Source: Flavobacteriales bacterium
Lineage (GTDB): Bacteria > Bacteroidota > Bacteroidia > Flavobacteriales_D > UBA2798
Reading direction: 5' to 3'
Assembly: GCA_037443205.1 (NCBI GenBank)
Contig: JBBIOU010000002.1
Location: 118,849-182,848 of the forward strand
Length of the DNA stretch: 64,000 nucleotides
Part shown: one piece after another, positions 1-64,000 of the stretch
Position numbering within the stretch: position 1 is the stretch's first letter
How the letters are laid out: every line of letters starts with the position of its first letter
Made by a program: the position numbers and the translations under genes
The notes under the pieces: generated by a model
Databases searched by the model: none
The model's input: the letters and a program-made list of their open reading frames with translations, nothing else
Told to the model about the DNA's origin: nothing

Positions 1-2
1 CT

Positions 3-2360
3 GCTTTACTCTCTTCTACTTTTATAGGTGGTTCGGCCAATGATGGTGTAAATCATAACCTCAATTATTTATCAGGGGGCAACTGGACATCAAATGCCGA
101 CTCGCTGCAGTTTAATTACGGAGACCAGTTTCGAGGCGAAATTATGCTGGACGATTTAGGTAATGTTTATATTGCTTCTACCACCCGATCAGCTGATTTT
201 CCTACGGTTAATGCCCTGCAAAGCACCTTTGCCGGAATGCAAGATGCCATTGCTTTTAAAATGGATGCCAATTTGAGCAATCTTATTTGGAGTACTTATT
301 TGGGTGGCAGCAATAAAGACGCAGCCTATTCAATAAAAGTAGATGATAGCTACAATGCCTATGTTGCAGGAGGCACTATTTCTACCGATTTTCCGATTAC
401 TGCCGGAAGTTTAAATACAAGTTTTCAGGGAGGAAAAGCTGATGGATTTGTATGTAAAATATCGCCCACCGGAAACACTTTATTAAACAGTACTTTTATA
501 GGCACCACCCTTTACGACCAGGTGTTTTTTGTTGAACTAGACCGCTTTGGCGCAGTTTTCATTTTAGGACAAACCATGGGAAATTCAAATTATCCTGTTA
601 TCAATGTAAATTATTTCAACAACAATAGCTCTCAGTTTATTACCAAGCTCGATAACAACCTTAGCAGTATGATTTACTCTACCCGCTTTGGAAACGGTAA
701 TATTCAGCCTAATATTTCGCCTTCGGCTTTTTTAGTTGATGTATGCGGAAACGTTTATGTATCGGGCTGGGGAGCCAACATCCTGCAATCTAGCCCGCTA
801 AACAACATGCCTGTTACTGCCAATGCATTTCAGCCGGGCAATGGTGACGGCTTTAACTTTTATTTGATTGTGTTTGAAAGAAACATTCAATCCTTGCTAT
901 ATGCAACTTATTTTGGCGGAAACCAGGCCCGCGAGCATGTTGACGGGGGCACCAGCCGCTTTGATAAAAACGGCATTGTTTACCAATCGGTTTGTGCCGG
1001 ATGTGGCGGCTTTAGCGACTTTCCTACTACACCGGGCGCCTGGAGCAATACCAACAATTCAAGCAATTGCAATAATGGTGTATTTAAATTCGACTTCGAA
1101 ATTTCTCCGCAAGCAGATTTTACTACCGATATATTGGCCGGTTGCGCACCACTTACTGTACAATTTACCAATACCGGTAACGCAGGCAATTACTTTATGT
1201 GGGATTTCGGGAATGGTGATACCACCACACAAATTCTTAACCCAAGCTATACCTTTGCCGACACCGGAACATATATTGTTTATCTGATTGTAGAAGACAC
1301 TATTTGCGGGCTGCTCGATACAGCACAAAAAATTATCACCGTATATGATTCTTTAATTTTACAGGCCTCAAATGATACGGTGCTTTGCTTTCCACAAGCA
1401 TTGCAATTGTGGTCCACCTCTTTAGGTACAAGTACTAACTATCTCTGGTCATCTAATCCTAACATGATTCCGGTTATTACCACCGACAGCATACTAAACG
1501 CAAACATATTAAACGACACGGTGTTTTATGTTCAGGTATCTAATGCATGGTGCACCTATATTGATACTATCCATGTATATATTCCGCAGTTAGATATAAG
1601 CATCAATAATTTACCCGGAATATGTACCGGTGATACAGCCATACTCACGGTAACCAATCATACTCCTCAATTTCCGCTTATTTATAATTGGTATCCTGAT
1701 TCGGTAATTGTTTCGGGTGAAGGCACGGCAAACATACTTATCTCTCCCGACTATCCGGGATGGGTAGGCGTTGTTGGAACAACCGCAGAAGGATGTGTAG
1801 TTACCGACTCAATTTTTGTAAATGTAAACGGTCCCCCCAGCGGATTTGTAAACGCAACTGCCTCGCCCTATAATATACCGGCCGGAGGCAGTAGTCAGCT
1901 TAATGCACAACCCGCTGGATATACCTATTCCTGGACCCCGGCAGGCAGCCTTAATAACGCTAATATACAAAACCCTGTTGCTTCTCCGTCAGTAACAACT
2001 ATCTATACGGTAACTATCAGCAACAACGGTTGTTCATTAACCGACACCGTAATTGTAAGAATTCTTGAATTTATTTGTGATGAACCCAATATTTATGTAC
2101 CCAATGCTTTTACCCCCAACCATGACGGAGAAAATGACGTGCTTTATGTTCGCAGTTTTTTTGATATGGAAAGTTTTTTATTCAGAGTGTACGATCGCTG
2201 GGGCGAAAAAGTGTTTGAAACCAATAATAAGGCTATAGGCTGGGACGGAACCTTTAGAGGGCGCGACTGCGACCCTGCAGTGTTTGTGTATTACTTAGAA
2301 GCCAAGTGCCCGGGCGGACAGGAATATTTTAAAAAGGGCAACGTTACATTGATAAGATAA
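3..2360 (+). CDS. Secreted beta-propeller-repeat (SBBP-like) / PKD-domain surface protein with type-B T9SS (gliding-motility type) C-terminal domain; 5' end lies outside the window
   Basis: The frame is open with no stop from nt 3 to the first ATG at 144. The upstream residues (STFIGGSANDG...) continue the same repeat, so the gene is cut by the window edge. Repeats follow the pattern STYLGGSxKDxAYSI..NAYVAGGT.STDFP. A PKD-like stretch reads ADFTTD..CAPLTVQFTNTG..WDFGNGDT. The C-terminus YVPNAFTPNHDGENDVLYV..VYDRWGEKVFETNN..GWDGTFRG matches the type-B sorting domain pattern. Confidence 0.85.
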   Translation, partial: ALLSSTFIGGSANDGVNHNLNYLSGGNWTSNADSLQFNYGDQFRGEIMLDDLGNVYIASTTRSADFPTVNALQSTFAGMQDAIAFKMDANLSNLIWSTYLGGSNKDAAYSIKVDDSYNAYVAGGTISTDFPITAGSLNTSFQGGKADGFVCKISPTGNTLLNSTFIGTTLYDQVFFVELDRFGAVFILGQTMGNSNYPVINVNYFNNNSSQFITKLDNNLSSMIYSTRFGNGNIQPNISPSAFLVDVCGNVYVSGWGANILQSSPLNNMPVTANAFQPGNGDGFNFYLIVFERNIQSLLYATYFGGNQAREHVDGGTSRFDKNGIVYQSVCAGCGGFSDFPTTPGAWSNTNNSSNCNNGVFKFDFEISPQADFTTDILAGCAPLTVQFTNTGNAGNYFMWDFGNGDTTTQILNPSYTFADTGTYIVYLIVEDTICGLLDTAQKIITVYDSLILQASNDTVLCFPQALQLWSTSLGTSTNYLWSSNPNMIPVITTDSILNANILNDTVFYVQVSNAWCTYIDTIHVYIPQLDISINNLPGICTGDTAILTVTNHTPQFPLIYNWYPDSVIVSGEGTANILISPDYPGWVGVVGTTAEGCVVTDSIFVNVNGPPSGFVNATASPYNIPAGGSSQLNAQPAGYTYSWTPAGSLNNANIQNPVASPSVTTIYTVTISNNGCSLTDTVIVRILEFICDEPNIYVPNAFTPNHDGENDVLYVRSFFDMESFLFRVYDRWGEKVFETNNKAIGWDGTFRGRDCDPAVFVYYLEAKCPGGQEYFKKGNVTLIR

Positions 2361-2364
2361 TACA

Positions 2365-2970
2365 CTATTTAATGTAACTCCTAAGATACTCTTTGATGTA
2401 TTTGCCAATGATATCAAATTCAATATTTACTATATCGTTAGCTTTTAATTGTTTAAATGTAGTATTCTCATAAGTATAGGGAATGATGGCTACGGAAAAA
2501 ATATTTTTATCCGTGTTATGAATACAGTCGGCAACAGTTAAACTAACACCATTAACCGTAACAGAACCTTTTTTTACTAGGATATTACCCGGTCGGGCAT
2601 CATACTCAAAAGAAAATACATGGCTTCCGTTTTGTGGAGTTATTTCTATGCATCGCGCTGTTTGATCAATATGCCCTTGTACCACATGTCCGTCAAATCG
2701 TCCGTTTACTTTTACACATCTTTCAATGTTAACCAAGTCTCCTTTATTCAACTGTGATAAATTAGTAAGATTAAGTGTTTCTTTTATTGCTGTTACTTTA
2801 TAACACGTATCAAAAACATCAATAACCGTAAGACAAACACCATTGTGGGCTAAACTTTGATCTTTTTTCAGTTCATTGGTAAACGGACAGGTAAAAGTAA
2901 AGGTAATGTTATCCTGTTGTTTTTCGACAGCCACCACTTCGGCTATCGCTTCAATAATTCCGGTAAACAT
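2365..2970 (-). CDS. ribE: Riboflavin synthase (alpha chain)
   Basis: The N-terminus is MFTGIIEAIAEV. The length of 201 aa and the two internal lumazine-binding repeats (..GDLVNIE.. and ..NDIVNIEFD..) are typical of riboflavin synthase. Confidence 0.93.
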   Translation of the reverse strand: MFTGIIEAIAEVVAVEKQQDNITFTFTCPFTNELKKDQSLAHNGVCLTVIDVFDTCYKVTAIKETLNLTNLSQLNKGDLVNIERCVKVNGRFDGHVVQGHIDQTARCIEITPQNGSHVFSFEYDARPGNILVKKGSVTVNGVSLTVADCIHNTDKNIFSVAIIPYTYENTTFKQLKANDIVNIEFDIIGKYIKEYLRSYIK

Positions 2971-5654
2971 TATTTGCTTTTGTTTTCGTTTGTGTACAAA
3001 TGTACAAAACCATGTAAATCTACCGGGTCTGTTCCAGTAAGCCGTATAGTGTAAACTGTACAGGTATAATAATATACCCCGTCTGACAACATTTCTCCGT
3101 TGACCATATTTCTGCCATCCCAGTTAATGTTGGGGTCATTGGTTTCAAAAACTACCGTGCCCCAACGATTATATATTTTCAGGTCAATTTTTTCGACAAA
3201 TCTATACGGAAAAGGAATAAAGAAATCGTTTTGTCCATCGCCATTGGGGCTAAACACATTGGGCAAAAAATAAACCGGGCAATTATCGGTACAAACAACA
3301 TTGCTGGCAATACTTTCATTTCCGTATTGGGCTGAATCGGTAGCCGTAACATAATAACAACCTGCAACCGAAATATTATTTGAGTATATAAAAGAGGTGT
3401 CAAGAGCAGAGTTAAATGTTGCCAATATGCTAAATGCTCCATCTTGTGTAGGACTATAATATAGTGTGTATGACATTACATCATCCGCACAATAATTATT
3501 GGGATTAGTCCAGCTTATGTCATTAACCGGTATTTCGCAATTGCTTTCAATACTTAGGATAGGCGGACAAGGGGGGGTTAAATCAACCGGTGCCGAACAT
3601 AACTCTTGCGACCAGTTATAAAGTGTATCGGGTATTAAGGGAGATGAATATTTACCTGCACTTTTTACTCTATAGCAATAAGTAACTCCATTTATTAAAC
3701 CGGTATCGGTATATGATTTTTGTGTAGTTGTGCCTAAATAGATAAAATTATTTACCCCCGTTACCCGATAAACGTCATAGCGGAAATTATTCCACGGCAC
3801 ATTATGTTGCCAGGTAAGTGTAATTTGATTATCGGCAGGTGTGGCGCTTAAAAAAATGGATGAAGCATTGTTTGAAAAGCCATTGCCTGTAACACTATTT
3901 ATATCGCTGTATTCTAATTCCACGCGGTAATTGTGGGGTGTGTTGACTGTATTCAGATTATTTACCAGAAATTGTGTGGGTTGTAAATAAAGTAAATTAG
4001 TAGCCGTGGTTGTATGAATTAAAGTATTGGCCCCTGTAAAACCATCCGAACGGTATATTCTGTAAAAGAAACTCACTAAATTAGAAGTGTCCAGTTCTTG
4101 GGGGTGAACCCATACCAAAGTATCTACTCCATTGCTTACATCCGTTGCACCTACTGAAACTTTTGTAATAACAGGTACCGTCATCAGTATATGATCGCAA
4201 TCTTCATTACTGGGGCAGGATTCTGATCCGTCTTGCATATAAGCAGTAACTATATAGCAATAATCCTCTCCTAACACAAATGCGTTGTTGTCTATATAAG
4301 TGGTATTGTTATGTCCGTCAGCTACCCCAACAAAAGTATATCCCATTGCCAAAGCGGTATTATCATCGCAGCAGTTTGGTGGATTTGGACCATTACCCAA
4401 TTTGCGGTATATTTTATATCCTTTGATATTGTTGCATGCGCTTGGATTCCAGTTGAGCAACATGGTATTATTGGGTTGTAATACCACATTTAATCCTGTA
4501 ACAGCCGGTGGTAAAACTTTTATGTTAACTACAGCTATATTACTTTGCGAAATATTGGGGGGTGTTGGTATATCAGAACTGATAAATGTTAAGGGATATT
4601 CATATTTGCGAATATGGGTACAATTGGTATTCCAATTAAAATTTCGGCTGTGCGGACTGGTGCCTTGTGTGTTGCCAGAAAAAGTAGCAGGACTACTTTG
4701 TACAAAGAAAGGTTGACCAAAATTCTGAATGCTTACCGGATTATTGTTAGGATCGGTAGCTGTAACTGTAAAGTTTATATTAGCACCGGCTTCTACGCAA
4801 TAATCTTGTAAGGGAGTAATAACAGGCGCGTCATTTTGACAAAGGTTTAGCCCCACCACGGTTACCTGTAAATCTTGCATCACGTAACCCATATAAGCAT
4901 AAGTATTGTTAAATCTTTTCCATTGGATAACTTTGATAGCTATATTATACTCACCTATGATGGTAGGCATATCCCAGCAAATAATGCCTGTGGCATTATC
5001 AATGCTTATACTGCCCTGGTATCCGGGCGAATTGCCATTAGGACCATGGTTGTTGGGGTACCAATAGTTAGCTCCTGCCAGCATAGGCAGGCACTCACTA
5101 CCCGAAGGAGTAATTAACTCATACGACAAACTGTCTCCATCAGGATCGTATGCAGCGGGCGAATAACACCATTTTTTAAAGGGACATATTTGTATGGGGC
5201 AAGGCAAATCGTCTATTACAGGTGAAAAATTTGAGGATACAAAGGGTGAAATCACCAGTTCTGCTTTGATACAAAACTCTGTGTTTACCGAATTTTGTAT
5301 GTTTAATATTCCTGCATTACGGTTAGGGTCTAATACACTTAGGGTATAAGAACCATAACCCGGGTAGGTGTGCTCTCCTACATAATAATTCAGAGAATGG
5401 TTCGGCCCCGTGGGTGGATTTGTTAGTCTGTTTAATGTGTCTTTTTCACCATCTCCCCATTGTATTTCTATTTTAGGTCTGTCGGCAATATTTTGTCCTT
5501 CATTGGTGCAAATGATGATGGTGGCTTTATACCTCAACGGCTGACCGGCAACAGGCTCAAACAAAATCTGACCTCCGCGATTATGTGTAGCTAATACTTT
5601 TGGAAAAAAACCAATTATTAAGATCAATACTATTAATATCCGATTAAATATCAT
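2970..5654 (-). CDS. Large secreted surface protein (Ig/Fn3-like repeats) with type-B T9SS C-terminal domain
   Basis: The N-terminus is hydrophobic (MIFNRILIVLILIIGFFPKVLA). The C-terminus reads FLPNVFSPNGDGQNDFFIP..KIYNRWGTVVFETNDPNINWDGRN..SDGVYYYT. The protein is 894 aa and rich in N, T and S. Confidence 0.85.
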   Translation of the reverse strand: MIFNRILIVLILIIGFFPKVLATHNRGGQILFEPVAGQPLRYKATIIICTNEGQNIADRPKIEIQWGDGEKDTLNRLTNPPTGPNHSLNYYVGEHTYPGYGSYTLSVLDPNRNAGILNIQNSVNTEFCIKAELVISPFVSSNFSPVIDDLPCPIQICPFKKWCYSPAAYDPDGDSLSYELITPSGSECLPMLAGANYWYPNNHGPNGNSPGYQGSISIDNATGIICWDMPTIIGEYNIAIKVIQWKRFNNTYAYMGYVMQDLQVTVVGLNLCQNDAPVITPLQDYCVEAGANINFTVTATDPNNNPVSIQNFGQPFFVQSSPATFSGNTQGTSPHSRNFNWNTNCTHIRKYEYPLTFISSDIPTPPNISQSNIAVVNIKVLPPAVTGLNVVLQPNNTMLLNWNPSACNNIKGYKIYRKLGNGPNPPNCCDDNTALAMGYTFVGVADGHNNTTYIDNNAFVLGEDYCYIVTAYMQDGSESCPSNEDCDHILMTVPVITKVSVGATDVSNGVDTLVWVHPQELDTSNLVSFFYRIYRSDGFTGANTLIHTTTATNLLYLQPTQFLVNNLNTVNTPHNYRVELEYSDINSVTGNGFSNNASSIFLSATPADNQITLTWQHNVPWNNFRYDVYRVTGVNNFIYLGTTTQKSYTDTGLINGVTYCYRVKSAGKYSSPLIPDTLYNWSQELCSAPVDLTPPCPPILSIESNCEIPVNDISWTNPNNYCADDVMSYTLYYSPTQDGAFSILATFNSALDTSFIYSNNISVAGCYYVTATDSAQYGNESIASNVVCTDNCPVYFLPNVFSPNGDGQNDFFIPFPYRFVEKIDLKIYNRWGTVVFETNDPNINWDGRNMVNGEMLSDGVYYYTCTVYTIRLTGTDPVDLHGFVHLYTNENKSK

Positions 5655-6013
5655 TACAACGGCAAAATAATAAATTCTGAAACATTAAAACACTAATTTA
5701 TATAATTTATTTTATATGATTTTTATTTTTTTAACGAATGGTGCTGATTTTTGTTTTTGGTTCATGGTTATTGGTTTATGGTTATTTTATGCCTGATTAA
5801 CATTAATAATTTAACAAAACTAAGGTAACATTTGGATTATCTGCTCACAGGCGTAAATTATTTATCAGTGTGCGTAAGAAGAATTTATGGATAACGTAAA
5901 TTTTTGTCTCTTGCTTATGGCTTTCAAATTATCCGGAATTGAAAACATAATTTATCTACAAGCCAAATAAACTGGCGATTGCAGGTTTAAAAAGTGCAGA
6001 TAACTAAAAGTAT

Positions 6014-6021
6014 TACCTTTG
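6014..6021 (+). promoter_or_regulatory. Bacteroidota -7 box (TAnnTTTG) upstream of pdxA
   Basis: TACCTTTG lies about 14 nt upstream of the ATG at 6035. No Shine-Dalgarno sequence is present, as is usual for this phylum. Coordinates are hand-derived. Confidence 0.45.
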
Positions 6022-6034
6022 TAAAAAAAATCAG

Positions 6035-7105
6035 ATGTCTCAGCAGCAAAATAATTCTATCAAAATAGGCATAAGTATTGGCGATATAAATGGCATTGGC
6101 ATGGAAATAATTATGAAAACTTTTGCCGATAATCGTATATTAGAAAATATTACCCCAATAGTATATGGTTCAGGTAAAATTGCCTCTTATTATAAAAAAG
6201 CTTTAAACTTCAACGAGTTTAATTTTCATGTGGTAAATCACATCGAGGATATAAAGCCCCAAAAGGCAAATTTGTTGAATATTTGGTCAGATGAAGTTAT
6301 CATCAACATGGGGCAGGCCACCGAAAATAGCGCTAAATATGCTTTTCGCTCGCTCGAAGCTGCTGTAAAAGATTTAGCTGGCGGAAAAACAGATGCCTTG
6401 GTAACCGCTCCCATTAACAAAAAACTATTGCAAAGCGATCGTTTTAAATTTCCCGGACATACCGAGTATTTAGCAAACTTATCAAATGTTGATGAAGCCT
6501 TGATGATGATGGTGTCTGACAATCTGCGTGTTGGCCTGGTTACCGCACATATACCGCTTAGTCAGGTAAGTTCAACCCTTACAAAAGAAAAAATATTAAA
6601 CAAGATAAAAATGATGCACTCTTCTCTGCAGCGCGATTTTGGTATTGCCAAGCCTAAAATTGCTGTGTTAGGACTTAATCCGCATGCGGGCGAAGAGGGT
6701 TTGCTCGGTAAGGAAGAAAAAAACATCATCGAACCGGCAATCACTCAGGCATTTAATGCAGGTATTGTGGCCATTGGCCCTTATCCGGCAGATGGTTTAT
6801 TTGGTTCAGGCAACTTTAAAAATTTTGACGGCATCTTAGCTATGTATCACGATCAAGGGTTAACACCCTTTAAAACTCTGGCTTTTGATAATGGCGTAAA
6901 TTACACAGCCGGTCTGCCTATTGTACGCACCTCGCCCGACCACGGCACCGGATACGACATTGCCGGCAAGGGCATTGCCAACGAAAGCTCTTTCCGTAAT
7001 GCTGTGTTTTTAGCCAGAGATATTTACCTGCAACGCAAATGGCATAAACAAATAAGTGCAAATCCGCTGCAAAAACAACAAATAGCCATAGAAAAAGGCG
7101 AATAA
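6035..7105 (+). CDS. pdxA: 4-hydroxythreonine-4-phosphate dehydrogenase
   Basis: PdxA motifs are present: GDINGIGMEI, TAPINK, FPGHTEYLA, GLNPHAGEEG and SPDHGTGYDIAG. Confidence 0.93.
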   Translation: MSQQQNNSIKIGISIGDINGIGMEIIMKTFADNRILENITPIVYGSGKIASYYKKALNFNEFNFHVVNHIEDIKPQKANLLNIWSDEVIINMGQATENSAKYAFRSLEAAVKDLAGGKTDALVTAPINKKLLQSDRFKFPGHTEYLANLSNVDEALMMMVSDNLRVGLVTAHIPLSQVSSTLTKEKILNKIKMMHSSLQRDFGIAKPKIAVLGLNPHAGEEGLLGKEEKNIIEPAITQAFNAGIVAIGPYPADGLFGSGNFKNFDGILAMYHDQGLTPFKTLAFDNGVNYTAGLPIVRTSPDHGTGYDIAGKGIANESSFRNAVFLARDIYLQRKWHKQISANPLQKQQIAIEKGE

Positions 7106-7136
7106 ATATTTTTCTGCTCATCTCAATTAATTTTTT

Positions 7137-7144
7137 TAACTTTG
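7137..7144 (+). promoter_or_regulatory. Bacteroidota -7 box (TAnnTTTG) upstream of the yceD-like/rpmF/plsX/fabH cluster
   Basis: TAACTTTG lies about 18 nt upstream of the ATG at 7162. Coordinates are hand-derived. Confidence 0.4.
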
Positions 7145-7161
7145 CCGTTCATTTTCAAAGT

Positions 7162-7671
7162 ATGGGCAGGCACGATAACTACAGCATACAGTTTTCAGGC
7201 TTAAGTACAGGAACCCATCACTTTGATTTTGATGTTGAAGAAGCGTTCTTTGAACAGTTTAAAAATGATGAAATTAAAAACTCCCACATCTCAGTTAGTG
7301 TAGAACTGCAAAAGCATGCAAATATGCTGGAGTTGTTTTTTAACATACACGGAACACTAACAGTAATGTGCGATATTTGTATAGACGATGTGAACATCCC
7401 TATAACTAGCCGGGAAAAACTAATTGTAAAATTTAGTGAAGACACAGCCACACAGGATGAAATACTGACGCTGCCGCCCGGAGAGCACGAAATAAATATT
7501 GCACCTTATATTTATGAATTTGCTGTATTAGCCTTGCCGGCAAAACGAACACACACAGCAAACAATTGCAATAAAGAAATGATTAAAAAAATTAATGAGC
7601 ATACTAAAAAAGCTTCAACCCACGATACAGATCCGCGATGGGCAGCTTTAAAAAACATAAAGTTAAATTAA
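7162..7671 (+). CDS. DUF177 / YceD-like protein
   Basis: The protein is 169 aa and acidic, and sits immediately upstream of rpmF-plsX-fabH. This is the conserved yceD-rpmF-plsX-fabH arrangement. A cysteine pair occurs in VMCDICIDDV. Confidence 0.8.
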   Translation: MGRHDNYSIQFSGLSTGTHHFDFDVEEAFFEQFKNDEIKNSHISVSVELQKHANMLELFFNIHGTLTVMCDICIDDVNIPITSREKLIVKFSEDTATQDEILTLPPGEHEINIAPYIYEFAVLALPAKRTHTANNCNKEMIKKINEHTKKASTHDTDPRWAALKNIKLN

Positions 7672-7683
7672 AACTATTGAGCC

Positions 7684-7875
7684 ATGCCAAATCCTAAACG
7701 CAGACACTCAACCCAAAGAAGAGACAAAAGAAGAACACATTACAAAGCAGAAGCCAAAAATGTAGCTATTTGCCCAACCACCGGTGAACCTCATTTATTT
7801 CACCGTGCATACTGGTTAGACAATAAAATGTACTACAAAGGCAAAGTAGTAATTGATAAAACCACTGAAGCCTAA
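7684..7875 (+). CDS. rpmF: 50S ribosomal protein L32
   Basis: The N-terminus is [21 protein letters not shown], the length is 63 aa, and the genomic context fits. Confidence 0.95.
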
Positions 7876-7917
7876 GGCTGTAAACCAAGCATATTCTGTC
7901 TCGTTTCTGAGGTGAAG

Positions 7918-8859
7918 ATGAGAATAGGTATAGATGTTTCAGGGGGCGATAATGCCCCTATGAGCAATATTAATGGTGCTTTGGAAGCAAGTAAAGAGCT
8001 TCCGGCAGATGTGGCATTGGTACTTATCGGAGACAAATCCCAAATACAACAGGCACTTCAGCAATCAGGCATTAATACTGATGCTTATGAAATTATACAT
8101 GCGCCCGATACCATCAGTATGCACGATCACCCCACGCAAGCTTTAAAACAAAAGCCACAATCAAGCATCTCTAAAGGCTTTGCACTGTTAAAAGAAAACC
8201 ATATTGATTGCTTTGCCAGTGCCGGAAATACCGGTGCCATGCTTGTGGGTTCAATCTACAGCGTAAACAATATACCCGGAGTAATCAGACCTTGTATTAC
8301 CTCTATTTTACCCAAACTGGAAGGCGGAGTAAATATTATTTTAGACGTAGGCTCGAATGCCGATTGCAAGCCCGATGTATTATATCAATTTGGCTTGTTA
8401 GGCTCGGTGTATGCCGAACAGGTATATGGAATAAAAAATCCCAAAGTAGGTTTGCTAAACATTGGCGAAGAACCCGAAAAAGGAAACCTGCTGGCTCAGG
8501 CAGCTCATAACCTGATGAAAAATAATGCGGATTACAACTTTATAGGCAATGTAGAAGGCCGCGATATATTCAGAAACAAAGCCGATGTAATAGTTTGTGA
8601 CGGTTTTACCGGAAATATAGTATTAAAAGAAGCCGAAGGCATATACTGGCTGATGCGTAAAAGAGGAATAAGCGATGAATATTTTGAAAGATACAATTAT
8701 GAACACTATGGCGGTACTCCGGTATTAGGCATCAACTCCAATGTAATTATCGGACACGGTATTTCAAATGCCCGGGCAATAAAAAACATGATACTTTTGT
8801 GCTATGATGTGGTTAAAGCCCGCTTATCCCAAAAAATAAAAGAAGCATTCTCAAAATGA
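7918..8859 (+). CDS. plsX: Phosphate acyltransferase PlsX
   Basis: The N-terminus is [14 protein letters not shown]. The motifs SAGNTGA and CDGFTGN are present. The track ORF begins at a GTG at 7912, but the ATG at 7918 is the more likely start. The 3' end overlaps the fabH start by 4 nt (ATGA). Confidence 0.93.
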
Positions 8860-9839
8860 CAAAAATTACTGCTGCCATAACTGCTGTTGGAGGATACGTA
8901 CCTGATTACGTACTAACCAACGATGAGCTTTCAACCATGGTTGACACTTCGGACGAATGGATAAAAACACGTACAGGCATTTCCGAAAGAAGAATATTAA
9001 AAGGCGAAGGCACCTCTAAAATAGGCATAGAATCTATCAAACAAATTTGCCAGAAACGTAGCATCAGTCCTGAAGAAATTGATATGATTATTGTTGGCAC
9101 CATTACCCCGGATTACGGTTTTCCTTCTACATCCAACGTTATTTGCGATGCCATAGGCGCTAAAAATGCCTGGGGCTATGACATCTCGGCTGCCTGCTCG
9201 GGTTTTATCTATGCATTGGCTACCGGGGCACAATTTATAGAAACAGGTCGCTATAAAAAAATAATTGTTGTAGGTGCCGATAAAATGACCTCCATTCTGA
9301 ATTTTGAAGACCGAGCAACATGCGTAATTTTTGGTGATGGCGGTGGAGCTGTTTTGCTGGAACCTACCACTGATGGAACCGGAGTAATTGACTTTGTACT
9401 GAAAGCAGATGGTTCGGGCAGACAATACCTCTTACAACCGGCCGGAGGTTCGCTGATGCCGCCAACCCACGAAACCATTGATAAAAAACTACACTATGTA
9501 CATCAGGAAGGCAAAACCGTATTCAAATTTGCCGTAACCAACATGGCTGATGTGTCGGTAGAAATTATGCAAAGAAACCAACTCAAAGCCGAAGATATTG
9601 CCTGGTTGGTTCCGCACCAGGCTAATTTACGAATCATTGATGCTACTGCCGAAAGGATGGGTATAGACAAATCTAAAGTAATGATAAATATCGAAAAATA
9701 CGGCAACACTACTGCCGGCACCATACCTTTATTGCTTTGGGAGTGGGAAAATAAACTCAAAAAAGGTGATAACCTGGTTTTATCAGCCTTTGGCGGGGGC
9801 TTTACCTGGGGTAGCATTTATTTAAAATGGTCGTATTAA
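8856..9839 (+). CDS. fabH: 3-oxoacyl-ACP synthase III
   Basis: The active-site Cys context is [10 protein letters not shown]. The motifs VPHQANLRI and GNTTAGTIP are present. The protein is 327 aa. Confidence 0.95.
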
Positions 9840-9881
9840 AAGAATTAACTATTTTTACCCCCTAACAAAATTTAATCGGAT

Positions 9882-10370
9882 ATGAATATAGAAGAAATAC
9901 AAGACCTGATAAAGTTTGTTGCTAAATCAGGCGTTAGCGAAGTTGAAATTGAAAAAAAAGATTTCAAGATTGTAATTAAAGCCGATAAAAAAGCAAAAAC
10001 AGAAACCATCGTGCCCGTTGCTCAGCCGGTTACCACATTGGCTGCCCAACCGGTTGTTCAACCTGTTGTAACAACCGTACAACCGCAGGCAGAAACCCCT
10101 AAAAACAATTCCGGTAGCGATGAATCTAAATATGTTACCATAAAATCACCTATGATAGGCACTTTTTATCGCTCGCCAGGGCCCGACAAACCCCCGTTTG
10201 TTAATGTAGGTGATGTTGTTAAACCCGGCTCTGTAATCTGCATCATCGAAGCCATGAAATTGTTTAACGAAATAGAATCAGACATTAGCGGTAAAATAGT
10301 AAAAGTATTGGTAGATGATGCTAAACCCGTTGAATACGATCAACCCCTGTTTTTAGTTGACCCTTCTTAA
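9882..10370 (+). CDS. accB: Acetyl-CoA carboxylase biotin carboxyl carrier protein
   Basis: The biotinyl-lysine motif IEAMKLFNEIE is present. A P/A/V/Q-rich linker precedes the C-terminal lipoyl-like domain. Confidence 0.95.
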   Translation: MNIEEIQDLIKFVAKSGVSEVEIEKKDFKIVIKADKKAKTETIVPVAQPVTTLAAQPVVQPVVTTVQPQAETPKNNSGSDESKYVTIKSPMIGTFYRSPGPDKPPFVNVGDVVKPGSVICIIEAMKLFNEIESDISGKIVKVLVDDAKPVEYDQPLFLVDPS

Positions 10371-10394
10371 AGCCACATCAATATAATTATAAAA

Positions 10395-10420
10395 ATGCTG
10401 CCCCAACCGGGTGGCATTTT
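10395..10420 (+). terminator. Hairpin plus short T-run between accB and accC (possible partial terminator or attenuator)
   Basis: ATGCTGCCC-caacc-GGGTGGCAT forms a 9-bp stem that includes two G-U pairs, followed by TTTT. accB and accC are normally co-transcribed, so termination is at most partial. Confidence 0.3.
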
Positions 10421-10438
10421 AATTAAAATACATACAAT

Positions 10439-11824
10439 ATGAGTAAGAAAAAAGCGGTTCCTCATAAAGAACAACAATTATTTAAAAAAATACTTATTGC
10501 TAATAGAGGCGAAATTGCCCTGCGAATAATAAGAACCTGCAAAGAGATGGGCATAAATACGGTTGCCGTTTATTCGGTAGCCGATAAAGACAGCCTGCAT
10601 GTACGTTTTGCCGATGAAGCAGTATGTATAGGTCCTGCTCCCAGTAAAGAATCATACCTAAACATGAGTCGCATTATTGCTGCAGCCGAAATTACCAATG
10701 CAGATGCCATACATCCCGGTTACGGTTTTTTATCGGAAAACGCAAAATTTTCTAAGGTTTGCCAGGAAAACAGAATAAAATTTATAGGTGCCACACCCGA
10801 ACAAATAGATGCTATGGGCGACAAAGCCAAAGCCAAAGACACCATGAAAGCTGCCGGGGTACCTGTTATACCGGGTTCAGACGGATTATTAGAGAGTTTT
10901 GAAGAAGCTAAAAAAGTGGCCAAACAAATAAAATATCCTGTAATACTTAAAGCTACGGCAGGCGGTGGAGGAAAAGGTATGCGCCTGGTATGGAAAGAAG
11001 AAGACCTGGAGGCAGCCTGGGATTCTGCCCGGCAAGAAGCCGCAGCAGCTTTTGGCAATGATGGGGTATATATGGAAAAATACATTGAAGAACCCAGACA
11101 CATTGAAATACAAGTAGCAGGCGACCAATACGGCACAGCCTGCCACCTCAGCGAAAGAGACTGTTCCATACAACGAAGACACCAAAAATTGGTAGAAGAA
11201 ACTCCTTCGCCTTTTATGACCCCCGAGTTGCGTAAAAAAATGGGCGATGCTGCCATCAAAGCTGTAAAAGCCATAAAATACGAGGGTGTAGGTACTGTAG
11301 AGTTTTTGGTAGATAAACATCGCAACTTCTATTTTATGGAAATGAACACCCGTATTCAGGTAGAGCATACCATAACCGAAGAAGTGATAGATTATGATTT
11401 GGTAAAAGAACAAATTAAAATTGCCGCAGGGGTACCTATTTCGGGCAAAAATTACGAGCCTTTATTGCATTCAATACAATGCCGAATCAATGCCGAAGAC
11501 CCCTTTAAAAATTTTGCCCCCTCACCGGGTAAAATCACCAATTATCACAGTCCCGGAGGGCATGGAATACGTATTGATACCCATGTATATTCGGGCTACA
11601 TTATCCCTCCCAATTACGATTCGATGGTAGGTAAACTTATTACCGTTGCCCGTACCCGCGAAGAAGCAATCACTAAAATGCAAAGAGCATTGGATGAATA
11701 TATTATAGAAGGTATAAAAACCACTATTCCGTTTCATCAGGCTTTAATGAAGGATGAAAAATTCAGAAAAGGCGATTTTACTACCAAGTTTGTAGAAGAT
11801 TTTTGGAAAACAGAAATAAAATAA
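10439..11824 (+). CDS. accC: Acetyl-CoA carboxylase biotin carboxylase subunit
   Basis: The motifs [19 protein letters not shown] and [10 protein letters not shown] are present. The protein is 461 aa. Confidence 0.96.
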
Positions 11825-11868
11825 CCTGTTTTTAACACATATATTTGCATAATTCTTTTATTTTAATA

Positions 11869-11876
11869 TACATTTG
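11869..11876 (+). promoter_or_regulatory. Bacteroidota -7 box upstream of the disrupted lipoprotein gene
   Basis: TACATTTG lies about 27 nt upstream of the ATG at 11903. A second box, TATATTTG, sits near 11840. Confidence 0.35.
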
Positions 11877-11902
11877 CGGGCAAATTATAAACTATATAAA
11901 CA

Positions 11903-12321
11903 ATGAAAAACCTACTAAAAATTACCTCAGCAATTGCTTTAGTTGCTGTAGTTATGGCCGGATGTAAAAAATACGAAGAAGGCCCTGCATTATCATACGT
12001 TCTAAAAAAGCCCGTTTAGCCGGTGAATGGAAATTAACTTCTCAAACCGTTAACGGCAATGCGGTAACTTTATGCGGCACTACCAATGTTAGCATTAAAA
12101 AAGACGGCACATTAACCATGTCAAATACCGGATGTATCGTTAACTATTCATTAAGCGGAAAATGGGAGCTGGTTGATAATAAAGAAAAAATAAAAGTAGT
12201 TTTAGATGGTTCAGGTGATGCTGATGGTGATACTTCTGAAATAGTAATGCTAAAAAACAAAATGTTGAAATTTAAAGATGTATCCGGCTCTACAACCACT
12301 ATTTATACTTACGAACAATAA
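11903..12321 (+). pseudogene. Lipocalin-like-domain lipoprotein interrupted by a frameshift
   Basis: The ATG at 11903 opens a lipoprotein signal peptide (MKNLLKITSAIALVAVVMAGCKKYEEGPALS) that stops at about 12017. The frame one nucleotide back is open from about 11968 and reads ..IRSKKARLAGEWKLTSQTVNGN..LSGKWELVDNK..IVMLKNKMLKFK..YTYEQ up to 12321. The ORF track lists only the 67-aa tail (12118..12321), which is consistent with a broken gene. Confidence 0.75.
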
Positions 12322-12344
12322 TTTTAAACAATCATTATTTTTAC

Positions 12345-12380
12345 AACCCGCTTCTCAAAAAAGCGGGTTTTTTATTTTTT
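12345..12380 (+). terminator. Rho-independent terminator
   Basis: AACCCGCTT-ctcaaaa-AAGCGGGTT is followed by a long T-run, directly after the stop at 12321. Confidence 0.8.
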
Positions 12381-12384
12381 ATAA

Positions 12385-13023
12385 ATGACTGCATTAAAAA
12401 AAACATATTTATTGATTGGTTTATTATGTTTTTGCAGCACGATAAATGCTCAACTGATAGACAGTATTGCCGATAGTTTTAAACATAAACCAACCTTGTA
12501 TTTTAACTGGGGCTCGCAATATTCCTTTATCAGCAACGAATTTGCCAATATTAAATGGGTAAAAGCAGGGGTTGATTATGCAGGAACAACCAAAATTGGT
12601 ATCGGATATAATTGGCTTGCACCAAATCCAGAAAAGATTAAAAATATTGAAGGAATATATTATAATTCGTTTTTACATTTTAATTATGGCTCTGTATTTA
12701 TTGAGTACAGCTATTGGAAAACATACCGTTGGGAAGCTTCTATACCGGTTCAAATAGGCATAGGCAAAGCATACTATAGTTATGTTGATAATTATTACAT
12801 AAAGCAAAAAACGAGTAAATCATGGTTTATTCTTTACGAACCTATTACTACTATAACTTATAGGTTTTTAAGGTACTTTGGGGCCGGAGGCGGTATAGGT
12901 TACAGATTGGTATTGATGGACAGAAAGGATATTAAAGAAACTTTAGCTTCGCCTCTTTTGGTAATAAAAACCAAATTATTTTTTGGCGATTTATGGCATG
13001 ACACTAAAAATCTTTTTAAATAA
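12385..13023 (+). CDS. Hypothetical secreted / outer-membrane protein
   Basis: A signal peptide ends in ..CSTINAQ. The 212-aa sequence is rich in aromatic residues and glycine with an alternating, beta-strand-like pattern. I recognise no family. Confidence 0.6.
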   Translation: MTALKKTYLLIGLLCFCSTINAQLIDSIADSFKHKPTLYFNWGSQYSFISNEFANIKWVKAGVDYAGTTKIGIGYNWLAPNPEKIKNIEGIYYNSFLHFNYGSVFIEYSYWKTYRWEASIPVQIGIGKAYYSYVDNYYIKQKTSKSWFILYEPITTITYRFLRYFGAGGGIGYRLVLMDRKDIKETLASPLLVIKTKLFFGDLWHDTKNLFK

Positions 13024-13071
13024 ATACAAAGTTTTCAATAAAAATACCCATTTATATAAATAGCATTGGAC

Positions 13072-13506
13072 TTAGTCTTTATACCCTACCAATATAGAAA
13101 CACAACCTTCGGGGATGATGCCGGTTAATGATTTTTTGTTTGGAATAGTTATTTCTACAATTAATTGTTGTGTTGAGGCCACCTTAAATTCAAAATATTT
13201 TTTGTCGGGATTTTTGGCGCTTTCAAAAATTACGTTTCTGTCTGCATCCATAACTTTGTAGGTAGCTGTTCCGATAATATCCTGCGAGCATACAAATAAT
13301 CGGTAGTTTTGACCACTGAAAAAAGTAAGAGACATTTCTGCCTTATCACCCGGTGATAAAATCGTGTTGTTTAATTTCCCATTGTGTTTATAGGGTTTTA
13401 ATTCGGGTAAACAAACTTTTTTTGTATATGACTTACATTGTGCCGCTGTTTCTGTAAATGCATATAGGGTAATAAATGCTGCCAATAGGTATTTTACGGT
13501 GTTCAT
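13072..13506 (-). CDS. Hypothetical secreted protein
   Basis: A signal peptide (..AFTETAAQ) is present. The protein is 144 aa and lies 14 nt downstream of the preceding lipoprotein gene on the same strand. Confidence 0.6.
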   Translation of the reverse strand: MNTVKYLLAAFITLYAFTETAAQCKSYTKKVCLPELKPYKHNGKLNNTILSPGDKAEMSLTFFSGQNYRLFVCSQDIIGTATYKVMDADRNVIFESAKNPDKKYFEFKVASTQQLIVEITIPNKKSLTGIIPEGCVSILVGYKD

Positions 13507-13520
13507 AAGGAAAGTATTTT

Positions 13521-14420
13521 TTAATATTTGATGTAACTATCTCTTATTTCTTTGGCGGTTTTTTTAATTTCGAGAAATGTATCTATACTCATATCTATTT
13601 TACTGTTTCCGCCTATCATGGTTACTCCTTCATTATCAGTTTCAACATTACCGGCTACTCGGGTAATATTAACTTTTTTGTATATTTCTGATAATCGGGC
13701 AATATCAGCTATTACCGGTTTAACATTTTCGTTTTGATTGTATTGATCCAAAAAATGGACCAAATGTTCTAAAGAATATTTTTGTTCAGCTATTCTATCG
13801 AGCATTTTTTGATTAGGTTTTTTTTCGTTTACGGTTTGTGTAGCCAGGTATAATCCTTCTATCCAGCCTCCGGCAATAATCAATGCAGACATATCTTGTT
13901 TGTCGTTGTCCATCAGATAGGCATCCAATTCTATAAACATATCATTGATAATAACCATCATAGAGTCTTTATTGTCAACATTTTCTTCTGCCCTGGTAAC
14001 GGTAGCTTCGCTAACTGAGTTTTCAATACCTAATTTTTCGGCTAAGGTTCTGGTGCTGCGCATAAAGAGCATGCTTTCATGTGTGCGTTCAAACACATTG
14101 GCATAATTTAAATCAGCTCCATAAATACCTAAATTAAGAGCCTGCTTAAATATTCCTGCATACTTATCAGAATTCTTAGGGTCGTTTAAAAGTTCAAATT
14201 TATAAGGAGCTCCATCGGCTTTAAGTATATCTGCCATTTCTGCCGGTGAAGGTATGCTGTAATATATTTTTTTAGCTTCAGATACTTTTTTATCTGTATT
14301 GCTATGAGGTAATGTAGTATCTAAATTACCGGTGTCTATTTCATTGTCGCCATTTTGATTGCAGGAAAAAAACAGCAACATTAATATTAAAAATATTGGT
14401 TTAAAAACAGACTTTATCAT
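13521..14420 (-). CDS. Hypothetical lipoprotein
   Basis: A signal peptide with a lipobox-like LLFFSC is present. The protein is 299 aa and predicted helical. It is co-directional with polA and 88 nt downstream of it. Confidence 0.65.
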   Translation of the reverse strand: MIKSVFKPIFLILMLLFFSCNQNGDNEIDTGNLDTTLPHSNTDKKVSEAKKIYYSIPSPAEMADILKADGAPYKFELLNDPKNSDKYAGIFKQALNLGIYGADLNYANVFERTHESMLFMRSTRTLAEKLGIENSVSEATVTRAEENVDNKDSMMVIINDMFIELDAYLMDNDKQDMSALIIAGGWIEGLYLATQTVNEKKPNQKMLDRIAEQKYSLEHLVHFLDQYNQNENVKPVIADIARLSEIYKKVNITRVAGNVETDNEGVTMIGGNSKIDMSIDTFLEIKKTAKEIRDSYIKY

Positions 14421-14508
14421 GTTATTAAATTTTTACCAAACGTACATAAAAATTTTTAATTCATTAAATGTGCTTAAACAAAAATTTATTTGTAAAATAA
14501 TGAGGGTG

Positions 14509-17298
14509 TTAATGAGCTTCTAACCAGTTTTGGCCTGTACCCGTTTCAGCGAGTAAAGGTACGCCTATGTTGTATGCATTTTGCATCTTATTGGCAACCA
14601 TTTTTTTAATTTCTTCCAGTTCCGGCTTATAAACATCAAACACCAACTCATCATGCACTTGAAGTATCATTTTAGATTTATAATTTTTGGCTTGCAGTTC
14701 TTTAAATATGTCTATCATGGCTTTTTTAATAATATCGGCTGCAGAACCTTGTATAGGAGCATTAATAGCATTGCGCTCGGCAAAACCTCTCACGGTGTTG
14801 TTAGATGAGTTAATATCGGGCAAATATCGTCTTCTGCCCATTACCGTTTCTACATAGCCGTATTTTCTGGCAAATGCTATATTGTTGTCCATATAAAGTT
14901 TAATGTTGGGATATTGAGTAAAATAGCTGTCTATAATTTCTTTGGCTTCGCGTTGTGGAATATTTAAGTTTTGCGAAAGACCAAAGGCGCTTTGGCCATA
15001 TATTATTCCAAAATTTACTGCTTTTGCTTTGTTACGCATCTCTTTGGTTACATTTTCTATTTTAACACCAAATACTTTGGCTGCGGTGGCAGCATGTATG
15101 TCGTGTCCGTTGGCAAAGGCTTCAAGCATGTGTTCATCTTTACTAAGGGCGGCTATTATACGTAATTCTACTTGCGAATAATCTGCACTCAGTAAAATAT
15201 AATTTTCGTTTCGGGCAATAAATGCTTTTCTGATTTTCCTGCCTCTTTCAGTGCGTATGGGTATATTTTGCAAATTCGGATTATTGGAGCTTAATCTGCC
15301 GGTTGCTGCTACAGCCTGCATAAACGAGGTGTGTATGCGCTGCGTAGATGTATTAATCATTTCGGGGAGTGTATCAACATAAGTTGATTTTAATTTTCTT
15401 ACTTCTCTGTAATCTAAAATAAGGTTTATGATAGAATGTTTATCTTTTAGTTTTTCTAATACCTCCTCACCGGTGGCATATTGCCCGGTTTTGGTCTTTT
15501 TTGCTTTCTCATCTATTTTTAATTGTTCAAATAATATTTGCCCTAATTGCTTAGGCGAATCTATATTAAACTTTGTTCCTGCCAATTCAAATATTTTTTC
15601 TTCTATGATATTTATTTCGTTGTGTAATTGTATGGAATATTCTTTTAAAAAATTCACATCCAGGTTTACTCCTTCTTTTTCCATGTGTGCCAATACTTTT
15701 ATCAAAGGGGATTCTATTTCATAAAATAATTTTTCGCAATTATTGGCAGCCAACAGCGGGTATAATTTATTTTTCAGTTGCAGGGTTATGTCTGCATCTT
15801 CAGCAGCGTAGTCTTTTATTAAGTCAAGCGGAACATCGCGCATATTACCTTGATTTTTTCCTTTTTTACCAATCAATGTTTCAATACTTACCGGCCGGTA
15901 TTGCAAATATGTTTCGCTTAAATAATCCATGCCGTGTTTTTTTTCAGGCTCAATCAGATAATGCGCCAGCATAGTATCCCAAAGTATTCCTTTTACTTCT
16001 ATGCCATGCCAGTATAACACTAAATAATCATATTTAATATTCTGGCCAATTTTTAGTATGCTTTCATTTTCGAATACTGATTTAAATTTAAAGAGAGTAT
16101 TTATGGCTTCCGTTTTATCGGGCGATACCGGCACATACCAGGCTTCATGGGGTTTAATTGCAAACGATAAACCTACCAATTGGGCCTGATGGGCATCAAG
16201 GTCTGTGGTTTCTGTATCAAAACAAAATTCTTTGGTTTGCGAAAGTATGTTTAGCAATGAATTAATTTTTTCTTCATTATCAGCAAGATAATAGGTATGC
16301 GAAACATCTGCAAGGGTTTTAAAGCTTACTGCCTGGGTCTCGGTTTGTTCTTCTACTTCATCAACTCTGCCAAACATATCTATTTGACCGGTTTGTGTAG
16401 TTGATTGTATTTCCTGACCCAATACTCGTTTGGCCAGTGTTCTGAACTCAAGTTCACTAAATAGCGCCAATATTTTTTCTTTATCTGGTTCTTTAAGCCT
16501 CAATTCATTTTCGTTTAATTGCAGCGGTACATCTGTAATAATTGTAGCCAGTTTTTTGGATAAAATAGCCTTGTCTTTGTGTTGTTCTACTTTTTCTTTA
16601 AGCTTACCTTTTAATTTATCGGTGTTTTGCAGTAAATTTTCTACTGAGCCAAATTCTTTTATTAATTGCTTAGCGGTTTTTTCGCCCACACCCGGTATAC
16701 CGGGTATATTATCTACGGCATCCCCTTGCAGTCCTAAAATATCAATAACCTGTAAAGGATTTTCTATTTCAAATTTTTGGCAAACTTCTTTCGGCCCTAA
16801 TATTTCGGCATCACTACCAAAACGACCGGGTTTGTATATTAAAATATTATCGCTTACGAGTTGTGCAAAGTCTTTGTCGGGAGTCATCATATAAGTAATG
16901 AATCCTTTTTGTTCGGCTTTTTTTGCCAGGGTACCTATGATGTCATCGGCTTCATAACCCTCTGCTTCAATAACGGGTATTTTAAATGCAGCGAGCAGTT
17001 CTTTAATATAGGGAATGGATATGGCAATGGCATCGGGCATTTCTTCGCGATTGGCTTTGTACTCGGTAAATTCTTCGTGTCGTTCTGTAGGTGCCGCTGT
17101 ATCAAATATTACTGCCATGTGCGAAGGTTTTTGCTTATTTAATACTTCAACCAAAGTATTTGTAAATCCTAATATAGCTGATGTATCAAGCCCCTTAGAA
17201 TTTACGGGATTAAATTTAGCATTGGCATTTAATGCAAAATATCCTCTGTAAATTAATGCAAAGGCATCTAATAAAAACAATCTTTTTTCGTCAGGCAT
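14509..17298 (-). CDS. polA: DNA polymerase I
   Basis: The protein is 929 aa. It has a 5'-3' exonuclease N-terminus (LFLLDAFALIYRGYFA), a 3'-5' exonuclease region, and the polymerase motifs DYSQVELRI and QVHDELVF. Confidence 0.97.
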   Translation of the reverse strand: MPDEKRLFLLDAFALIYRGYFALNANAKFNPVNSKGLDTSAILGFTNTLVEVLNKQKPSHMAVIFDTAAPTERHEEFTEYKANREEMPDAIAISIPYIKELLAAFKIPVIEAEGYEADDIIGTLAKKAEQKGFITYMMTPDKDFAQLVSDNILIYKPGRFGSDAEILGPKEVCQKFEIENPLQVIDILGLQGDAVDNIPGIPGVGEKTAKQLIKEFGSVENLLQNTDKLKGKLKEKVEQHKDKAILSKKLATIITDVPLQLNENELRLKEPDKEKILALFSELEFRTLAKRVLGQEIQSTTQTGQIDMFGRVDEVEEQTETQAVSFKTLADVSHTYYLADNEEKINSLLNILSQTKEFCFDTETTDLDAHQAQLVGLSFAIKPHEAWYVPVSPDKTEAINTLFKFKSVFENESILKIGQNIKYDYLVLYWHGIEVKGILWDTMLAHYLIEPEKKHGMDYLSETYLQYRPVSIETLIGKKGKNQGNMRDVPLDLIKDYAAEDADITLQLKNKLYPLLAANNCEKLFYEIESPLIKVLAHMEKEGVNLDVNFLKEYSIQLHNEINIIEEKIFELAGTKFNIDSPKQLGQILFEQLKIDEKAKKTKTGQYATGEEVLEKLKDKHSIINLILDYREVRKLKSTYVDTLPEMINTSTQRIHTSFMQAVAATGRLSSNNPNLQNIPIRTERGRKIRKAFIARNENYILLSADYSQVELRIIAALSKDEHMLEAFANGHDIHAATAAKVFGVKIENVTKEMRNKAKAVNFGIIYGQSAFGLSQNLNIPQREAKEIIDSYFTQYPNIKLYMDNNIAFARKYGYVETVMGRRRYLPDINSSNNTVRGFAERNAINAPIQGSAADIIKKAMIDIFKELQAKNYKSKMILQVHDELVFDVYKPELEEIKKMVANKMQNAYNIGVPLLAETGTGQNWLEAH

Positions 17299-17355
17299 AT
17301 CATATATTTATTGTAAAGGTATAAAATTAAAAATGTGCCGATTGTGTAGTTGCCG

Positions 17356-17389
17356 AAAATAAAAAACGGAGCTGATTATACAGCCCCGT
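17356..17389 (-). terminator. Rho-independent terminator after the 17417..18763 gene
   Basis: On the minus strand, ACGGGGCTG-tataat-CAGCTCCGT (one mismatch) is followed by TTTTTTATTTT. It lies between the stop at 17417 and the polA start at 17298. Confidence 0.7.
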
Positions 17390-17416
17390 AATAAAATTTT
17401 TGTATTGATAAAAATA

Positions 17417-18763
17417 TTAAAACTTTATAAATCGCTCTTTTAAATATTTTTTGTCGTCTATATTGATTTGTAAAAAATATACTCCGTTTTCCAGATGATT
17501 AACATCTAAATTGATTTTATTGTTGCTAACGGTTGTGCTATGGATTATTTTTCCGCTTATGTCGTATATGTTAATTTGTAGTTTGTCTGAAATAAGTTGA
17601 TTTGAAATTTGAATATTTAACTCTCCGTTTGTAGGATTGGGATAAAGTTGAATATTATCAATAGTATATTCTGTTGTACCGGTAGCTATTTGAATATCGT
17701 TTATATCACGGGGCAATATTTTGTATGTACCAAATGAAAAATAAATTACACCTGTAATGTGATATACCGTGTTTAAAGTTGGGGTATAGGGGAATAGTAA
17801 ATCGTCTACATTAACAGCGCCTGAGCCATCGTTGATAGTCCATTCGCCAAAGCCGGCACTGGGGTTGGTACAATTAGCATTATTAACCTGTATAAGTACT
17901 CCTTCGTATGGTTCGCTGCCAGCTGTTTGAGTACTTACTACACTAGCTGCAGGCATTGGATTACCTGAAGATACAATGTTAAAATTGGTTACATTTTGTA
18001 ATTGAGTCATATTAAAATATTCTGTAACCTGAGCATTAAAAGTAACGCTGTCTCCTCTTTGCGGTGTATTGGTGTTATTAAATACAAAAATACCTGTCCA
18101 TGGCCCGCTTCCGCTTTGAATAAAATAACCTGTGCTATGTGTAGCGGTAACTATACCACCGGTAAGTACATTGGTGTTGTTATAGGGCGAGTTACCACTC
18201 ATATCCGTAGTATATTGTATATCGTAAACAGAAACTACAGTGGGTGTGGCTACGGCAATAACAGCGCTGTCTATCTGAATATGATTTTGTGCAGGGTCGC
18301 TGTTTCTGACTGAAATAATAAATTGCGCTGTAGCATAGTTTTGATCGGCAGTTATGTTATAAGTATACATGGTCCAGTTTGTTTGATTGATAGTTTGATA
18401 AGGCGAATAATGATAGCCTGATGTATTGAGAATGTCGGTGCTGTCAAAAATACCAAAGCGCACGTCTGCTTTACCTTTTGCCCAAATTTTTAATTGATAA
18501 TTTGTTCCATTGGTAACGGCCAGCGGTTGTGTTGTAAATCTTCTATGACTGCTTGATTGGCATACCAAACGCACCGAACTGGTGCCGTAAACGGAGCCTG
18601 TATTAACCTGAATAATACTGTCATTGGCAAAATTTGTTTTAGAGCCTTTCCATCCATTAGGGGTGTTGCCTGTCCAACTGCTAAAATCACTGCTTACAAT
18701 AACTTGAGCCTGTAAACTTAATACAGCCGTTAGGGCTAATAATGTAGAGTAAATCTTTTTCAT
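17417..18763 (-). CDS. T9SS type-A cargo: N-terminal jelly-roll-like domain plus tandem small-barrel (OB-like, ExeM/NucH N-terminal-module-like) domains plus Por_Secre_tail
   Basis: The signal peptide ends ..VLSLQAQ. The central segment reads VSVYDIQYTTD..SPY..VLTGGIVTA..GYFIQSGSGPWTGIFVFN..RGDSVTFNAQVTEYFNMTQL, followed by EPYEGVLIQVNNANC..FGEWTINDGSG. The C-terminus LYPNPTNGELNI..INIYDISGKII..LENGVYFLQI is a type-A T9SS sorting domain. Confidence 0.8.
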   Translation of the reverse strand: MKKIYSTLLALTAVLSLQAQVIVSSDFSSWTGNTPNGWKGSKTNFANDSIIQVNTGSVYGTSSVRLVCQSSSHRRFTTQPLAVTNGTNYQLKIWAKGKADVRFGIFDSTDILNTSGYHYSPYQTINQTNWTMYTYNITADQNYATAQFIISVRNSDPAQNHIQIDSAVIAVATPTVVSVYDIQYTTDMSGNSPYNNTNVLTGGIVTATHSTGYFIQSGSGPWTGIFVFNNTNTPQRGDSVTFNAQVTEYFNMTQLQNVTNFNIVSSGNPMPAASVVSTQTAGSEPYEGVLIQVNNANCTNPSAGFGEWTINDGSGAVNVDDLLFPYTPTLNTVYHITGVIYFSFGTYKILPRDINDIQIATGTTEYTIDNIQLYPNPTNGELNIQISNQLISDKLQINIYDISGKIIHSTTVSNNKINLDVNHLENGVYFLQINIDDKKYLKERFIKF

Positions 18764-18784
18764 GATGTTATAAATTTATTATTG

Positions 18785-20026
18785 TTAGTATTCTTTTACT
18801 ATGATATCATCAACCTCCCAGGTTTTAGCAACCGAAGTAGTTCCGGTATATTTAAATCCGATGCGTACGTTAGCTACTTTATATGCTGTTAAGGGGATGT
18901 CACCTGAGTTAACCCAGTTAAATCCACCGGAAGATAAGGTAACCGGTACGGCTATCCATGTAGCTGTATTGGGTGCGCTAACTCCATCGTAATTGGTAGA
19001 TATATAAACTTCCAAATTAGGTCCGCTGTAATTGGCTGCATTTAAAAAGTTAAAACCCGGTGTAGTAGAGTTACTTAAATCAATAGCGGGTGAAATTAAC
19101 CATGTTTCGCAACTGGCATCTCCACTGTTGTAGCTGCTTGCTTTGGCAAAATAATTTCCGTTAAATATAGAGCTTGTCCATGCACTTGTTCCGGCTACTT
19201 GCTTTACAATCCATCCTCCTGAACTAATGCTGTTATCCTCAAAATTTTTCTGTAAATAGATAGTTGCAGGATTGCCTGTACAACGCGGTGCGCTCATTTG
19301 TACTTCGGCTAAAGAACGAACGTATAATTGAATTGTGCTGTTAAATACGCCTACTATTGCCACCAAGCTGCCGTTGCCTTGCGGAATTTGTAATCCGGCA
19401 TAATTAGCGTAGCCGCTTGTTCTTACTATAACCGTATTGCCATTACAGTCTGTCAAAGTACGGTTGGCCGATTGCTGATTCGTTGCATTGGCCCAGGTAT
19501 TGGGTATTTCGTTGGTTACAAATTCTACATTTTCAAGTTTAATCAATCTTGATTGCATGGATGTGTTTATTTGATTTACATCTGTAATAACCATGGGAGA
19601 AACATTTTTTTGTACCGCTTGTTTGATGATGTTTTTGTTTACATCAACCGAATCTAATTGCAACATACCGTTGTAGGCAGAAAGCACAGTGCCTTTTAAA
19701 TAAATTCTTATTGAATCACCTTTATAAACACCCCCCGAAGTCATTAATCGTAAATTAATGGCACCGGTAGCGTCTTGAACAAAAATATTTTTATACAAAT
19801 TACCGTCTTGTTCGTCAGCGGTAACAGTAGCATAAACAGAATAATCGCTGGTAAAACGAACCGGTGTACCGGTAAAAAGATTTTTCAGACTGTCTATGCT
19901 AAGTATATGTCCAACGGGTATTTCGCGCGGTGGAGGAGCATCCCATTCTCTTTTACAAGAACTGATAAGAACCGTTAAAGCTAACAGTAAGTGTGAAAAA
20001 TATTGTATGTTTTTCATTTGTATCAT
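18785..20026 (-). CDS. Surface lipoprotein, DUF5689-like tandem-barrel module plus C-terminal choice-of-anchor-J-like jelly-roll; probable partner of the upstream TonB-dependent transporter
   Basis: The lipobox is VLISSC. The central segment reads YATVTADEQDGNLYKNIFVQDATGAINLRL..GDSIRIYLKG..YNGMLQL and ..QSRLIKLENVEF..VIVRTSGYANYAG..VGVFNSTIQLYVRS. The C-terminal part reads FEDNSISSGGW..ETWLISPAIDL..LEVYISTNYDG. The start lies 3 nt after the transporter's stop. Confidence 0.75.
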   Translation of the reverse strand: MIQMKNIQYFSHLLLALTVLISSCKREWDAPPPREIPVGHILSIDSLKNLFTGTPVRFTSDYSVYATVTADEQDGNLYKNIFVQDATGAINLRLMTSGGVYKGDSIRIYLKGTVLSAYNGMLQLDSVDVNKNIIKQAVQKNVSPMVITDVNQINTSMQSRLIKLENVEFVTNEIPNTWANATNQQSANRTLTDCNGNTVIVRTSGYANYAGLQIPQGNGSLVAIVGVFNSTIQLYVRSLAEVQMSAPRCTGNPATIYLQKNFEDNSISSGGWIVKQVAGTSAWTSSIFNGNYFAKASSYNSGDASCETWLISPAIDLSNSTTPGFNFLNAANYSGPNLEVYISTNYDGVSAPNTATWIAVPVTLSSGGFNWVNSGDIPLTAYKVANVRIGFKYTGTTSVAKTWEVDDIIVKEY

Positions 20027-20029
20027 TTT

Positions 20030-22579
20030 TTAAAATCTTAATCCAAGCATTAAAAAATAAGTAGTTCCTAAATGGTAGGTATATTTAGGAGGAAATTTAT
20101 TTACATCATTAGGGTCGAAACGCAGCTGTTCAAAACCTCCGGTGGCAAATGTTTTATTGTTAAGTAAATTATTTACTGAGATATTCAAATTTAAAAAATA
20201 TTGCTTTATTTTCCAGGATTTTCCGGCATAAAAATCTATTATATAAGCATTGCTTAATTTTTCCTGGCGTATGTTTTGGTTCCATTGCGGGTCTGTAGTA
20301 ACAAAATTAGCAAGTGCCTCTTCGGTTCTTCTGTCGGGGTTTGGTTCCAGGTAAATATTTGCATAGTAATTAAAATTTGCTCCTGCAAACCAGAATTTTT
20401 TTCCGCTGTATTTAACTCCTGCTGATGCAGCTGTTTGCGGCATATTTCCTAAGCGATAATTTTTTATATATACGGTTCTGTTTGCAAGTATTTCAGACGA
20501 ATTATCGCGGGTAATGGTTGCTGTTGGTCTGGAATTAAACAGGTGTTGCCCGTGCGCAAATACACCTATCAAAGTAAGCTGCTGGGTTAGGTTACCTTCT
20601 ATGCCTAATTCAATGCCTGTATGCAAAAAATCTACACCGTTCATAGTATAGTTTACTAAGTTTCTGTATTCTTCATGAAAGAAACTGCGGCTCCATAATT
20701 GGTCATTTATCTGAGTATAATACAGCGTAGCTCTGGTTTTAATGTTGGTATAGCGGGCAATATAATTTATATCGCCCGAAAGAATTTTTTCACTGGTTAA
20801 TCCGTCAATTAGGTTATCACGTGTACGCGGAGAAACGTAGGCTATACGAACTTGTGGCGGGCGCGTTAAATACATTCCGTTTATGGTAACATAATTACGG
20901 CCGTTTATTTTATAAGTAGCACCCATTTTTGCTCCATAATTCAAAAAGTTTTGTTTTTTGGAGGTTCCTGCCGAATTTTCCGGAAATTTGCCGTTTGCCC
21001 ATTCAGAAGTTCTCCAGAAAGCGGTTTGCGAAAGTTGAATGCCTGCATAAAACTCTAATTGTCCGATATTATATTCTAATTGCGAAAATGCTTCGTGTTG
21101 ATTTACCTGTATCGTATAATTATATCCAAATTTTTCGTTTTGTTTAATTATTTTATTGGGTGTACTTATATCGTTTTGTACTGCCGAACCATCCGAAGAA
21201 AGCTGCTCGGCAAATTGGTCAACATCCAACCAGTAATCGCCACCCAATAAATCATTTACTGTTTTAAAATATATACCTTGATGCTTAATACCGGTGTATC
21301 CGGCACTTAAATATAGCTTATCGTTTACTTTATTATTATAAATAATATTCCATCCTAATTGTTTCACATCACTGCGTTGCTCTTCTACAATATATTTAGA
21401 ACGCAAACCGGTAACATTGTTGCCGCTTATTCCGTTTGCATTAACCACAGTGTGTAAGTTATTGTAATTTGCATAATATAATTCATCCCAATTTATTTGT
21501 CTGGTATTTACATCGGTTTGCCAAAGTTCGGTAAGGCGTTGAGCTTCGGCCGGGTTGGTGAGAGCGTAATAACTGGGCAAATAACGATAATAATCTGGTC
21601 GGGGGTCTTTGGTATCATTCCAGTTCAGCGCTGTAATACCTCTTCGACCGAAATTATAATATAGGGATGATTGTAATTTAGATTTTTCGGATATTCTCCA
21701 TAAGTGTGTAAGCATAATAACCGGTGTATGATTTTTAGCTACACGGGCGCTGCGTTTTTTACCTTGTTGATAACCCCAAAAGGGATTGTAATAATTATTA
21801 CCTGCCAAATTGTAAGCCTCTTGTGTAGCAATTCCTTGCCGTGCTTGTGTTAATGGGGCTGCAAATACACTTAGGTTAATTGTATGATTTGTATTTATTT
21901 TTTTTTCAGCTGCTGCAAAATAGCTCCATGCTTCAAAATAAGTGCCTTCTACATAACCCTCATTGGCATAACGCATAGATCCAGAGAAACTAAAATTCCA
22001 GCCGTTTTTCATTTCTCCGGTGCTGGTGGTGTACATTACCCGATGATCGTAGCTTCGGTTTGATAAGGCATATGATATTTTATGCCCCTTTCGTATAGAT
22101 GAAGCACGGGTATTGATATTGGTATAACCTCCCGGACCGCCAAAATTAATTCTGCATGCACTTATGCCTGTGTGTATTTCCATATAACGGGTAACATCAT
22201 TTAAGCCTCCCCATGATGACCAACTGGCCCAACCCGTTTCTAAGTCATTAACTTTTACTCCGTTTATCATTATTATATTGTTTTCCGGATCATATCCACG
22301 GATACGAAAACGGGCATTACCAAAATTAAATCCGGCTGTTGATGTAAAAATATCGCGTGATGATTGCAATATGCCTGATATATCTTGTGCGTCTAAATCC
22401 GATTCGGCTTCTCCGGAATTTGAACTAAAAATTGGTATGCGAACCACATTGAGTGAGTCTTCTTTTAAAAGTGCATTTTGTGAGGTATCGTTTTCTTTAA
22501 ATGTAGTTTCAATTTTGTTTTGTGCACAAACATTAAAGTAAAATATCAATAAAAAAATAAGCGCTAAAAATTTATTCAT
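20030..22579 (-). CDS. TonB-dependent outer-membrane transporter (no SusD-like partner)
   Basis: The protein is 849 aa with a signal peptide. The plug region reads DISGILQSSRDIF..FRIRGYD..IMINGVKVNDLE. The rest has a long beta-barrel-like alternating pattern and ends in the terminal aromatic ..MLGLRF. Confidence 0.88.
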   Translation of the reverse strand: MNKFLALIFLLIFYFNVCAQNKIETTFKENDTSQNALLKEDSLNVVRIPIFSSNSGEAESDLDAQDISGILQSSRDIFTSTAGFNFGNARFRIRGYDPENNIIMINGVKVNDLETGWASWSSWGGLNDVTRYMEIHTGISACRINFGGPGGYTNINTRASSIRKGHKISYALSNRSYDHRVMYTTSTGEMKNGWNFSFSGSMRYANEGYVEGTYFEAWSYFAAAEKKINTNHTINLSVFAAPLTQARQGIATQEAYNLAGNNYYNPFWGYQQGKKRSARVAKNHTPVIMLTHLWRISEKSKLQSSLYYNFGRRGITALNWNDTKDPRPDYYRYLPSYYALTNPAEAQRLTELWQTDVNTRQINWDELYYANYNNLHTVVNANGISGNNVTGLRSKYIVEEQRSDVKQLGWNIIYNNKVNDKLYLSAGYTGIKHQGIYFKTVNDLLGGDYWLDVDQFAEQLSSDGSAVQNDISTPNKIIKQNEKFGYNYTIQVNQHEAFSQLEYNIGQLEFYAGIQLSQTAFWRTSEWANGKFPENSAGTSKKQNFLNYGAKMGATYKINGRNYVTINGMYLTRPPQVRIAYVSPRTRDNLIDGLTSEKILSGDINYIARYTNIKTRATLYYTQINDQLWSRSFFHEEYRNLVNYTMNGVDFLHTGIELGIEGNLTQQLTLIGVFAHGQHLFNSRPTATITRDNSSEILANRTVYIKNYRLGNMPQTAASAGVKYSGKKFWFAGANFNYYANIYLEPNPDRRTEEALANFVTTDPQWNQNIRQEKLSNAYIIDFYAGKSWKIKQYFLNLNISVNNLLNNKTFATGGFEQLRFDPNDVNKFPPKYTYHLGTTYFLMLGLRF

Positions 22580-22857
22580 AAATTATTATCAGCGCACAAA
22601 AGTATGATATTTATACTGATTATACTTTAAGGTTAAATACTTTTAATAATAAATTAATCCTTATTAAACAACAAAAAGTTTAACAAGATAGTTAAATTTT
22701 TTGCGAGACATATTAAAACATCTTTTATATTAAATCTGATTATGAGCCTATGCTAAGGATAATTGTAAAACTCCGGAATTAAATATAATTTAATAACTAA
22801 ATTTATTTATTGCGGAAAATAATTTGCGTAATTTGCATAAAATGTAAAATTGAGGTT

Positions 22858-23901
22858 ATGAGAAGTTTCGTGCTGTTAATATTTATGTGTTCTTACTTTT
22901 TGCAAGTATCGGCACAATTAGATAAAAACAAAAAGTACTTGGTTAGCTGTATAGCTTTTTATAATGTAGAAAATCTTTATGACACCATTGACTCACCAGG
23001 TGTTAACGACCATGAATTTACCCCCAACGGTCCCAACCAATGGAATACACTTAAATATTATAAAAAATTAGACCGTTTAGCAGAAGTAATTTCGCAGTTA
23101 GGAAGTGAAGCCACCCCTGACGGGCCGGCTGTAATCGGCTTATGCGAAGTTGAGAATCTTAATGTATTGGAAGACTTGGTTAAAACAGAAAAACTTAAAA
23201 AAAACAATTACCAAATAGTACACTATGACGGGCCTGACCATAGAGGAGTAGATGTGGCTTTACTCTACAATCCTAAATATTTTAAAGCTACCAACAGCAA
23301 ATCTTATACTCTTAAAATAAATGACGACACCACTTTTAAAACCAGAGATCAGTTGGTTGTATCGGGTATTTTTGACGGTGAACCCATGCATTTTATTGTT
23401 GCACACTGGCCATCGCGCAGGGGAGGACAAAAAGCCAGTAATCCCAAAAGAATAGAAGCTGGTAAACTGGGTCGAAAAATTATTGACTCTTTAATTGCTT
23501 TAAACGCTAACGCTAAAATTGCTTATATGGGCGATTTAAATGATGACCCGGTAAATGCAAGTGTAAAAGTGCACATTAATACTTCGGCCAAAATTGATAA
23601 AACTACGGGCAATAAATTATTTAATCCTATGGAAGAGCTTTTTAAAAAAGGTATAGGAACACTTGCCTGGAAAGACTCCTGGAATTTATTTGACCAAATA
23701 ATTATTACAGCACCTTTTGTTAAACAAACTTATGCTGACTGGCAATTTTACAAAGCCAAAGTTTTTAATAAGGATTTTGTTAAACAAGACGAGGGTAATT
23801 TTAAAGGGTATCCTTTTCGTACTTTTGCAGGCGGGCAATATACAGGCGGATACAGCGATCATTTTGCCGTTTATATATTACTAATGAAAGAAAAAAAATA
23901 A
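22858..23901 (+). CDS. Secreted endonuclease/exonuclease/phosphatase (EEP) family nuclease
   Basis: The signal peptide is MRSFVLLIFMCSYFLQVSAQ. I prefer the ATG at 22858 over the TTG at 22810 used by the track. The EEP motifs GLCEVEN, VAHWPSRRGG, GDLNDDP and YSDHFAV are present. Confidence 0.85.
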   Translation: MRSFVLLIFMCSYFLQVSAQLDKNKKYLVSCIAFYNVENLYDTIDSPGVNDHEFTPNGPNQWNTLKYYKKLDRLAEVISQLGSEATPDGPAVIGLCEVENLNVLEDLVKTEKLKKNNYQIVHYDGPDHRGVDVALLYNPKYFKATNSKSYTLKINDDTTFKTRDQLVVSGIFDGEPMHFIVAHWPSRRGGQKASNPKRIEAGKLGRKIIDSLIALNANAKIAYMGDLNDDPVNASVKVHINTSAKIDKTTGNKLFNPMEELFKKGIGTLAWKDSWNLFDQIIITAPFVKQTYADWQFYKAKVFNKDFVKQDEGNFKGYPFRTFAGGQYTGGYSDHFAVYILLMKEKK

Positions 23902-26081
23902 TGTTATTTAGAAACCTCTTTACTTCTCTCTTTACACTCATAACAGTTTGCGCCTTATCGCAAGCTGTATTGCCCACCGCACATTCTTTTGACGGAAGTC
24001 CCTTGCCTGTGGGCTGGACATTAAACCTGAATATTGCACAAAACGGAATAACTTATACCTCCGGCAGCGATTCTTCACCCTCATGCCGTTTGGATGCCAG
24101 CGGAGAATACGTGCAAATACACTATGCTACACAAGCAGGAGCATTATCCTATTACATTCGTTCAACCGGTATAAACCCCGTAGTAGCTAACGGAACTCTT
24201 TTTCACCTGCAGGAATCAGTAAACGGTATAACATGGACTAACATTCGACAATTTGATGTAAGTAATTTAACCGGTAGTTTTGTTCAGTTTACCGATCAGC
24301 CCGCTGCAGCTTCCAGATACATTCGTTTTTATTATACCAACAAAGCCTCCGGAAGCAACATAGCACTCGATCAGATTCTTTTGCAGGAAGCTGCTCCCGG
24401 CCCAAATGCCGCTATAAAAGTTAAATATAACACACAAACTCTTCTCAACGGAGGAACAGTTTTTATTGGCAATAGTTCTACTCATATTTTTACAATTGAA
24501 AATAACGGCACCGCACAAACCCTAAATATAAACTCATACAACATTAGTGGTTTACATGCATCTGATTTTATCATCAGTGGCATGCCCGCTAACATCAGCC
24601 CCCAGACAAACGCCAATTTTACCCTTACTTTTACTGCCGGTGCTAACGGATCGCGTTACTCTACCATTACCATTAACAACAACGATAGCCAAAACGACCC
24701 ATTTATAATTTATATCAATGCAATTGGAGGGACTTTGGCCAGCGAGCCTCTTACACAACCATCCAACCTTTCGTTTACAAATATCAAAGCATATACATTT
24801 AACGTAAATTTTAATGCCGCTTCACCTTCACCCGATGGATACCTTGTGTTATGGAAAAAAGATTTACCGGTTACAGAAATACCCACAGACGGAGTTTCAT
24901 ACAATATTGGCGACCAAATTGGTCAGGCAAAAGTTGCCTATGTTGGTAATGCAAATACATTTATACCCAGACACGTGGTTGCCAACAGCAATTATTATTT
25001 TAAAATATTTAGTTATAATGGTTCATCAGGATTTGAAAACTATTTAACTGCCAATGCTTTGTCGGGACAGGTTTTAAGCAGCGGACAAAACATCGGTAAT
25101 TATTACAACGGTATTAACAGAAATAATCTGAATCTGGTAAGTCAATTAACTAATAAAATCAATCCACACACACAAATATATTATGGCAGCTATAGCAACA
25201 CTATTGTTGATAATTTTGAAAGCTACGACACTTCGCAAGGCAGAAAAGTTTTGCCTTGTTTATATTCTAATTACCGCTACGTTTATAACGAACCTTTTGT
25301 TTATGATACGATGAGCAGAGAACATGTTTTTGCTCACAGTTGGTTTCCTACAAATCCTGCCCAGAATAATATAGAGTATTCCGATTTATTTAATCTTTTT
25401 CCTGCTAAACTACAAAATGTTAATATGGTAAGAAGCAACTATCCGTTTGGAATAGTAGTTAATACAACCTATCAATATATGGATGGTAAACTTGGTCAGG
25501 ATATTAACGGAAATACAGTTTATGAACCCGCCAATCATATTAAAGGAAATGTTGCCCGTGCAATATTTTACATGCTTACCTGCTATAACGGAACCGGTGG
25601 CGCATGGAATTTACCAACTTTTCAAAATCAACAAATACTTAAAACCTGGCACCAGCAAGACCCTCCAGACAACTATGAAATAGCCCGCAATGAATATATT
25701 TATGCTTTACAAGGAAACCGAAACCCTTTTATTGACAGTGCAGTTTTTGCCTGCTTTATTGACTTTAGTACCATGAGCAAAATCACTAATCCTCCCGCAA
25801 GTTGCTTGCTGCTAAACTCCCCCGAAATAACTAAGGAATCTTATTTTCATATTTATCCTAACCCGAGCAGCGATATATTAAATATATACACAGCCAACAT
25901 AAATGCTTATCAAAATACCGAATGTGTTATATTTGATATTTACGGAAAACTAATTTATACAACAAATATAACGAATCAACATACCTTGTTGGATTTAAGT
26001 TTAATCCCCGAAGGATTGTACATTTTACAGTTAGCGTCTGACCATTTGCTGCATGCAGAAAAAATAATAATTGCGCGCTAA
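23901..26081 (+). CDS. Endonuclease I family nuclease with N-terminal jelly-roll, Ig-like (choice-of-anchor-D-like) and Fn3-like domains and a type-A T9SS C-terminal domain
   Basis: The endonuclease I motifs are SREHVFAHSWFP, SDLFNLFPA..N..RSNYPFG, KGNVARAIFYM and GNRNPFID. The C-terminus IYPNPSSDILNIY..IFDIYGKLIY..PEGLYILQL is a Por_Secre_tail. The start overlaps the upstream stop (TAATG). Confidence 0.88.
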   Translation: MLFRNLFTSLFTLITVCALSQAVLPTAHSFDGSPLPVGWTLNLNIAQNGITYTSGSDSSPSCRLDASGEYVQIHYATQAGALSYYIRSTGINPVVANGTLFHLQESVNGITWTNIRQFDVSNLTGSFVQFTDQPAAASRYIRFYYTNKASGSNIALDQILLQEAAPGPNAAIKVKYNTQTLLNGGTVFIGNSSTHIFTIENNGTAQTLNINSYNISGLHASDFIISGMPANISPQTNANFTLTFTAGANGSRYSTITINNNDSQNDPFIIYINAIGGTLASEPLTQPSNLSFTNIKAYTFNVNFNAASPSPDGYLVLWKKDLPVTEIPTDGVSYNIGDQIGQAKVAYVGNANTFIPRHVVANSNYYFKIFSYNGSSGFENYLTANALSGQVLSSGQNIGNYYNGINRNNLNLVSQLTNKINPHTQIYYGSYSNTIVDNFESYDTSQGRKVLPCLYSNYRYVYNEPFVYDTMSREHVFAHSWFPTNPAQNNIEYSDLFNLFPAKLQNVNMVRSNYPFGIVVNTTYQYMDGKLGQDINGNTVYEPANHIKGNVARAIFYMLTCYNGTGGAWNLPTFQNQQILKTWHQQDPPDNYEIARNEYIYALQGNRNPFIDSAVFACFIDFSTMSKITNPPASCLLLNSPEITKESYFHIYPNPSSDILNIYTANINAYQNTECVIFDIYGKLIYTTNITNQHTLLDLSLIPEGLYILQLASDHLLHAEKIIIAR

Positions 26082-26237
26082 TTTCCTTTATCGGTAAATA
26101 TCCATTTGCAAATCATATCCATCTTTCATGTTTTAATATTCATACTTATTAATAACGATTTAAGTTCTTTTATTTATGTAACGGATTTTAAATAATGCAA
26201 CAGGTTGATTTTAGTAAAATAATGTTACTTTAGCGTT

Positions 26238-27014
26238 ATGAAGCTTAGATCTATTATCATAGATGATGAAGAACCCGCAAGGGAAAATTTAAAAATTTTG
26301 CTGGAGGATTTTTGTCCCGAAATACAACTGATTGGAATGGCCGATAATATTGTTTCAGCAAAAAAAATGATTCAGGAATTAAAGCCCGAAGTTATATTTT
26401 TAGATATAAGAATGCCTTCGGGACTGGAAGGATTTGAATTGCTCGAAAGTTTACCCGACAAAAATTTTATGGTAGTTTTTGTTACAGCCTTTAAAGAATA
26501 TGCCATTAAAGCGTTTAATGCGAATGCGATACACTACATTTTAAAACCCATTGACATAGAAGAATTAAAAACAGCCGTTAAAAAAATACTTCAATGGAAA
26601 GAAAATATAAAAACAAACCCCGAAAACCTGAATATATATCTTGATGCACTAAAAAATTTATCAGAAAATTTAATTCATAAAAAAAACACCGGAAAAATTA
26701 CCATCAGCCATTCCAAAGGAATAAAAATTGTAAATGACGATGATATAATACACATCAATGCAGACAGCAATTATTCAGTAATACATTTTAAGGACGGCTC
26801 GCATTTTTTTGACACGCGCACCCTGGGAGTTTATGAAGAAATATTAAACCCGAACAAGTTTTTCCGAACTCATAAATCACACATCATTAATTTAAATGAG
26901 TTAGTCGAATATCAAACCGAACACTCTCCCATAGCCATACTGAAAAACGGACATAAAATACCTGTAGCACGCAACCGCATACAAGAATTTGTAGCCAAAA
27001 TCAAATCTTTATAG
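26238..27014 (+). CDS. LytTR-family response regulator (paralogue 1)
   Basis: The receiver domain reads IIIDDE..VIFLDIRMP..ILKP. The C-terminal LytTR domain reads FFRTHKSHIINLNEL..IPVARN. Confidence 0.92.
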   Translation: MKLRSIIIDDEEPARENLKILLEDFCPEIQLIGMADNIVSAKKMIQELKPEVIFLDIRMPSGLEGFELLESLPDKNFMVVFVTAFKEYAIKAFNANAIHYILKPIDIEELKTAVKKILQWKENIKTNPENLNIYLDALKNLSENLIHKKNTGKITISHSKGIKIVNDDDIIHINADSNYSVIHFKDGSHFFDTRTLGVYEEILNPNKFFRTHKSHIINLNELVEYQTEHSPIAILKNGHKIPVARNRIQEFVAKIKSL

Positions 27015-27020
27015 CAAACA

Positions 27021-27051
27021 GTTCGCTCAAAAAAACATACATTTCGCTAAA
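27021..27051 (+). promoter_or_regulatory. Imperfect direct repeat with 21-bp period; candidate LytTR operator
   Basis: GTTCGCTCAAA starts at about 27021 and TTTCGCTAAAC at about 27042, with 8 of 11 positions identical. Start-to-start distance is 21 bp. The pair lies 60-90 bp upstream of the ATG at 27113. Confidence 0.3.
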
Positions 27052-27112
27052 CGGCATATTTATTCTTAAATAAAGAGCGTATTATTGCTTAAATTAAAAA
27101 ACCCATTACCTT

Positions 27113-27871
27113 ATGAAACTAAAATCGATAGTGGTAGATGACGAGTATAATGCTCGCAACAACCTGAAAATGATTCTGGAAGATTTTTGCCCCGAAGTAG
27201 AAGTAGTGGGCATTGCCGAATCAACTGATAAAGCAAGGTCTTTAATCAAACAATTATCGCCCGATTTAGTTTTTTTAGATATCAAAATGCCTAAAGAAGA
27301 TGGCTTTGCATTTTTAGAAAGCATGCCCGACCGAAATTTTTCGGTTGTATTTACTACCGCACATAGCGAATTTGCACTGAAAGCTTTTAAAGCCAACGCA
27401 TTAGATTATATCGAAAAACCTATCAATATTGAAGACTTAAAAAATGCAGTAAATAAAGTAATGCTCTATCATGTAGGAAAATTAAACATAGATAACGACT
27501 TACCTGCTGCCGGTAAAGAAGAAAAAAATACCCAAATAAGTAAAGACCGAATATCACTCGCAACACGAGACGGTTTTACCATGGTTAAAAACGAAGAAAT
27601 AATTCATTTAGAAGCAAGCGATAATTACACCATGATATACATGACCGATAACAGGAGATTTTTAAGCTGTAAAAACATAAAAGTGTATGAAGAATCGCTA
27701 AATAAAGAAGTGTTTTTCAGGGTACATAAATCACATATTATTAATATTGCACATCATTTAAAAGGTTTTACACGAAACGAAGGAAATATTGCATTACTTT
27801 CAAACAATAAACAAATACCGGTTGCAAGAAGAAAGTTGCAAGACTTTCTGCAGCGTATTAACACCATCTAA
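27113..27871 (+). CDS. LytTR-family response regulator (paralogue 2)
   Basis: The receiver domain reads IVVDDE..LVFLDIKMP..IEKP. The LytTR domain reads FFRVHKSHIINIAH..IPVARR. It is clearly paralogous to the upstream gene along its whole length. Confidence 0.92.
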   Translation: MKLKSIVVDDEYNARNNLKMILEDFCPEVEVVGIAESTDKARSLIKQLSPDLVFLDIKMPKEDGFAFLESMPDRNFSVVFTTAHSEFALKAFKANALDYIEKPINIEDLKNAVNKVMLYHVGKLNIDNDLPAAGKEEKNTQISKDRISLATRDGFTMVKNEEIIHLEASDNYTMIYMTDNRRFLSCKNIKVYEESLNKEVFFRVHKSHIINIAHHLKGFTRNEGNIALLSNNKQIPVARRKLQDFLQRINTI

Positions 27872-27872
27872 T

Positions 27873-30800
27873 ATGCTGAAATACCTCCTTAAAAGCCTGA
27901 CCATATCAGGCTTTTTACTTTTAACTTTCTGCATACGGGCACAACAATATACCTTTATTAATTTTTCTACCGAACACGGTTTACCACAATCGCAGGTAAC
28001 AGCCCTGTGCCAGGATAACAGCGGTTATTTATGGTTTGCTACCCTGGGTGGTGTTAGCCGGTTTGACGGCATAGAGTTTTTAAATTTCTCTAATAAAGAC
28101 GGTTTAATAGACAATCAAAGCTACTCTTTATTCATTGACAGCAAACAAAAAATCTACATAGGCTCTGTAGGCGGATACAGCGTATATGACGGCAAAGGCT
28201 TTACTCCTGTTAAATTACCCCAACTCTACAATACTTCAAACATTTCGGCTTTTACCGAAGACGATTTAAAAAACATCTGGTTTGTAACCGAAAATATGGG
28301 CGTAGGAAAAATAAGCCCCAACGGTCAAATATCTTTTTATGACGAAAAAAAAGGATTAAACAGTAATACTCGAACCATATACTTTGACAATAATAAACAA
28401 TTATGGGTAGGCACCCGTTATGGATTATTTTTATTTGATAAAAACAAAGACCATTTTAGCCCGGTAAATATAAACGGAGTGCCCGACCGAAACATCAGCT
28501 ATATTACCCGGGATAAATACAATAATATATGGGTGGCCACCGTTGACGAAGGGGTTTATGTAAAACACCATAACACCTGGATAAACTTTGACGAAACAAA
28601 CGGATTAATCAGTAATCAAATCAGAAGTATTACCGTATGCTCCGATTCATCCATTTGGTTTTCATCCCGCTTAGGCATCAGCATATTTAAAAACAATTCT
28701 TTCAATAACATAAATACCGATAAAGGATTAACTCACTCAAACATCAGATATATAGGCGAAGACAACGAAAAAAATATTTGGATATGTACAGACGGTAAAG
28801 GAATATACAAATTTGCCGGGGAAGCATTTGTTACATATACGGTTAAAACCGGTTTAAGCAGCGATTTTGTAATGTCGCTGGTTGAAGATGCTGATAAAAA
28901 CCTTTGGTTTTCCACATACGACAAAGGCGTATGCAAATACAATGGCACAAATATTATATGTTTTGACGACTCAAAATATTTATCTAACAATACTGTTTGG
29001 ACAAGCACCAGAGATGCCGAAAATAATTTATGGTTTGGAACATCTATAGGCCTAAACAAATATGACGGTAAAAAATTTTATATTTATACCGATGATGACG
29101 GCCTGTTATCCAATAAAATCACCGCACTTTATGCAGATAATGAAAACTTATGGATTGGCACCCAAAACGGATTGAACAGATTTTATAAAGGAACCTTTAG
29201 CTCCTGTCTTAATCAAAACGGGCCTAATCCTGACAACATCAGAAATATTTATAAAGATAAACAAGGTGTTTTATGGCTGGCATCTTCTAACGGTTTGTAC
29301 GCTTACAACGGCAAAACATTTAAACAATACAAACCCTTTCCCGAAAATTCTGACAACACCCTGTATTGCATTAAACCCGCATTAAAACAAGGCTTATGGG
29401 TTGGAACTAAATCAGGATTATTTTATTTTAACAACTCCCGGTTTGAACCCGTAGTATTTAGCGATGGAGTTAGCTCTAATTATATTAATTTTCTACTGAA
29501 CGACTATATTTATTTATGGATTGGTACCAATAACGGCATCTACAGATTAAATCAACAAAAATATTTTGAAGAAGCCATCATAGAGATTAAAAACTTTACC
29601 CGCGATGAAGGTGTACCGGGAATGGAAACAAATATGAATGCAGCTTATAAAGACTCTCGCGGGTATTTATGGTTTGGCACAGACAAAGGATTGGTGCGCT
29701 TTAATGCAGATAAGGAAAAAAAATACGATGCTTTGATAAAACCCTATATTCATATTGATGATGTGAGATTATACTTTGAAAAAGCCGACTGGAAAAATTA
29801 CACGGATGTATTTGATGAGAACACAGGACTACCTCTTGACCCGAAAGTTAATTATAAAAAAAACCATTTTACTTTTTACTATACAGGCATCAGCCATACC
29901 AATCCGAAAAAATTAAAATACCGTTTTAAATTAGAAGGCTTCGACCCCGACTGGTCGCCCGAAACCGATGCACGCTTTATAACCTATTCTAACCTGCCTT
30001 ATGGCAGTTATACCTTTATGGTAAAAGCAAAAAATGAACAAGGCATTTGGTCGCATACCGCAACATTTGCTTTTACAATTAAAGCCCCGTTTTGGCTAAC
30101 CTGGTGGTTTATTGTTATGTGTTCAATACTTGTATTATTTCTGATTATCTTTTTATACAACATACGGCTAAAAGAAATTAAAAGAAAAAACGAACGGCAA
30201 CAACTTATCTATCAATCGCGCCTGCTCGAATTAGAACAACAAGCATTAAACGCCAGTATGAACAGGCATTTTATATTTAATGCGCTTAATTCCATACAAT
30301 ATTACATCAATAAACAAGACCGCTTAGAAGCCAATCGCTATTTAACCAGTTTTGCCAAGTTAATCCGAAAAAATCTGGATAGTTCTGCATCGGGTCAAAT
30401 GGTTTCGCTGTCAGAAGAACTTGAACGCCTGGAACTATACATATCCCTCGAAAACATGCGTTTTAAAAATAAATTTACCTACCAAATTAATATACAAAAT
30501 GATATTGATACCCAAAACGTGAAAATACCACCCATGCTTTTACAACCTTATGTAGAAAACAGCATTTGGCATGGCATATTACCCCTCGAACAACCCGGAC
30601 ACATTCAGCTTAACATAAATTCGTTACCCGATGGTTCTATCAAATTTGCGATTGAAGATAATGGCATTGGAATAGAAACCAGCCTGATGGAAAAAAACAA
30701 AACCAAAAACAATCACATCTCCAGAGGTATTGAAATTACCAGTGGCCGGCTGGTAGTATTGAAAAAAATATTAAACGAAGAAATAATAATTAATGGCCCG

Positions 30801-30890
30801 TTTGAACTTAAAAATAACCTTGGTTTGGCTTGTGGCACAAGAGTAGAGATTATTATCCCTCAACCAAAACGACCTTTCCCAAAGATTTAA
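27873..30890 (+). CDS. Sensor histidine kinase: periplasmic two-component-regulator beta-propeller repeats plus Y_Y_Y-like domain, one TM helix, LytS/YehU-type kinase core
   Basis: I prefer the ATG at 27873 (MLKYLLKSLTISGFLLLTFCIRAQ) over the track start at 27789; it lies 1 nt after the paralogue-2 stop. Many repeats follow the pattern G(L)..N.I..I..D..G.lW(fv)GT..Gl..y. A TM segment reads WWFIVMCSILVLFLIIFLY. The kinase core reads MNRHFIFNALNSIQYYI, followed by PPMLLQPYVENSIWHGI and DNGIGI. Confidence 0.9.
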   Translation: MLKYLLKSLTISGFLLLTFCIRAQQYTFINFSTEHGLPQSQVTALCQDNSGYLWFATLGGVSRFDGIEFLNFSNKDGLIDNQSYSLFIDSKQKIYIGSVGGYSVYDGKGFTPVKLPQLYNTSNISAFTEDDLKNIWFVTENMGVGKISPNGQISFYDEKKGLNSNTRTIYFDNNKQLWVGTRYGLFLFDKNKDHFSPVNINGVPDRNISYITRDKYNNIWVATVDEGVYVKHHNTWINFDETNGLISNQIRSITVCSDSSIWFSSRLGISIFKNNSFNNINTDKGLTHSNIRYIGEDNEKNIWICTDGKGIYKFAGEAFVTYTVKTGLSSDFVMSLVEDADKNLWFSTYDKGVCKYNGTNIICFDDSKYLSNNTVWTSTRDAENNLWFGTSIGLNKYDGKKFYIYTDDDGLLSNKITALYADNENLWIGTQNGLNRFYKGTFSSCLNQNGPNPDNIRNIYKDKQGVLWLASSNGLYAYNGKTFKQYKPFPENSDNTLYCIKPALKQGLWVGTKSGLFYFNNSRFEPVVFSDGVSSNYINFLLNDYIYLWIGTNNGIYRLNQQKYFEEAIIEIKNFTRDEGVPGMETNMNAAYKDSRGYLWFGTDKGLVRFNADKEKKYDALIKPYIHIDDVRLYFEKADWKNYTDVFDENTGLPLDPKVNYKKNHFTFYYTGISHTNPKKLKYRFKLEGFDPDWSPETDARFITYSNLPYGSYTFMVKAKNEQGIWSHTATFAFTIKAPFWLTWWFIVMCSILVLFLIIFLYNIRLKEIKRKNERQQLIYQSRLLELEQQALNASMNRHFIFNALNSIQYYINKQDRLEANRYLTSFAKLIRKNLDSSASGQMVSLSEELERLELYISLENMRFKNKFTYQINIQNDIDTQNVKIPPMLLQPYVENSIWHGILPLEQPGHIQLNINSLPDGSIKFAIEDNGIGIETSLMEKNKTKNNHISRGIEITSGRLVVLKKILNEEIIINGPFELKNNLGLACGTRVEIIIPQPKRPFPKI

Positions 30891-30900
30891 CAAAAAACCT

Positions 30901-30955
30901 TTGTTAATAAATAACATTTTATTACTTTTGACCGTATAATTAGATTGTTAATAAA
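30901..30955 (+). promoter_or_regulatory. Exact 11-bp direct repeat (TTGTTAATAAA x2) bracketing a -7 box (TACTTTTG at about 30923-30930)
   Basis: The copies lie at about 30901-30911 and 30945-30955, 44 bp apart. The second ends about 8 nt before the ATG at 30963. Confidence 0.35.
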
Positions 30956-30962
30956 ATTATAG

Positions 30963-31199
30963 ATGAAAAAGGTTTTTCAAATATTTATGATAGTGGGGTT
31001 TATGATAGCTTTTGCATCTTGTTCGAAAGATTACAACGGACCTATAGACCCTGTTACAGGCTTACCTTCTAATTCTATTAAAGGCTCGGAAAATAATAAT
31101 AACACAAGCAACGAATCCGATACCTCCAACGGCATTACCGATGGCGGAGAATCATCTGATTGGTACGGGCCTGACGGCAAAAAGAAGAAAAAACCCTGA
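30963..31199 (+). CDS. Small low-complexity lipoprotein (78 aa)
   Basis: The signal peptide carries the lipobox AFASC. The mature part of about 58 aa is rich in N, S, D and G and ends in a KKKKKP tail. A terminator follows. Confidence 0.6.
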   Translation: MKKVFQIFMIVGFMIAFASCSKDYNGPIDPVTGLPSNSIKGSENNNNTSNESDTSNGITDGGESSDWYGPDGKKKKKP

Positions 31200-31220
31200 T
31201 TTTTAATAATAATTCTTTCA

Positions 31221-31250
31221 AAAAAGCCCCGAATAAATCCGGGGTTTTTT
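31221..31250 (+). terminator. Rho-independent terminator
   Basis: AAAAAGCCCCG-aataaatc-CGGGGTTTTTT follows the stop at 31199. Confidence 0.65.
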
Positions 31251-31334
31251 AATGCCTTATAGCAAAAAAACATGTCTGGCTGATGAACAATAAACCCAAA
31301 TTTAGCATTATAAATTTGAAATAAATCCAAATTT

Positions 31335-31400
31335 TCCGCCATAGGCGGACTCAGTGTGTTGAGTGTCGTGTGGGTTTGGGTTATCCGCCATCAGGCGAAC
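31335..31400. other. GC-rich structured island with three CCGCC/GGCGG elements (candidate small RNA or regulatory structure)
   Basis: The sequence is TCCGCC-ata-GGCGGA, then a GT-rich tract of about 34 nt, then TCCGCC-atca-GGCGA. It sits in an otherwise AT-rich 512-bp non-coding gap. Confidence 0.3.
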
Positions 31401-31711
31401 ATTAAGCATGCTAATGCGTAATGTGGGATAAAGCAATCTTTACCGCTTAGCGATCATAATAGTAGCCCCAAATAAGTCTAATGATTATTTTAGGTTATTA
31501 ATTTTATACATGTCTAATTACAATATTTTTTCTATATTTATGTATAGTTTTAGTAAGAATTGTTTGTATTTTTTATTATTTTTATGTTGGCTCATTCACT
31601 GCTTTTGTAACGCATTCTTTAGATATACAAGCGATTAAAGGAGTATATAAAAATAGTTGATGAGTGTATTGATTACAATTTAAATAAAAATAATTTTTTT
31701 AAATTTTATAC

Positions 31712-33259
31712 ATGTCCAACACTGCTTCCGACCAATTGCATAAGTTAATAAAAGCCCTTACACGACCCGAAAAACGGTATTTTAAAATTTATACTAAACG
31801 CTATTTTGCTGATTCTGACAATAACTACCAGCGATTGTTTGATGCCATTGATAAAATGGATGTTTATGATGAGCAGCAACTCAAGAAAAAGTTTCATAAC
31901 GAATTGTTTATGAATCAATTAAGTATATCCAAGGCACGTTTATACGACCAGATTTTAAAAAGCCTTAATAGCTTTCATGCCAATAGCTCGATAGATGCTC
32001 AACTAAAAAAACTTCTTCATAGCGCAGAAATACTCTATAAAAAAACTCTTTATAACCAATGTCATAAACTACTTAAAACTGCTCGCAAACTTGCCATTAA
32101 ATACGAAAAGCACACCACCTTACTTGAAGTATTAACCTGGGAAAAAAAACTTATTGAAAAAGATAATTATACCGAAGTAAATGAAGAAGAACTTGAAAAA
32201 ATTTTAGAGCAAGACCGTCTGACATTAGAAAAGATAAAAAATTTTTCGGAATTCTGGCACATAAAAAGCCGCTTATTTTATATACTTAACCGAAAAGGCA
32301 AAGCACGAAACGCAAATGAACTTTCGGGCTTTAAATCAATTATTGATAACGTTTTATTAAACAGCGAAAGTGCAGCACTGTATTTTGAAACCAAATACCT
32401 GTATCACCACATTTACAGTGCTTTTTATTTTGGTATTGACGATTACGAAAACAGCTACAAACATCTAAAAAGAAATGTAGAACTGATTGAAGAGAACATA
32501 GAATTATTTAAAGAGGAACCCAACACCTATTTTTCGGTATTAACAAATGCCATATATGTTGGTACGCGCATAAAAAAATACCCCGAGGCCTTTGCTTATC
32601 TTAAAAAATTGCGCGAATTACCCGAAAAACTGACACTTAACCGAAACGAAGATTTAGACATTAAGCTTTTTTCCAGTTCTTTTAGCATTGAAACCACCAT
32701 GTATATTATACTTGGTGAATTTGAAAAAGGTATCAAACTGGTACCAATTATTGAAGAAGGATTTAAATTATATGGCGACCGCATCAATATTGTTCGCAAA
32801 GCATACCTGTATTTTAATATTGCAGTATTATATTTAGGAGAAAAAAATTATTCTGAAGCCATACGCTGGATCAACAAACTACTCAATGATATAGATATTG
32901 ATAAATCGCAGGATTTGTACTGTTTTGCTCAATTGCTTAATTTAATTATACACCTGGAACTTGATAACCGGCAACTGGTTCCTTATGCTCTGGCCTCTAC
33001 CGAACGATACCTCAAATCCAGAAACAGAGTATATAAATTTGAAACCGTAATTTTAAACTTTATAAAGAAAATATCTAAAATACGCGACCTGCAAAAAGCT
33101 GATGAAATATATGCCAAATTGCTGCAAGAAATAAATATATTAACAACCGATAACTTTGAAAAAACCGCTTTAGAGTATTTTGACTTTTTATCGTGGGCAG
33201 AAAGTAAGGTTTATAAAAAAGACTTTAAAGAATTGGTTCGTAAAAAAGCAGGAATTTAA
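31712..33259 (+). CDS. Hypothetical all-helical (TPR-like) cytoplasmic protein
   Basis: The protein is 515 aa with no signal peptide. It is rich in K, E and L, with repeated helical hairpin-like segments. I recognise no catalytic motif. Confidence 0.65.
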   Translation: MSNTASDQLHKLIKALTRPEKRYFKIYTKRYFADSDNNYQRLFDAIDKMDVYDEQQLKKKFHNELFMNQLSISKARLYDQILKSLNSFHANSSIDAQLKKLLHSAEILYKKTLYNQCHKLLKTARKLAIKYEKHTTLLEVLTWEKKLIEKDNYTEVNEEELEKILEQDRLTLEKIKNFSEFWHIKSRLFYILNRKGKARNANELSGFKSIIDNVLLNSESAALYFETKYLYHHIYSAFYFGIDDYENSYKHLKRNVELIEENIELFKEEPNTYFSVLTNAIYVGTRIKKYPEAFAYLKKLRELPEKLTLNRNEDLDIKLFSSSFSIETTMYIILGEFEKGIKLVPIIEEGFKLYGDRINIVRKAYLYFNIAVLYLGEKNYSEAIRWINKLLNDIDIDKSQDLYCFAQLLNLIIHLELDNRQLVPYALASTERYLKSRNRVYKFETVILNFIKKISKIRDLQKADEIYAKLLQEINILTTDNFEKTALEYFDFLSWAESKVYKKDFKELVRKKAGI

Positions 33260-33282
33260 AAATATTATTAAACACATTTTAT

Positions 33283-33924
33283 ATGCAAAAAAAATATCTG
33301 CTCATAATTTTAAGTATCTGTTTATTTGAATGCATTTATGCTGATACAACCTTATATATTAAGGTTCATTTTAATTATGGCTCAAAACCTAAACATAAAT
33401 ATAAAGCTATTGAACACAAATATTTTGGCGGGCTGCATGGTGGGCATGTAACTTTGCAATTGGGTGATTCTGTTTACGGATTCAATCCTTCTAAAGGAGC
33501 CAGAGTTTTTAGCAGAAAAAACAAATCAAACGGTGTTTATATTTTAGAAAGTGAATTAGTGTATCATGGTGATACAAACGGTAGTAAGCAAAGTACAATT
33601 ATAATCCCGGTGAGCCGATATCAATTTCAAAAAATAAAAAAGAAAGCTGATTTATATTTAAAACAAACGCCCTACGATTATGCATTTTTTGGAATGCGTT
33701 GTGCATCGGCCTGTTACGACTTATTATCGGAAGCAGAGATTGTAAAACGTAAAAGTATTTTTGCCAATACATATTCTAATTTTTATCCTAAACTATTGCG
33801 GAAAAAACTGCTAAATATGGCCTTAGAAAAAAATTATACTATATTGCATCAACCCGGAAGAATGACACGTAAATGGGAAAAAGACCCTAAAAAACTGAGA
33901 AAAAAATTGAATTTATCAAAGTAA
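33283..33924 (+). CDS. Hypothetical secreted protein
   Basis: A signal peptide (..FECIYA) is present. The protein is 213 aa and basic. The segment GGLHGGHVTLQLGD..YGFNP gives no confident family call. Confidence 0.6.
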   Translation: MQKKYLLIILSICLFECIYADTTLYIKVHFNYGSKPKHKYKAIEHKYFGGLHGGHVTLQLGDSVYGFNPSKGARVFSRKNKSNGVYILESELVYHGDTNGSKQSTIIIPVSRYQFQKIKKKADLYLKQTPYDYAFFGMRCASACYDLLSEAEIVKRKSIFANTYSNFYPKLLRKKLLNMALEKNYTILHQPGRMTRKWEKDPKKLRKKLNLSK

Positions 33925-33928
33925 TTAT

Positions 33929-35716
33929 TCAATCCAGTTTCAATACGGCTAAAAAGGCTTGTTGAGGTATTTCTACGCGACCAACCTGACGCATACGTTT
34001 TTTGCCTTCTTTTTGCTTTTCAAGTAATTTTCTTTTACGCGAAATATCGCCACCATAACATTTTGCCGTAACATCTTTGCGCAAGGCTTTGATGGTTTCG
34101 CGGGCAACTATTTTAGAGCCGATAGCCGCTTGTATAGGTATTTCGAATTGCTGTCGCGGGATTAGTTCCTTTAGTTTTTCGCACATTTTTTTGCCCAGTT
34201 CATAGGCATGGTTTCGATGCACCAGCGCTGATAGTGCATCAACCTGCTCACCGTTTAATAATATATCGAGTTTAATTAAATCAGATTCTCTGTAGCCAAT
34301 AGGGTGATAATCTAGAGAAGCGTAACCACGGGATATAGTTTTTAATTTATCATAAAAATCAAATACTATTTCGCCTAATGGCATTTCAAAAATCAACTCA
34401 ACACGGTTGGTAGTTAAGTAATTTTGGTTAATTAATATGCCGCGCTTATTGATGCACAAAGTCATAATGGCGCCTACATAATCGGCCTTGGTAATTATTT
34501 GTGCTTTAATGTAGGGTTCTTCAACAAATTCAAGCGATGCGAGGTCGGGCAGTTCGCTGGGGTTATGTACCCAAATCATTTCTTGTTTGCGATTATAAGC
34601 TTTATATAGCACGTTGGGAACAGTGGTTATTACATTCATATTAAATTCGCGTTCCAGGCGTTCTTGCACAATCTCCATGTGTAAAAGGCCTAAAAATCCG
34701 CAGCGAAAACCAAATCCCAAAGCTGCTGATGATTCGGGTTCAAATATTAAAGACGCATCGTTTAATTGTAGTTTTTCCATCGAGGCTCTTAACTCCTCAA
34801 AATCTTCCGTATCTACCGGGTAAATGCCTGCCCAAACCATAGGTTTTACGTCTTCAAAGCCTTTTATAGCTTCGCTGCACGGGTTGGCCACGTGGGTAAT
34901 AGTGTCGCCCACTTTTACTTCTTTGGCATTTTTTATGCCCGAAATGATGTACCCTACATCGCCTGTTCCGATTTCATTTCGGGGTACCAGGTCAAGTTTA
35001 AGTACCCCAATTTCATCGGCTATATACTCTTTCCCTGTATTTACAAATTTAACCTTATCATTTTTTTTAATCGTTCCGTTTATTACCCTAAAGTAGGCAA
35101 TTATCCCTCTGAAGGAGTTAAATTCCGAGTCGAAGATGAGCGCCTGCAGAGGTTCCTGAGGGTTTCCTTTGGGGGCGGGTATTCTTTCTACAATGGCTTC
35201 TAATATTTTATCTACTCCCAAACCTGTTTTACCACTGGCAGGGATTATGTCTTCTCTTTTGCACCCTACTAAATCAACAATTTGGTCTTTTACTTCTTCG
35301 GGCATGGCTCCGGGCAAATCCATTTTATTTAAAATGGGGATAATTTCCAAATCATGTTCGAGGGCGAGGTATAAATTTGAAATGGTTTGTGCTTGTATGC
35401 CTTGTGCTGCATCTACAACAAGCAATGCTCCTTCACATGCAGCAATAGATCGGGATACTTCATACGAAAAATCCACATGTCCGGGAGTATCAATCAAATT
35501 AAGTATGTATTTTTCTCCTTTATATGTATATTCCATTTGTATGGCATGGCTTTTAATGGTAATGCCGCGTTCGCGCTCCAAATCCATGTCATCCAGAGTT
35601 TGTTCGGTAAGTTGCCTCTCGCTGATGGTTCCGGTAATTTGCAAAAGCCTGTCGGCCAAAGTGCTTTTACCATGGTCTATGTGTGCAATGATACAAAAGT
35701 TACGAATCTTATCCAT
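33929..35716 (-). CDS. lepA: Elongation factor 4 (translational GTPase LepA)
   Basis: The N-terminus is [20 protein letters not shown], with DTPGHVDF and NKMD following. The C-terminal tail [15 protein letters not shown] is characteristic of LepA. Confidence 0.97.
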
Positions 35717-35732
35717 AAGTTAATCGGGAGCG

Positions 35733-35740
35733 CAAAGGTA
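35733..35740 (-). promoter_or_regulatory. -7 box TACCTTTG (extended TACCTTTGCGC) upstream of lepA
   Basis: The minus-strand sequence TACCTTTGCGC lies about 16 nt upstream of the lepA ATG. The same 11-mer occurs upstream of typA at about 59307-59317. Confidence 0.45.
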
Positions 35741-35806
35741 CTTAATACTAATGAAACTTAAAAAGTATCGGTGTGTAATATACAGTTTTTTACCATCAGA
35801 TAAGCG

Positions 35807-38800
35807 TTAAATTTTAACGCCTATCACGCATACGTCATCAATTTGTTCTAAATCGCCTTTCCATTCTTCAAACATAAAATCGAGCATTTGTTTTTGTATA
35901 TGCATGGGTTTTTCGTGATTATCCAACAACAATTGCCTGAAGTTGCTGTATTTTAATTTTTTTCCTTTAGGGCCGCCAAATTGATCGGCATAACCATCAC
36001 TAAATAAATATAGTTTATCGTTGGCGTATAGTTGTAATTCTTTATTGGTAAATTTAAATTCGTTTTCGCCCACAAAATTGCCTATGGGTTGTTTATCGGC
36101 ATTTATTTCTAATACTTCATTATTGCGTATTATAAAAATAGGATTATTGGCTCCTGCGTATTCCAGGGTATTTTTTTGCAAATCAATGCAGCAAACGGAT
36201 ATATCCATGCCATCGCGTATTTTGGAATCTTCGGCACGTTGTTTTAAGGTCTTTGAAATAATTTTGTTTAACTGATTAAGTATTTCTGCGGGTTGGGTAA
36301 TATGGTATTCATTTACTATTTGATTCAATCCGTTAAATCCTATGATGCTCATAAATGCGCCCGGCACTCCATGTCCGGTGCAATCAACAACGGCAAATAA
36401 TATTTTATTGTCTTTTCGTTCAATCCAATAAAAGTCACCGCTCACAATATCTTTGGGTTTATAAAGCACAAAGGCATTTTTTAGGTGCGATGTTACTACT
36501 TCTTCGGGGGGCAAAATGGCTTGTTGTATTCGTTTAGCGTAAATGATGCTGTCGGTAATATGTTTGTTTTTTTCTTCGATAATTTCTTTTTGTTTTACTA
36601 CCTCGGCTGTTCTTTCGCGCACTTTTTCTTCCAGGTTTAAATAAAGCTTAGCATTTTCGAGCGCTATGCCAACCGATACAGATAGGTTTCTGAGTATATC
36701 TAAATGATACTCGGTGTAAGCGTTGGGTTGATAGCTTTGCACGGTAATAACTCCGATTATTTTTTCTTTGCTGTAAACCGGCAAATAAATAATGGATGAT
36801 GAATCTTTACCCGAAACGGCTTTTTTAATTCCTTTAAGATATTTGGAGTATTCTTCAAAATAATTATTGATGAATAATTCTTGCTGGTTTTTAAAACAGA
36901 TTACAGCCAGTCTTTCATCATCAATATTATAAGAAAAGTCTTCCATGCGAACGCCATTCTCTATAAAACCCGGCATTAGTATTGAGCGCGAATCTTCATC
37001 ATAAATACCAATACCAAACATGGTTGCATCCATCAGATTATTTACGTTTTCATATACTTTTTCTACGATGCTTTCTATAGTCAGACATGAGGTAATATCT
37101 TTTCCTATTTGGCTTAACAGGCGTGTATTTTGATAGGCTTTTTCTATTTCTGCCGTGCGTTCGGCAACTCGCTCTTCCATTTTTTCGTAGAGCGATGCGT
37201 TTTCGAGCGCACTGGCAATATATAATGAAAGGTTACGAATAACATTCAGGTGGTATTCATTATAGGCGTTTTTACGGAAACTTTGTACTGTAATTACACC
37301 AATGCATTTATTTTTAGTGATTAGGGGCAAGTAAATCATAGACTCGGGCATTTCGCCAGCCTGTGCCGTGTAGTTTTTTTGGACATACCTGATGTATTCC
37401 TCTTCCCAGTTATTGATTATTATTTCTTGTTTATTTAAGAAACATCGTGTGGCAATTTTATCATCATTCAAAGAAATATTAAAAGGGTTTAATTTTACGC
37501 CTTTTTCTATGGCTCCTTCATAATACAAATCATTATTATCGGGTCGGTATATGGCTATTCCAAATGTAGTAGCATCCATCAGGTTATTTACGTTGCTGTA
37601 TGCATTTTGTATAATTTCTTCGACTGAAAGTAAGGCAGAAATTTCTTTACCTATTTTACTGAGTAGTTTAGTGTTTTCGTATGTTTTTTGTATTTCTTCT
37701 TTTTGTTTTACTACTTCGATCGTACGTTCTTCTATAGTGTGTTCCAAACCTTTCAGTATAGCAATGTTTTCGAGTGCTATGGCTGTATAGGATGCAAGTG
37801 TTCGTAAAATATCTAAATGATATGTCGTATAGGCATTTTTTTCAAATGCCTGTGCAGAAATAACTCCTATAATTTTTTCGCCTACCATCATGGGGCAAAA
37901 AATAAGCGATTCGGGTAAATCGCCCTTTACCACTACAATTTTATTGGTATATTTTTTATATTCGTTTTGATGGTCATTAATAAATATTTCTTTTTTATGT
38001 GTAACACACCATACCGAATAATTATCAATGTCGTTCATTGAGACGGTTATTGGTGGCAAACGTTGTCCTTTTTCTATGGTATATTTGTACTCAATTGTAT
38101 TTTCTTCGGAGTTGTATATTCTGATGGAGAAACAGGTTGCATCCATCAGTTCGTTTACATTTTTTTGCAGCTTTTCAAAAATGTCTTCCAAATCGTGCGA
38201 TGATATGATTTCTTGTCCTATTTCGCTTAATAAACGGGTGTTATTATATGTTTTTTCTATTTCTTCTTTTTGTTTGATTACCTCTTTGGTGCGATTAACA
38301 ACTTCTTGTTCTACGCTTTTATACAGGTTTGCGTTTTCTATGGCTGTTGAGGCATATAAGGCAAGGTTTCTGAGTATATTGAGATGATATTCGTTATAAG
38401 CATTTTTATTAAAACTCTGTACGGAAATGGTGCCTATAACTTTATTTTTAGCCATTAACGGAATGTATAATATTGACTCGGGTGATTCGCCAATTATGGC
38501 GTCAGAGTCAGTGTGGCAATAATTTTTGTATTCTTTTTGATAATCGTTAATATGTATTTCGCGGGCATTTTTTACACACCAAACGGCTAATTTGTCATTA
38601 TCATCCAATGAAAAAGAAAAATCAGGAAGTTTTTCACCCTTTTCCATTGCTCCTTTTATTTCCAGGGTGTTATATTCTTCGTTAATAATTCCTACGCCTA
38701 TGATAGATGCATCCATGAGGTCGTTGACTTTGTCGTATATTTTTTCGATAACTTTTTGAATGGATAGGTCTGAGGTTAGTTCTCTTCCTATTTGGCTTAG

Positions 38801-41047
38801 CAATTGAGTGTTTTCGTATGTTTTCTGTATTTCTTCTTTTTGTTTGATTACTTCGCGTGTGCGTTCGGCAACTTTCTCTTCAAGATTTTCTACCAGATTT
38901 GCGTTTTCGAGGGCAATGGCAGTGTATGCGCCCAAGGTTTTTAAAATGTCTACATGATAGGGTGTATATGCAAATTTTTTAAAGCTTTGAACGGTAATAA
39001 CTCCTAATATCCTTTCACCCATCATCATAGGGAAAAAGATAAGTGAGTGGGGCATTTCGCCCGAAGGCACTACAATTTTTTTTGTGTATTGATGGTATTC
39101 ATTCAGGTTATCGTTTATAAATATTACTTGTTTATTCTTTACACACCAAACCGAATAGTTATCATCATCAGACATTGGAACGAAAATAGGCTCTTCATAT
39201 ATTTGGTCGTTTTCTATCTCAAATTTATATTCAATACAATCTTTGTCGGGGTGGTAAATTCTGACTCCAAAACATTCAGCCGGCATTAATTTATTTACAT
39301 TTTCGTAGAGTTTGTAAAAAATATCTTTCAACCGTAAGTTGGTAGTAAGCTGTTGCCCTATTTCGCTGAGTAATCTTGTGTTTTCAATATTTTTTTCTAT
39401 TTCTTCTTTTTGCTTTAAAATTACCGAGGTTCTTTCGTTAACCAGCGATTCCATTTTTTCGTAGAGGGTAGCATTTTCCAGTGCAATTGCAGCATAGTTT
39501 GCTAGGTTTTTCAGGTAGTTTAAATGGTAATCGCTATAAGCATTTACAGAAAAACTTTGGGCTGTAATTACGCCTATTTTTTTATCTTTTACTTTCAGCG
39601 GCAGGTAAATCAGTGCAGCAACTGTTTTGCCTACTATGGGTGGTTTATATTTTACTACATAATTGTAAATTTCGCTTTCAAAATTGTTTATCAATATTTC
39701 TTTATCTTGATTAAAGCATATACATGCCAGTCGGGTATTGTCTGTCAGGTCGTATCGGCTTCCTGATAAAACTTCATTGTTTTCAATATATCCCGGAAAA
39801 ACCAAGCTGTTATCTTGTTCGTTGTATATCCCTATACCAAAGCCCTCTGCGGCTATAATACCGGATAAACTGTCATAGACTATTCGATTAATTTTTTCAA
39901 CTGACAGGGATGAAATTATTTTACGTCCGATTTCGCTCAGTTTTAAAATATCGTTGTAATAGTTTTCTAATTCGCGGTTTTTGCGGGTTAGCAATTCTTT
40001 TTCTTTCTCCACTTGTGCCATGTGCATTTGCATTTCATGGCTTTTAATTTTTTGTTGTTGCTTTTGTCCGAAAAAAGCTTCTTTGTAATCGTAATATTTT
40101 TTATAATGGTATACAAATTTGTTTATCTCTTGTTGTTGTTCGTAATAAGCAGATAAGGATAAATGTGTTTTATATGCTATATCATTGGCACTGATTTCTT
40201 CGGACAGCACAAGTGCTTTTTCAAGATTATCTTTTGCTTTATTAAGATGTTTGTGATGTAAATATAGTTCTCCCAGGTGTAATAATGATTCTGCTTCTCC
40301 GGCTTTAAAATTCATTTCTCTGCGCAACTCGAGCGATTGCAGATAATGTTGTTGTGATTTTTCAAATTCATTTAATGCTTTGTATGCTGTTCCTAAACCG
40401 TCAAGGGCATAAGACACCACTTGTTTTATACCTAGTTTTGAGGCTATTTCCAAACTTTGGTTGTTATATTCAACTGTTTTATGGTAATTGCCTATGTTAG
40501 AATTGGCTGTGCCCAGACCATCTAAGATTCTAACCATTAAATTTTCGTCATGGATTTGTTCGGCCAGGTGCAGCGCTTCGTTTAAAGTAGCAATAGATTT
40601 TTCGTTTTCGCCCATCGTGTATTGTATGGTTCCTATTGCATTTAATGCGGCTGCTTTTTTAGAAGGATTATTTATTTCATTGGCTAAGTTATAATTTTCG
40701 TATGCATATTTTAGCGCCTTGTCATAATCAGATAAAAAATAGAACACACAAAATATATTATAAAGCACATCTGCTTCTTTTTCTTTATCGTTAAGTTCCT
40801 GTAATAATATTTGTGCATCTAAAGAAAATTTTAAAGATTGATCATAATTACCCGGCCAAATATTACAGGCTCCTTTATTTGCCAGAGCATAAGCTATGCC
40901 TTTTTTATAATTTAATTGTTGGCTTTGTGTTAATGCCTCTTCTGCAAGTTTAATGCCTTCGGCAGGCTTGGTCCTGTTTATGTTCCATGCTTCAGCATTT
41001 AGCTTATCTATTTGTGCAATTATATTAATTTGAGCATCGGCTTGCAT
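35807..41047 (-). CDS. Giant cytoplasmic signalling protein: N-terminal TPR repeats, six tandem GAF-like modules with coiled-coil linkers, C-terminal PP2C/SpoIIE phosphatase
   Basis: The protein is 1746 aa. Six modules of about 190 aa each start with ..ERT.E(V)IKQKEEIEKTYENT.LLS.IG.. and end with ..IGVI(T)VQSF.KNAY..YHL.IL..L..Y.AIALENA.LY..LE. The C-terminus reads YAKRIQQAILP..SGDFYWIE..FAVVDCTGHGVPGAFMS..LFSDGYADQFGG. There is no signal peptide or TM segment. Confidence 0.9.
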   Translation of the reverse strand: MQADAQINIIAQIDKLNAEAWNINRTKPAEGIKLAEEALTQSQQLNYKKGIAYALANKGACNIWPGNYDQSLKFSLDAQILLQELNDKEKEADVLYNIFCVFYFLSDYDKALKYAYENYNLANEINNPSKKAAALNAIGTIQYTMGENEKSIATLNEALHLAEQIHDENLMVRILDGLGTANSNIGNYHKTVEYNNQSLEIASKLGIKQVVSYALDGLGTAYKALNEFEKSQQHYLQSLELRREMNFKAGEAESLLHLGELYLHHKHLNKAKDNLEKALVLSEEISANDIAYKTHLSLSAYYEQQQEINKFVYHYKKYYDYKEAFFGQKQQQKIKSHEMQMHMAQVEKEKELLTRKNRELENYYNDILKLSEIGRKIISSLSVEKINRIVYDSLSGIIAAEGFGIGIYNEQDNSLVFPGYIENNEVLSGSRYDLTDNTRLACICFNQDKEILINNFESEIYNYVVKYKPPIVGKTVAALIYLPLKVKDKKIGVITAQSFSVNAYSDYHLNYLKNLANYAAIALENATLYEKMESLVNERTSVILKQKEEIEKNIENTRLLSEIGQQLTTNLRLKDIFYKLYENVNKLMPAECFGVRIYHPDKDCIEYKFEIENDQIYEEPIFVPMSDDDNYSVWCVKNKQVIFINDNLNEYHQYTKKIVVPSGEMPHSLIFFPMMMGERILGVITVQSFKKFAYTPYHVDILKTLGAYTAIALENANLVENLEEKVAERTREVIKQKEEIQKTYENTQLLSQIGRELTSDLSIQKVIEKIYDKVNDLMDASIIGVGIINEEYNTLEIKGAMEKGEKLPDFSFSLDDNDKLAVWCVKNAREIHINDYQKEYKNYCHTDSDAIIGESPESILYIPLMAKNKVIGTISVQSFNKNAYNEYHLNILRNLALYASTAIENANLYKSVEQEVVNRTKEVIKQKEEIEKTYNNTRLLSEIGQEIISSHDLEDIFEKLQKNVNELMDATCFSIRIYNSEENTIEYKYTIEKGQRLPPITVSMNDIDNYSVWCVTHKKEIFINDHQNEYKKYTNKIVVVKGDLPESLIFCPMMVGEKIIGVISAQAFEKNAYTTYHLDILRTLASYTAIALENIAILKGLEHTIEERTIEVVKQKEEIQKTYENTKLLSKIGKEISALLSVEEIIQNAYSNVNNLMDATTFGIAIYRPDNNDLYYEGAIEKGVKLNPFNISLNDDKIATRCFLNKQEIIINNWEEEYIRYVQKNYTAQAGEMPESMIYLPLITKNKCIGVITVQSFRKNAYNEYHLNVIRNLSLYIASALENASLYEKMEERVAERTAEIEKAYQNTRLLSQIGKDITSCLTIESIVEKVYENVNNLMDATMFGIGIYDEDSRSILMPGFIENGVRMEDFSYNIDDERLAVICFKNQQELFINNYFEEYSKYLKGIKKAVSGKDSSSIIYLPVYSKEKIIGVITVQSYQPNAYTEYHLDILRNLSVSVGIALENAKLYLNLEEKVRERTAEVVKQKEIIEEKNKHITDSIIYAKRIQQAILPPEEVVTSHLKNAFVLYKPKDIVSGDFYWIERKDNKILFAVVDCTGHGVPGAFMSIIGFNGLNQIVNEYHITQPAEILNQLNKIISKTLKQRAEDSKIRDGMDISVCCIDLQKNTLEYAGANNPIFIIRNNEVLEINADKQPIGNFVGENEFKFTNKELQLYANDKLYLFSDGYADQFGGPKGKKLKYSNFRQLLLDNHEKPMHIQKQMLDFMFEEWKGDLEQIDDVCVIGVKI
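36600..40030 (-). repeat. Six in-frame tandem coding repeats of about 565 bp (the GAF modules)
   Basis: The ALEN-encoding string GC(G/A)TTTTC(G/C)AG(C/G/T)GC recurs on the plus strand near 36655, 37200, 37765, 38335, 38905 and 39475. Boundaries are approximate. Confidence 0.8.
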
Positions 41048-41076
41048 ATGGCAAAGGGCATAATATTACAAAAAAT

Positions 41077-41442
41077 ATGCTTAGGGGGCAAAAAGTAAAT
41101 TATTTTTGTGTTATGGATTTAGAAACCGAACAACGCTGGCAAAAAGTGCAATTGTATTTAAAAGAACTGACCGGAAGTACTCCTGATATTACGGCAGCCG
41201 TATTTTTAATTGGTGTTCAGGAACTTGGTAAAGGCTATAAAAAATTTACTAAAGATAAAAAACTGGATTTAATTCATATTGGCATTTGTACTGTACTTGA
41301 ACCTTATGGTTTTTATAAGTATATTGGAAAAGACAGTGATGGATGGCCACATTTTGAAAACATAAAAAAATTGCCGCCCTTAGAAGAACGGCAACAACAA
41401 TTACTGCTTAAACAAGCTATTGCAGATTATTTCGGTTATTGA
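41077..41442 (+). CDS. Hypothetical small cytoplasmic protein
   Basis: The protein is 121 aa, or 109 aa if the ATG at 41113 (MDLETEQRW..) is the start. It is divergent from the giant GAF gene, only 30 bp from that gene's start. Confidence 0.55.
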   Translation: MLRGQKVNYFCVMDLETEQRWQKVQLYLKELTGSTPDITAAVFLIGVQELGKGYKKFTKDKKLDLIHIGICTVLEPYGFYKYIGKDSDGWPHFENIKKLPPLEERQQQLLLKQAIADYFGY

Positions 41443-41789
41443 ATAGTTACTGTAGCTTCGTTTGTTTTTTCTTCTTCAACTTTTATAATACCGTTGCCTG
41501 CCAAATTATTTTTTTCAGCTTCAATATTTAATACTGCAAAACCTGCCTGACCTTTTTTGTATAAATCGTTAAAATTAAATATGGCTTTTCCGCTGGCATC
41601 AGTAGTAGTGGTATAGTTAATTCTTCCCGTTGGTATTCCTTGCGAATCAACCGAATATATTCTAACTTCAGCGCCCCCTACCGGTATATTATTAATATCT
41701 AATACTGTAATAGAAGCTATTGTATCTCGATTTTTCATACAAGAGATTAACAATGACACAACGACTAAAAAAGCAATGAGTTTTTTCAT
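41436..41789 (-). CDS. Small lipoprotein with a carboxypeptidase-regulatory-like beta-sandwich
   Basis: The likely start is MKKLIAFLVVVSLLISC (lipobox). The mature part reads ..ITVLDINNIPVGGAEVRIYS..TTTDASGKAIFNF. The gene overlaps the convergent 41077..41442 gene by 7 nt. Confidence 0.6.
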   Translation of the reverse strand: MKKLIAFLVVVSLLISCMKNRDTIASITVLDINNIPVGGAEVRIYSVDSQGIPTGRINYTTTTDASGKAIFNFNDLYKKGQAGFAVLNIEAEKNNLAGNGIIKVEEEKTNEATVTIQ

Positions 41790-41822
41790 AACGTAAAGAT
41801 TAATAGCTTTGTTAAACAAAAC

Positions 41823-42635
41823 ATGTACAGCAAATATAACACATTTTTTACAATTGTTAAACGAAAATGCATCTTTTGGGTTGCCTTAAGCCCTGTTTTT
41901 TATGCTTTTTTTATCCCTTCGCCCCATACTTATTTTGAATTAGTTAGCCCCTGGGGGAAAACTAATGCGTTGATATACAGAGAGTCATGTGATTTTTTAG
42001 ATAACTATGCTTCGGGTAAACCGGTAGATTCTCTTCAGGTAGTAAGGGTACTGCAAAATCACAGCATTATTTGTTCATTTAGCGATACTTTACTGATGAA
42101 TAAACTGATTGCATACAAAAACAATTTTAGGTGTCCGGGCAACAGAAAACATAAGAAAGGAACTATCGGCATTATGTTTGAACACCAAAACGACCGTATT
42201 ATTCCTTACTTATATATAATTACCGGAAAAACATATACGCCCGAAATTTTAGAAAAACTGCAATTCAAAAACCAACAAGAGTTTCTTAAACAATGCCTGA
42301 TTTATTACCTGGAGACTATCCATAAAACAAACGAAATATACCGTTTAAATCGCTTCCCAAAAGCTTTCGACACGCTCTATCCTGTATATAAAACACAAAC
42401 CGATAGTATATGGAATCATTGCGCCAATAATAATTTGTTGAATTTTAAATATAATCAAACCCAAATTCATGATTATGTTACTGTGGGAGGCTTGCCGCAA
42501 CTTGATGGAAGCAGATTTTGGCTCATCGGAGAAATATACCCGGATTATGAAATAATTGAAAGGATTGCTACTACCAAAACAGATATGTATTTTCGTGGCG
42601 ATAAGAATGCTAAAATAGCTTTAAAAATTTTATAA
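41823..42635 (+). CDS. Hypothetical protein
   Basis: This is a 270-aa ORF with no family I recognise. The start codon is uncertain. Confidence 0.5.
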   Translation: MYSKYNTFFTIVKRKCIFWVALSPVFYAFFIPSPHTYFELVSPWGKTNALIYRESCDFLDNYASGKPVDSLQVVRVLQNHSIICSFSDTLLMNKLIAYKNNFRCPGNRKHKKGTIGIMFEHQNDRIIPYLYIITGKTYTPEILEKLQFKNQQEFLKQCLIYYLETIHKTNEIYRLNRFPKAFDTLYPVYKTQTDSIWNHCANNNLLNFKYNQTQIHDYVTVGGLPQLDGSRFWLIGEIYPDYEIIERIATTKTDMYFRGDKNAKIALKIL

Positions 42636-42643
42636 ATATTTAC

Positions 42644-43672
42644 ATGAAAGAATTGCTGGAAAAATTACTATCCGAAATACCTTCGCTCCGGGCAAATAAT
42701 GCTGATGAAGCCGAACAATTGCGTATAAAATATCTTGGAAAAAAAGGAGCTATTACGCAATTATTTGAAGATTTCAGAAATATTTCTGCGGATGAAAAAA
42801 AATTATGGGGAAAACCCTTAAATGAACTTAAAACCCTGGCACAGCAAAAAATAGAAGAACTAAAAAACTCTTTTAATAATACTACTTCGTTCTCAAAGCA
42901 GGGAAATATAGATTTAAGCAGGCCTTCGGATGTTTTATTAAATGGCGCTATGCATCCGCTTACTTTGGTAGAAAATAAAATAAACGAAATTTTTATGCGG
43001 ATTGGTTTTAGCGTTGCCGATGGCCCGGAAATTGAAGATGACTGGCATAATTTTACAGCGCTCAATTTTCCGGAAAATCACCCTGCACGCGATATGCAGG
43101 ATACTTTTTTTATAAAACAATCAAGCCCATCGCTTTCACTACGAACACACACCTCATCCGTACAAGTAAGGGTTATGGAAACCGAAGAACCTCCCATACG
43201 CATGATAATGCCCGGGCGCGTATATCGCAATGAAGCCGTATCGGCCAGAGCGCATTGTTTTTTTCATCAGGTAGAGGGCTTGTATATTGATAAAGACGTT
43301 ACGTTTGCCGATTTAAAACAAACCTTGCAATATTTTGCCCTCGAAATGTTTGGCAACAAAACTAAAATACGCTTACGCCCATCATACTTTCCGTTTACCG
43401 AAATCAGTGCCGAAGCTGATGTTTCCTGTATGTTTTGCAAAGGCAAAGGTTGTCATATTTGCAAACATAGCGGATGGGTAGAAATATTAGGCTGTGGCAT
43501 GGTTGATCCTGCCGTTTTAGAAAACTGCAACATCAACAACAACGAATACTCGGGCTACGCATTTGGAATGGGTATAGAACGCATTGCCATGCTGTTGTAT
43601 GAAATAAACGACTTAAGGTTGTTTTCGGAAAACGATATGCGTTTCTTAAAACAATTTGCTTCAGAAACATAA
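42644..43672 (+). CDS. pheS: Phenylalanine--tRNA ligase alpha subunit
   Basis: The class II synthetase motifs are FPENHPARDMQDTFF, PGRVYRNE and GFAFGMGIERIAML. Confidence 0.96.
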   Translation: MKELLEKLLSEIPSLRANNADEAEQLRIKYLGKKGAITQLFEDFRNISADEKKLWGKPLNELKTLAQQKIEELKNSFNNTTSFSKQGNIDLSRPSDVLLNGAMHPLTLVENKINEIFMRIGFSVADGPEIEDDWHNFTALNFPENHPARDMQDTFFIKQSSPSLSLRTHTSSVQVRVMETEEPPIRMIMPGRVYRNEAVSARAHCFFHQVEGLYIDKDVTFADLKQTLQYFALEMFGNKTKIRLRPSYFPFTEISAEADVSCMFCKGKGCHICKHSGWVEILGCGMVDPAVLENCNINNNEYSGYAFGMGIERIAMLLYEINDLRLFSENDMRFLKQFASET

Positions 43673-43677
43673 TTCAA

Positions 43678-44772
43678 ATGCTTGTAAACGAAATAATAAA
43701 CTATTTAAACTCGGTTATTCCGCCCAGGCTGCAGGAAAATTATGATAATTCCGGATTGATTTGCGGAAATCCAATGCAAGATACCCCGGCACTACTAATC
43801 AGTTTAGACTGCACTGAGGAAATTGTTGAAGAAGCCCTAAACTTAGGATGCAAGCTGATCGTATGTCATCACCCCATACTTTTTAAACCCATTAAGTCAA
43901 TTACCGGTAAAAACTATATAGAAAAAACCATAATAAAGGCTATAAAAAATGACATTTGTATATTTTCAGCACATACCAACCTGGATAATATATCCATGGG
44001 AGTAAATTATAAAATAGGTCAAAAAATAGGCTTAAATAACCTTAAAATATTATCGCCCAAAGAGGATTTACTAAATAAAATAGTTGTTTTTTGTCCGCAC
44101 AATGCAGCCGATAAAGTAAGGGAAGCTATGTTTCGTGCCGGTGCAGGTAATATTGGTAATTACAGTGATTGCAGCTTTAATTTGCAAGGCGAAGGTACCT
44201 TTAAAGCCAATAACGAGGCAAACCCATATGTGGGCGAAAAAAACATAACACACAAAGAACCTGAAATACGGATAGAAGTTATTTGTGCTTCTTACAACAC
44301 GAATTACATAATTCAACAAATGTTAAAAGTGCACCCATACGAAGAAGTTGCCTACGATATATACCCCTTGTTAAATAACTGGAACACTGCTGGTTCGGGA
44401 ATGATAGGAAGTTTTAACGAACCCATGCCCGAACAGGCATTTTTAGCGCTCTTAAAAAAACAATTTCATATACCCTTGATTAAACATACCGCACGGACAA
44501 ATAAACCTATAAAAACTGTGGCATTTTGCGGTGGAGCAGGTAGTTTTTTACTAAAAAATGCCATCGATGCAGGGGCTGATGCTTATGTATCGGCCGACTT
44601 TAAATACCACGAGTTTTTTGATGCCGAAGGAAAAATATTAATAGTTGATATAGGCCACTACGAGAGTGAACAATTTACCCCCGAAATTTTAGCAGATATT
44701 ATTAAGAAAAAATTTCCTACCTTTGCCGTCCATTTAACAAAAATAAATACCAACCCGGTACAATATTTCTAA
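43678..44772 (+). CDS. Nif3-like dinuclear metal centre protein (YbgI family, with inserted domain)
   Basis: The motifs LIVCHHPILFKP, SAHTNLD and VSADFKYHEF are present. The length is 364 aa. Confidence 0.88.
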   Translation: MLVNEIINYLNSVIPPRLQENYDNSGLICGNPMQDTPALLISLDCTEEIVEEALNLGCKLIVCHHPILFKPIKSITGKNYIEKTIIKAIKNDICIFSAHTNLDNISMGVNYKIGQKIGLNNLKILSPKEDLLNKIVVFCPHNAADKVREAMFRAGAGNIGNYSDCSFNLQGEGTFKANNEANPYVGEKNITHKEPEIRIEVICASYNTNYIIQQMLKVHPYEEVAYDIYPLLNNWNTAGSGMIGSFNEPMPEQAFLALLKKQFHIPLIKHTARTNKPIKTVAFCGGAGSFLLKNAIDAGADAYVSADFKYHEFFDAEGKILIVDIGHYESEQFTPEILADIIKKKFPTFAVHLTKINTNPVQYF

Positions 44773-44777
44773 AAATT

Positions 44778-45542
44778 ATGGCTAAAACAGCAGTAGAACC
44801 CAAAACAGAGGCTTCGGTAGAAGAAAAATTGAAAGCCCTTTATAATTTGCAGTTAATAGATTCGCAAATTGACAAAATACGCAGCGTTAGAGGTGAGCTG
44901 CCTCTCGAAGTACAAGATTTAGAAGATGAAATAGAAGGTCTGCAAACCCGTTTAGACAGGCTGGCAGAAGAGTTAAAATCTGCCGAAAAGGAAATTACCG
45001 ACCGTAAACAATCTATCAAAGATGCTCAGGCGCTGATTCGTAAATATGAAGAGCAACAAAATAAAGTTCGAAACAACCGTGAGTACGAATCTATTTCTAA
45101 AGAGATAGAATTTCAAAATCTCGAAATACAGATTTCAGAAAAAAAGATAAAAGAGTTAAAAGCTTCTATCTCTAATAAACAGGAAATATTAGAAACCTCT
45201 AAGGTACAAATAGAAGAACGCAAAAAAGATTTAGAGGCAAAAAAGAAAGAATTAAAGGAAATCCTGGATGAAACACTCATTGAAGAAGAAGAATTAAATC
45301 AAAAATCGCAAAAAGCACAAAAACTTATTGACGAGCGTTTATTAGCAGCTTATCAAAGGCTTCGTGGTAATGCTCGCAATGGTCTTGCGGTGGTTGCCGT
45401 TGAAAGAGATGCTTGTGGCGGTTGTTTTAACCATGTTCCTCCGCAAAGACAGTTAGACATCCGTACGCATAAGAAAATTATCGTGTGCGAACATTGCGGC
45501 AGAATTTTGGTTGACAAATCCATAATTACAGAAGAAAAATAG
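44778..45542 (+). CDS. Coiled-coil protein with C-terminal C4 zinc ribbon (DUF164-like); usual Nif3 neighbour
   Basis: A long coiled coil is followed by CGGCFNHVPPQ...VCEHCGRIL. Confidence 0.85.
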   Translation: MAKTAVEPKTEASVEEKLKALYNLQLIDSQIDKIRSVRGELPLEVQDLEDEIEGLQTRLDRLAEELKSAEKEITDRKQSIKDAQALIRKYEEQQNKVRNNREYESISKEIEFQNLEIQISEKKIKELKASISNKQEILETSKVQIEERKKDLEAKKKELKEILDETLIEEEELNQKSQKAQKLIDERLLAAYQRLRGNARNGLAVVAVERDACGGCFNHVPPQRQLDIRTHKKIIVCEHCGRILVDKSIITEEK

Positions 45543-45557
45543 TTTTTGTTTTTTCAT

Positions 45558-45590
45558 AAAGCCCTTCCATAAAACGGAAGGGCTTTTTTG
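45558..45590 (+). terminator. Rho-independent terminator
   Basis: AAAGCCCTTCC-ataaaac-GGAAGGGCTTT is followed by TTTTTT. It ends about 5 nt before the next ATG at 45595. Confidence 0.8.
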
Positions 45591-45594
45591 TATT

Positions 45595-46104
45595 ATGACT
45601 AACGAGAAAATTACATATAAAAAGGCTGTTTTATCTGATGTTCCGTTAATTCATCAACTGGCAGTAGAAATCTGGCATGAATATTATCCAAATATCATCA
45701 GCCGCCAACAAATTGATTATATGTTAGATTTAATGTATTCTGAATCTACACTTAAAAAACAAATGGAAGCAGGATACGATTTTTACATTGTTTATGCCCA
45801 TCATATGCCTGCAGGATATATGGGCACGCATCAAGAACAAAATCAATGTTGGTATATTGATAAGTTTTACTTAAAAAAAGAGATTAGAGGCAATCAAATA
45901 GGCAAAACATTTTTTAAGCATGTAGAAAATATCCTTATAAATAAGGGCATAAGTGTACTCCGTTTATACGTTAACCGGGAGAATTATAAATCTATAAATT
46001 TTTATTTTAAATGCGGGTTTACTATTGAATGTACCATAGATAAACCCATTGGCAATGGTTTTTATATGAACGATTTTATAATGATTAAAAAATATACTAC
46101 CTGA
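45595..46104 (+). CDS. GNAT family N-acetyltransferase
   Basis: The protein is 169 aa. The acetyl-CoA-binding segment reads IRGNQIGKTFF. The overall pattern matches the GNAT fold. Confidence 0.8.
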   Translation: MTNEKITYKKAVLSDVPLIHQLAVEIWHEYYPNIISRQQIDYMLDLMYSESTLKKQMEAGYDFYIVYAHHMPAGYMGTHQEQNQCWYIDKFYLKKEIRGNQIGKTFFKHVENILINKGISVLRLYVNRENYKSINFYFKCGFTIECTIDKPIGNGFYMNDFIMIKKYTT

Positions 46105-47704
46105 AAATGGTTACTGTTCCATTAAATGGGCCTTGCCTGCCGCTGGGCTCGGTTACTACGTAATAGTAAACCCCGTCAGCCAGTTTGTTGCCTGTTTTAT
46201 AGTGAGTGCCTTTCCATTCGTTTTGATAGTTTTCTTTTACATATACTAAATTACCCCAGCGATTGTATATTTCTACTTTGGTTCCCGGCCATTGTTCCAC
46301 ATTAATAATTACAAAGGCATCGTTACTTCCGTCATTGTTAGGACTGAAAACGTTAGGTATAAGCATATCACATAAAACAATTATTTCGATGGGTGCTGAG
46401 GTAGTAGAATTATTACAAGTGTCGGTAACTGTAACGGTATAAGTAGTTGTTTCGGATGGCGATACTGTAACCGTATCATTATTTCCTGCCGAATTACTCC
46501 ATACGTAAGAATACGGACCATAACCTCCGGTGGCAGTAACGGTTAATGCTGCACTTTCACCGTTTGCCGTGCATATTTCTGCTCCCGGGCCAACGGTAAG
46601 TGTTATAGGCTCTACATTATCAATGTATATGGTAGCTTGTACGGTGTCATTTCCGCAACCGTTATTATAAATAATATAAAAAGTTATAGTTTCCTGCCCT
46701 TCATTAATTCCATCGGTAAAGGCATTAACCAGCAAAGTTGTGCTGTTTTGTCCTGAAGGTATCATAATGCTATCAGGCACCGGAGAGTAATCGTTTCCGG
46801 GTGTAGCGCTTCCTCCCACATCAAAATTAATCCAAAAATTTCCGGTTGTATCCGGACGGGTAAAAGTAAATACAGCTGCTCCGCATCCTTCGGCAATGGT
46901 GCTGCCACCCGTTACCGAAGCTGCAGTAATGGTAACACCGGTAGAACTCAAACTGCCGGCCTTAATAAACACACCGGCATCTACTACCCCGTCTAATGCA
47001 TCTGCAATCATCATTTTCAGGTGGTATGTTTCGCCACAAATAACATGGTGTTTAGCTGTTAATACGGTTGTAAATCCATCGTATTGTACGGTTTGTCCGG
47101 GCGGGTTTTCGTTATCTACATAATACTGAGAATTTACATTTGCATTAACATTTAATGCTGTTACCGGAGTAGAAGTATTAGGTATTAATGCAATATTTAC
47201 GGGAGCCAAAGGGGTAGTTACACCGGATAAAACAAATGCAAACACATCTGCAAATCCACCCGTAATCCACTCCATGTATTCTTCGGTGCCGAATACATAC
47301 TCAAATTTTACGGTGTCGCCAACAGGGATAAAATCAAATTCCAAAATAGCACGATTGAAGGTATTAGCTCCGGCAATAGAAGTAAGATATGGGTCTCCCG
47401 GTTGGCCATTATCTACACCTGATCCGGTAGAATTATTAGGGCCATGAGGGCCGTTTCCGTTATTTAAAACGGTTCCTGTAGTCATTACAATGCCCTGGTT
47501 CATTCCTAAATTGGTAGGGCCGGTTATGCTAAAAGTTCCTAATGCATTAGGATCTCCGGTATATACAACATTACTGATGGTTACTCCGGTTCCTACTAAT
47601 GTTTGTGCCACTTGTAGTGGTGGTAAAACGTTGGTAGTCATTTGCCCCAATAATGCTTTAGAATAAATTATTATAAGTACGCTTATTAAATAACTTTTTT
47701 TCAT
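46097..47704 (-). CDS. T9SS type-B cargo with N-terminal choice-of-anchor-L-like domain
   Basis: A signal peptide is present. The N-terminal segment reads LPPLQVAQTLVGTGVTISNVVYTGDPNALGTFS..GIVMTTG..GPN. The C-terminus reads IPNVFSPNNDGSNDAFVI..EIYNRWGNLVY..WKGT..ADGVYYYVV. Confidence 0.82.
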   Translation of the reverse strand: MKKSYLISVLIIIYSKALLGQMTTNVLPPLQVAQTLVGTGVTISNVVYTGDPNALGTFSITGPTNLGMNQGIVMTTGTVLNNGNGPHGPNNSTGSGVDNGQPGDPYLTSIAGANTFNRAILEFDFIPVGDTVKFEYVFGTEEYMEWITGGFADVFAFVLSGVTTPLAPVNIALIPNTSTPVTALNVNANVNSQYYVDNENPPGQTVQYDGFTTVLTAKHHVICGETYHLKMMIADALDGVVDAGVFIKAGSLSSTGVTITAASVTGGSTIAEGCGAAVFTFTRPDTTGNFWINFDVGGSATPGNDYSPVPDSIMIPSGQNSTTLLVNAFTDGINEGQETITFYIIYNNGCGNDTVQATIYIDNVEPITLTVGPGAEICTANGESAALTVTATGGYGPYSYVWSNSAGNNDTVTVSPSETTTYTVTVTDTCNNSTTSAPIEIIVLCDMLIPNVFSPNNDGSNDAFVIINVEQWPGTKVEIYNRWGNLVYVKENYQNEWKGTHYKTGNKLADGVYYYVVTEPSGRQGPFNGTVTIFR

Positions 47705-47813
47705 AACTTAAACTTAAGAAAATTTAAATTATTGACTGAAATTTTACTTAAAAAGTTGCATGTGAATTTTTAAAAATCACAAAATTGCAGCTATATTTTA
47801 AAAGTTAAACTTT

Positions 47814-48152
47814 TTAACGACCGGTATTTCTTAATGTCAGGCTATCAACCACTGCTTGCATAATAGCCTCCATCTGCGGTTGATTATGGGAAAAATAATC
47901 TATTGCTTTTTCAAATTCATCCTTTGTGGTATTGTATTTTGAGAAAATTTCCAAATATCCCTGATAAGCCTTTGGGCCTACCAGCGAATCGGTAAGTGCT
48001 ACTTGCAGGCTTGATGCTTCCAGCAGATGCATTTCTATCAGCAGAGCTATTACCGTGTCTTGACTTAAGGTTTTAAATGCAGGTTCGGTTGTTTGTGTAT
48101 GTTTATTACACGATAAAAAAACAATAGCTGCAAGTAGTATTAGCGGCTTCAT
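47814..48152 (-). CDS. Small lipoprotein (DUF4296-like, tentative)
   Basis: The lipobox is VFLSC. The segment ..VIALLIEMHLLEAS.. follows. The gene overlaps the upstream M28 peptidase gene by 4 nt. Confidence 0.6.
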   Translation of the reverse strand: MKPLILLAAIVFLSCNKHTQTTEPAFKTLSQDTVIALLIEMHLLEASSLQVALTDSLVGPKAYQGYLEIFSKYNTTKDEFEKAIDYFSHNQPQMEAIMQAVVDSLTLRNTGR

Positions 48153-49423
48153 TTTACAGATAATACATCGTTAGCAAAATCTACAATCAGACGGGTTAAA
48201 TTTTCAAATGCATATAGAGTCAGATTTTCTTTTATATCAAAAATATCGTGATATGCTGTTGAACCTCCCAAGGTATAAATAAAAAATGATTTAACGCCCG
48301 CCTGGCTAAAGGGATAATGATCGCTGTTGGCGGCTTCGCCTCTTGCTTTTATTTGTGTTAGTAAATTTTGTTTATCATTAATTTGCTTGAGCAATGAAAA
48401 TTCTTCAGGGTGTTTGGTGGCATTTACCACTGTTATACCTTCTTCGCCAAAACCGGCTATGTCGGTATTAATTAAAAAACGAATATTTTTAAGTGGAAAT
48501 AAAGGTTGCTGTATATAATGAAAAGAGCCTTTAAGTCCGGCTTCTTCACCTGCAAACGCCATAAATGCTACCGAATAAGTTGGCGGATTTTGAGCATAAT
48601 ACCTTGCAATATTGAGTAATAAAGCCACCCCGCTGGCATTATCATTTGCTCCTTTAAATGTGGCATCACAACCCATTTTACCCAAATGATCGTAATGTGC
48701 AGTAAAAACAAAATAATTTTTTTTGAGTTTGTTATTACTGCCTTGTATATAAGCAATTACATTTTGTGTTTGATGTTGCGTTATAATTTTATTACTAATA
48801 TGGATGTAAATATTGTGTGCGGTAGAATCTATATGGCCGGCCAAAACTTCAATCAAGGGATTTTCCATGGCATAATCAGCAACCGACCAGGTGAGTTTTT
48901 TAGGTTCAATTTTAATTACCGGTGCTTGTTTGGTAAGTTTTATCATCAGTTGCTGATAATATTTTACTTTTTCGGCATTTTTTTCGGTGCGGTAATCAAA
49001 AGCGTAGATTACATCTTTTTTACCGTTGTTAGCTTTTAAACAAGAATCGATCTTAGCGGGGGTTACCCATACCAAACGATAGATACCCTTTGCAGAACCT
49101 GATGCTGCATCAACAATAAAATCAATGCCGGGTATTAGTTTTTTTCCACCAGCGCTGATGTGCATGCTATCCGGAAATGTATTGACCGGGTATGATAAAT
49201 GCTGAAAGTAGCTTTTACCAAATGATTTTAATTTCATTTCTGCAAATTGCCGGGCAATGTATTCAGCGGCTTTTTTATCGCCATTATTTATATAGCCCCT
49301 GCCATGCATACTATCGGCTGTGAGCGTTTCAATAATTTTAAATCCGTAATCCTTTTGACTGTAACAACATGTATTTAGAATTAAAAATAAATGATTAAAA
49401 AAAAGCAGGTGCTTAATATTCAT
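48149..49423 (-). CDS. M28 family metallopeptidase
   Basis: The motifs FTAHYDHLG, GANDNASGVA and FAGEEAGLKGS are present. The N-terminus is secreted. Confidence 0.85.
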   Translation of the reverse strand: MNIKHLLFFNHLFLILNTCCYSQKDYGFKIIETLTADSMHGRGYINNGDKKAAEYIARQFAEMKLKSFGKSYFQHLSYPVNTFPDSMHISAGGKKLIPGIDFIVDAASGSAKGIYRLVWVTPAKIDSCLKANNGKKDVIYAFDYRTEKNAEKVKYYQQLMIKLTKQAPVIKIEPKKLTWSVADYAMENPLIEVLAGHIDSTAHNIYIHISNKIITQHQTQNVIAYIQGSNNKLKKNYFVFTAHYDHLGKMGCDATFKGANDNASGVALLLNIARYYAQNPPTYSVAFMAFAGEEAGLKGSFHYIQQPLFPLKNIRFLINTDIAGFGEEGITVVNATKHPEEFSLLKQINDKQNLLTQIKARGEAANSDHYPFSQAGVKSFFIYTLGGSTAYHDIFDIKENLTLYAFENLTRLIVDFANDVLSVK

Positions 49424-49435
49424 AATATAAGTTAT

Positions 49436-50140
49436 TTATGCATATCTTCTTTCAACTAAATCGGTTAATTCCTGAACAGAAGTTGAATATAAGTCCCAGT
49501 TATACTCATTACCTAAAGTTAAGAGGTAGTTTTTTGCTTCATCTATATTAGAGAAACTATTTAATTTATCTATTGCCTGGTTGTATTTACTGTTTTCACC
49601 TTCAAATAAGTCGTTCATAAAAAGAAATTTCTGGTTTAAACCTATAGCGCTTTTTAAATCGCTTATGGGTTTTTTTTGCAATTGTTCGGCAAGACTGGTT
49701 TTTGTGCTTTTAATTTCTGCGAGCTTATCGTTTATTGAAGTTGAGTTTTGAAAATTGGCAGCAAGTTTTTCATGAATAGTTTTGTGTTCTTTTTCAATAT
49801 TATCTTTTTTTTGTTGTTCTATAACCTGCATCAGGGTCATTTGCTGTGTTTCATTTTCTTTGATAACTGAGGGTTTTTCTTTTTGATGATTATTTCCAAT
49901 ATCTGTTAAATCTAGCTTAAATCCTTCTATTACGCGCTCTTCTTGTATATTCGATGTTTCGGATAAATTATTTTCTACGGTTTTATATTGTAAAATTACC
50001 ATGCGTTCGTATAAATCACGGCATTCATCTAACAGTTTGCTAACCTCATGGGGATTTAGTTTACCGGATTCGAGTAAGTCAATCTTTTCGTGAATTATTT
50101 TTGCAAGTTCTTTCATTTTAATATATGCGTTTGCATTCAT
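49436..50140 (-). CDS. Hypothetical helical protein
   Basis: The likely start is MNANAYIKMKELAK.. at 50140. The longer track ORF running to 50248 would overlap the tdk promoter and start. The protein is rich in K, E and Q, and I recognise no family. Confidence 0.55.
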   Translation of the reverse strand: MNANAYIKMKELAKIIHEKIDLLESGKLNPHEVSKLLDECRDLYERMVILQYKTVENNLSETSNIQEERVIEGFKLDLTDIGNNHQKEKPSVIKENETQQMTLMQVIEQQKKDNIEKEHKTIHEKLAANFQNSTSINDKLAEIKSTKTSLAEQLQKKPISDLKSAIGLNQKFLFMNDLFEGENSKYNQAIDKLNSFSNIDEAKNYLLTLGNEYNWDLYSTSVQELTDLVERRYA

Positions 50141-50215
50141 GTTTTTACTTTTATCCAAAAGTAAGCCAAATTTTATAAATGTAAAAATAGCTGATAAAAT
50201 ATATCTTTGTATGAA

Positions 50216-50794
50216 ATGACAGAGCAAAACGAAAATAAAAACATACATTCCAAAGGGTGTATCGAAGTTATATGCGGCTCAATGTTTTCGGGCAAAACAG
50301 AAGAACTTATACGCAGGCTGAAGCGGGCAAAATATGCTAAACTGAAAGTAGAAATATTTAAGCCCGCCATAGACAAAAGATACCATGAAGAGATGGTTAT
50401 ATCACATGATGCAAATAAAATTGCTTCTACTCCCGTAACAAATTCGCAAGAAATATTACTGCTGGCTAACGAGGTAGATATTATAGGGATAGATGAAGCC
50501 CAGTTTTTTGACGAGGGCATAACATCGGTTTGTCAGCAACTGGCCAATAAAGGAATCCGGGTAATTGTTGCCGGATTAGACATGGATTATTTAGGTAACC
50601 CTTTTGGGCCTATACCACAGTTAATGGCTGTGGCAGAATTTGTTACAAAAGTACACGCCATTTGTGTGCGTTGTGGCGATCTGGCAAATCATTCGCATCG
50701 ATTGAAAAAGAATAAAGAATTAATTCTTTTAGGCGAAACCGAAAGTTATGAACCACTATGCAGAGCCTGTTTCAATAAAGCAAATGCCCGCTAA
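50216..50794 (+). CDS. tdk: Thymidine kinase
   Basis: The motifs [14 protein letters not shown] and IGIDEAQFF are present, with the Zn-ribbon cysteines C.RCG...CRAC. I prefer the ATG at 50216 over the TTG at 50207 used by the track. Confidence 0.93.
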
Positions 50795-50796
50795 GG

Positions 50797-53265
50797 ATGT
50801 GTTATACCATTGAACAAATAGCCGAAATTATTGAGGCAAAACACAAGTTGCCGCTTGATCGGCATAATGAAATTTTATATCTGCAAACCGACAGCCGAAA
50901 AATTTTTCAACCCGAGCAAAGCATTTTTATTGCTTTGAAAGGTGAAAGACATAACGGACATGATTACATAGAGGATGTGTATCAAAAAGGCATTAAGCAT
51001 TTTATATTATCAGAGCAACCACCCAAAATTTATCAGGACGCAAATTATTTGTTTGTAACAAATACACTGGAATCACTGCACAAATTAGCAACATTTCATC
51101 GAAAAAAAAATAAGTTGCAGGTAATTGCCATAACCGGCAGTAATGGTAAAACCATTGTTAAAGAATGGTTGTATCAGTTGCTCAAAGAGGATTATAAAAT
51201 CTGTAAAAATCCCAAAAGCTATAATTCGCAAATTGGCGTACCGCTATCGGTTTGGAATATCAGCCCGTCAGATGATTACGGGATATTTGAAGCAGGTATT
51301 TCGCAACCGGGCGAAATGAGTAAACTGGAAAAAATACTATTGCCTGAAATCGGTATTTTTACTAATATCGGAGGTGCACACGCTGAAAACTTTACTGACA
51401 ATCTTCAAAAAATTGAAGAAAAATTAAAACTCTTCGTAAACGCTAAAATATTGATTTATTGCGAAGACTACCGGGATATTGATCGCCTGGTAAAAAAGCA
51501 TTTAAAAAATATAACCGGGTTTACCTGGTCGTATCAAAATAAACAGTCCTCATTGTTTATTCAATCGGTTACAAAAACAAACAATCATTCTGTAATCACT
51601 GTTGTATTTAATCAAAACGAATTTTCGTTTGAAATACCCTTTACCGATGATGCTTCCATAGAAAACTCCATCCAATGTCTTAGCTTTTTGTTATTGAACA
51701 ATTATGCAAAAGAAACCATCATAAAACGCATGTATAATTTAAGCACTGTAGAAATGCGTTTAGAACAAAAGGATGCCATCAACGGATGTACTTTAATAAA
51801 CGATTCTTACAACTCTGACATTGATTCTCTGAAAATTGCGCTTGATTATGTGTCGAACCAAAATAAATACAAAAAAACTACCTTAATTCTTTCAGATATA
51901 CTACAGAGCGGAAAAAATGAAACCGTATTATACCAAAATGTTTCTACGCTGATAAAAGAAAAAAACATTACGCGTTTAATCGGGATTGGCAATGCCATTA
52001 ACCGACACAAAGATGTATTTAGCAATGGCTTGTTTTATCGCTCTACCGAAGATTTTTTAAGAACATTTAATTTTTCGGGTTTACAAAACGAGCTAATACT
52101 TTTAAAAGGTGCCCGGACATTTAATTTTGAAAAAATAGCCGAAAAAATACAACAGAAAACTCATGAAACTGTACTCGAAATTAATTTAAATGCAGTGGTA
52201 CATAATTTAAATTATTATAAATCCAAACTGTTGCCAAAAACTAAACTAATGGTAATGGTAAAAGCCTTTGGCTATGGGAGCGGTGGCGCTGAATTAGCCA
52301 ATGTTTTGCAGTTTCATAAAGTTGATTATCTGGGGGTGGCATACGCTGATGAAGGAATAGAGTTAAGAAAATCCGGTATTTCTTTACCTATCATGGTTAT
52401 GAATCCCGAAACAGAAGCATACGACTCTATGATTGATTATAACCTGGAACCGGAAATATACAGCTTTCGGGTACTTGATTTATTTCTGAGCAAACTCGAA
52501 AAAATTTCCCTGGGTATAAAATATCCCATACATTTAAAAATAGATACCGGTATGCACCGCCTGGGATTTGTTGAAAACGAAATTGATAAATTAATTACAA
52601 AAATCTTATCTGCTACGCAACTCAAAGTAGAGAGTATATTCTCGCATTTGGCTGCTGCCGATGATTGTAACAAAGACGATTTTACCCGAAAACAAATCAA
52701 TTTATTTAAAACCCTTTCAGAAAAAATAGAAAAAGCTTTAAATTATAAAGTTTGCAAACATCTGCTTAATTCATCAGGAATAATCCGTTTTCCGGAGGCG
52801 CAGTTTAACATGGTTCGCTTAGGTATTGGTTTACACGGAATAAGCAATATTAATGAAGAAAAAAAATATTTACAGCCGGTGGCAACTTTAAAAACAACCA
52901 TCTCGCAATTAAAAAAACTTTATACAGGCGATAATGTGGGTTATGGTGCAAACACTATAGTTCCTAATGAAAAATTAATAGCCATCGTTCCTGTGGGGTA
53001 TGCTGATGGATACAACCGCGCTTTGAGCAACGGCAAAGGATACATGCTTATACGAGGACAAAAAGCACCAACGATAGGTAATATATGCATGGATATGTGT
53101 ATGCTTGACGTTACACATATCAGCGGGGTAAAAGAAGGAGACGAAGTACAGGTATTTGGCGAAAAATTACCGGTAAGCATACTTGCAGACTCTTTAAATA
53201 CAATTCCTTACGAAATATTAAGTTCTGTTTCGCATCGTGTAAAAAGGGTATATTATCAGGAATAA
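50797..53265 (+). CDS. murF-alr: Bifunctional UDP-MurNAc-tripeptide--D-alanyl-D-alanine ligase (MurF) / alanine racemase (Alr) fusion
   Basis: The N-terminal half carries the Mur ligase P-loop ITGSNGKTIVKEW. The C-terminal half, from about nt 52160, carries VMVKAFGYGSG (PLP lysine), HLKIDTGMHRLG and VGYADGY. Confidence 0.9.
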   Translation: MCYTIEQIAEIIEAKHKLPLDRHNEILYLQTDSRKIFQPEQSIFIALKGERHNGHDYIEDVYQKGIKHFILSEQPPKIYQDANYLFVTNTLESLHKLATFHRKKNKLQVIAITGSNGKTIVKEWLYQLLKEDYKICKNPKSYNSQIGVPLSVWNISPSDDYGIFEAGISQPGEMSKLEKILLPEIGIFTNIGGAHAENFTDNLQKIEEKLKLFVNAKILIYCEDYRDIDRLVKKHLKNITGFTWSYQNKQSSLFIQSVTKTNNHSVITVVFNQNEFSFEIPFTDDASIENSIQCLSFLLLNNYAKETIIKRMYNLSTVEMRLEQKDAINGCTLINDSYNSDIDSLKIALDYVSNQNKYKKTTLILSDILQSGKNETVLYQNVSTLIKEKNITRLIGIGNAINRHKDVFSNGLFYRSTEDFLRTFNFSGLQNELILLKGARTFNFEKIAEKIQQKTHETVLEINLNAVVHNLNYYKSKLLPKTKLMVMVKAFGYGSGGAELANVLQFHKVDYLGVAYADEGIELRKSGISLPIMVMNPETEAYDSMIDYNLEPEIYSFRVLDLFLSKLEKISLGIKYPIHLKIDTGMHRLGFVENEIDKLITKILSATQLKVESIFSHLAAADDCNKDDFTRKQINLFKTLSEKIEKALNYKVCKHLLNSSGIIRFPEAQFNMVRLGIGLHGISNINEEKKYLQPVATLKTTISQLKKLYTGDNVGYGANTIVPNEKLIAIVPVGYADGYNRALSNGKGYMLIRGQKAPTIGNICMDMCMLDVTHISGVKEGDEVQVFGEKLPVSILADSLNTIPYEILSSVSHRVKRVYYQE

Positions 53266-53352
53266 ACAAATTCGGCATTACAGATTTGATAAAATTCAAA
53301 ACGTCTGCACAGGAGTAAACTGGTTGTGTTGTAGCATACTTCAACTTTAAAT

Positions 53353-56559
<3,207 letters not shown>

Positions 56560-56663
56560 AATCTTAGACACTCATCTTGCCATGAAAAAAAGTCTAATAA
56601 TTTTTTTCCGATAATTATCTAACAGATATTACCATTAATTGTACATTTTAAAGAGCAAATAAC

Positions 56664-56697
56664 AAAAAGCCTCAACTGTTTAGTTGAGGCTTTTTGT
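56664..56697. terminator. Bidirectional rho-independent terminator between katG and the tRNA
   Basis: AAAAAGCCTCAACT-gttt-AGTTGAGGCTTTTT has an A-run on one side and a T-run on the other. Confidence 0.8.
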
Positions 56698-56705
56698 TAT
56701 AGACG

Positions 56706-56779
56706 TGGGCCCTGCTGGGCTCGAACCAGCGACCCTCTGATTATGAGTCAGATGCTCTAACCAGCTGAGCTAAGGGCCC
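56706..56779 (-). tRNA. tRNA with anticodon CAT; sequence features favour tRNA-Ile2 (lysidine-modified) over elongator tRNA-Met
   Basis: The 74-nt sequence GGGCCCTTAGCTCAGCTGGTTAGAGCATCTGACTCATAATCAGAGGGTCGCTGGTTCGAGCCCAGCAGGGCCCA folds into a perfect cloverleaf. CCA is not encoded. The acceptor stem (C4-G69, C5-G68) and the T-arm closely resemble E. coli ileX. Confidence 0.93.
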
Positions 56780-56858
56780 TTTATAATGCCGGTTATTAAA
56801 ACCGCATTTTTGTTTAGGGTGCGCAAAACTATAAATTCGCAAGCAATTTACAAAACCA

Positions 56859-57494
56859 ATGTTGCCAAATATGCAAAATATAAGCGCCATTATTTTTGAT
56901 TTGGGCGGAGTGATATTAAACATAGATTATAATAAACCTGCCGAACAGTTTAAAAAACTAGGGCTTGAAAATTTTTCTGAGCTATACTCTAAAGCTCAAC
57001 AAAACGGTTTATTTGACAATTTAGAAACCGGAAAAATAAATAAGCGCCAATTCTGCGAGTCTTTGCGTAATATAAGCGGCAAGTGGTTGAGTGATAAACA
57101 AATTATTGATGCCTGGAACAGTTTATTACTTGATTTGCCTGCGGAAAGAATGGAATTGCTCTTTAAGCTGAAAAAAAAATTTAAACTTTACTTATTAAGT
57201 AATACCAACGAAATTCATGTGGATTATTTTGAAAACTATATAGAAAAACAATATGGCAGCTTCATATTTAAAGAAATATTTACAAAATACTATTATTCGC
57301 ATCAACTCGGATACCGAAAGCCTGATAAAGTGTGTTTTGAATATGTATTACACAAGAATAATTTAAATCCGCAGGAAACATTATTTATTGACGATAGCTT
57401 GCAACATATAGAAGGGGCTAAAAGTTGCGGAATCATAACCCGGCATTTAGCAAATGGCGAAGATATTATTACTGTTTTTGATACTTTATTATAG
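56859..57494 (+). CDS. HAD-superfamily hydrolase (subfamily IA-like)
   Basis: Motif I is IIFDLGGVI, motif II is LLSNTN, and the C-terminal motif is FIDDS. Confidence 0.82.
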   Translation: MLPNMQNISAIIFDLGGVILNIDYNKPAEQFKKLGLENFSELYSKAQQNGLFDNLETGKINKRQFCESLRNISGKWLSDKQIIDAWNSLLLDLPAERMELLFKLKKKFKLYLLSNTNEIHVDYFENYIEKQYGSFIFKEIFTKYYYSHQLGYRKPDKVCFEYVLHKNNLNPQETLFIDDSLQHIEGAKSCGIITRHLANGEDIITVFDTLL

Positions 57495-57495
57495 C

Positions 57496-59292
57496 TTAAT
57501 TTTTCTGTGCGCGTTTGCGGTCTTCGGCATTTAATAAAATTTTACGCAGTCGAATATTTTGGGGAGTAACCTCAACATATTCATCGGCCTGGATATACTC
57601 AAGGGCTTCTTCTAATGTAAACTTAATGGGTGGTGCAATGCGCATTTTATCGTCTGAGCCGGCCGCCCGAACATTGCTTAATTTTTTTGTTTTAGTAACA
57701 TTAACCGTCAAATCTCCCGGGCGGTTGTTTTCTCCTATTACCTGGCCTTCGTAAACAGGTTCATTTATTTCAACAAAAAATTTTCCTCTGTCTTGCAAAG
57801 CATTCAGAGAATAGGCAATGGCATTACCGTTTTCCATTGATATTAATGAGCCGTTTTGTCTGCCTGGTATTTCTCCTTTATATGGCTGATACTCAATAAA
57901 ACGATGGGTAACAACCGCTTCGCCCGAAGTTGCCGTTAATAAATTATTTCTCAGTCCGATTAATCCTCGCGATGGTATGGTAAATTGTAAAATCATGCGA
58001 TCGCCTTTAGGATACATAGACTGCATTTCGCCTTTGCGAACCGACACCATTTCAATTGCTTTTCCTGCATGTTCTTCAGGCAAGTCTATTGTTAATTCTT
58101 CTATAGGTTCGCATTTTATGCCATCTATTGTTTTAATAATCACCTGCGGTTGTCCGATTTGCAACTCGTATCCTTCTCTGCGCATAGTTTCAATTAATAC
58201 GCTCAAATGTAATACCCCTCTACCGGATACTAAAAACGAATCAGCCGAGCCTGTTTCTGAAAGGCGCAGCGCAAGGTTTTTTTCAAGTTCTTTTTCCAGT
58301 CGTTCTTTAATATGGCGCGATGTTACAAACTTTCCCTCCTTACCAAAAAAAGGAGAATTATTAATGGTAAAGAGCATACTCATAGTTGGTTCTTCTATGG
58401 CAATAGCCGGCAGAGGCTCGGGGTTATCAAAGTCGGCTATGGTATCGCCTATTTCGAAGCCCTCTATGCCTACCAATGCACAAATATCACCGGCTTTTAC
58501 TTCTTCTACTTTCATTTTTTCGAATCCTTCAAACACAAAAATATCTTTGATGCGGTGTTTAGTAATTTGACCATTGCGTTTAATTAAACTAACCTGTTGA
58601 CCTGCTTTTAGCATTCCTCTTTGCAAACGACCAATGGCATAACGACCTATATATTTAGAATAATCAAGCGAAGTAACGAGCATTTGCGGAGTGCCTTCGG
58701 ATACACGGGGAGCCGGAATATGATTGATAATGGTTTCAAATAGTATTTCAATGTTGTCGGTAGGTTTTTTCCAGTCATTACTCATCCATCCGTTTTTAGC
58801 CGACCCGTAAAGTACCGGAAAATTAAGTTGTTCATCCGTAGCCTCTAAATTAATCATGAGTTCAAATACTGACTCGTAAGCTTCTTCGGGTGTGCAATTA
58901 AGTTTATCTACTTTGTTTACTACCAGGATGGGTTTTAGCCCTAGCTGCAAGGCTTTTTGAGTAACAAAACGTGTTTGCGGCATAGGCCCTTCAAATGCAT
59001 CTACCAATAATAATACGCCATCTGCCATGTTAAGCACGCGTTCTACCTCTCCACCAAAATCAGCGTGTCCCGGGGTGTCTATGATATTTATTTTATAATT
59101 TTTGTAGCGTACGGATACGTTTTTAGCCAGGATGGTAATTCCTCTTTCGCGCTCTAAATCATTAGAATCCATTATCAATTCGCCAGGTGTTTCGTGGTCT
59201 TTAAAGAGTTTACCGGCAAAAAGCATTTTATCAACCAATGTAGTTTTGCCATGGTCAACATGAGCAATAATTGCGATGTTACGTAAATTCAT
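57496..59292 (-). CDS. typA: Translational GTPase TypA/BipA
   Basis: The N-terminus reads [19 protein letters not shown], with [14 protein letters not shown] and NKVD following. The protein is 598 aa. Confidence 0.96.
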
Positions 59293-59309
59293 CTTAAAAA
59301 ATTAAGGCG

Positions 59310-59317
59310 CAAAGGTA
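59310..59317 (-). promoter_or_regulatory. -7 box TACCTTTG (extended TACCTTTGCGC) upstream of typA
   Basis: The minus-strand sequence TACCTTTGCGC lies about 17 nt upstream of the typA ATG at 59292. Confidence 0.45.
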
Positions 59318-59362
59318 AATATAAATCATCCTTAAATGCCATCTCTGATAAAATTTATGTGC

Positions 59363-60121
59363 TTATTTGTTTGAATCGGAGTGTTCAGTATTTTTTTTAG
59401 CGTTTCTATGGTCTAAATTATGATTGATTATAATATGGAGCGCATGATTGCTGTTATAGTCCCAAGCTGTATTTCGGTACTGCAATATATGCATATAAGC
59501 AATGTTTAAATTTATTTGATCTGTAAAATTAAACTTTAAGCCGGCTTGTATTCTGTTTTGCTGAAAATCAATCGGAGAAATATTTCTTAAGTAATAGCCA
59601 AACTGAAACATGATTTCTTCCTGCAATATAAAATCAAGTTTTTTTGAAAGGTGTTTGTGCCAGGAAAAAGCAAAACGCATACGGATATAAAAGCCGTCTT
59701 CGCGAAAATAGTTATAAAGAAATTTTCTTTCTTCCAACCTGAATCTAAAAAAAATATCTCTGTTATCATTTTTATCGGCAAAGAGTAATTGCTGCCATAA
59801 TCTGTGCTCAAAACGTATTCTTCGCGAATCATCCCGCCCGGGCACCATAAAAGCATAGCCGGCACTTAGCGTTAATGAGGGTGATTGATAATAATTAATC
59901 CCAAATCTGCCAAGAGATTGAAAGTGATTATTGATAAATGCTCCTCTGCGATGATTTATGTCCAGGCTGTAACCCCACTTATCGGTGGCTCGGTATTGCA
60001 AATTATAAGCAAGCCAAATTTGCTCATCTGTATAGAATATGTACTGCGGGCGTTGAGCTTGTGAATTAGCAAAAAGAGCAGTAAAGAAAAATGATAAAAT
60101 AATTATATAACGCAAAAGCAT
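59363..60121 (-). CDS. Outer-membrane-like protein (DUF2490-like, tentative)
   Basis: The likely start is MLLRYIIILSFFFTALFANSQA, a signal peptide at aa 79 of the track ORF. The upstream part of the track ORF overlaps ttcA on the other strand. The sequence is rich in aromatic residues and arginine, for example FRFRLEER. Confidence 0.65.
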   Translation of the reverse strand: MLLRYIIILSFFFTALFANSQAQRPQYIFYTDEQIWLAYNLQYRATDKWGYSLDINHRRGAFINNHFQSLGRFGINYYQSPSLTLSAGYAFMVPGRDDSRRIRFEHRLWQQLLFADKNDNRDIFFRFRLEERKFLYNYFREDGFYIRMRFAFSWHKHLSKKLDFILQEEIMFQFGYYLRNISPIDFQQNRIQAGLKFNFTDQINLNIAYMHILQYRNTAWDYNSNHALHIIINHNLDHRNAKKNTEHSDSNK

Positions 60122-60157
60122 GGCATCTATTAATGTGCAAATATATAACTTTGCTGT

Positions 60158-60952
60158 ATGCATAACCCGCCTATACTGAAAACAAATACAGATATTGATA
60201 AAATTGCTCATCGCATACGCAAAAATGTTTGGCAAGCAATCAATGATTATAACATGATAGTGCCGGGCGATAAAGTTATGGTTTGTATTTCGGGAGGAAA
60301 AGATAGTTATACCTTGCTGGATATATTGCTGCATATTCAGCTTGCCATGCAGCATAGTTTTGAAATTATTGCCGTAAATTTAGATCAAAAGCAACCCGGT
60401 TTTCCGGAGCATATCTTGCCGGAATATTTAGCCTCCATCAACGTACCTTTTAAAATAATTGAACGTGATACATACAGCATAGTTAAAGAAAAAATACCCG
60501 AAGGTAAAACCATGTGTAGTTTATGTTCGCGCTTGCGCAGGGGAATATTATATGATGCAGCCAGCGAAATGGGTGTAACAAAAATTGCTTTAGGTCATCA
60601 TCAAAACGATATTATTGAAACTTTTTTTCTAAACCTGTTTTTTGCCGGTAAAACTGAGGCTATGCCGGCTATTTATAAAACGGATGATAAAAGACATATT
60701 GTAATTCGTCCCTTGGCTTATTGCAAAGAGAAAGATATTGCTATATATGCCCAACACAAAGCTTTTCCGGTTATACCGTGTAATTTATGCGGCTCGCAAG
60801 AAAATTTGCAGCGCAAAAAAATAAAAGAAATGATGAGTGAATGGGAAAAAATATATCCTGATAGAAATGAGATTATTTTTACGGCATTAAAAAATATACA
60901 TCCTTCACATTTATTTGATAAAAAATTGTATGATTTTAATAATTTAATGTAG
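60158..60952 (+). CDS. ttcA: tRNA 2-thiocytidine(32) synthetase
   Basis: The PP-loop is VCISGGKDS. The Fe-S cysteines lie in [10 protein letters not shown] and CNLCGSQ. Confidence 0.9.
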
Positions 60953-60957
60953 ATTGA

Positions 60958-62292
60958 TTATATCATACCTCTGGATTTTAATTCCAAATATTTATTGATG
61001 GTATCAACTGATAATTTTTCGGGACTGGTTAGTACACATTGTATCCCTAAATTTTTTAATTCGTAAACCATAAGCTTCTTTTCGAAAATAAGATTTTGAG
61101 CAATGGTTTTTGTATAAATATCTTTTAATGAATTAGCGGGGATTTGAGTTATGTTTACCAACTCGCTGTTTTCAAAAAATATCACTACGAGCAAGTGTTG
61201 CTTATTTAACTTTCTTAATACAGGCAATGCTCGTTGCAGTGCATAATGACTTTCAAAATTGGTAAAAAGCAAAAGCAGACTGCGGCCTTTGATGGTTTTT
61301 AAAACGGCATGATATAACAATTCATAATTGCTTTCCAGAAAATGTGTTTTTTGTTTATAAAGAATTTCGAGTATGCGTTTTATTTGTGTTGAATTACTTT
61401 CTGATTTTAATCTGCTACCTATCTTATTACTAAATGTAATCAAGCCGGCACGGTCGTATTTTCTGAGAGCGATATTAGAAATTACCAGAGCTGAATTAAT
61501 GGCATAATCAAGCAAAGTCATACCTGAAAAGGGCATTTGCATGGATCTGCTTTTATCTATTATACAATATACCTGTTGCGATTTTTCATCTTCATATTGG
61601 TTAACCATTAATTCATTTTTACGACTGGTGGCTTTCCAGTTTATGCTTCTGTAATCATCTCCCTGCACGTAGTTTTTAATTTGTTCAAATTCGTTGCTAT
61701 GTCCTAATCTACGAACACGTTTGATACCTTGGGACAAGGATAATTTTGAAAACACCTGTAATTCATATTTGCGCATTTGTATAACCGATGGATATACCGA
61801 AACTGTTTTTTTTGCGCTTATTGTTATTCTTCGTTGTATTAAATTAAGAGGGGTAGAAATGAAAATATGTATGTTTCCAAACTCATATATTCCTCTGTCA
61901 AGCGGTTTTATCAGATAGCTTAATGATTTAGTTTCTCCGGGGTTGAGCTGTGTCTTTAATTTTAAATTTCGCAACTGTAACTGATAGGGTGCTTCATCTA
62001 TCACTTCTAAGAAAACCGGAATACGCATTTTACTGAACACTTTGATTTTTACGGGTTGCTCATCACCTAAGGATAATTGATTATGAACAAAACGATTGGC
62101 AAGTATGGTATTACCGCTCAAATAAAGTACTATACCATCTGCCGTAAGTAATGAACATACAACCACCAACGCAAATCTTGCTAAAGGAAATAAATAAACA
62201 TAGTTATAACTAAATACGAACAGGGTAATTACAATTGTAATTAATAAAAACAAGCGTGACTTAAGAAATATGCTTTTAATAAATTTTATCAC
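60958..62292 (-). CDS. DUF58 domain protein (membrane-anchored, VWA-like)
   Basis: Two N-terminal TM helices are present. The DUF58 signature reads GDDYRSINWKATSRKNELMVNQYEDEK. The gene overlaps the MoxR gene by 4 nt. Confidence 0.85.
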   Translation of the reverse strand: MIKFIKSIFLKSRLFLLITIVITLFVFSYNYVYLFPLARFALVVVCSLLTADGIVLYLSGNTILANRFVHNQLSLGDEQPVKIKVFSKMRIPVFLEVIDEAPYQLQLRNLKLKTQLNPGETKSLSYLIKPLDRGIYEFGNIHIFISTPLNLIQRRITISAKKTVSVYPSVIQMRKYELQVFSKLSLSQGIKRVRRLGHSNEFEQIKNYVQGDDYRSINWKATSRKNELMVNQYEDEKSQQVYCIIDKSRSMQMPFSGMTLLDYAINSALVISNIALRKYDRAGLITFSNKIGSRLKSESNSTQIKRILEILYKQKTHFLESNYELLYHAVLKTIKGRSLLLLFTNFESHYALQRALPVLRKLNKQHLLVVIFFENSELVNITQIPANSLKDIYTKTIAQNLIFEKKLMVYELKNLGIQCVLTSPEKLSVDTINKYLELKSRGMI

Positions 62293-63305
62293 CTGGGTAC
62301 TTGTGTTTTTTGAATAATTTCAAAGATTACGTCTTCAGGTTTTAATCCTTCCATTTCTGCTTCGGGGGTAAGTATAATACGGTGATTTAAAACAAATGGT
62401 GCAAGGTATTGTATATCATCAGGCAAAATAAAATCTCTGCCCTTAATTGCTGCTAGCGCCTTTGCAGATTTAATCATAGCCAGCGATGCACGTGGTGACG
62501 CTCCCAGATAAAGCTTACCATGCTCACGCGTACTGTAAACAATTTCGGCAATGTATTTAACTAATTGTTCTTCTATTTTAACTCTTTTAACGCATTCCTG
62601 CAGCTCATTTAATAATTCGGGTGTAAACACCGGCTGTATTTCTTCGAGTGATGGTGTTTTTATTTCATCTTTATATCGAAGTAAAATTTGTTGTTCTTCG
62701 GTTAAAGTAGGGTAATTTAATTTAATTCTGAATATAAAGCGATCCAGTTGTGCTTCGGGCAAACGGTATGTTCCTTCTTGTTCTATGGGGTTTTGGGTTG
62801 CCAACACTAAAAATGGATATTGCATAATGTAAGTTTGTCCGTCATAGGTGGCTTGTCTTTCTTCCATCACTTCAAAAAGTGCTGCCTGAGTTTTGGCAGG
62901 TGCTCTGTTTATCTCGTCTATCAAAACTATGTTGGCAAAAACCGGCCCTTTTCTGAAAACAAATTCACCATCTTTTTGATTATACACTGATGTTCCGATT
63001 ACGTCTGAAGGCATTAAATCAGGTGTAAATTGTATTCTGGAAAATTTTACCGAAAAAGTTTGTGCCAGTAATTTTGCAGTTAATGTTTTGGCAATACCCG
63101 GCACTCCTTCTAATAAAATGTGCCCGTTTGCCAGCATTCCGACTAATAACAAATCTATCATATCGTCTTGTCCGATCAGGTATTTTTTTATCTCCAAACG
63201 TGTCGCATGGATGGCATCGGTTATTTTTTTTACATTCTCTGCCGATTGATTTAGCAGTGGATTAATAATATTTCCGTCCGGATTTTGATTGATGTTTTCT
63301 TCCAT
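62289..63305 (-). CDS. MoxR-family AAA+ ATPase
   Basis: Walker A is LLEGVPGIAKT and Walker B is VLIDEINRA. The motifs ATQNP and LPEAQLDRF are present. Confidence 0.93.
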   Translation of the reverse strand: MEENINQNPDGNIINPLLNQSAENVKKITDAIHATRLEIKKYLIGQDDMIDLLLVGMLANGHILLEGVPGIAKTLTAKLLAQTFSVKFSRIQFTPDLMPSDVIGTSVYNQKDGEFVFRKGPVFANIVLIDEINRAPAKTQAALFEVMEERQATYDGQTYIMQYPFLVLATQNPIEQEGTYRLPEAQLDRFIFRIKLNYPTLTEEQQILLRYKDEIKTPSLEEIQPVFTPELLNELQECVKRVKIEEQLVKYIAEIVYSTREHGKLYLGASPRASLAMIKSAKALAAIKGRDFILPDDIQYLAPFVLNHRIILTPEAEMEGLKPEDVIFEIIQKTQVPR

Positions 63306-63311
63306 ATTATT

Positions 63312-64000
63312 TTAATTACAGTTATTGTAAAAATATTCCAGTTGTTGATGCAAGTTTATAAGTTCTTCACGGGATGTATGACTTATATTTTGCATCTTTT
63401 CAAATGTTGTGTGTAAGGTAAAAATTTTTTCTTTATCAACGCCCGATTTTCTGGCTAATATTTCGAGTATTACAGGATTATTATCGGTTATACTTAAAAA
63501 ATATTTTTCGCGTATGTAATGGAGCCAGATTTTTCGCATTTGTAAGGCAATGCTTTTGTGTTTGTGTTGTTGCAGGTATATACCACTTAATATTTGGGCA
63601 AATTCTACCGAGGTATTTTTTTTCTCTTCAACCGGGGGTATAATACTTTGTTTACGCTTACTGCGAAACAACAAATACAAAGCAACCGCTGACAGCATTG
63701 TATAAAAAGCCCATCGTAAGGGCGGGTTTCTTAAAATAAATTGCAATGGGCTTTCTTTAATTTTATTTATCGTTTGTTTATCCTGGTTGATTATTTCGAG
63801 AGCCGCATATTTATCCCATATAATATTTCCATCGGGTAAATGAGATAATAACTTTTCGGCATGTTGTACATTGCGTTCTTTAAGCATCGAAATGTTGGTA
63901 AAACAAAGCGGAACGCTATGAAAATAAAATGCTCCTTTGCCATAAGGAATTTTTATAAAAACCGGATGTTTGTTTTCGTTTATTTCGAGAACTTTATATT
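63312..64000 (-). CDS. DUF4350-like membrane protein; 5' end lies outside the window
   Basis: The frame stays open from the track Met at 63887 to the window edge. The upstream residues read ..NKHPVFIKIPYGKGAFYFHSVPLCFTNISMLKERNVQHAEKLLSHL. A TM helix (WAFYTMLSAVALYLLF) follows. Confidence 0.7.
   Translation of the reverse strand, partial: YKVLEINENKHPVFIKIPYGKGAFYFHSVPLCFTNISMLKERNVQHAEKLLSHLPDGNIIWDKYAALEIINQDKQTINKIKESPLQFILRNPPLRWAFYTMLSAVALYLLFRSKRKQSIIPPVEEKKNTSVEFAQILSGIYLQQHKHKSIALQMRKIWLHYIREKYFLSITDNNPVILEILARKSGVDKEKIFTLHTTFEKMQNISHTSREELINLHQQLEYFYNNCN

Follow-up and report, generated by a model that had tools for sequence, protein, structure and literature searches.

LytTR response regulators that stand beside a gene for a small exported product raise the question of what that product does: it could be the signal that the system detects, a part of the detector, or something that the system controls. 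We asked this of a locus in the genome of an uncultured member of the Bacteroidota (Flavobacteriales bacterium), lying in a 64,000-nt stretch of DNA that was analysed whole and is referred to here as the window. The agr, com and pln systems all have LytTR regulators and a small exported product encoded in the unit, pln with two regulators to one kinase, and their autoregulated operons carry LytTR direct repeats upstream (about 9 bp with a 12-bp spacer, ~21 bp apart). Loci used for comparison carry L numbers, and gene-order counts were made on a metagenome set.

Gene content and layout

The locus comprises four genes on the plus strand, in the order regulator 1, regulator 2, kinase and 78-aa lipoprotein, followed by a terminator:

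26238-27014, plus strand: regulator 1 (RR1), 258 aa; Pfam Response_reg 1.9e-19, LytTR 3.3e-18
27113-27871, plus strand: regulator 2 (RR2), 252 aa; Pfam Response_reg 7.4e-22, LytTR 1.5e-16
27873-30890, plus strand: sensor histidine kinase, 1005 aa; Reg_prop 2e-47, Y_Y_Y 7e-20, His_kinase PF06580 3.1e-19
30963-31199, plus strand: mini-lipoprotein, 78 aa, mature 59 aa; lipobox FASC

All four were confirmed as real genes, and every coordinate of the gene content and layout described in the initial annotation was upheld on re-reading. RR1 and RR2 are separated by 98 nt (27015-27112), and 1 nt lies between the RR2 stop codon (TAA, 27869-27871) and the kinase start codon (ATG, 27873).

The kinase and its sensor

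Behind an N-terminal signal or anchor, the kinase carries a periplasmic double beta-propeller (Reg_prop) and a Y_Y_Y domain, together about residues 23-740, followed by its only internal transmembrane segment, at residues ~741-763. The PF06580 match covers residues 788-868 (3.1e-19); H799, within HFIFN, is invariant in 22 orthologues. The HATPase_c match is weak (0.0026, below cut-off), and the N-box ENSIWH at 895 and the DNGIG at 929 are both invariant among the orthologues. Judged by these motifs, the kinase core is LytS-class (PF06580 plus GHKL ATPase), and its solved-structure match is 6SWJ (5.3e-14). Pfam gave no match in the kinase to 5TMR_LYT, nor to HisKA, Response_reg or HTH_AraC.

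The sensor matched 4A2L (8.5e-52) and 3V9F (6.4e-46) across residues 26-743, with sequence matches to 4A2L, 3V9F and 3VA6 spanning 8.5e-52 to 7.8e-32. Since the best solved-structure matches are BT4663-class periplasmic domains, the caveat of the initial annotation that this sensor is of a glycan type is well founded. The Bacteroides hybrid systems BT4663, BT3049 and BT4673 have the same periplasmic plan of two seven-bladed propellers plus Y_Y_Y, and the BT4663 propellers bind disaccharide ligands (PMC5121618). However, the hybrid systems fuse HisKA, HATPase, receiver and AraC domains, whereas the kinase described here is non-hybrid, with output through separate LytTR regulators, and its surroundings hold no conserved SusC/SusD polysaccharide-utilisation locus. 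LytSR, BtsSR/YehUT and YpdAB share with the locus PF06580 with an HFxFN histidine box, a GHKL ATPase and REC plus LytTR partners. They differ in having a 5TM-Lyt membrane sensor rather than a periplasmic double propeller with Y_Y_Y of about 720 residues, and one regulator rather than two and a dedicated lipoprotein gene after the kinase.

Two regulators beside one kinase

Both regulators consist of REC and LytTR domains scoring above the Pfam cut-offs; their top NCBIfam matches are BtsR and LytR, each below cut-off. RR1 and RR2 are 43% identical and, by sequence comparison, belong to ancient paralogue clades, RR1 to the less conserved and RR2 to the more conserved one. RR2 is 92% identical to its orthologue in L005 and 74-78% identical to those in L086, L088, L089 and L092, and the dN/dS of RR1 is 0.03-0.06. 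The arrangement of one kinase with two LytTR regulators, noted in the initial annotation, proved stable (n=12 loci), with a 21-bp-period repeat in front of RR2.

The receiver residues DDE, D, T and K are intact across both clades, the D of the RR1 clade lying in FLDIRMP. Either clade is able to be the sole regulator beside the kinase in other lineages: among single-regulator loci, the regulator is RR1-like 10 times and RR2-like about 6 times. Because the full set of receiver residues is kept and each clade is the only kinase neighbour elsewhere, both regulators are likely to be phosphorylated, and the kinase would phosphorylate RR1 and RR2 alike. It is from gene order only that we infer such branched phosphotransfer, in which an anciently split regulator pair probably shares one kinase.

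Promoters, direct repeat and terminator

The following elements surround the coding sequences:

26226-26233, plus strand: -7-like promoter box TACTTTAG upstream of RR1, one mismatch from the Bacteroidetes TAnnTTTG consensus
27018-27051, plus strand: LytTR-type direct repeat ACAGTTCGCTCAA-N8-ACATTTCGCTAAA, 21 bp start to start
27080-27087, plus strand: -7-like box of RR2, TATTATTG, about 30 bp downstream of the direct repeat
30900-30930, plus strand: putative lipoprotein gene promoter of Bacteroidetes -33/-7 type, TTTG (30900-30903), 19 nt, TACTTTTG (30923-30930)
31227-31250, plus strand: intrinsic terminator, CCCCG-loop-CGGGG (stem 31227-31244) with T-run (31245-31250)

The TACTTTAG box may serve as the RR1 promoter, in which case the leader would be very short; an equivalent TATTTTAG box occupies the same position in L005, L086, L088, L089 and L092. 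The pattern ACNKTT-N3-T at 21-bp period has one exact match in the whole window, the repeat at 27018-27051, against 0.18 expected; a second exact copy was found nowhere in the window. A repeat of the same kind stands at the same position in 12/12 two-regulator loci and in L093, consistent with a putative regulator binding site. Its presence before RR2 in all 12 two-regulator loci suggests autoregulation of the RR2-kinase-lipoprotein unit.

The elements upstream of the lipoprotein gene fit the Bacteroidetes -33/-7 consensus and probably act as a promoter. A TAnnTTTG box is kept between the kinase and lipoprotein genes of L005, L086, L088, L089, L090, L092 and L093, and a hairpin with T-run follows the lipoprotein gene in the same loci, which are all the orthologous loci examined. 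Both the putative promoter and the terminator that the initial annotation had assigned to the lipoprotein gene are present in the window and conserved. Neither the window nor the orthologous loci read have a terminator between kinase and lipoprotein gene, and no LytTR repeat was found in this spacer in the window or in its orthologues.

These arrangements suggest a simple scheme. The phosphorylated regulator would bind the direct repeat of 21-bp period between RR1 and RR2 and, once bound, raise transcription of RR2 and the kinase, and by read-through of the lipoprotein gene, as far as the terminator that they share. The lipoprotein gene would additionally be driven by its own housekeeping-type promoter.

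An unnamed family of mini-lipoproteins

In the lipoprotein signal peptide, a hydrophobic core separates the MKK n-region from the lipobox F-A-S-C. The mature protein starts C-S-K-D. Its low-complexity middle is rich in acidic residues, Asn and Ser and is followed by the conserved motif GITDGGESSDWY; the tail is KKKKKP. A profile search returned 114 cluster representatives at E<=1e-3. Family members share a short motif, GITDGG-x-SD-aromatic, and a tail rich in lysine, the lipobox Cys is invariant in 40 members, and many members have Asp-rich repeats in variable number, from one to three. Beyond signal-peptide noise, neither the window protein nor the 40 family members matched any Pfam or NCBIfam family; this family is unnamed and has no model in either collection. 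AlphaFold gave the monomer a signal helix only, with pLDDT of about 50-65 for the remainder, and the mature lipoprotein is predicted to be intrinsically disordered.

Outside its short motif the lipoprotein evolves fast. Its dN/dS of 0.15-0.24, set against saturated dS, indicates that the gene is under purifying selection. With this dN/dS and with homologues in the corresponding place in relatives, the 78-aa ORF is not a chance reading frame. Gene callers often miss or mis-strand short ORFs, and one pipeline did so for this lipoprotein, calling an antisense ORF of 103 aa (31031-31342) in its place; we rejected this alternative, as the longest antisense ORF of the nearest relative is 57 aa.

The lipoprotein gene stays beside one kinase clade

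In the metagenome set, the lipoprotein gene lies directly 3' of the kinase gene in 21/28 loci with regulator-then-kinase order (20 detected by HMM, and L101 by eye) and in 0/16 loci with kinase-then-regulator order. This linkage holds although the kinases are 33-76% identical and the flanks unrelated, and conservation of the gene beside the kinase in relatives, a check that the initial annotation had proposed, is strongly borne out. The lipoprotein is present in the window and in L005, L086, L088, L089, L090, L091, L092, L093 and L094. No small ORF was detectable downstream of the kinase in L099 and L109, where the kinases are 35-40% identical, and P0154, a member of the family from loci L095 and L096, has no kinase next to it. 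Across ~1.2 Mb of loci, the lipoprotein HMM gave one weak stray match away from the kinase (E = 0.004), which falls on an unrelated ORF of L086 that is present again in the duplicate locus L087; in the window its one match is the lipoprotein gene itself. Adjacency suggests a role of the lipoprotein as a kinase partner and is compatible with a regulated output gene as well.

A frequent downstream companion

Three further features lie beyond the terminator:

31503-31517, plus strand: near-palindrome TTTATACATGTCTAA (core TTAnACATGTnTAA), 195 bp upstream of the BT2802-family gene
31705-31719: second near-palindrome copy, overlapping the BT2802-family start codon
31712-33259, plus strand: BT2802/RusR-family gene, 515 aa, all-helical, one weak TPR-like match

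The protein matches NCBIfam NF058569 over profile positions 4-501 of 502 (8.7e-66) with 223 bits, below the cut-off of 550 bits; it is a distant member of the family, and the match does not imply a role in ribose use. The family prototype, RusR of B. thetaiotaomicron, is required for ribose-induced gene activation (bioRxiv 10.1101/574913). The gene follows the lipoprotein gene in 11/22 loci with enough flank, and its product is 72% identical to the L088 orthologue, against 54% for the kinase. It appears to be a frequent yet dispensable companion of the module. At the near-palindrome site, the window and L005 share an identical block of 20 nt inside an otherwise diverged spacer, and the motif recurs in all seven orthologous spacers, marking it as a candidate operator. 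This recurrently linked gene was absent from the account given in the initial annotation.

Partner, output or signal

We propose, with middling confidence, that the module is a conserved Bacteroidota branched two-component system with an accessory lipoprotein. The signal outside the cell might be an anionic glycan, a cue from the envelope or an ionic one. The lipoprotein would be an envelope partner of the periplasmic sensor, its motif docking there as co-sensor, tethered pseudo-ligand or feedback modulator; this Asp/Gly-rich motif may bind a cation. The closest parallels are QseE-QseG-QseF and MtrA-MtrB-LpqB, which likewise have a lipoprotein gene in the kinase unit, and the mtrA-mtrB-lpqB order of regulator, kinase and lipoprotein is the one seen here. 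QseG and LpqB contact the extracytoplasmic domain of their kinases and set kinase activity (PMC6075780, PMC12691602, PMC5845573). By analogy, the lipoprotein may bind the extracytoplasmic domain of its kinase, although it has no sequence similarity to QseG or LpqB and differs from them in form, with ~59 mature residues that are predicted to be disordered, one acidic motif and a basic tail. Resemblance to QseG-QseE and LpqB-MtrB, with a partner family that is new, is in our view the best reading. Several observations weigh against it, among them the two kinases without a small ORF downstream (L099, L109) and the family member away from a kinase (P0154). A lipoprotein gene with its own consensus promoter does not require co-regulation with the kinase. 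Additionally, the C-S-K-D start is reminiscent of a Bacteroidetes surface-export signal, though of a weak one, as K-D by itself performed poorly (PMC5080379), and a lipoprotein that faced outward could not contact the periplasmic sensor without being released.

The same adjacency might mean that the mini-lipoprotein is the output of the system and no part of its sensor, either a co-transcribed acidic effector, such as an envelope protein that binds cations or modifies the surface, or a negative-feedback product that makes no contact; the two-component system would then sense an envelope or nutrient cue alone. The gene lies at the 3' end of an autoregulated unit with no terminator before it, so that induction would raise the lipoprotein level; family members also occur away from kinases (L095, L096); the sequence evolves fast outside its short motif; and a variable number of Asp-rich repeats, one to three, is expected of a bulk ion-binding or surface role. 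However, adjacency to one kinase clade survives deep divergence and flank turnover (21/28 versus 0/16) beyond what is usual for a single regulon member, and the gene has its own housekeeping-type promoter and a spacer without the LytTR repeat. We regard an output role as possible, though clearly the weaker candidate. It is improbable that the locus is a circuit of the peptide-pheromone kind that the initial annotation had read from Agr, Com and Pln, with the small product or a released motif fragment signalling to the propeller kinase and LytTR regulators providing positive feedback. The module does share with plnABCD, agr and comCDE its LytTR regulators, ~21-bp repeats upstream of the operon and a small exported product in the unit, and with pln its two regulators to one kinase. 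Placement of the lipoprotein gene in one transcription unit with RR2 and the kinase would make induction self-reinforcing, and its greater variability (64% against 76% for the kinase, window versus L005) is pherotype-like. This reading fails on three counts: the class of kinase, the type of precursor and the exporter. AgrC, ComD and PlnB are HPK10-type multi-pass peptide receptors, whereas the kinase here belongs to the PF06580 (LytS) class, and its sensor is periplasmic, with a single internal transmembrane segment between sensor and core. The pheromone precursors have double-glycine or AgrD-type leaders, with genes for processing and export; here both leader types are absent, and the signal peptide is that of a lipoprotein whose product remains lipid-anchored. 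Across the 20 or more neighbourhoods compared, no recurring gene for processing, proteolysis or export was seen, and this includes double-glycine leaders and exporters of the AgrB-like and C39-ABC kinds. A released fragment would, moreover, need to cross the outer membrane of the recipient cell, and the lipoprotein gene promoter is of constitutive type. We conclude that the lipoprotein is more likely a kinase helper than a pheromone.

A bolder form of the helper reading, which we consider doubtful, is that the members of this family are tethered, disordered ligands or co-sensors of a kind new for propeller kinases. The acidic GITDGG/IVGGGDxDxDGG motif would dock on the propeller, perhaps in a cation-dependent manner or as a mimic of an anionic glycan, and the cell would read its envelope or ionic state. 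Were the lipoprotein surface-exposed and shed, this would be the first peptide-based self-signalling circuit in Bacteroidota. Control of the neighbouring genes seems as improbable as a pheromone. The initial annotation had suggested that the island could control the adjoining nuclease locus. Extended to the secreted-nuclease/TonB-receptor locus (17417-26081) and the RusR-like protein, this reading would yield a circuit for scavenging extracellular nucleic acid and ribose. The module does sit, in the window, between the BT2802/RusR-family gene, whose B. thetaiotaomicron prototype is needed for ribose-induced activation (bioRxiv 10.1101/574913), and a nuclease cluster (Exo_endo_phos_3, an Endonuclease_1 with T9SS tail, an ExeM/NucH-like domain protein and a TonB-plug protein). 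Among relatives with upstream flank read, however, nuclease adjacency is restricted to the window's own species (L001-L004); L005, which has no upstream flank, was left out of this comparison. In the other relatives, the upstream genes are DXP synthase, TIR/AAA genes, glycosyltransferases or the housekeeping exodeoxyribonuclease III (ExoIII), and the LytTR-type repeat has no copy in the promoter region at 22580-22809 or elsewhere in the window. Comparison with relatives thus lends nuclease control no support. Overall, the layout, the conservation of the lipoprotein and the glycan-type caveat of the initial annotation stand, and its pheromone reading and nuclease control are not supported.

A widespread class of kinases

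If the lipoprotein is a co-sensor, the accessory-lipoprotein principle known from QseG and LpqB reaches Bacteroidota with a far smaller, disordered partner, and short ORFs can be integral parts of signalling systems. A full-text literature search found no experimentally studied system that combines a propeller/Y_Y_Y sensor with a LytS-class kinase and LytTR regulators. Kinase homologues number 4829 at E<=1e-50, carrying names such as 'two-component regulator propeller domain-containing protein' or 'histidine kinase', so that sensors of this kind on LytS-class kinases with LytTR regulators run to thousands in Bacteroidota. The locus offers three handles on this class: an operator-like repeat, an anciently split regulator pair and an unnamed mini-lipoprotein family.

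Layout of the module and architecture of its kinase

The module consists of two paralogous receiver-LytTR response regulators (RR1 and RR2), a LytS-class sensor kinase and a mini-lipoprotein gene. The initial annotation had placed these four ORFs exactly, and its observation was confirmed. The features of the region are listed by their positions in the window.

17417-26081, nuclease locus of five genes, upstream of the module
26238-27014, RR1, 258 aa, Response_reg and LytTR above Pfam thresholds
27018-27051, LytTR-type direct repeat in the RR1-RR2 spacer, ACAGTTCGCTCAA-N8-ACATTTCGCTAAA, 21 bp start to start
27113-27871, RR2, 252 aa, Response_reg and LytTR above Pfam thresholds
27873-30890, sensor kinase, 1005 aa, Reg_prop 2e-47, Y_Y_Y 7e-20, PF06580 (the LytS-class His_kinase domain) 3.1e-19, weak HATPase_c
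30900-30930, putative lipoprotein promoter, TTTG-N19-TACTTTTG, fitting the Bacteroidetes consensus
30963-31199, mini-lipoprotein ORF, 78 aa, lipoprotein signal peptide (MKK, hydrophobic core, F-A-S-C)
31227-31250, terminator after the lipoprotein gene, a clean hairpin followed by a T-run
31503-31517 and 31705-31719, near-palindrome TTAnACATGTnTAA, about 200 bp upstream of and across the start codon of the following gene
31712-33259, BT2802/RusR-family gene, 515 aa, distant full-length NCBIfam match (223 bits, cut-off 550)

The two regulators are 43% identical and their genes are 98 nt apart; a single base separates the RR2 TAA from the kinase ATG at 27873. The kinase has one internal transmembrane segment (about 741-763), a histidine box HFIFN (H799), an N-box ENSIWH and a G1 box DNGIG. 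Its periplasmic part matched the solved sensor domains 4A2L (8.5e-52), which we take to be that of BT4663, and 3V9F (6.4e-46; residues 26-743). The BT4663, BT3049 and BT4673 sensors comprise two seven-bladed propellers and a Y_Y_Y domain, and disaccharides are bound on the BT4663 propellers (PMC5121618). The best NCBIfam match for the sensor, to the T9SS protein PorZ, was below cut-off (3.8e-25), the double-propeller architecture being in common. We rejected the name 'streptogramin lyase', which JGI gives to an identical kinase (window 27873-30890), as a mis-transfer from the propeller fold. Proteins identical to those of the window were found on JGI, NCBI and Logan metagenome contigs (the longest of 243 kb), and related kinases carry the labels of Bacteroidota or Flavobacteriales MAGs, which places the organism among the uncultured Bacteroidota.

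The small ORF encodes a lipoprotein under constraint

A word-indexed search found a homologue of the mini-lipoprotein, a 77-aa protein (62% identical), in L005, the locus of the nearest relative, where it follows a kinase 76% identical to that of the window. The small proteins of the window, L005 and the orthologous loci described below have in common an invariant lipobox Cys with x-K-(D/E) after it, a patch DETG, a low-complexity acidic middle, the motif GITDGG(H/E)xSD(Y/W) and a Lys-rich tail. Pairwise dN/dS was 0.15-0.24, with synonymous sites saturated, and from these ratios we conclude that the product of the small ORF is a protein evolving under constraint. When 1.84 billion cluster representatives were searched with a profile, 114 members were found at E<=1e-3, nearly all of 68-130 aa; those inspected were lipoproteins in which I-T-D-(G/P)-x-D/E-rich motifs occur once, twice or three times. 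The family is not represented by a model in either Pfam or NCBIfam. A Pfam scan of 40 members for calcium-binding repeats (TSP3, EF-hand, RTX) gave only noise (EF-hand_5 at E = 0.26 in one member), so it is composition that suggests that the lipoprotein may bind cations. AlphaFold, run with the family alignment, predicted the signal-peptide helix alone, the mature 59 residues forming low-confidence coil. With C-S-K-D at its start, the mature protein has one acidic residue fewer than the K-(D/E)2 signal for surface export; in C. canimorsus, K-D by itself is a poor signal (PMC5080379).

The type of lipoprotein motif appears to track the kinase lineage. One branch (L091 11064-11447, L101 10157-10516, L102, L103 and L143) has GITDGG replaced by two to three tandem copies of I(I/V)GGGD(G/D)D(R/H)DGG, and another (L100, L105, L116 and L123) carries ISDDGDDLGDKERS. 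A 103-aa ORF on the minus strand (31031-31342) overlaps the lipoprotein gene and its terminator, and was called by the JGI pipeline in place of the lipoprotein in a locus of the same species (L001); with no full-length counterpart in L005, it is probably spurious.

Linkage of the lipoprotein gene to the kinase

Three loci with kinases 53-54% identical to that of the window (L086, L088 and L089) and one at 45% (L090) have the same layout of two regulators, kinase, lipoprotein (75-104 aa in the ORF calls) and then a gene of roughly 520 aa, as does L092, which was reached via its lipoprotein homologue; the outer flanks of these five loci are quite different. An alignment of 22 orthologous kinases, used to scan metagenomes, yielded 80 loci, in which ORFs were called and searched with purpose-built HMMs. 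Regulator-then-kinase loci entered the count if they had a LytS-class core, if a LytTR regulator lay upstream and if the downstream sequence reached 400 bp or more. By HMM, 20 of the 28 regulator-then-kinase loci had a family member on the same strand within 300 bp downstream, and a diverged member in L101 that the HMM missed, with three IVGGGDGDRDGG repeats, brings the total to 21/28. In contrast, the lipoprotein was found in 0/16 kinase-then-regulator loci (mostly of at most 30% identity). The initial annotation had proposed conservation of the small gene beside the kinase in relatives as a check, and these counts bear it out.

A genome scan with the single kinase returned relatives of at most 35% identity, almost all in kinase-then-regulator order. 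These loci are unsuited to orthologue synteny; the lipoprotein was absent from all 80 of these distant loci, which serve as a negative control. When three distant family members were looked up, two were adjacent to a kinase (L093 and L094, the latter adjoining the C-terminus of a kinase, 41% identical to that of the window), and the third (L095/L096) was not adjacent to one. The window holds a single family member, and a metagenome scan from the lipoprotein alignment matched 130 stretches, none confirmed by tblastn. The pairing outlasts deep divergence and repeated change of flanks, which points to a link in function and not to synteny by inheritance.

Two regulator clades

A tree of the regulators of these loci split cleanly into an RR1 and an RR2 clade. 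RR2 is the better conserved: window RR2 is 92% identical to that of L005 and 74-78% to the L086, L088, L089 and L092 orthologues, versus 78% and 57-63% for RR1. Between the two window regulators, identity is 55% in the receivers, 41% in the LytTR domains and 10% in the linkers; it is 63% over the first 35 residues, where helix alpha-1 should lie. One LytTR segment holds fixed differences between the clades (DTR-L versus SCKNI), and both clades keep the acidic pocket, phospho-acceptor Asp, Thr and Lys. Where a locus has a single regulator, the lone kinase-adjacent gene is RR1-like in ten cases and RR2-like in about six. Given that either clade can supply the lone regulator and that receiver residues are intact in both, we infer that the kinase family has both paralogues as its cognate partners and, judging by gene order and residue conservation, that the pathway of two-regulator loci is branched.

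Putative promoters and a conserved direct repeat

The direct repeat between the regulator genes is spaced as LytTR boxes are in promoters of the agr type. Within the window, the derived pattern had one exact match (0.18 expected), and one-mismatch copies were at chance level (five versus 3.5 expected). A like repeat, with the consensus AC(A/C)GTTCAATCAA, occupies the same place in 12/12 two-regulator loci and also precedes the gene for the RR2-like regulator in L093. Two of the copies in L139 are identical, and L097 and L139 may have a third. A -7-like box lies about 30 bp downstream of the direct repeat. Promoters of the Bacteroidetes have a -33/-7 consensus; a scan with the sigma-70 consensus, uninformative for this phylum, found 21 matches versus 27 expected. 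We found no terminator between RR1 and RR2 or between kinase and lipoprotein; in each orthologous locus that was read, a terminator comes after the lipoprotein gene. An Rfam search of the island and its surroundings found no RNA family. Most simply, RR2, kinase and lipoprotein would form one autoregulated transcription unit, with additional constitutive promoters for RR1 and the lipoprotein gene.

Possible functions of the module

The transmitter and regulators fit the LytS/LytR class, but a periplasmic propeller sensor stands in place of the defining 5TM-Lyt sensor. The sensor fits the Bacteroides hybrid two-component systems; unlike those, however, the window kinase has no HisKA, receiver or AraC output fused to it, and the module has no conserved polysaccharide-utilisation locus beside it. 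Full-text literature searches turned up no characterised propeller-LytS/LytTR system. The components are already known under generic database annotation, but the lipoprotein family, its linkage to the kinase clade and the conserved, putatively autoregulatory repeat appear to be undescribed.

We give roughly even credence to a branched two-component system in which a dedicated mini-lipoprotein is the working partner of the kinase. Accessory-lipoprotein systems fit best as a functional analogy: the QseG gene lies between qseE and qseF, and QseG exerts its effect on QseE within the periplasm (PMC6075780, PMC12691602); the LpqB gene follows mtrA-mtrB and LpqB reduces MtrB activity (PMC5845573). 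Unlike QseG and LpqB, the mini-lipoprotein is far smaller and predicted to be disordered, and it has no sequence homology to them. It is credible, if rather doubtful, that the lipoprotein is a mere co-transcribed output. The initial annotation had seen a loose resemblance to a peptide-pheromone circuit and possible control of the nuclease locus; its interpretation is partly supported, standing as regards layout and small-gene linkage. The module resembles agr, com and pln in its LytTR regulators, its direct repeats and its two regulators with one kinase, but differs in kinase class, in a would-be precursor that is a lipid-anchored 59-residue protein, and in having no dedicated export or processing genes, and we consider a pheromone-like circuit improbable.

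The nuclease locus encodes an Exo_endo_phos_3 nuclease, a T9SS-sorted Endonuclease I (Endonuclease_1), a T9SS-sorted ExeM/NucH-like-domain protein, a choice-of-anchor J / M949_1556-family lipoprotein (DUF5689) and an 849-aa TonB-plug outer-membrane protein, and looks like an extracellular nucleic-acid scavenging set. Its control by the module would be compatible with the other readings. However, the neighbourhood was seen only in same-species contigs: other relatives with a readable upstream flank have DXP synthase, TIR/AAA genes, glycosyltransferases or a housekeeping exodeoxyribonuclease III there (L005, whose contig starts 171 bp before RR1, was left out of this comparison). The nuclease promoter region (22580-22809) holds no copy of the LytTR-type repeat. 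Because upstream genes differ and the repeat is absent, nuclease control finds no comparative support; any link would be lineage-specific, and we think it a long shot. An Exo_endo_phos neighbour in L091 was rejected as a secreted nuclease, being the housekeeping ExoIII.

Genes downstream of the module

A BT2802-family gene follows the lipoprotein gene in 11 of the 22 loci with enough flank, single-regulator loci included. In B. thetaiotaomicron, ribose-induced expression requires the prototype of the family, RusR, which is a candidate activator (bioRxiv 10.1101/574913). The near-palindrome was present at both places in 7/7 orthologous loci read, and its copies look like an operator pair. The BT2802-family protein had no PDB sequence match, and its single-sequence AlphaFold model (mean pLDDT 50.6) was too poor for a fold search. 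In L086, a second paralogue (4601-6148) lies directly upstream of regulator 1, so that the module is flanked by two.

From lipoprotein terminator to palindrome, the spacer (window about 31255-31480) is about 190 bp longer than in L005. The extra stretch is higher in G+C than the sequence around it and contains words that can form hairpins (CCGCCATAGGCGG and TCCGCCATCAGGCG), with no Rfam match and no second copy within the window. Further downstream, on the minus strand (35807-41047), lies a gene for a 1746-aa protein with a TPR-like N-terminus, many tandem GAF domains and a C-terminal SpoIIE/PP2C phosphatase; L005 has a shorter, 1365-aa version at the matching position.

Follow-up and report, generated by a model that had tools for sequence, protein, structure and literature searches.

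A single ATG-to-stop frame of 1746 aa occupied positions 35807-41047 of the minus strand, according to the ORF list and its translation, in a 64,000-nucleotide stretch of DNA (the window) from an uncultured Bacteroidota. The same protein, identical throughout, was encoded by 15 contigs assembled independently by JGI, Logan and NCBI, and the six-GAF protein was therefore not an assembly artefact. Contigs of the source MAG derive from JGI 3300044960 and 3300044940, from SRR11582161 and from the NCBI copy. Pfam searches placed TPR_12 in five stretches (E = 1.9e-20), GAF_2 in six stretches (E = 2e-84) and SpoIIE (PF07228) at aa 1546-1745 (77.8 bits, cutoff 25); the profiles considered for the GAF domain were PF13185, PF13492 and PF01590. 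The gene was divided as follows.

35807..41047, minus strand: whole ORF, 1746 aa plus stop; TPR array, six GAF modules and SiaA-type PP2C, from Pfam and NCBIfam matches
40043..41047, minus strand: N-terminal TPR array and start of the connecting helix, aa 1-335
39473..40042, minus strand: module 1, class D, aa 336-525; coiled-coil lead-in without ERT, then GAF, from module alignment and HMM
38903..39472, minus strand: module 2, class B, aa 526-715; S-helix (E538-R539-T540) and GAF
38333..38902, minus strand: module 3, class A, aa 716-905; S-helix (ERT 728-730) and GAF; in the di-GAF unit absent from P0004
37766..38332, minus strand: module 4, class B, aa 906-1094; S-helix (NRT 918-920) and GAF; second half of the indel unit
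37199..37765, minus strand: module 5, class A, aa 1095-1283; S-helix (ERT 1107-1109) and GAF; AF2 pLDDT 85
36653..37198, minus strand: module 6, class C, aa 1284-1465; S-helix (ERT 1296-1298), one heptad shorter, and GAF
36413..36652, minus strand: final S-helix, helix into the PP2C domain and first PP2C motif, aa 1466-1545; ERT 1478-1480; SGDFY aa 1536-1540, with D1538
35810..36412, minus strand: PPM/PP2C (SpoIIE-type) catalytic domain, SiaA-like, aa 1546-1746; the SpoIIE match above

The AF2 models, with a mean pLDDT of 87 for the N-terminal part and 85 for the last modules and the PP2C domain, gave TPR helices, then GAF folds connected via helices of 56-66 residues, and the PP2C fold last. 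They are models of monomers (pTM 0.46-0.52). The TPR array of about seven repeats was built of 15 regular helices (aa 2-304) and was followed by a 72-residue helix (aa 308-379). GAF folds were predicted for modules 1 (aa 383-505), 2, 5 and 6.

The first-pass annotation of this DNA had described a TPR array, then six GAF modules, each about 190 aa long, and a SpoIIE domain at the C-terminus, and both Pfam and AF2 bore out this build. It had allowed that the modules might fail to score as GAF domains; six GAF_2 stretches and GAF folds were found. Its statement that the protein lacks a TM segment also held: none was present in the 1746 aa, and the maximum 19-residue Kyte-Doolittle mean (1.56) fell inside a GAF strand. 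We concluded that the ORF is an intact gene for a soluble, cytoplasmic sensor phosphatase.

The catalytic domain matched SiaA (PDB 6K4E) by sequence with an E value of 1.9e-38 and 30% identity over 273 aa, which included the preceding ERT helix. SpoIIE and RssB were matched in the PDB at 5e-7 or worse. The AF2 model of the domain had the PP2C fold, and its best structural match in Foldseek was again 6K4E (TMt 0.89, rmsd 2.6-3.0 Å); few partner-switch PP2C domains are in the PDB, and the closeness to SiaA may be partly a matter of sampling. The NCBIfam SiaA model (NF038263), of which only positions 385-656 out of 658 were matched, scored 224.6 bits, below the cutoff of 700 for the full-length equivalog.

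The metal ligands were D1538 (just upstream of the domain, in 36413-36652), D1555, C1556, D1615, D1684, D1688 and D1737/D1738. Their counterparts in SiaA are D457, D474, C475, D534, D600, D604 and D653/654 (residues from PMC7647112). Every one of them was invariant in 33 orthologues; the Cys, which belongs to the DCxGHG motif, is an unusual ligand that SiaA has as well. The domain is SiaA-type with an intact active site, and it is predicted to hydrolyse phospho-Ser/Thr in a metal-dependent manner.

RssB-type PP2C folds were among the Foldseek matches, as expected if the domain had lost catalysis like that of E. coli RssB and served only as a binding scaffold or adaptor. Degenerate catalytic residues had also been raised in the first-pass annotation as a possible objection. 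The match to active SiaA was much stronger than that to RssB, and all the metal-coordinating residues of SiaA were retained. With the active site invariant, a pseudo-phosphatase was hardly credible, and this reading was rejected.

The N-terminal sensor part of SiaA is membrane-bound. The query, on the other hand, is soluble and carries the TPR array and six GAFs, and no siaBCD operon was found in the window. What the two share is an S-helix (LE.KV.ERT) joined to the PP2C domain, the fold (TM 0.89) and all the metal ligands. SiaA of Pseudomonas aeruginosa (PA0172) is the phosphatase of the SiaABCD system, and only its residues 453-662 form the PP2C-like domain. It dephosphorylates SiaC (PF09345), and what it controls is a diguanylate cyclase rather than a sigma factor (PMC7647112).

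The linker motif claimed earlier was found in the modules as ERT.EV.KQKEEIEKTY.NT.LLS.IG. Six [E/N]RT sites were located, at aa 538, 728, 918, 1107, 1296 and 1478, and the R and T of these signatures were invariant among orthologues. With ERT set at heptad positions c-d-e, 56-67% of the a/d positions were hydrophobic, compared with 29-38% elsewhere. ERT lay in the central heptad, and hydrophobic a/d positions extended over about five heptads, as in the S-helix defined by Anantharaman, Balaji and Aravind, which is placed between signalling domains, including between sensor and PP2C domains (PMC1592074). S-helices usually occur once or twice per protein, whereas the query has six in series, in two length classes one heptad apart.

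The last of these helices leads into the phosphatase. AF2 predicted helices over aa 1446-1511, and aa 1466-1545 aligned with the helix that begins the crystallised SiaA-PP2C construct, with many positions invariant in the 33 orthologues.

Linker lengths over 567 modules of the family differed by 0 or by exactly 7 residues. The 7-aa gap in the linker of module 6 was common to 86 of the 113 class C modules and left the heptad register intact. These exact 7-residue indels provide indirect support for a putative parallel dimeric coiled coil.

The modules were closed by A[LI]EN motifs at aa 522, 712, 902, 1091, 1280 and 1462, with periods of 190, 190, 189, 189 and 182 aa. At the DNA level, direct repeats with a period of 567-570 nt and 60-77% identity ran across the array. 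Modules 2 and 4 were 60% identical, and a 280-nt DNA repeat (family D2; 71% identity) connected them. Between classes, identity was 0.44-0.49 in the linkers and 0.25-0.33 in the GAF centres, in line with the earlier remark that the cores had diverged and the linkers had not.

The GAF centre of class B was the most conserved of the classes (0.53 within the class), with the signature residues NYSVWC, INDN and GDMP. This conservation suggested a specific binding function for class B. The centres of class A were poorly conserved (0.36). No known ligand-binding motif was recognised in the sequence of any of the six GAF modules.

Searched by sequence against the PDB, module 2 gave one match, a PDE GAF (E = 6e-6). 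The predicted model of GAF5-GAF6 matched the tandem GAFs of PDE2, PDE5, PDE6 and CyaB2 in Foldseek (E = 1e-14 to 1e-15), and in both cases the GAFs are paired, are of two kinds and have a long helix between them. The differences are that sequence identity was 13-16%, that no cNMP-binding motif was recognised in the query, that its pairs are iterated three times (up to six in the family), and that its output is a phosphatase rather than a phosphodiesterase or cyclase.

More than 200 homologues were found in Bacteroidota MAGs, and related genes are also carried by the cultivable Bernardetia, Flammeovirga and Microscilla. The earlier description of the protein as an orphan stood in that no partner genes lay nearby, but not in respect of relatives, which number in the hundreds. 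A survey of GAF copy number, which had been proposed with it, gave 2, 4, 6, 8 or 12 modules, and odd numbers were rare. Six and four were the commonest counts among the best 120 homologues and the family maximum was 12, so that six GAFs are not exceptional here; unrelated proteins have up to 15.

Labelling of modules by their best match to the six query modules was tried and found too noisy. Clustering of all 567 modules was used instead, and it gave the class order D-B-(A-B)n-(A-C)m for the family. The closest relative, P0004, lacked exactly modules 3 and 4 (a 379-aa indel, query aa 732-1110), and both breakpoints were just past ERT, in two linkers. The unit of family evolution is two GAF modules together, one from each of the alternating classes, and not a single module. 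Module number in the family changes in steps of two, through recombination that keeps the register within the conserved S-helices. The preference for even numbers may be a side effect of recombination among like linkers rather than a functional need.

The absence of a recognised ligand motif, the weak conservation of class A and the variation of module number among close relatives would all fit an array that is mainly structural. It would bind no ligand and would serve as a rod for dimerisation or as a spacer, setting the distance or valency between TPR input and phosphatase, with the TPR array alone as the sensor. TPR-PP2C proteins without any GAF also occur in SiaB/SiaC operons, which indicates that the basic function does not require GAFs. 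On the other hand, the class B centre and its signature residues are well conserved, a mere spacer would have no need of an ERT helix before each following domain or of linkers quantised strictly by heptads, and a fixed ruler is hard to square with a family whose members have from 2 to 12 modules. We judged a mainly structural array to be improbable. That a whole di-GAF unit differs between close relatives while the register is strictly kept favours register-dependent transmission over a fixed-length ruler.

Genes for a partner were sought in the window. Pfam on ORFs of at least 100 aa and six-frame HMM and phmmer searches found no STAS, RsbW-type, SiaB, SiaC or sigma-factor gene in the 64-kb window, in agreement with the first-pass annotation as far as STAS, anti-sigma and sigma genes are concerned. 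No GGDEF gene was found in the window either. Among orthologues, no conserved gene neighbourhood was found, and the adjacency to lepA was particular to the source genome.

Related PP2C genes of Bacteroidota gave a different picture. SiaC or a SiaB-family kinase was encoded directly beside the PP2C gene in seven loci (L050, L078, L079, L083, L087, L094 and L158), with scores of 121.7 bits for SiaC (PF09345) and 125-251 bits for the SiaB family (NF038262; cutoff 85). A SiaB-SiaC pair also lay about 4.7 kb from the PP2C gene in L081. The PP2C domains linked to SiaB/SiaC were 40-54% identical to the query domain and were interspersed in its cluster. In L083, TPR-PP2C proteins are encoded next to SiaB/SiaC, and the TPR region of the query was 24-29% identical to theirs.

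Many of the scan loci that apparently spanned query residues 5-1746 were plain TPR-PP2C proteins. The genuine multi-GAF loci recovered were a small neighbourhood sample (n = 8), and a SiaB/SiaC pair was within 10 kb in one of these (L094), outside the phosphatase operon. SiaB-SiaC pairs without an adjacent phosphatase were seen in L088 and L091. SiaC-family proteins numbered 3032, many of them from Bacteroidota. A Capnocytophaga 'SiaC' was rejected as a relative, as it is an unrelated sialidase.

The commonest documented role of SpoIIE/RsbU-type PP2Cs is the classical partner switch, in which the phosphatase here would act on an unlinked STAS antagonist of the RsbV/SpoIIAA type and so free a sigma factor from an RsbW-type kinase. 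The tandem-GAF phosphatase RsbZ of Clostridioides difficile works in this way, with its PPM dimers under control of a coiled-coil linker by the RsbU/RsbP mechanism (PMC12143880). RsbZ resembles the query in its N-terminal tandem GAFs, helical linker and PPM domain, and in the proposed dimeric coiled coil on the switch helices of the PP2C domain. RsbZ differs in that its GAFs number two and that its target is RsbV, a STAS protein of the sigma-B pathway. In the query, a TPR head precedes six GAFs whose classes alternate, each junction has an ERT S-helix, and the catalytic domain is of the SiaA type.

Some STAS-like ORFs did occur near related PP2Cs: in L085 and L050 they lay within 10 kb, and in L022 a large ORF contained a STAS-like domain. 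At L005, the locus of an 8-GAF orthologue, an ECF sigma gene was divergent upstream and a SpoIIAA-like gene was 3 kb downstream. On the other hand, STAS or RsbW directly adjoined a related PP2C in 0 of about 160 loci, against seven for SiaB/SiaC; STAS genes were searched for with single sequences, a less sensitive method than the HMM searches for SiaB/SiaC. The PP2C domain was far nearer to SiaA than to SpoIIE or RssB, and the window offered no candidate of the classical kind. We therefore regarded a classical switch as unlikely, and the STAS-type substrate that had been given as the norm did not agree with the SiaA-like domain or with the neighbours in related loci.

With SiaB/SiaC beside related PP2Cs, STAS never adjacent and neither in the window, the likeliest substrate is an unlinked SiaC-like protein. 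We interpreted the query as a soluble SiaA-type PPM/PP2C with a register-locked dimeric spine, GAF and TPR inputs and such a substrate. As a joint explanation of the observations, we consider this moderately probable.

On the model of SiaA, RsbU and tandem-GAF proteins, the phosphatase would most likely be a parallel homodimer. A single long helical spine, locked in register, would connect the TPR array, by way of six units of S-helix and GAF, with the helix on the PP2C switch element. Protein partners may bind at the TPR array and small ligands at some of the GAFs, with class B as the best candidate. An input would alter the packing or register of the helices and might thereby turn the phosphatase dimer on or off. 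Its substrate would most likely be a SiaC-family (DUF1987) protein in the phosphorylated state, with its gene in another part of the genome, and a SiaB-family kinase would re-phosphorylate this protein. On this view, several unlinked sensor phosphatases, the query among them, would converge on one SiaB/SiaC partner switch.

A wider proposal takes these proteins as stackable, register-locked integrators, in which gates of an ERT helix plus a GAF are added to or removed from one coiled coil in pairs, and which act as unlinked inputs to SiaB/SiaC with an output other than a diguanylate cyclase, for example a TerB-ABC transporter fusion. Taken jointly, these suppositions are rather doubtful.

All the domains are familiar and the family is populous, so the protein is of an ordinary kind, in a neatly modular and unstudied variant. 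GAF-regulated PP2Cs and SiaABC signalling are already known, and neither has been studied in Bacteroidota; a literature search on the multi-GAF family, on SiaB/SiaC in Bacteroidota and on multi-GAF PP2Cs found nothing relevant. With 2-12 modules, alternating classes, heptad quantisation and a precise di-GAF pair, the family lends itself, as a natural experiment, to the study of signal transmission through coiled-coil linkers. If the link to SiaC is true, many 'orphan' Bacteroidota sensor phosphatases would fall into one pathway, and what SiaC controls in Bacteroidota would become a question.

Among minor observations, a scan for sigma-70 promoters and terminators gave counts equal to chance, with a sigma-70 model that leaves Bacteroidota promoters uncovered, and a tRNA was the sole match in Rfam. 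Separately, a TerB-ABC transporter fusion was encoded directly after SiaB-SiaC in several loci.

The phosphatase gene stood alone, with a small divergent ORF beyond its start codon.

35807-41047, (-) strand: phosphatase gene, a single ATG-to-stop ORF of 1746 aa (ORF list and translation)
41077-41442, (+) strand: divergent ORF of 121 aa, 30 bp from the phosphatase start codon

Pfam assigned to the phosphatase five stretches of TPR_12, six of GAF_2 (E 2e-84) and a SpoIIE-type PP2C domain at aa 1546-1745 (77.8 bits against a cutoff of 25). Two AlphaFold2 models, of aa 1-715 (pLDDT 87) and aa 1095-1746 (pLDDT 85), both monomers with pTM 0.46-0.52, gave about seven TPRs, a 72-residue helix, GAF folds connected by continuous helices of 56-66 residues, and a PP2C fold at the end. 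The HMM annotation and the folds bore out the architecture read in the first-pass annotation. The hydrophobicity maximum was 1.56, within a GAF strand, and no 19-residue window reached a TM-like level, in agreement with the earlier claim that a TM segment is absent.

A[LI]EN motifs closed each GAF module at spacings of 190, 190, 189, 189 and 182 residues. The corresponding direct repeats in the DNA (567-570 nt) were only 60-77% identical, indicating old duplications. Because 15 contigs of independent assemblies all encoded the identical protein, the repeats cannot be put down to misassembly.

The linker motif quoted in the first-pass annotation was present in the modules. [E/N]RT occurred at all six post-GAF junctions (aa 538, 728, 918, 1107, 1296 and 1478), and its R and T did not vary among 33 six-GAF orthologues. 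The S-helix is defined by 'ERT' at positions c-d-e of its central heptad, and it typically lies between sensor and output domains, PP2C being one such output (PMC1592074). With the register anchored on ERT, 56-67% of the a/d positions were hydrophobic, against 29-38% elsewhere. Across 567 modules from the homologues, linkers were either of full length or exactly 7 residues shorter. The short form was found in 86 of 113 class C and 67 of 158 class B linkers, and the long form in 149 of 173 class A linkers; the sole short linker of the phosphatase preceded module 6. One-heptad indels are tolerated by a coiled coil where phase must be kept. By these sequence features, the linkers are predicted to be signalling helices in fixed register.

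The earlier proposal that the GAF cores had diverged and the linkers had not was supported by the comparison between classes.

Conservation of linkers and GAF centres
Between classes B, A and C: linker 0.44-0.49, GAF centre 0.25-0.33
Within class B: linker 0.52, GAF centre 0.53
Within class A: linker 0.58, GAF centre 0.36

The class B centre was conserved and carried signature residues (NYSVWC, INDN, GDMP), making class B GAF the leading candidate to hold a conserved binding site for a ligand or partner. Class A GAF may be variable or merely structural.

More than 200 homologues were found in a search of 5.8 billion proteins. All those with a named taxon were from Bacteroidota MAGs (Crocinitomicaceae, Flavobacteriales, Sphingobacteriaceae), and their database annotation was 'GAF domain-containing protein' only. 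The survey of GAF copy number proposed in the first-pass annotation was run on the top 120 homologues, using a module HMM built from the six modules, and the counts, from 2 to 12, were mostly even.

Modules per protein in the top 120 homologues
2 modules: 25 proteins
4 modules: 40 proteins
6 modules: 41 proteins
8 modules: 8 proteins
12 modules: 1 protein
Odd counts: 9 proteins (one with 3, four with 5, two with 7, two with 9)

Of these nine odd-count proteins, at least six were truncated or without TPR. Clustering of all 567 modules gave four main classes in a strict order: TPR, then always D, then B, then (A-B) and/or (A-C) pairs. The architectures seen were DB, DBAB, DBAC, DBACAC, DBABAC (the phosphatase), DBACACAC, DBABABAC and DBABABACACAC. 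The module profile matched 2796 proteins at E <= 1e-30 among 1.84 billion representatives, with arrays of up to 15 GAF stretches, so six is an unremarkable number. One homologue (P0085) carried HisKA/HATPase_c in place of PP2C on a TPR and seven-GAF chassis, so the multi-GAF rod serves exchangeable outputs. In five other homologues, a PAS domain came after the last GAF and ahead of PP2C.

Within the phosphatase, the nearest match of module 2 was module 4 (60%), and that of module 3 was module 5 (53%). Its closest relative, P0004 (1365 aa), had four GAFs, which matched modules 1, 2, 5 and 6 at 88%, 90%, 81% and 95% identity. Global alignment of the two left one gap of 379 residues, aa 732-1110 of the phosphatase, spanning modules 3 and 4. 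Each edge came directly behind ERT[R/I], and the two B-to-A linkers concerned are equivalent. Such a gap is what unequal recombination between like linkers leaves behind, and each event of this kind necessarily shifts the module count by two. The even-number rule may reflect mutational bias, functional constraint or both. Modules 3 and 4 shared no more than 65-71% identity with any of the other modules. The di-GAF unit is therefore itself old, and the simplest reading is that the P0004 lineage lost it by deletion.

The C-terminal 273 residues, ERT helix included, matched 6K4E, the crystal construct of the P. aeruginosa phosphatase SiaA, at E 1.9e-38; the next PDB matches, SpoIIE and RssB, reached only 5e-7 to 2e-4. 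Foldseek also ranked 6K4E first for the predicted structure (TMt 0.89). The NCBIfam SiaA model was matched at positions 385-656 with 224.6 bits, short of the 700-bit equivalog cutoff owing to differences in the N-terminal halves. The phosphatase therefore shares the output module of SiaA and is not its orthologue. The metal ligands of SiaA are D474/C475, D534, D600 and D604, with conserved aspartates (PMC7647112). The aligned residues (D1538, D1555, C1556, D1615, D1684, D1688 and D1737/1738) were invariant in the 33 orthologues. The catalytic residues, for which degeneracy had been a concern, were therefore intact, and the PP2C domain looks SiaA-type and catalytically active.

In RsbU and related PPM phosphatases, dimeric coiled-coil linkers relay sensor signals to the PP2C switch helices, a mechanism extended by the authors to the tandem-GAF RsbZ (PMC12143880), and crystals of the SiaA PP2C domain contain a dimer (PMC7647112). 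By analogy with these proteins, the phosphatase would dimerise in parallel, with a single unbroken helical spine running from TPR to PP2C. Partners on the TPR and ligands on the GAF domains would alter helix packing along the spine, and the altered packing would set phosphatase activity. We infer both the dimeric spine and the ligand control from this analogy.

SiaA dephosphorylates SiaC, which structurally resembles anti-sigma antagonists, at T68, and the opposing kinase is SiaB (PMC7647112). No SiaB or SiaC gene was found within the 64-kb window. A degenerate-pattern scan for PP2C genes of the same subtype gave at least 600 genomic and at least 600 metagenomic examples, with varied sensors (TPR only, Reg_prop/Y_Y_Y, receiver, GAF/PAS). 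Eighty named genome loci were kept, nearly all from Bacteroidota. Clustering and HMM searches (SiaC family PF09345; SiaB family PF19788/NF038262, above cutoff) found SiaC- or SiaB-family genes directly adjoining PP2C genes in loci L050, L078, L079, L083, L087, L094 and L158, and a SiaB-SiaC pair about 4.7 kb from the PP2C gene in L081. L078 was a compact operon of SiaB, TPR-PP2C and SiaC. L083 (7359-18893) contained four tandem ORFs of about 705 aa, TPR-PP2C (the last confirmed by Pfam, the others presumed), and a 445-aa PP2C ORF, and beyond these a SiaC gene in convergent orientation and a SiaB kinase of 361 aa that was doubled and fused; the TPR regions of these paralogues aligned with that of the phosphatase. 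L050 was similar in layout, with two SiaC genes and a doubled SiaB, and had a Reg_prop/Y_Y_Y sensor fused to SiaA-type PP2C.

The phospho-acceptor context Y-F-N-T/S-S-S-K was kept in the SiaC proteins of these loci. The adjacent PP2C domains were 40-54% identical to that of the phosphatase (median of the set, 51%) and clustered together with it. The lack of both genes in the window counts against a SiaC partner, as does their rarity at true multi-GAF loci: only L094 of the eight had a SiaB/SiaC pair less than 10 kb away, and the pair did not share an operon with the PP2C gene. Pairs with no nearby phosphatase (L088, L091) fit a hub served by unlinked phosphatases. A STAS protein would be an alternative substrate, and STAS-like ORFs occurred in only three of the related loci, never adjacent to PP2C (by single query sequences, a less sensitive search); we consider it unlikely. 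A SiaC-type protein is the substrate that we favour on these neighbourhoods, at somewhat better than even chances.

Other genes recurred in the scanned loci. A YfiR/HmsC-like DUF4154 gene adjoined SiaA-type PP2C in 9 of the 80 genome loci (L022:7566-8102 and eight others), and a TPR protein of about 297 aa recurred in 12 of the 80. A TerB-ABC ATPase-ABC-2 permease fusion of about 1020-1030 aa directly followed SiaB-SiaC at L087:4574-8698, at L088:7419-11459 and on a JGI 3300075153 contig; conserved ORFs of about 300 aa and then about 150-175 aa came after it. This fusion could be an output of the Bacteroidota SiaB/SiaC switch. One SiaB-SiaC-TerB contig had a GAF-PAS-SpoIIE gene and CheR/CheB genes just upstream.

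The literature search found no paper on this family or on SiaB/SiaC in Bacteroidota. The parts are all of known kinds; the iterated, alternating, heptad-quantised architecture, the di-GAF mode of evolution and the probable link to SiaC are new.

Downstream of the phosphatase gene, lepA followed after 90 bp on the same strand. A TACCTTTG element (35733-35740, (-) strand) preceded the lepA start codon by 17-24 nt and matched the Bacteroidota -7 promoter motif, TAnnTTTG. It is therefore probable that lepA is transcribed alone, separately from the phosphatase gene. The neighbours of the orthologues were unrelated to these. The 121-aa ORF was a gene call in three independent assemblies; it had no Pfam match, and none of the three neighbourhoods of orthologues that were examined (L004-L006) contained it.

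The window had a GC content of about 35% and contained T9SS sorting domains (CHU_C, Por_Secre_tail). Taken with the names of the homologues, these features assign the DNA to Bacteroidota, with Flavobacteriales the probable order. At 17417-26081, (-) strand genes for a T9SS-tailed CBM protein, a DUF5689 protein and a TonB-dependent-receptor-like protein were divergent from those for an Exo_endo_phos_3 nuclease and a T9SS-tailed Endonuclease_1; this may be a locus for extracellular nucleic-acid degradation and uptake. At 26238-30890, (+) strand, two LytTR-type response regulators in succession preceded a Reg_prop/Y_Y_Y/His_kinase sensor of about 1005-1033 aa; its Reg_prop/Y_Y_Y sensor type is the one fused to SiaA-type PP2C in L050. 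At 53353-56559, a LysR-family regulator overlapped head-to-head with a KatG-like catalase-peroxidase (two peroxidase stretches), resembling an oxyR-katG-like pair. A MoxR-type AAA_3 ATPase followed by a DUF58/vWA protein, at 60958-63305, (-) strand, marks the beginning of an operon of the Bat/MoxR type, which is common in Bacteroidota.
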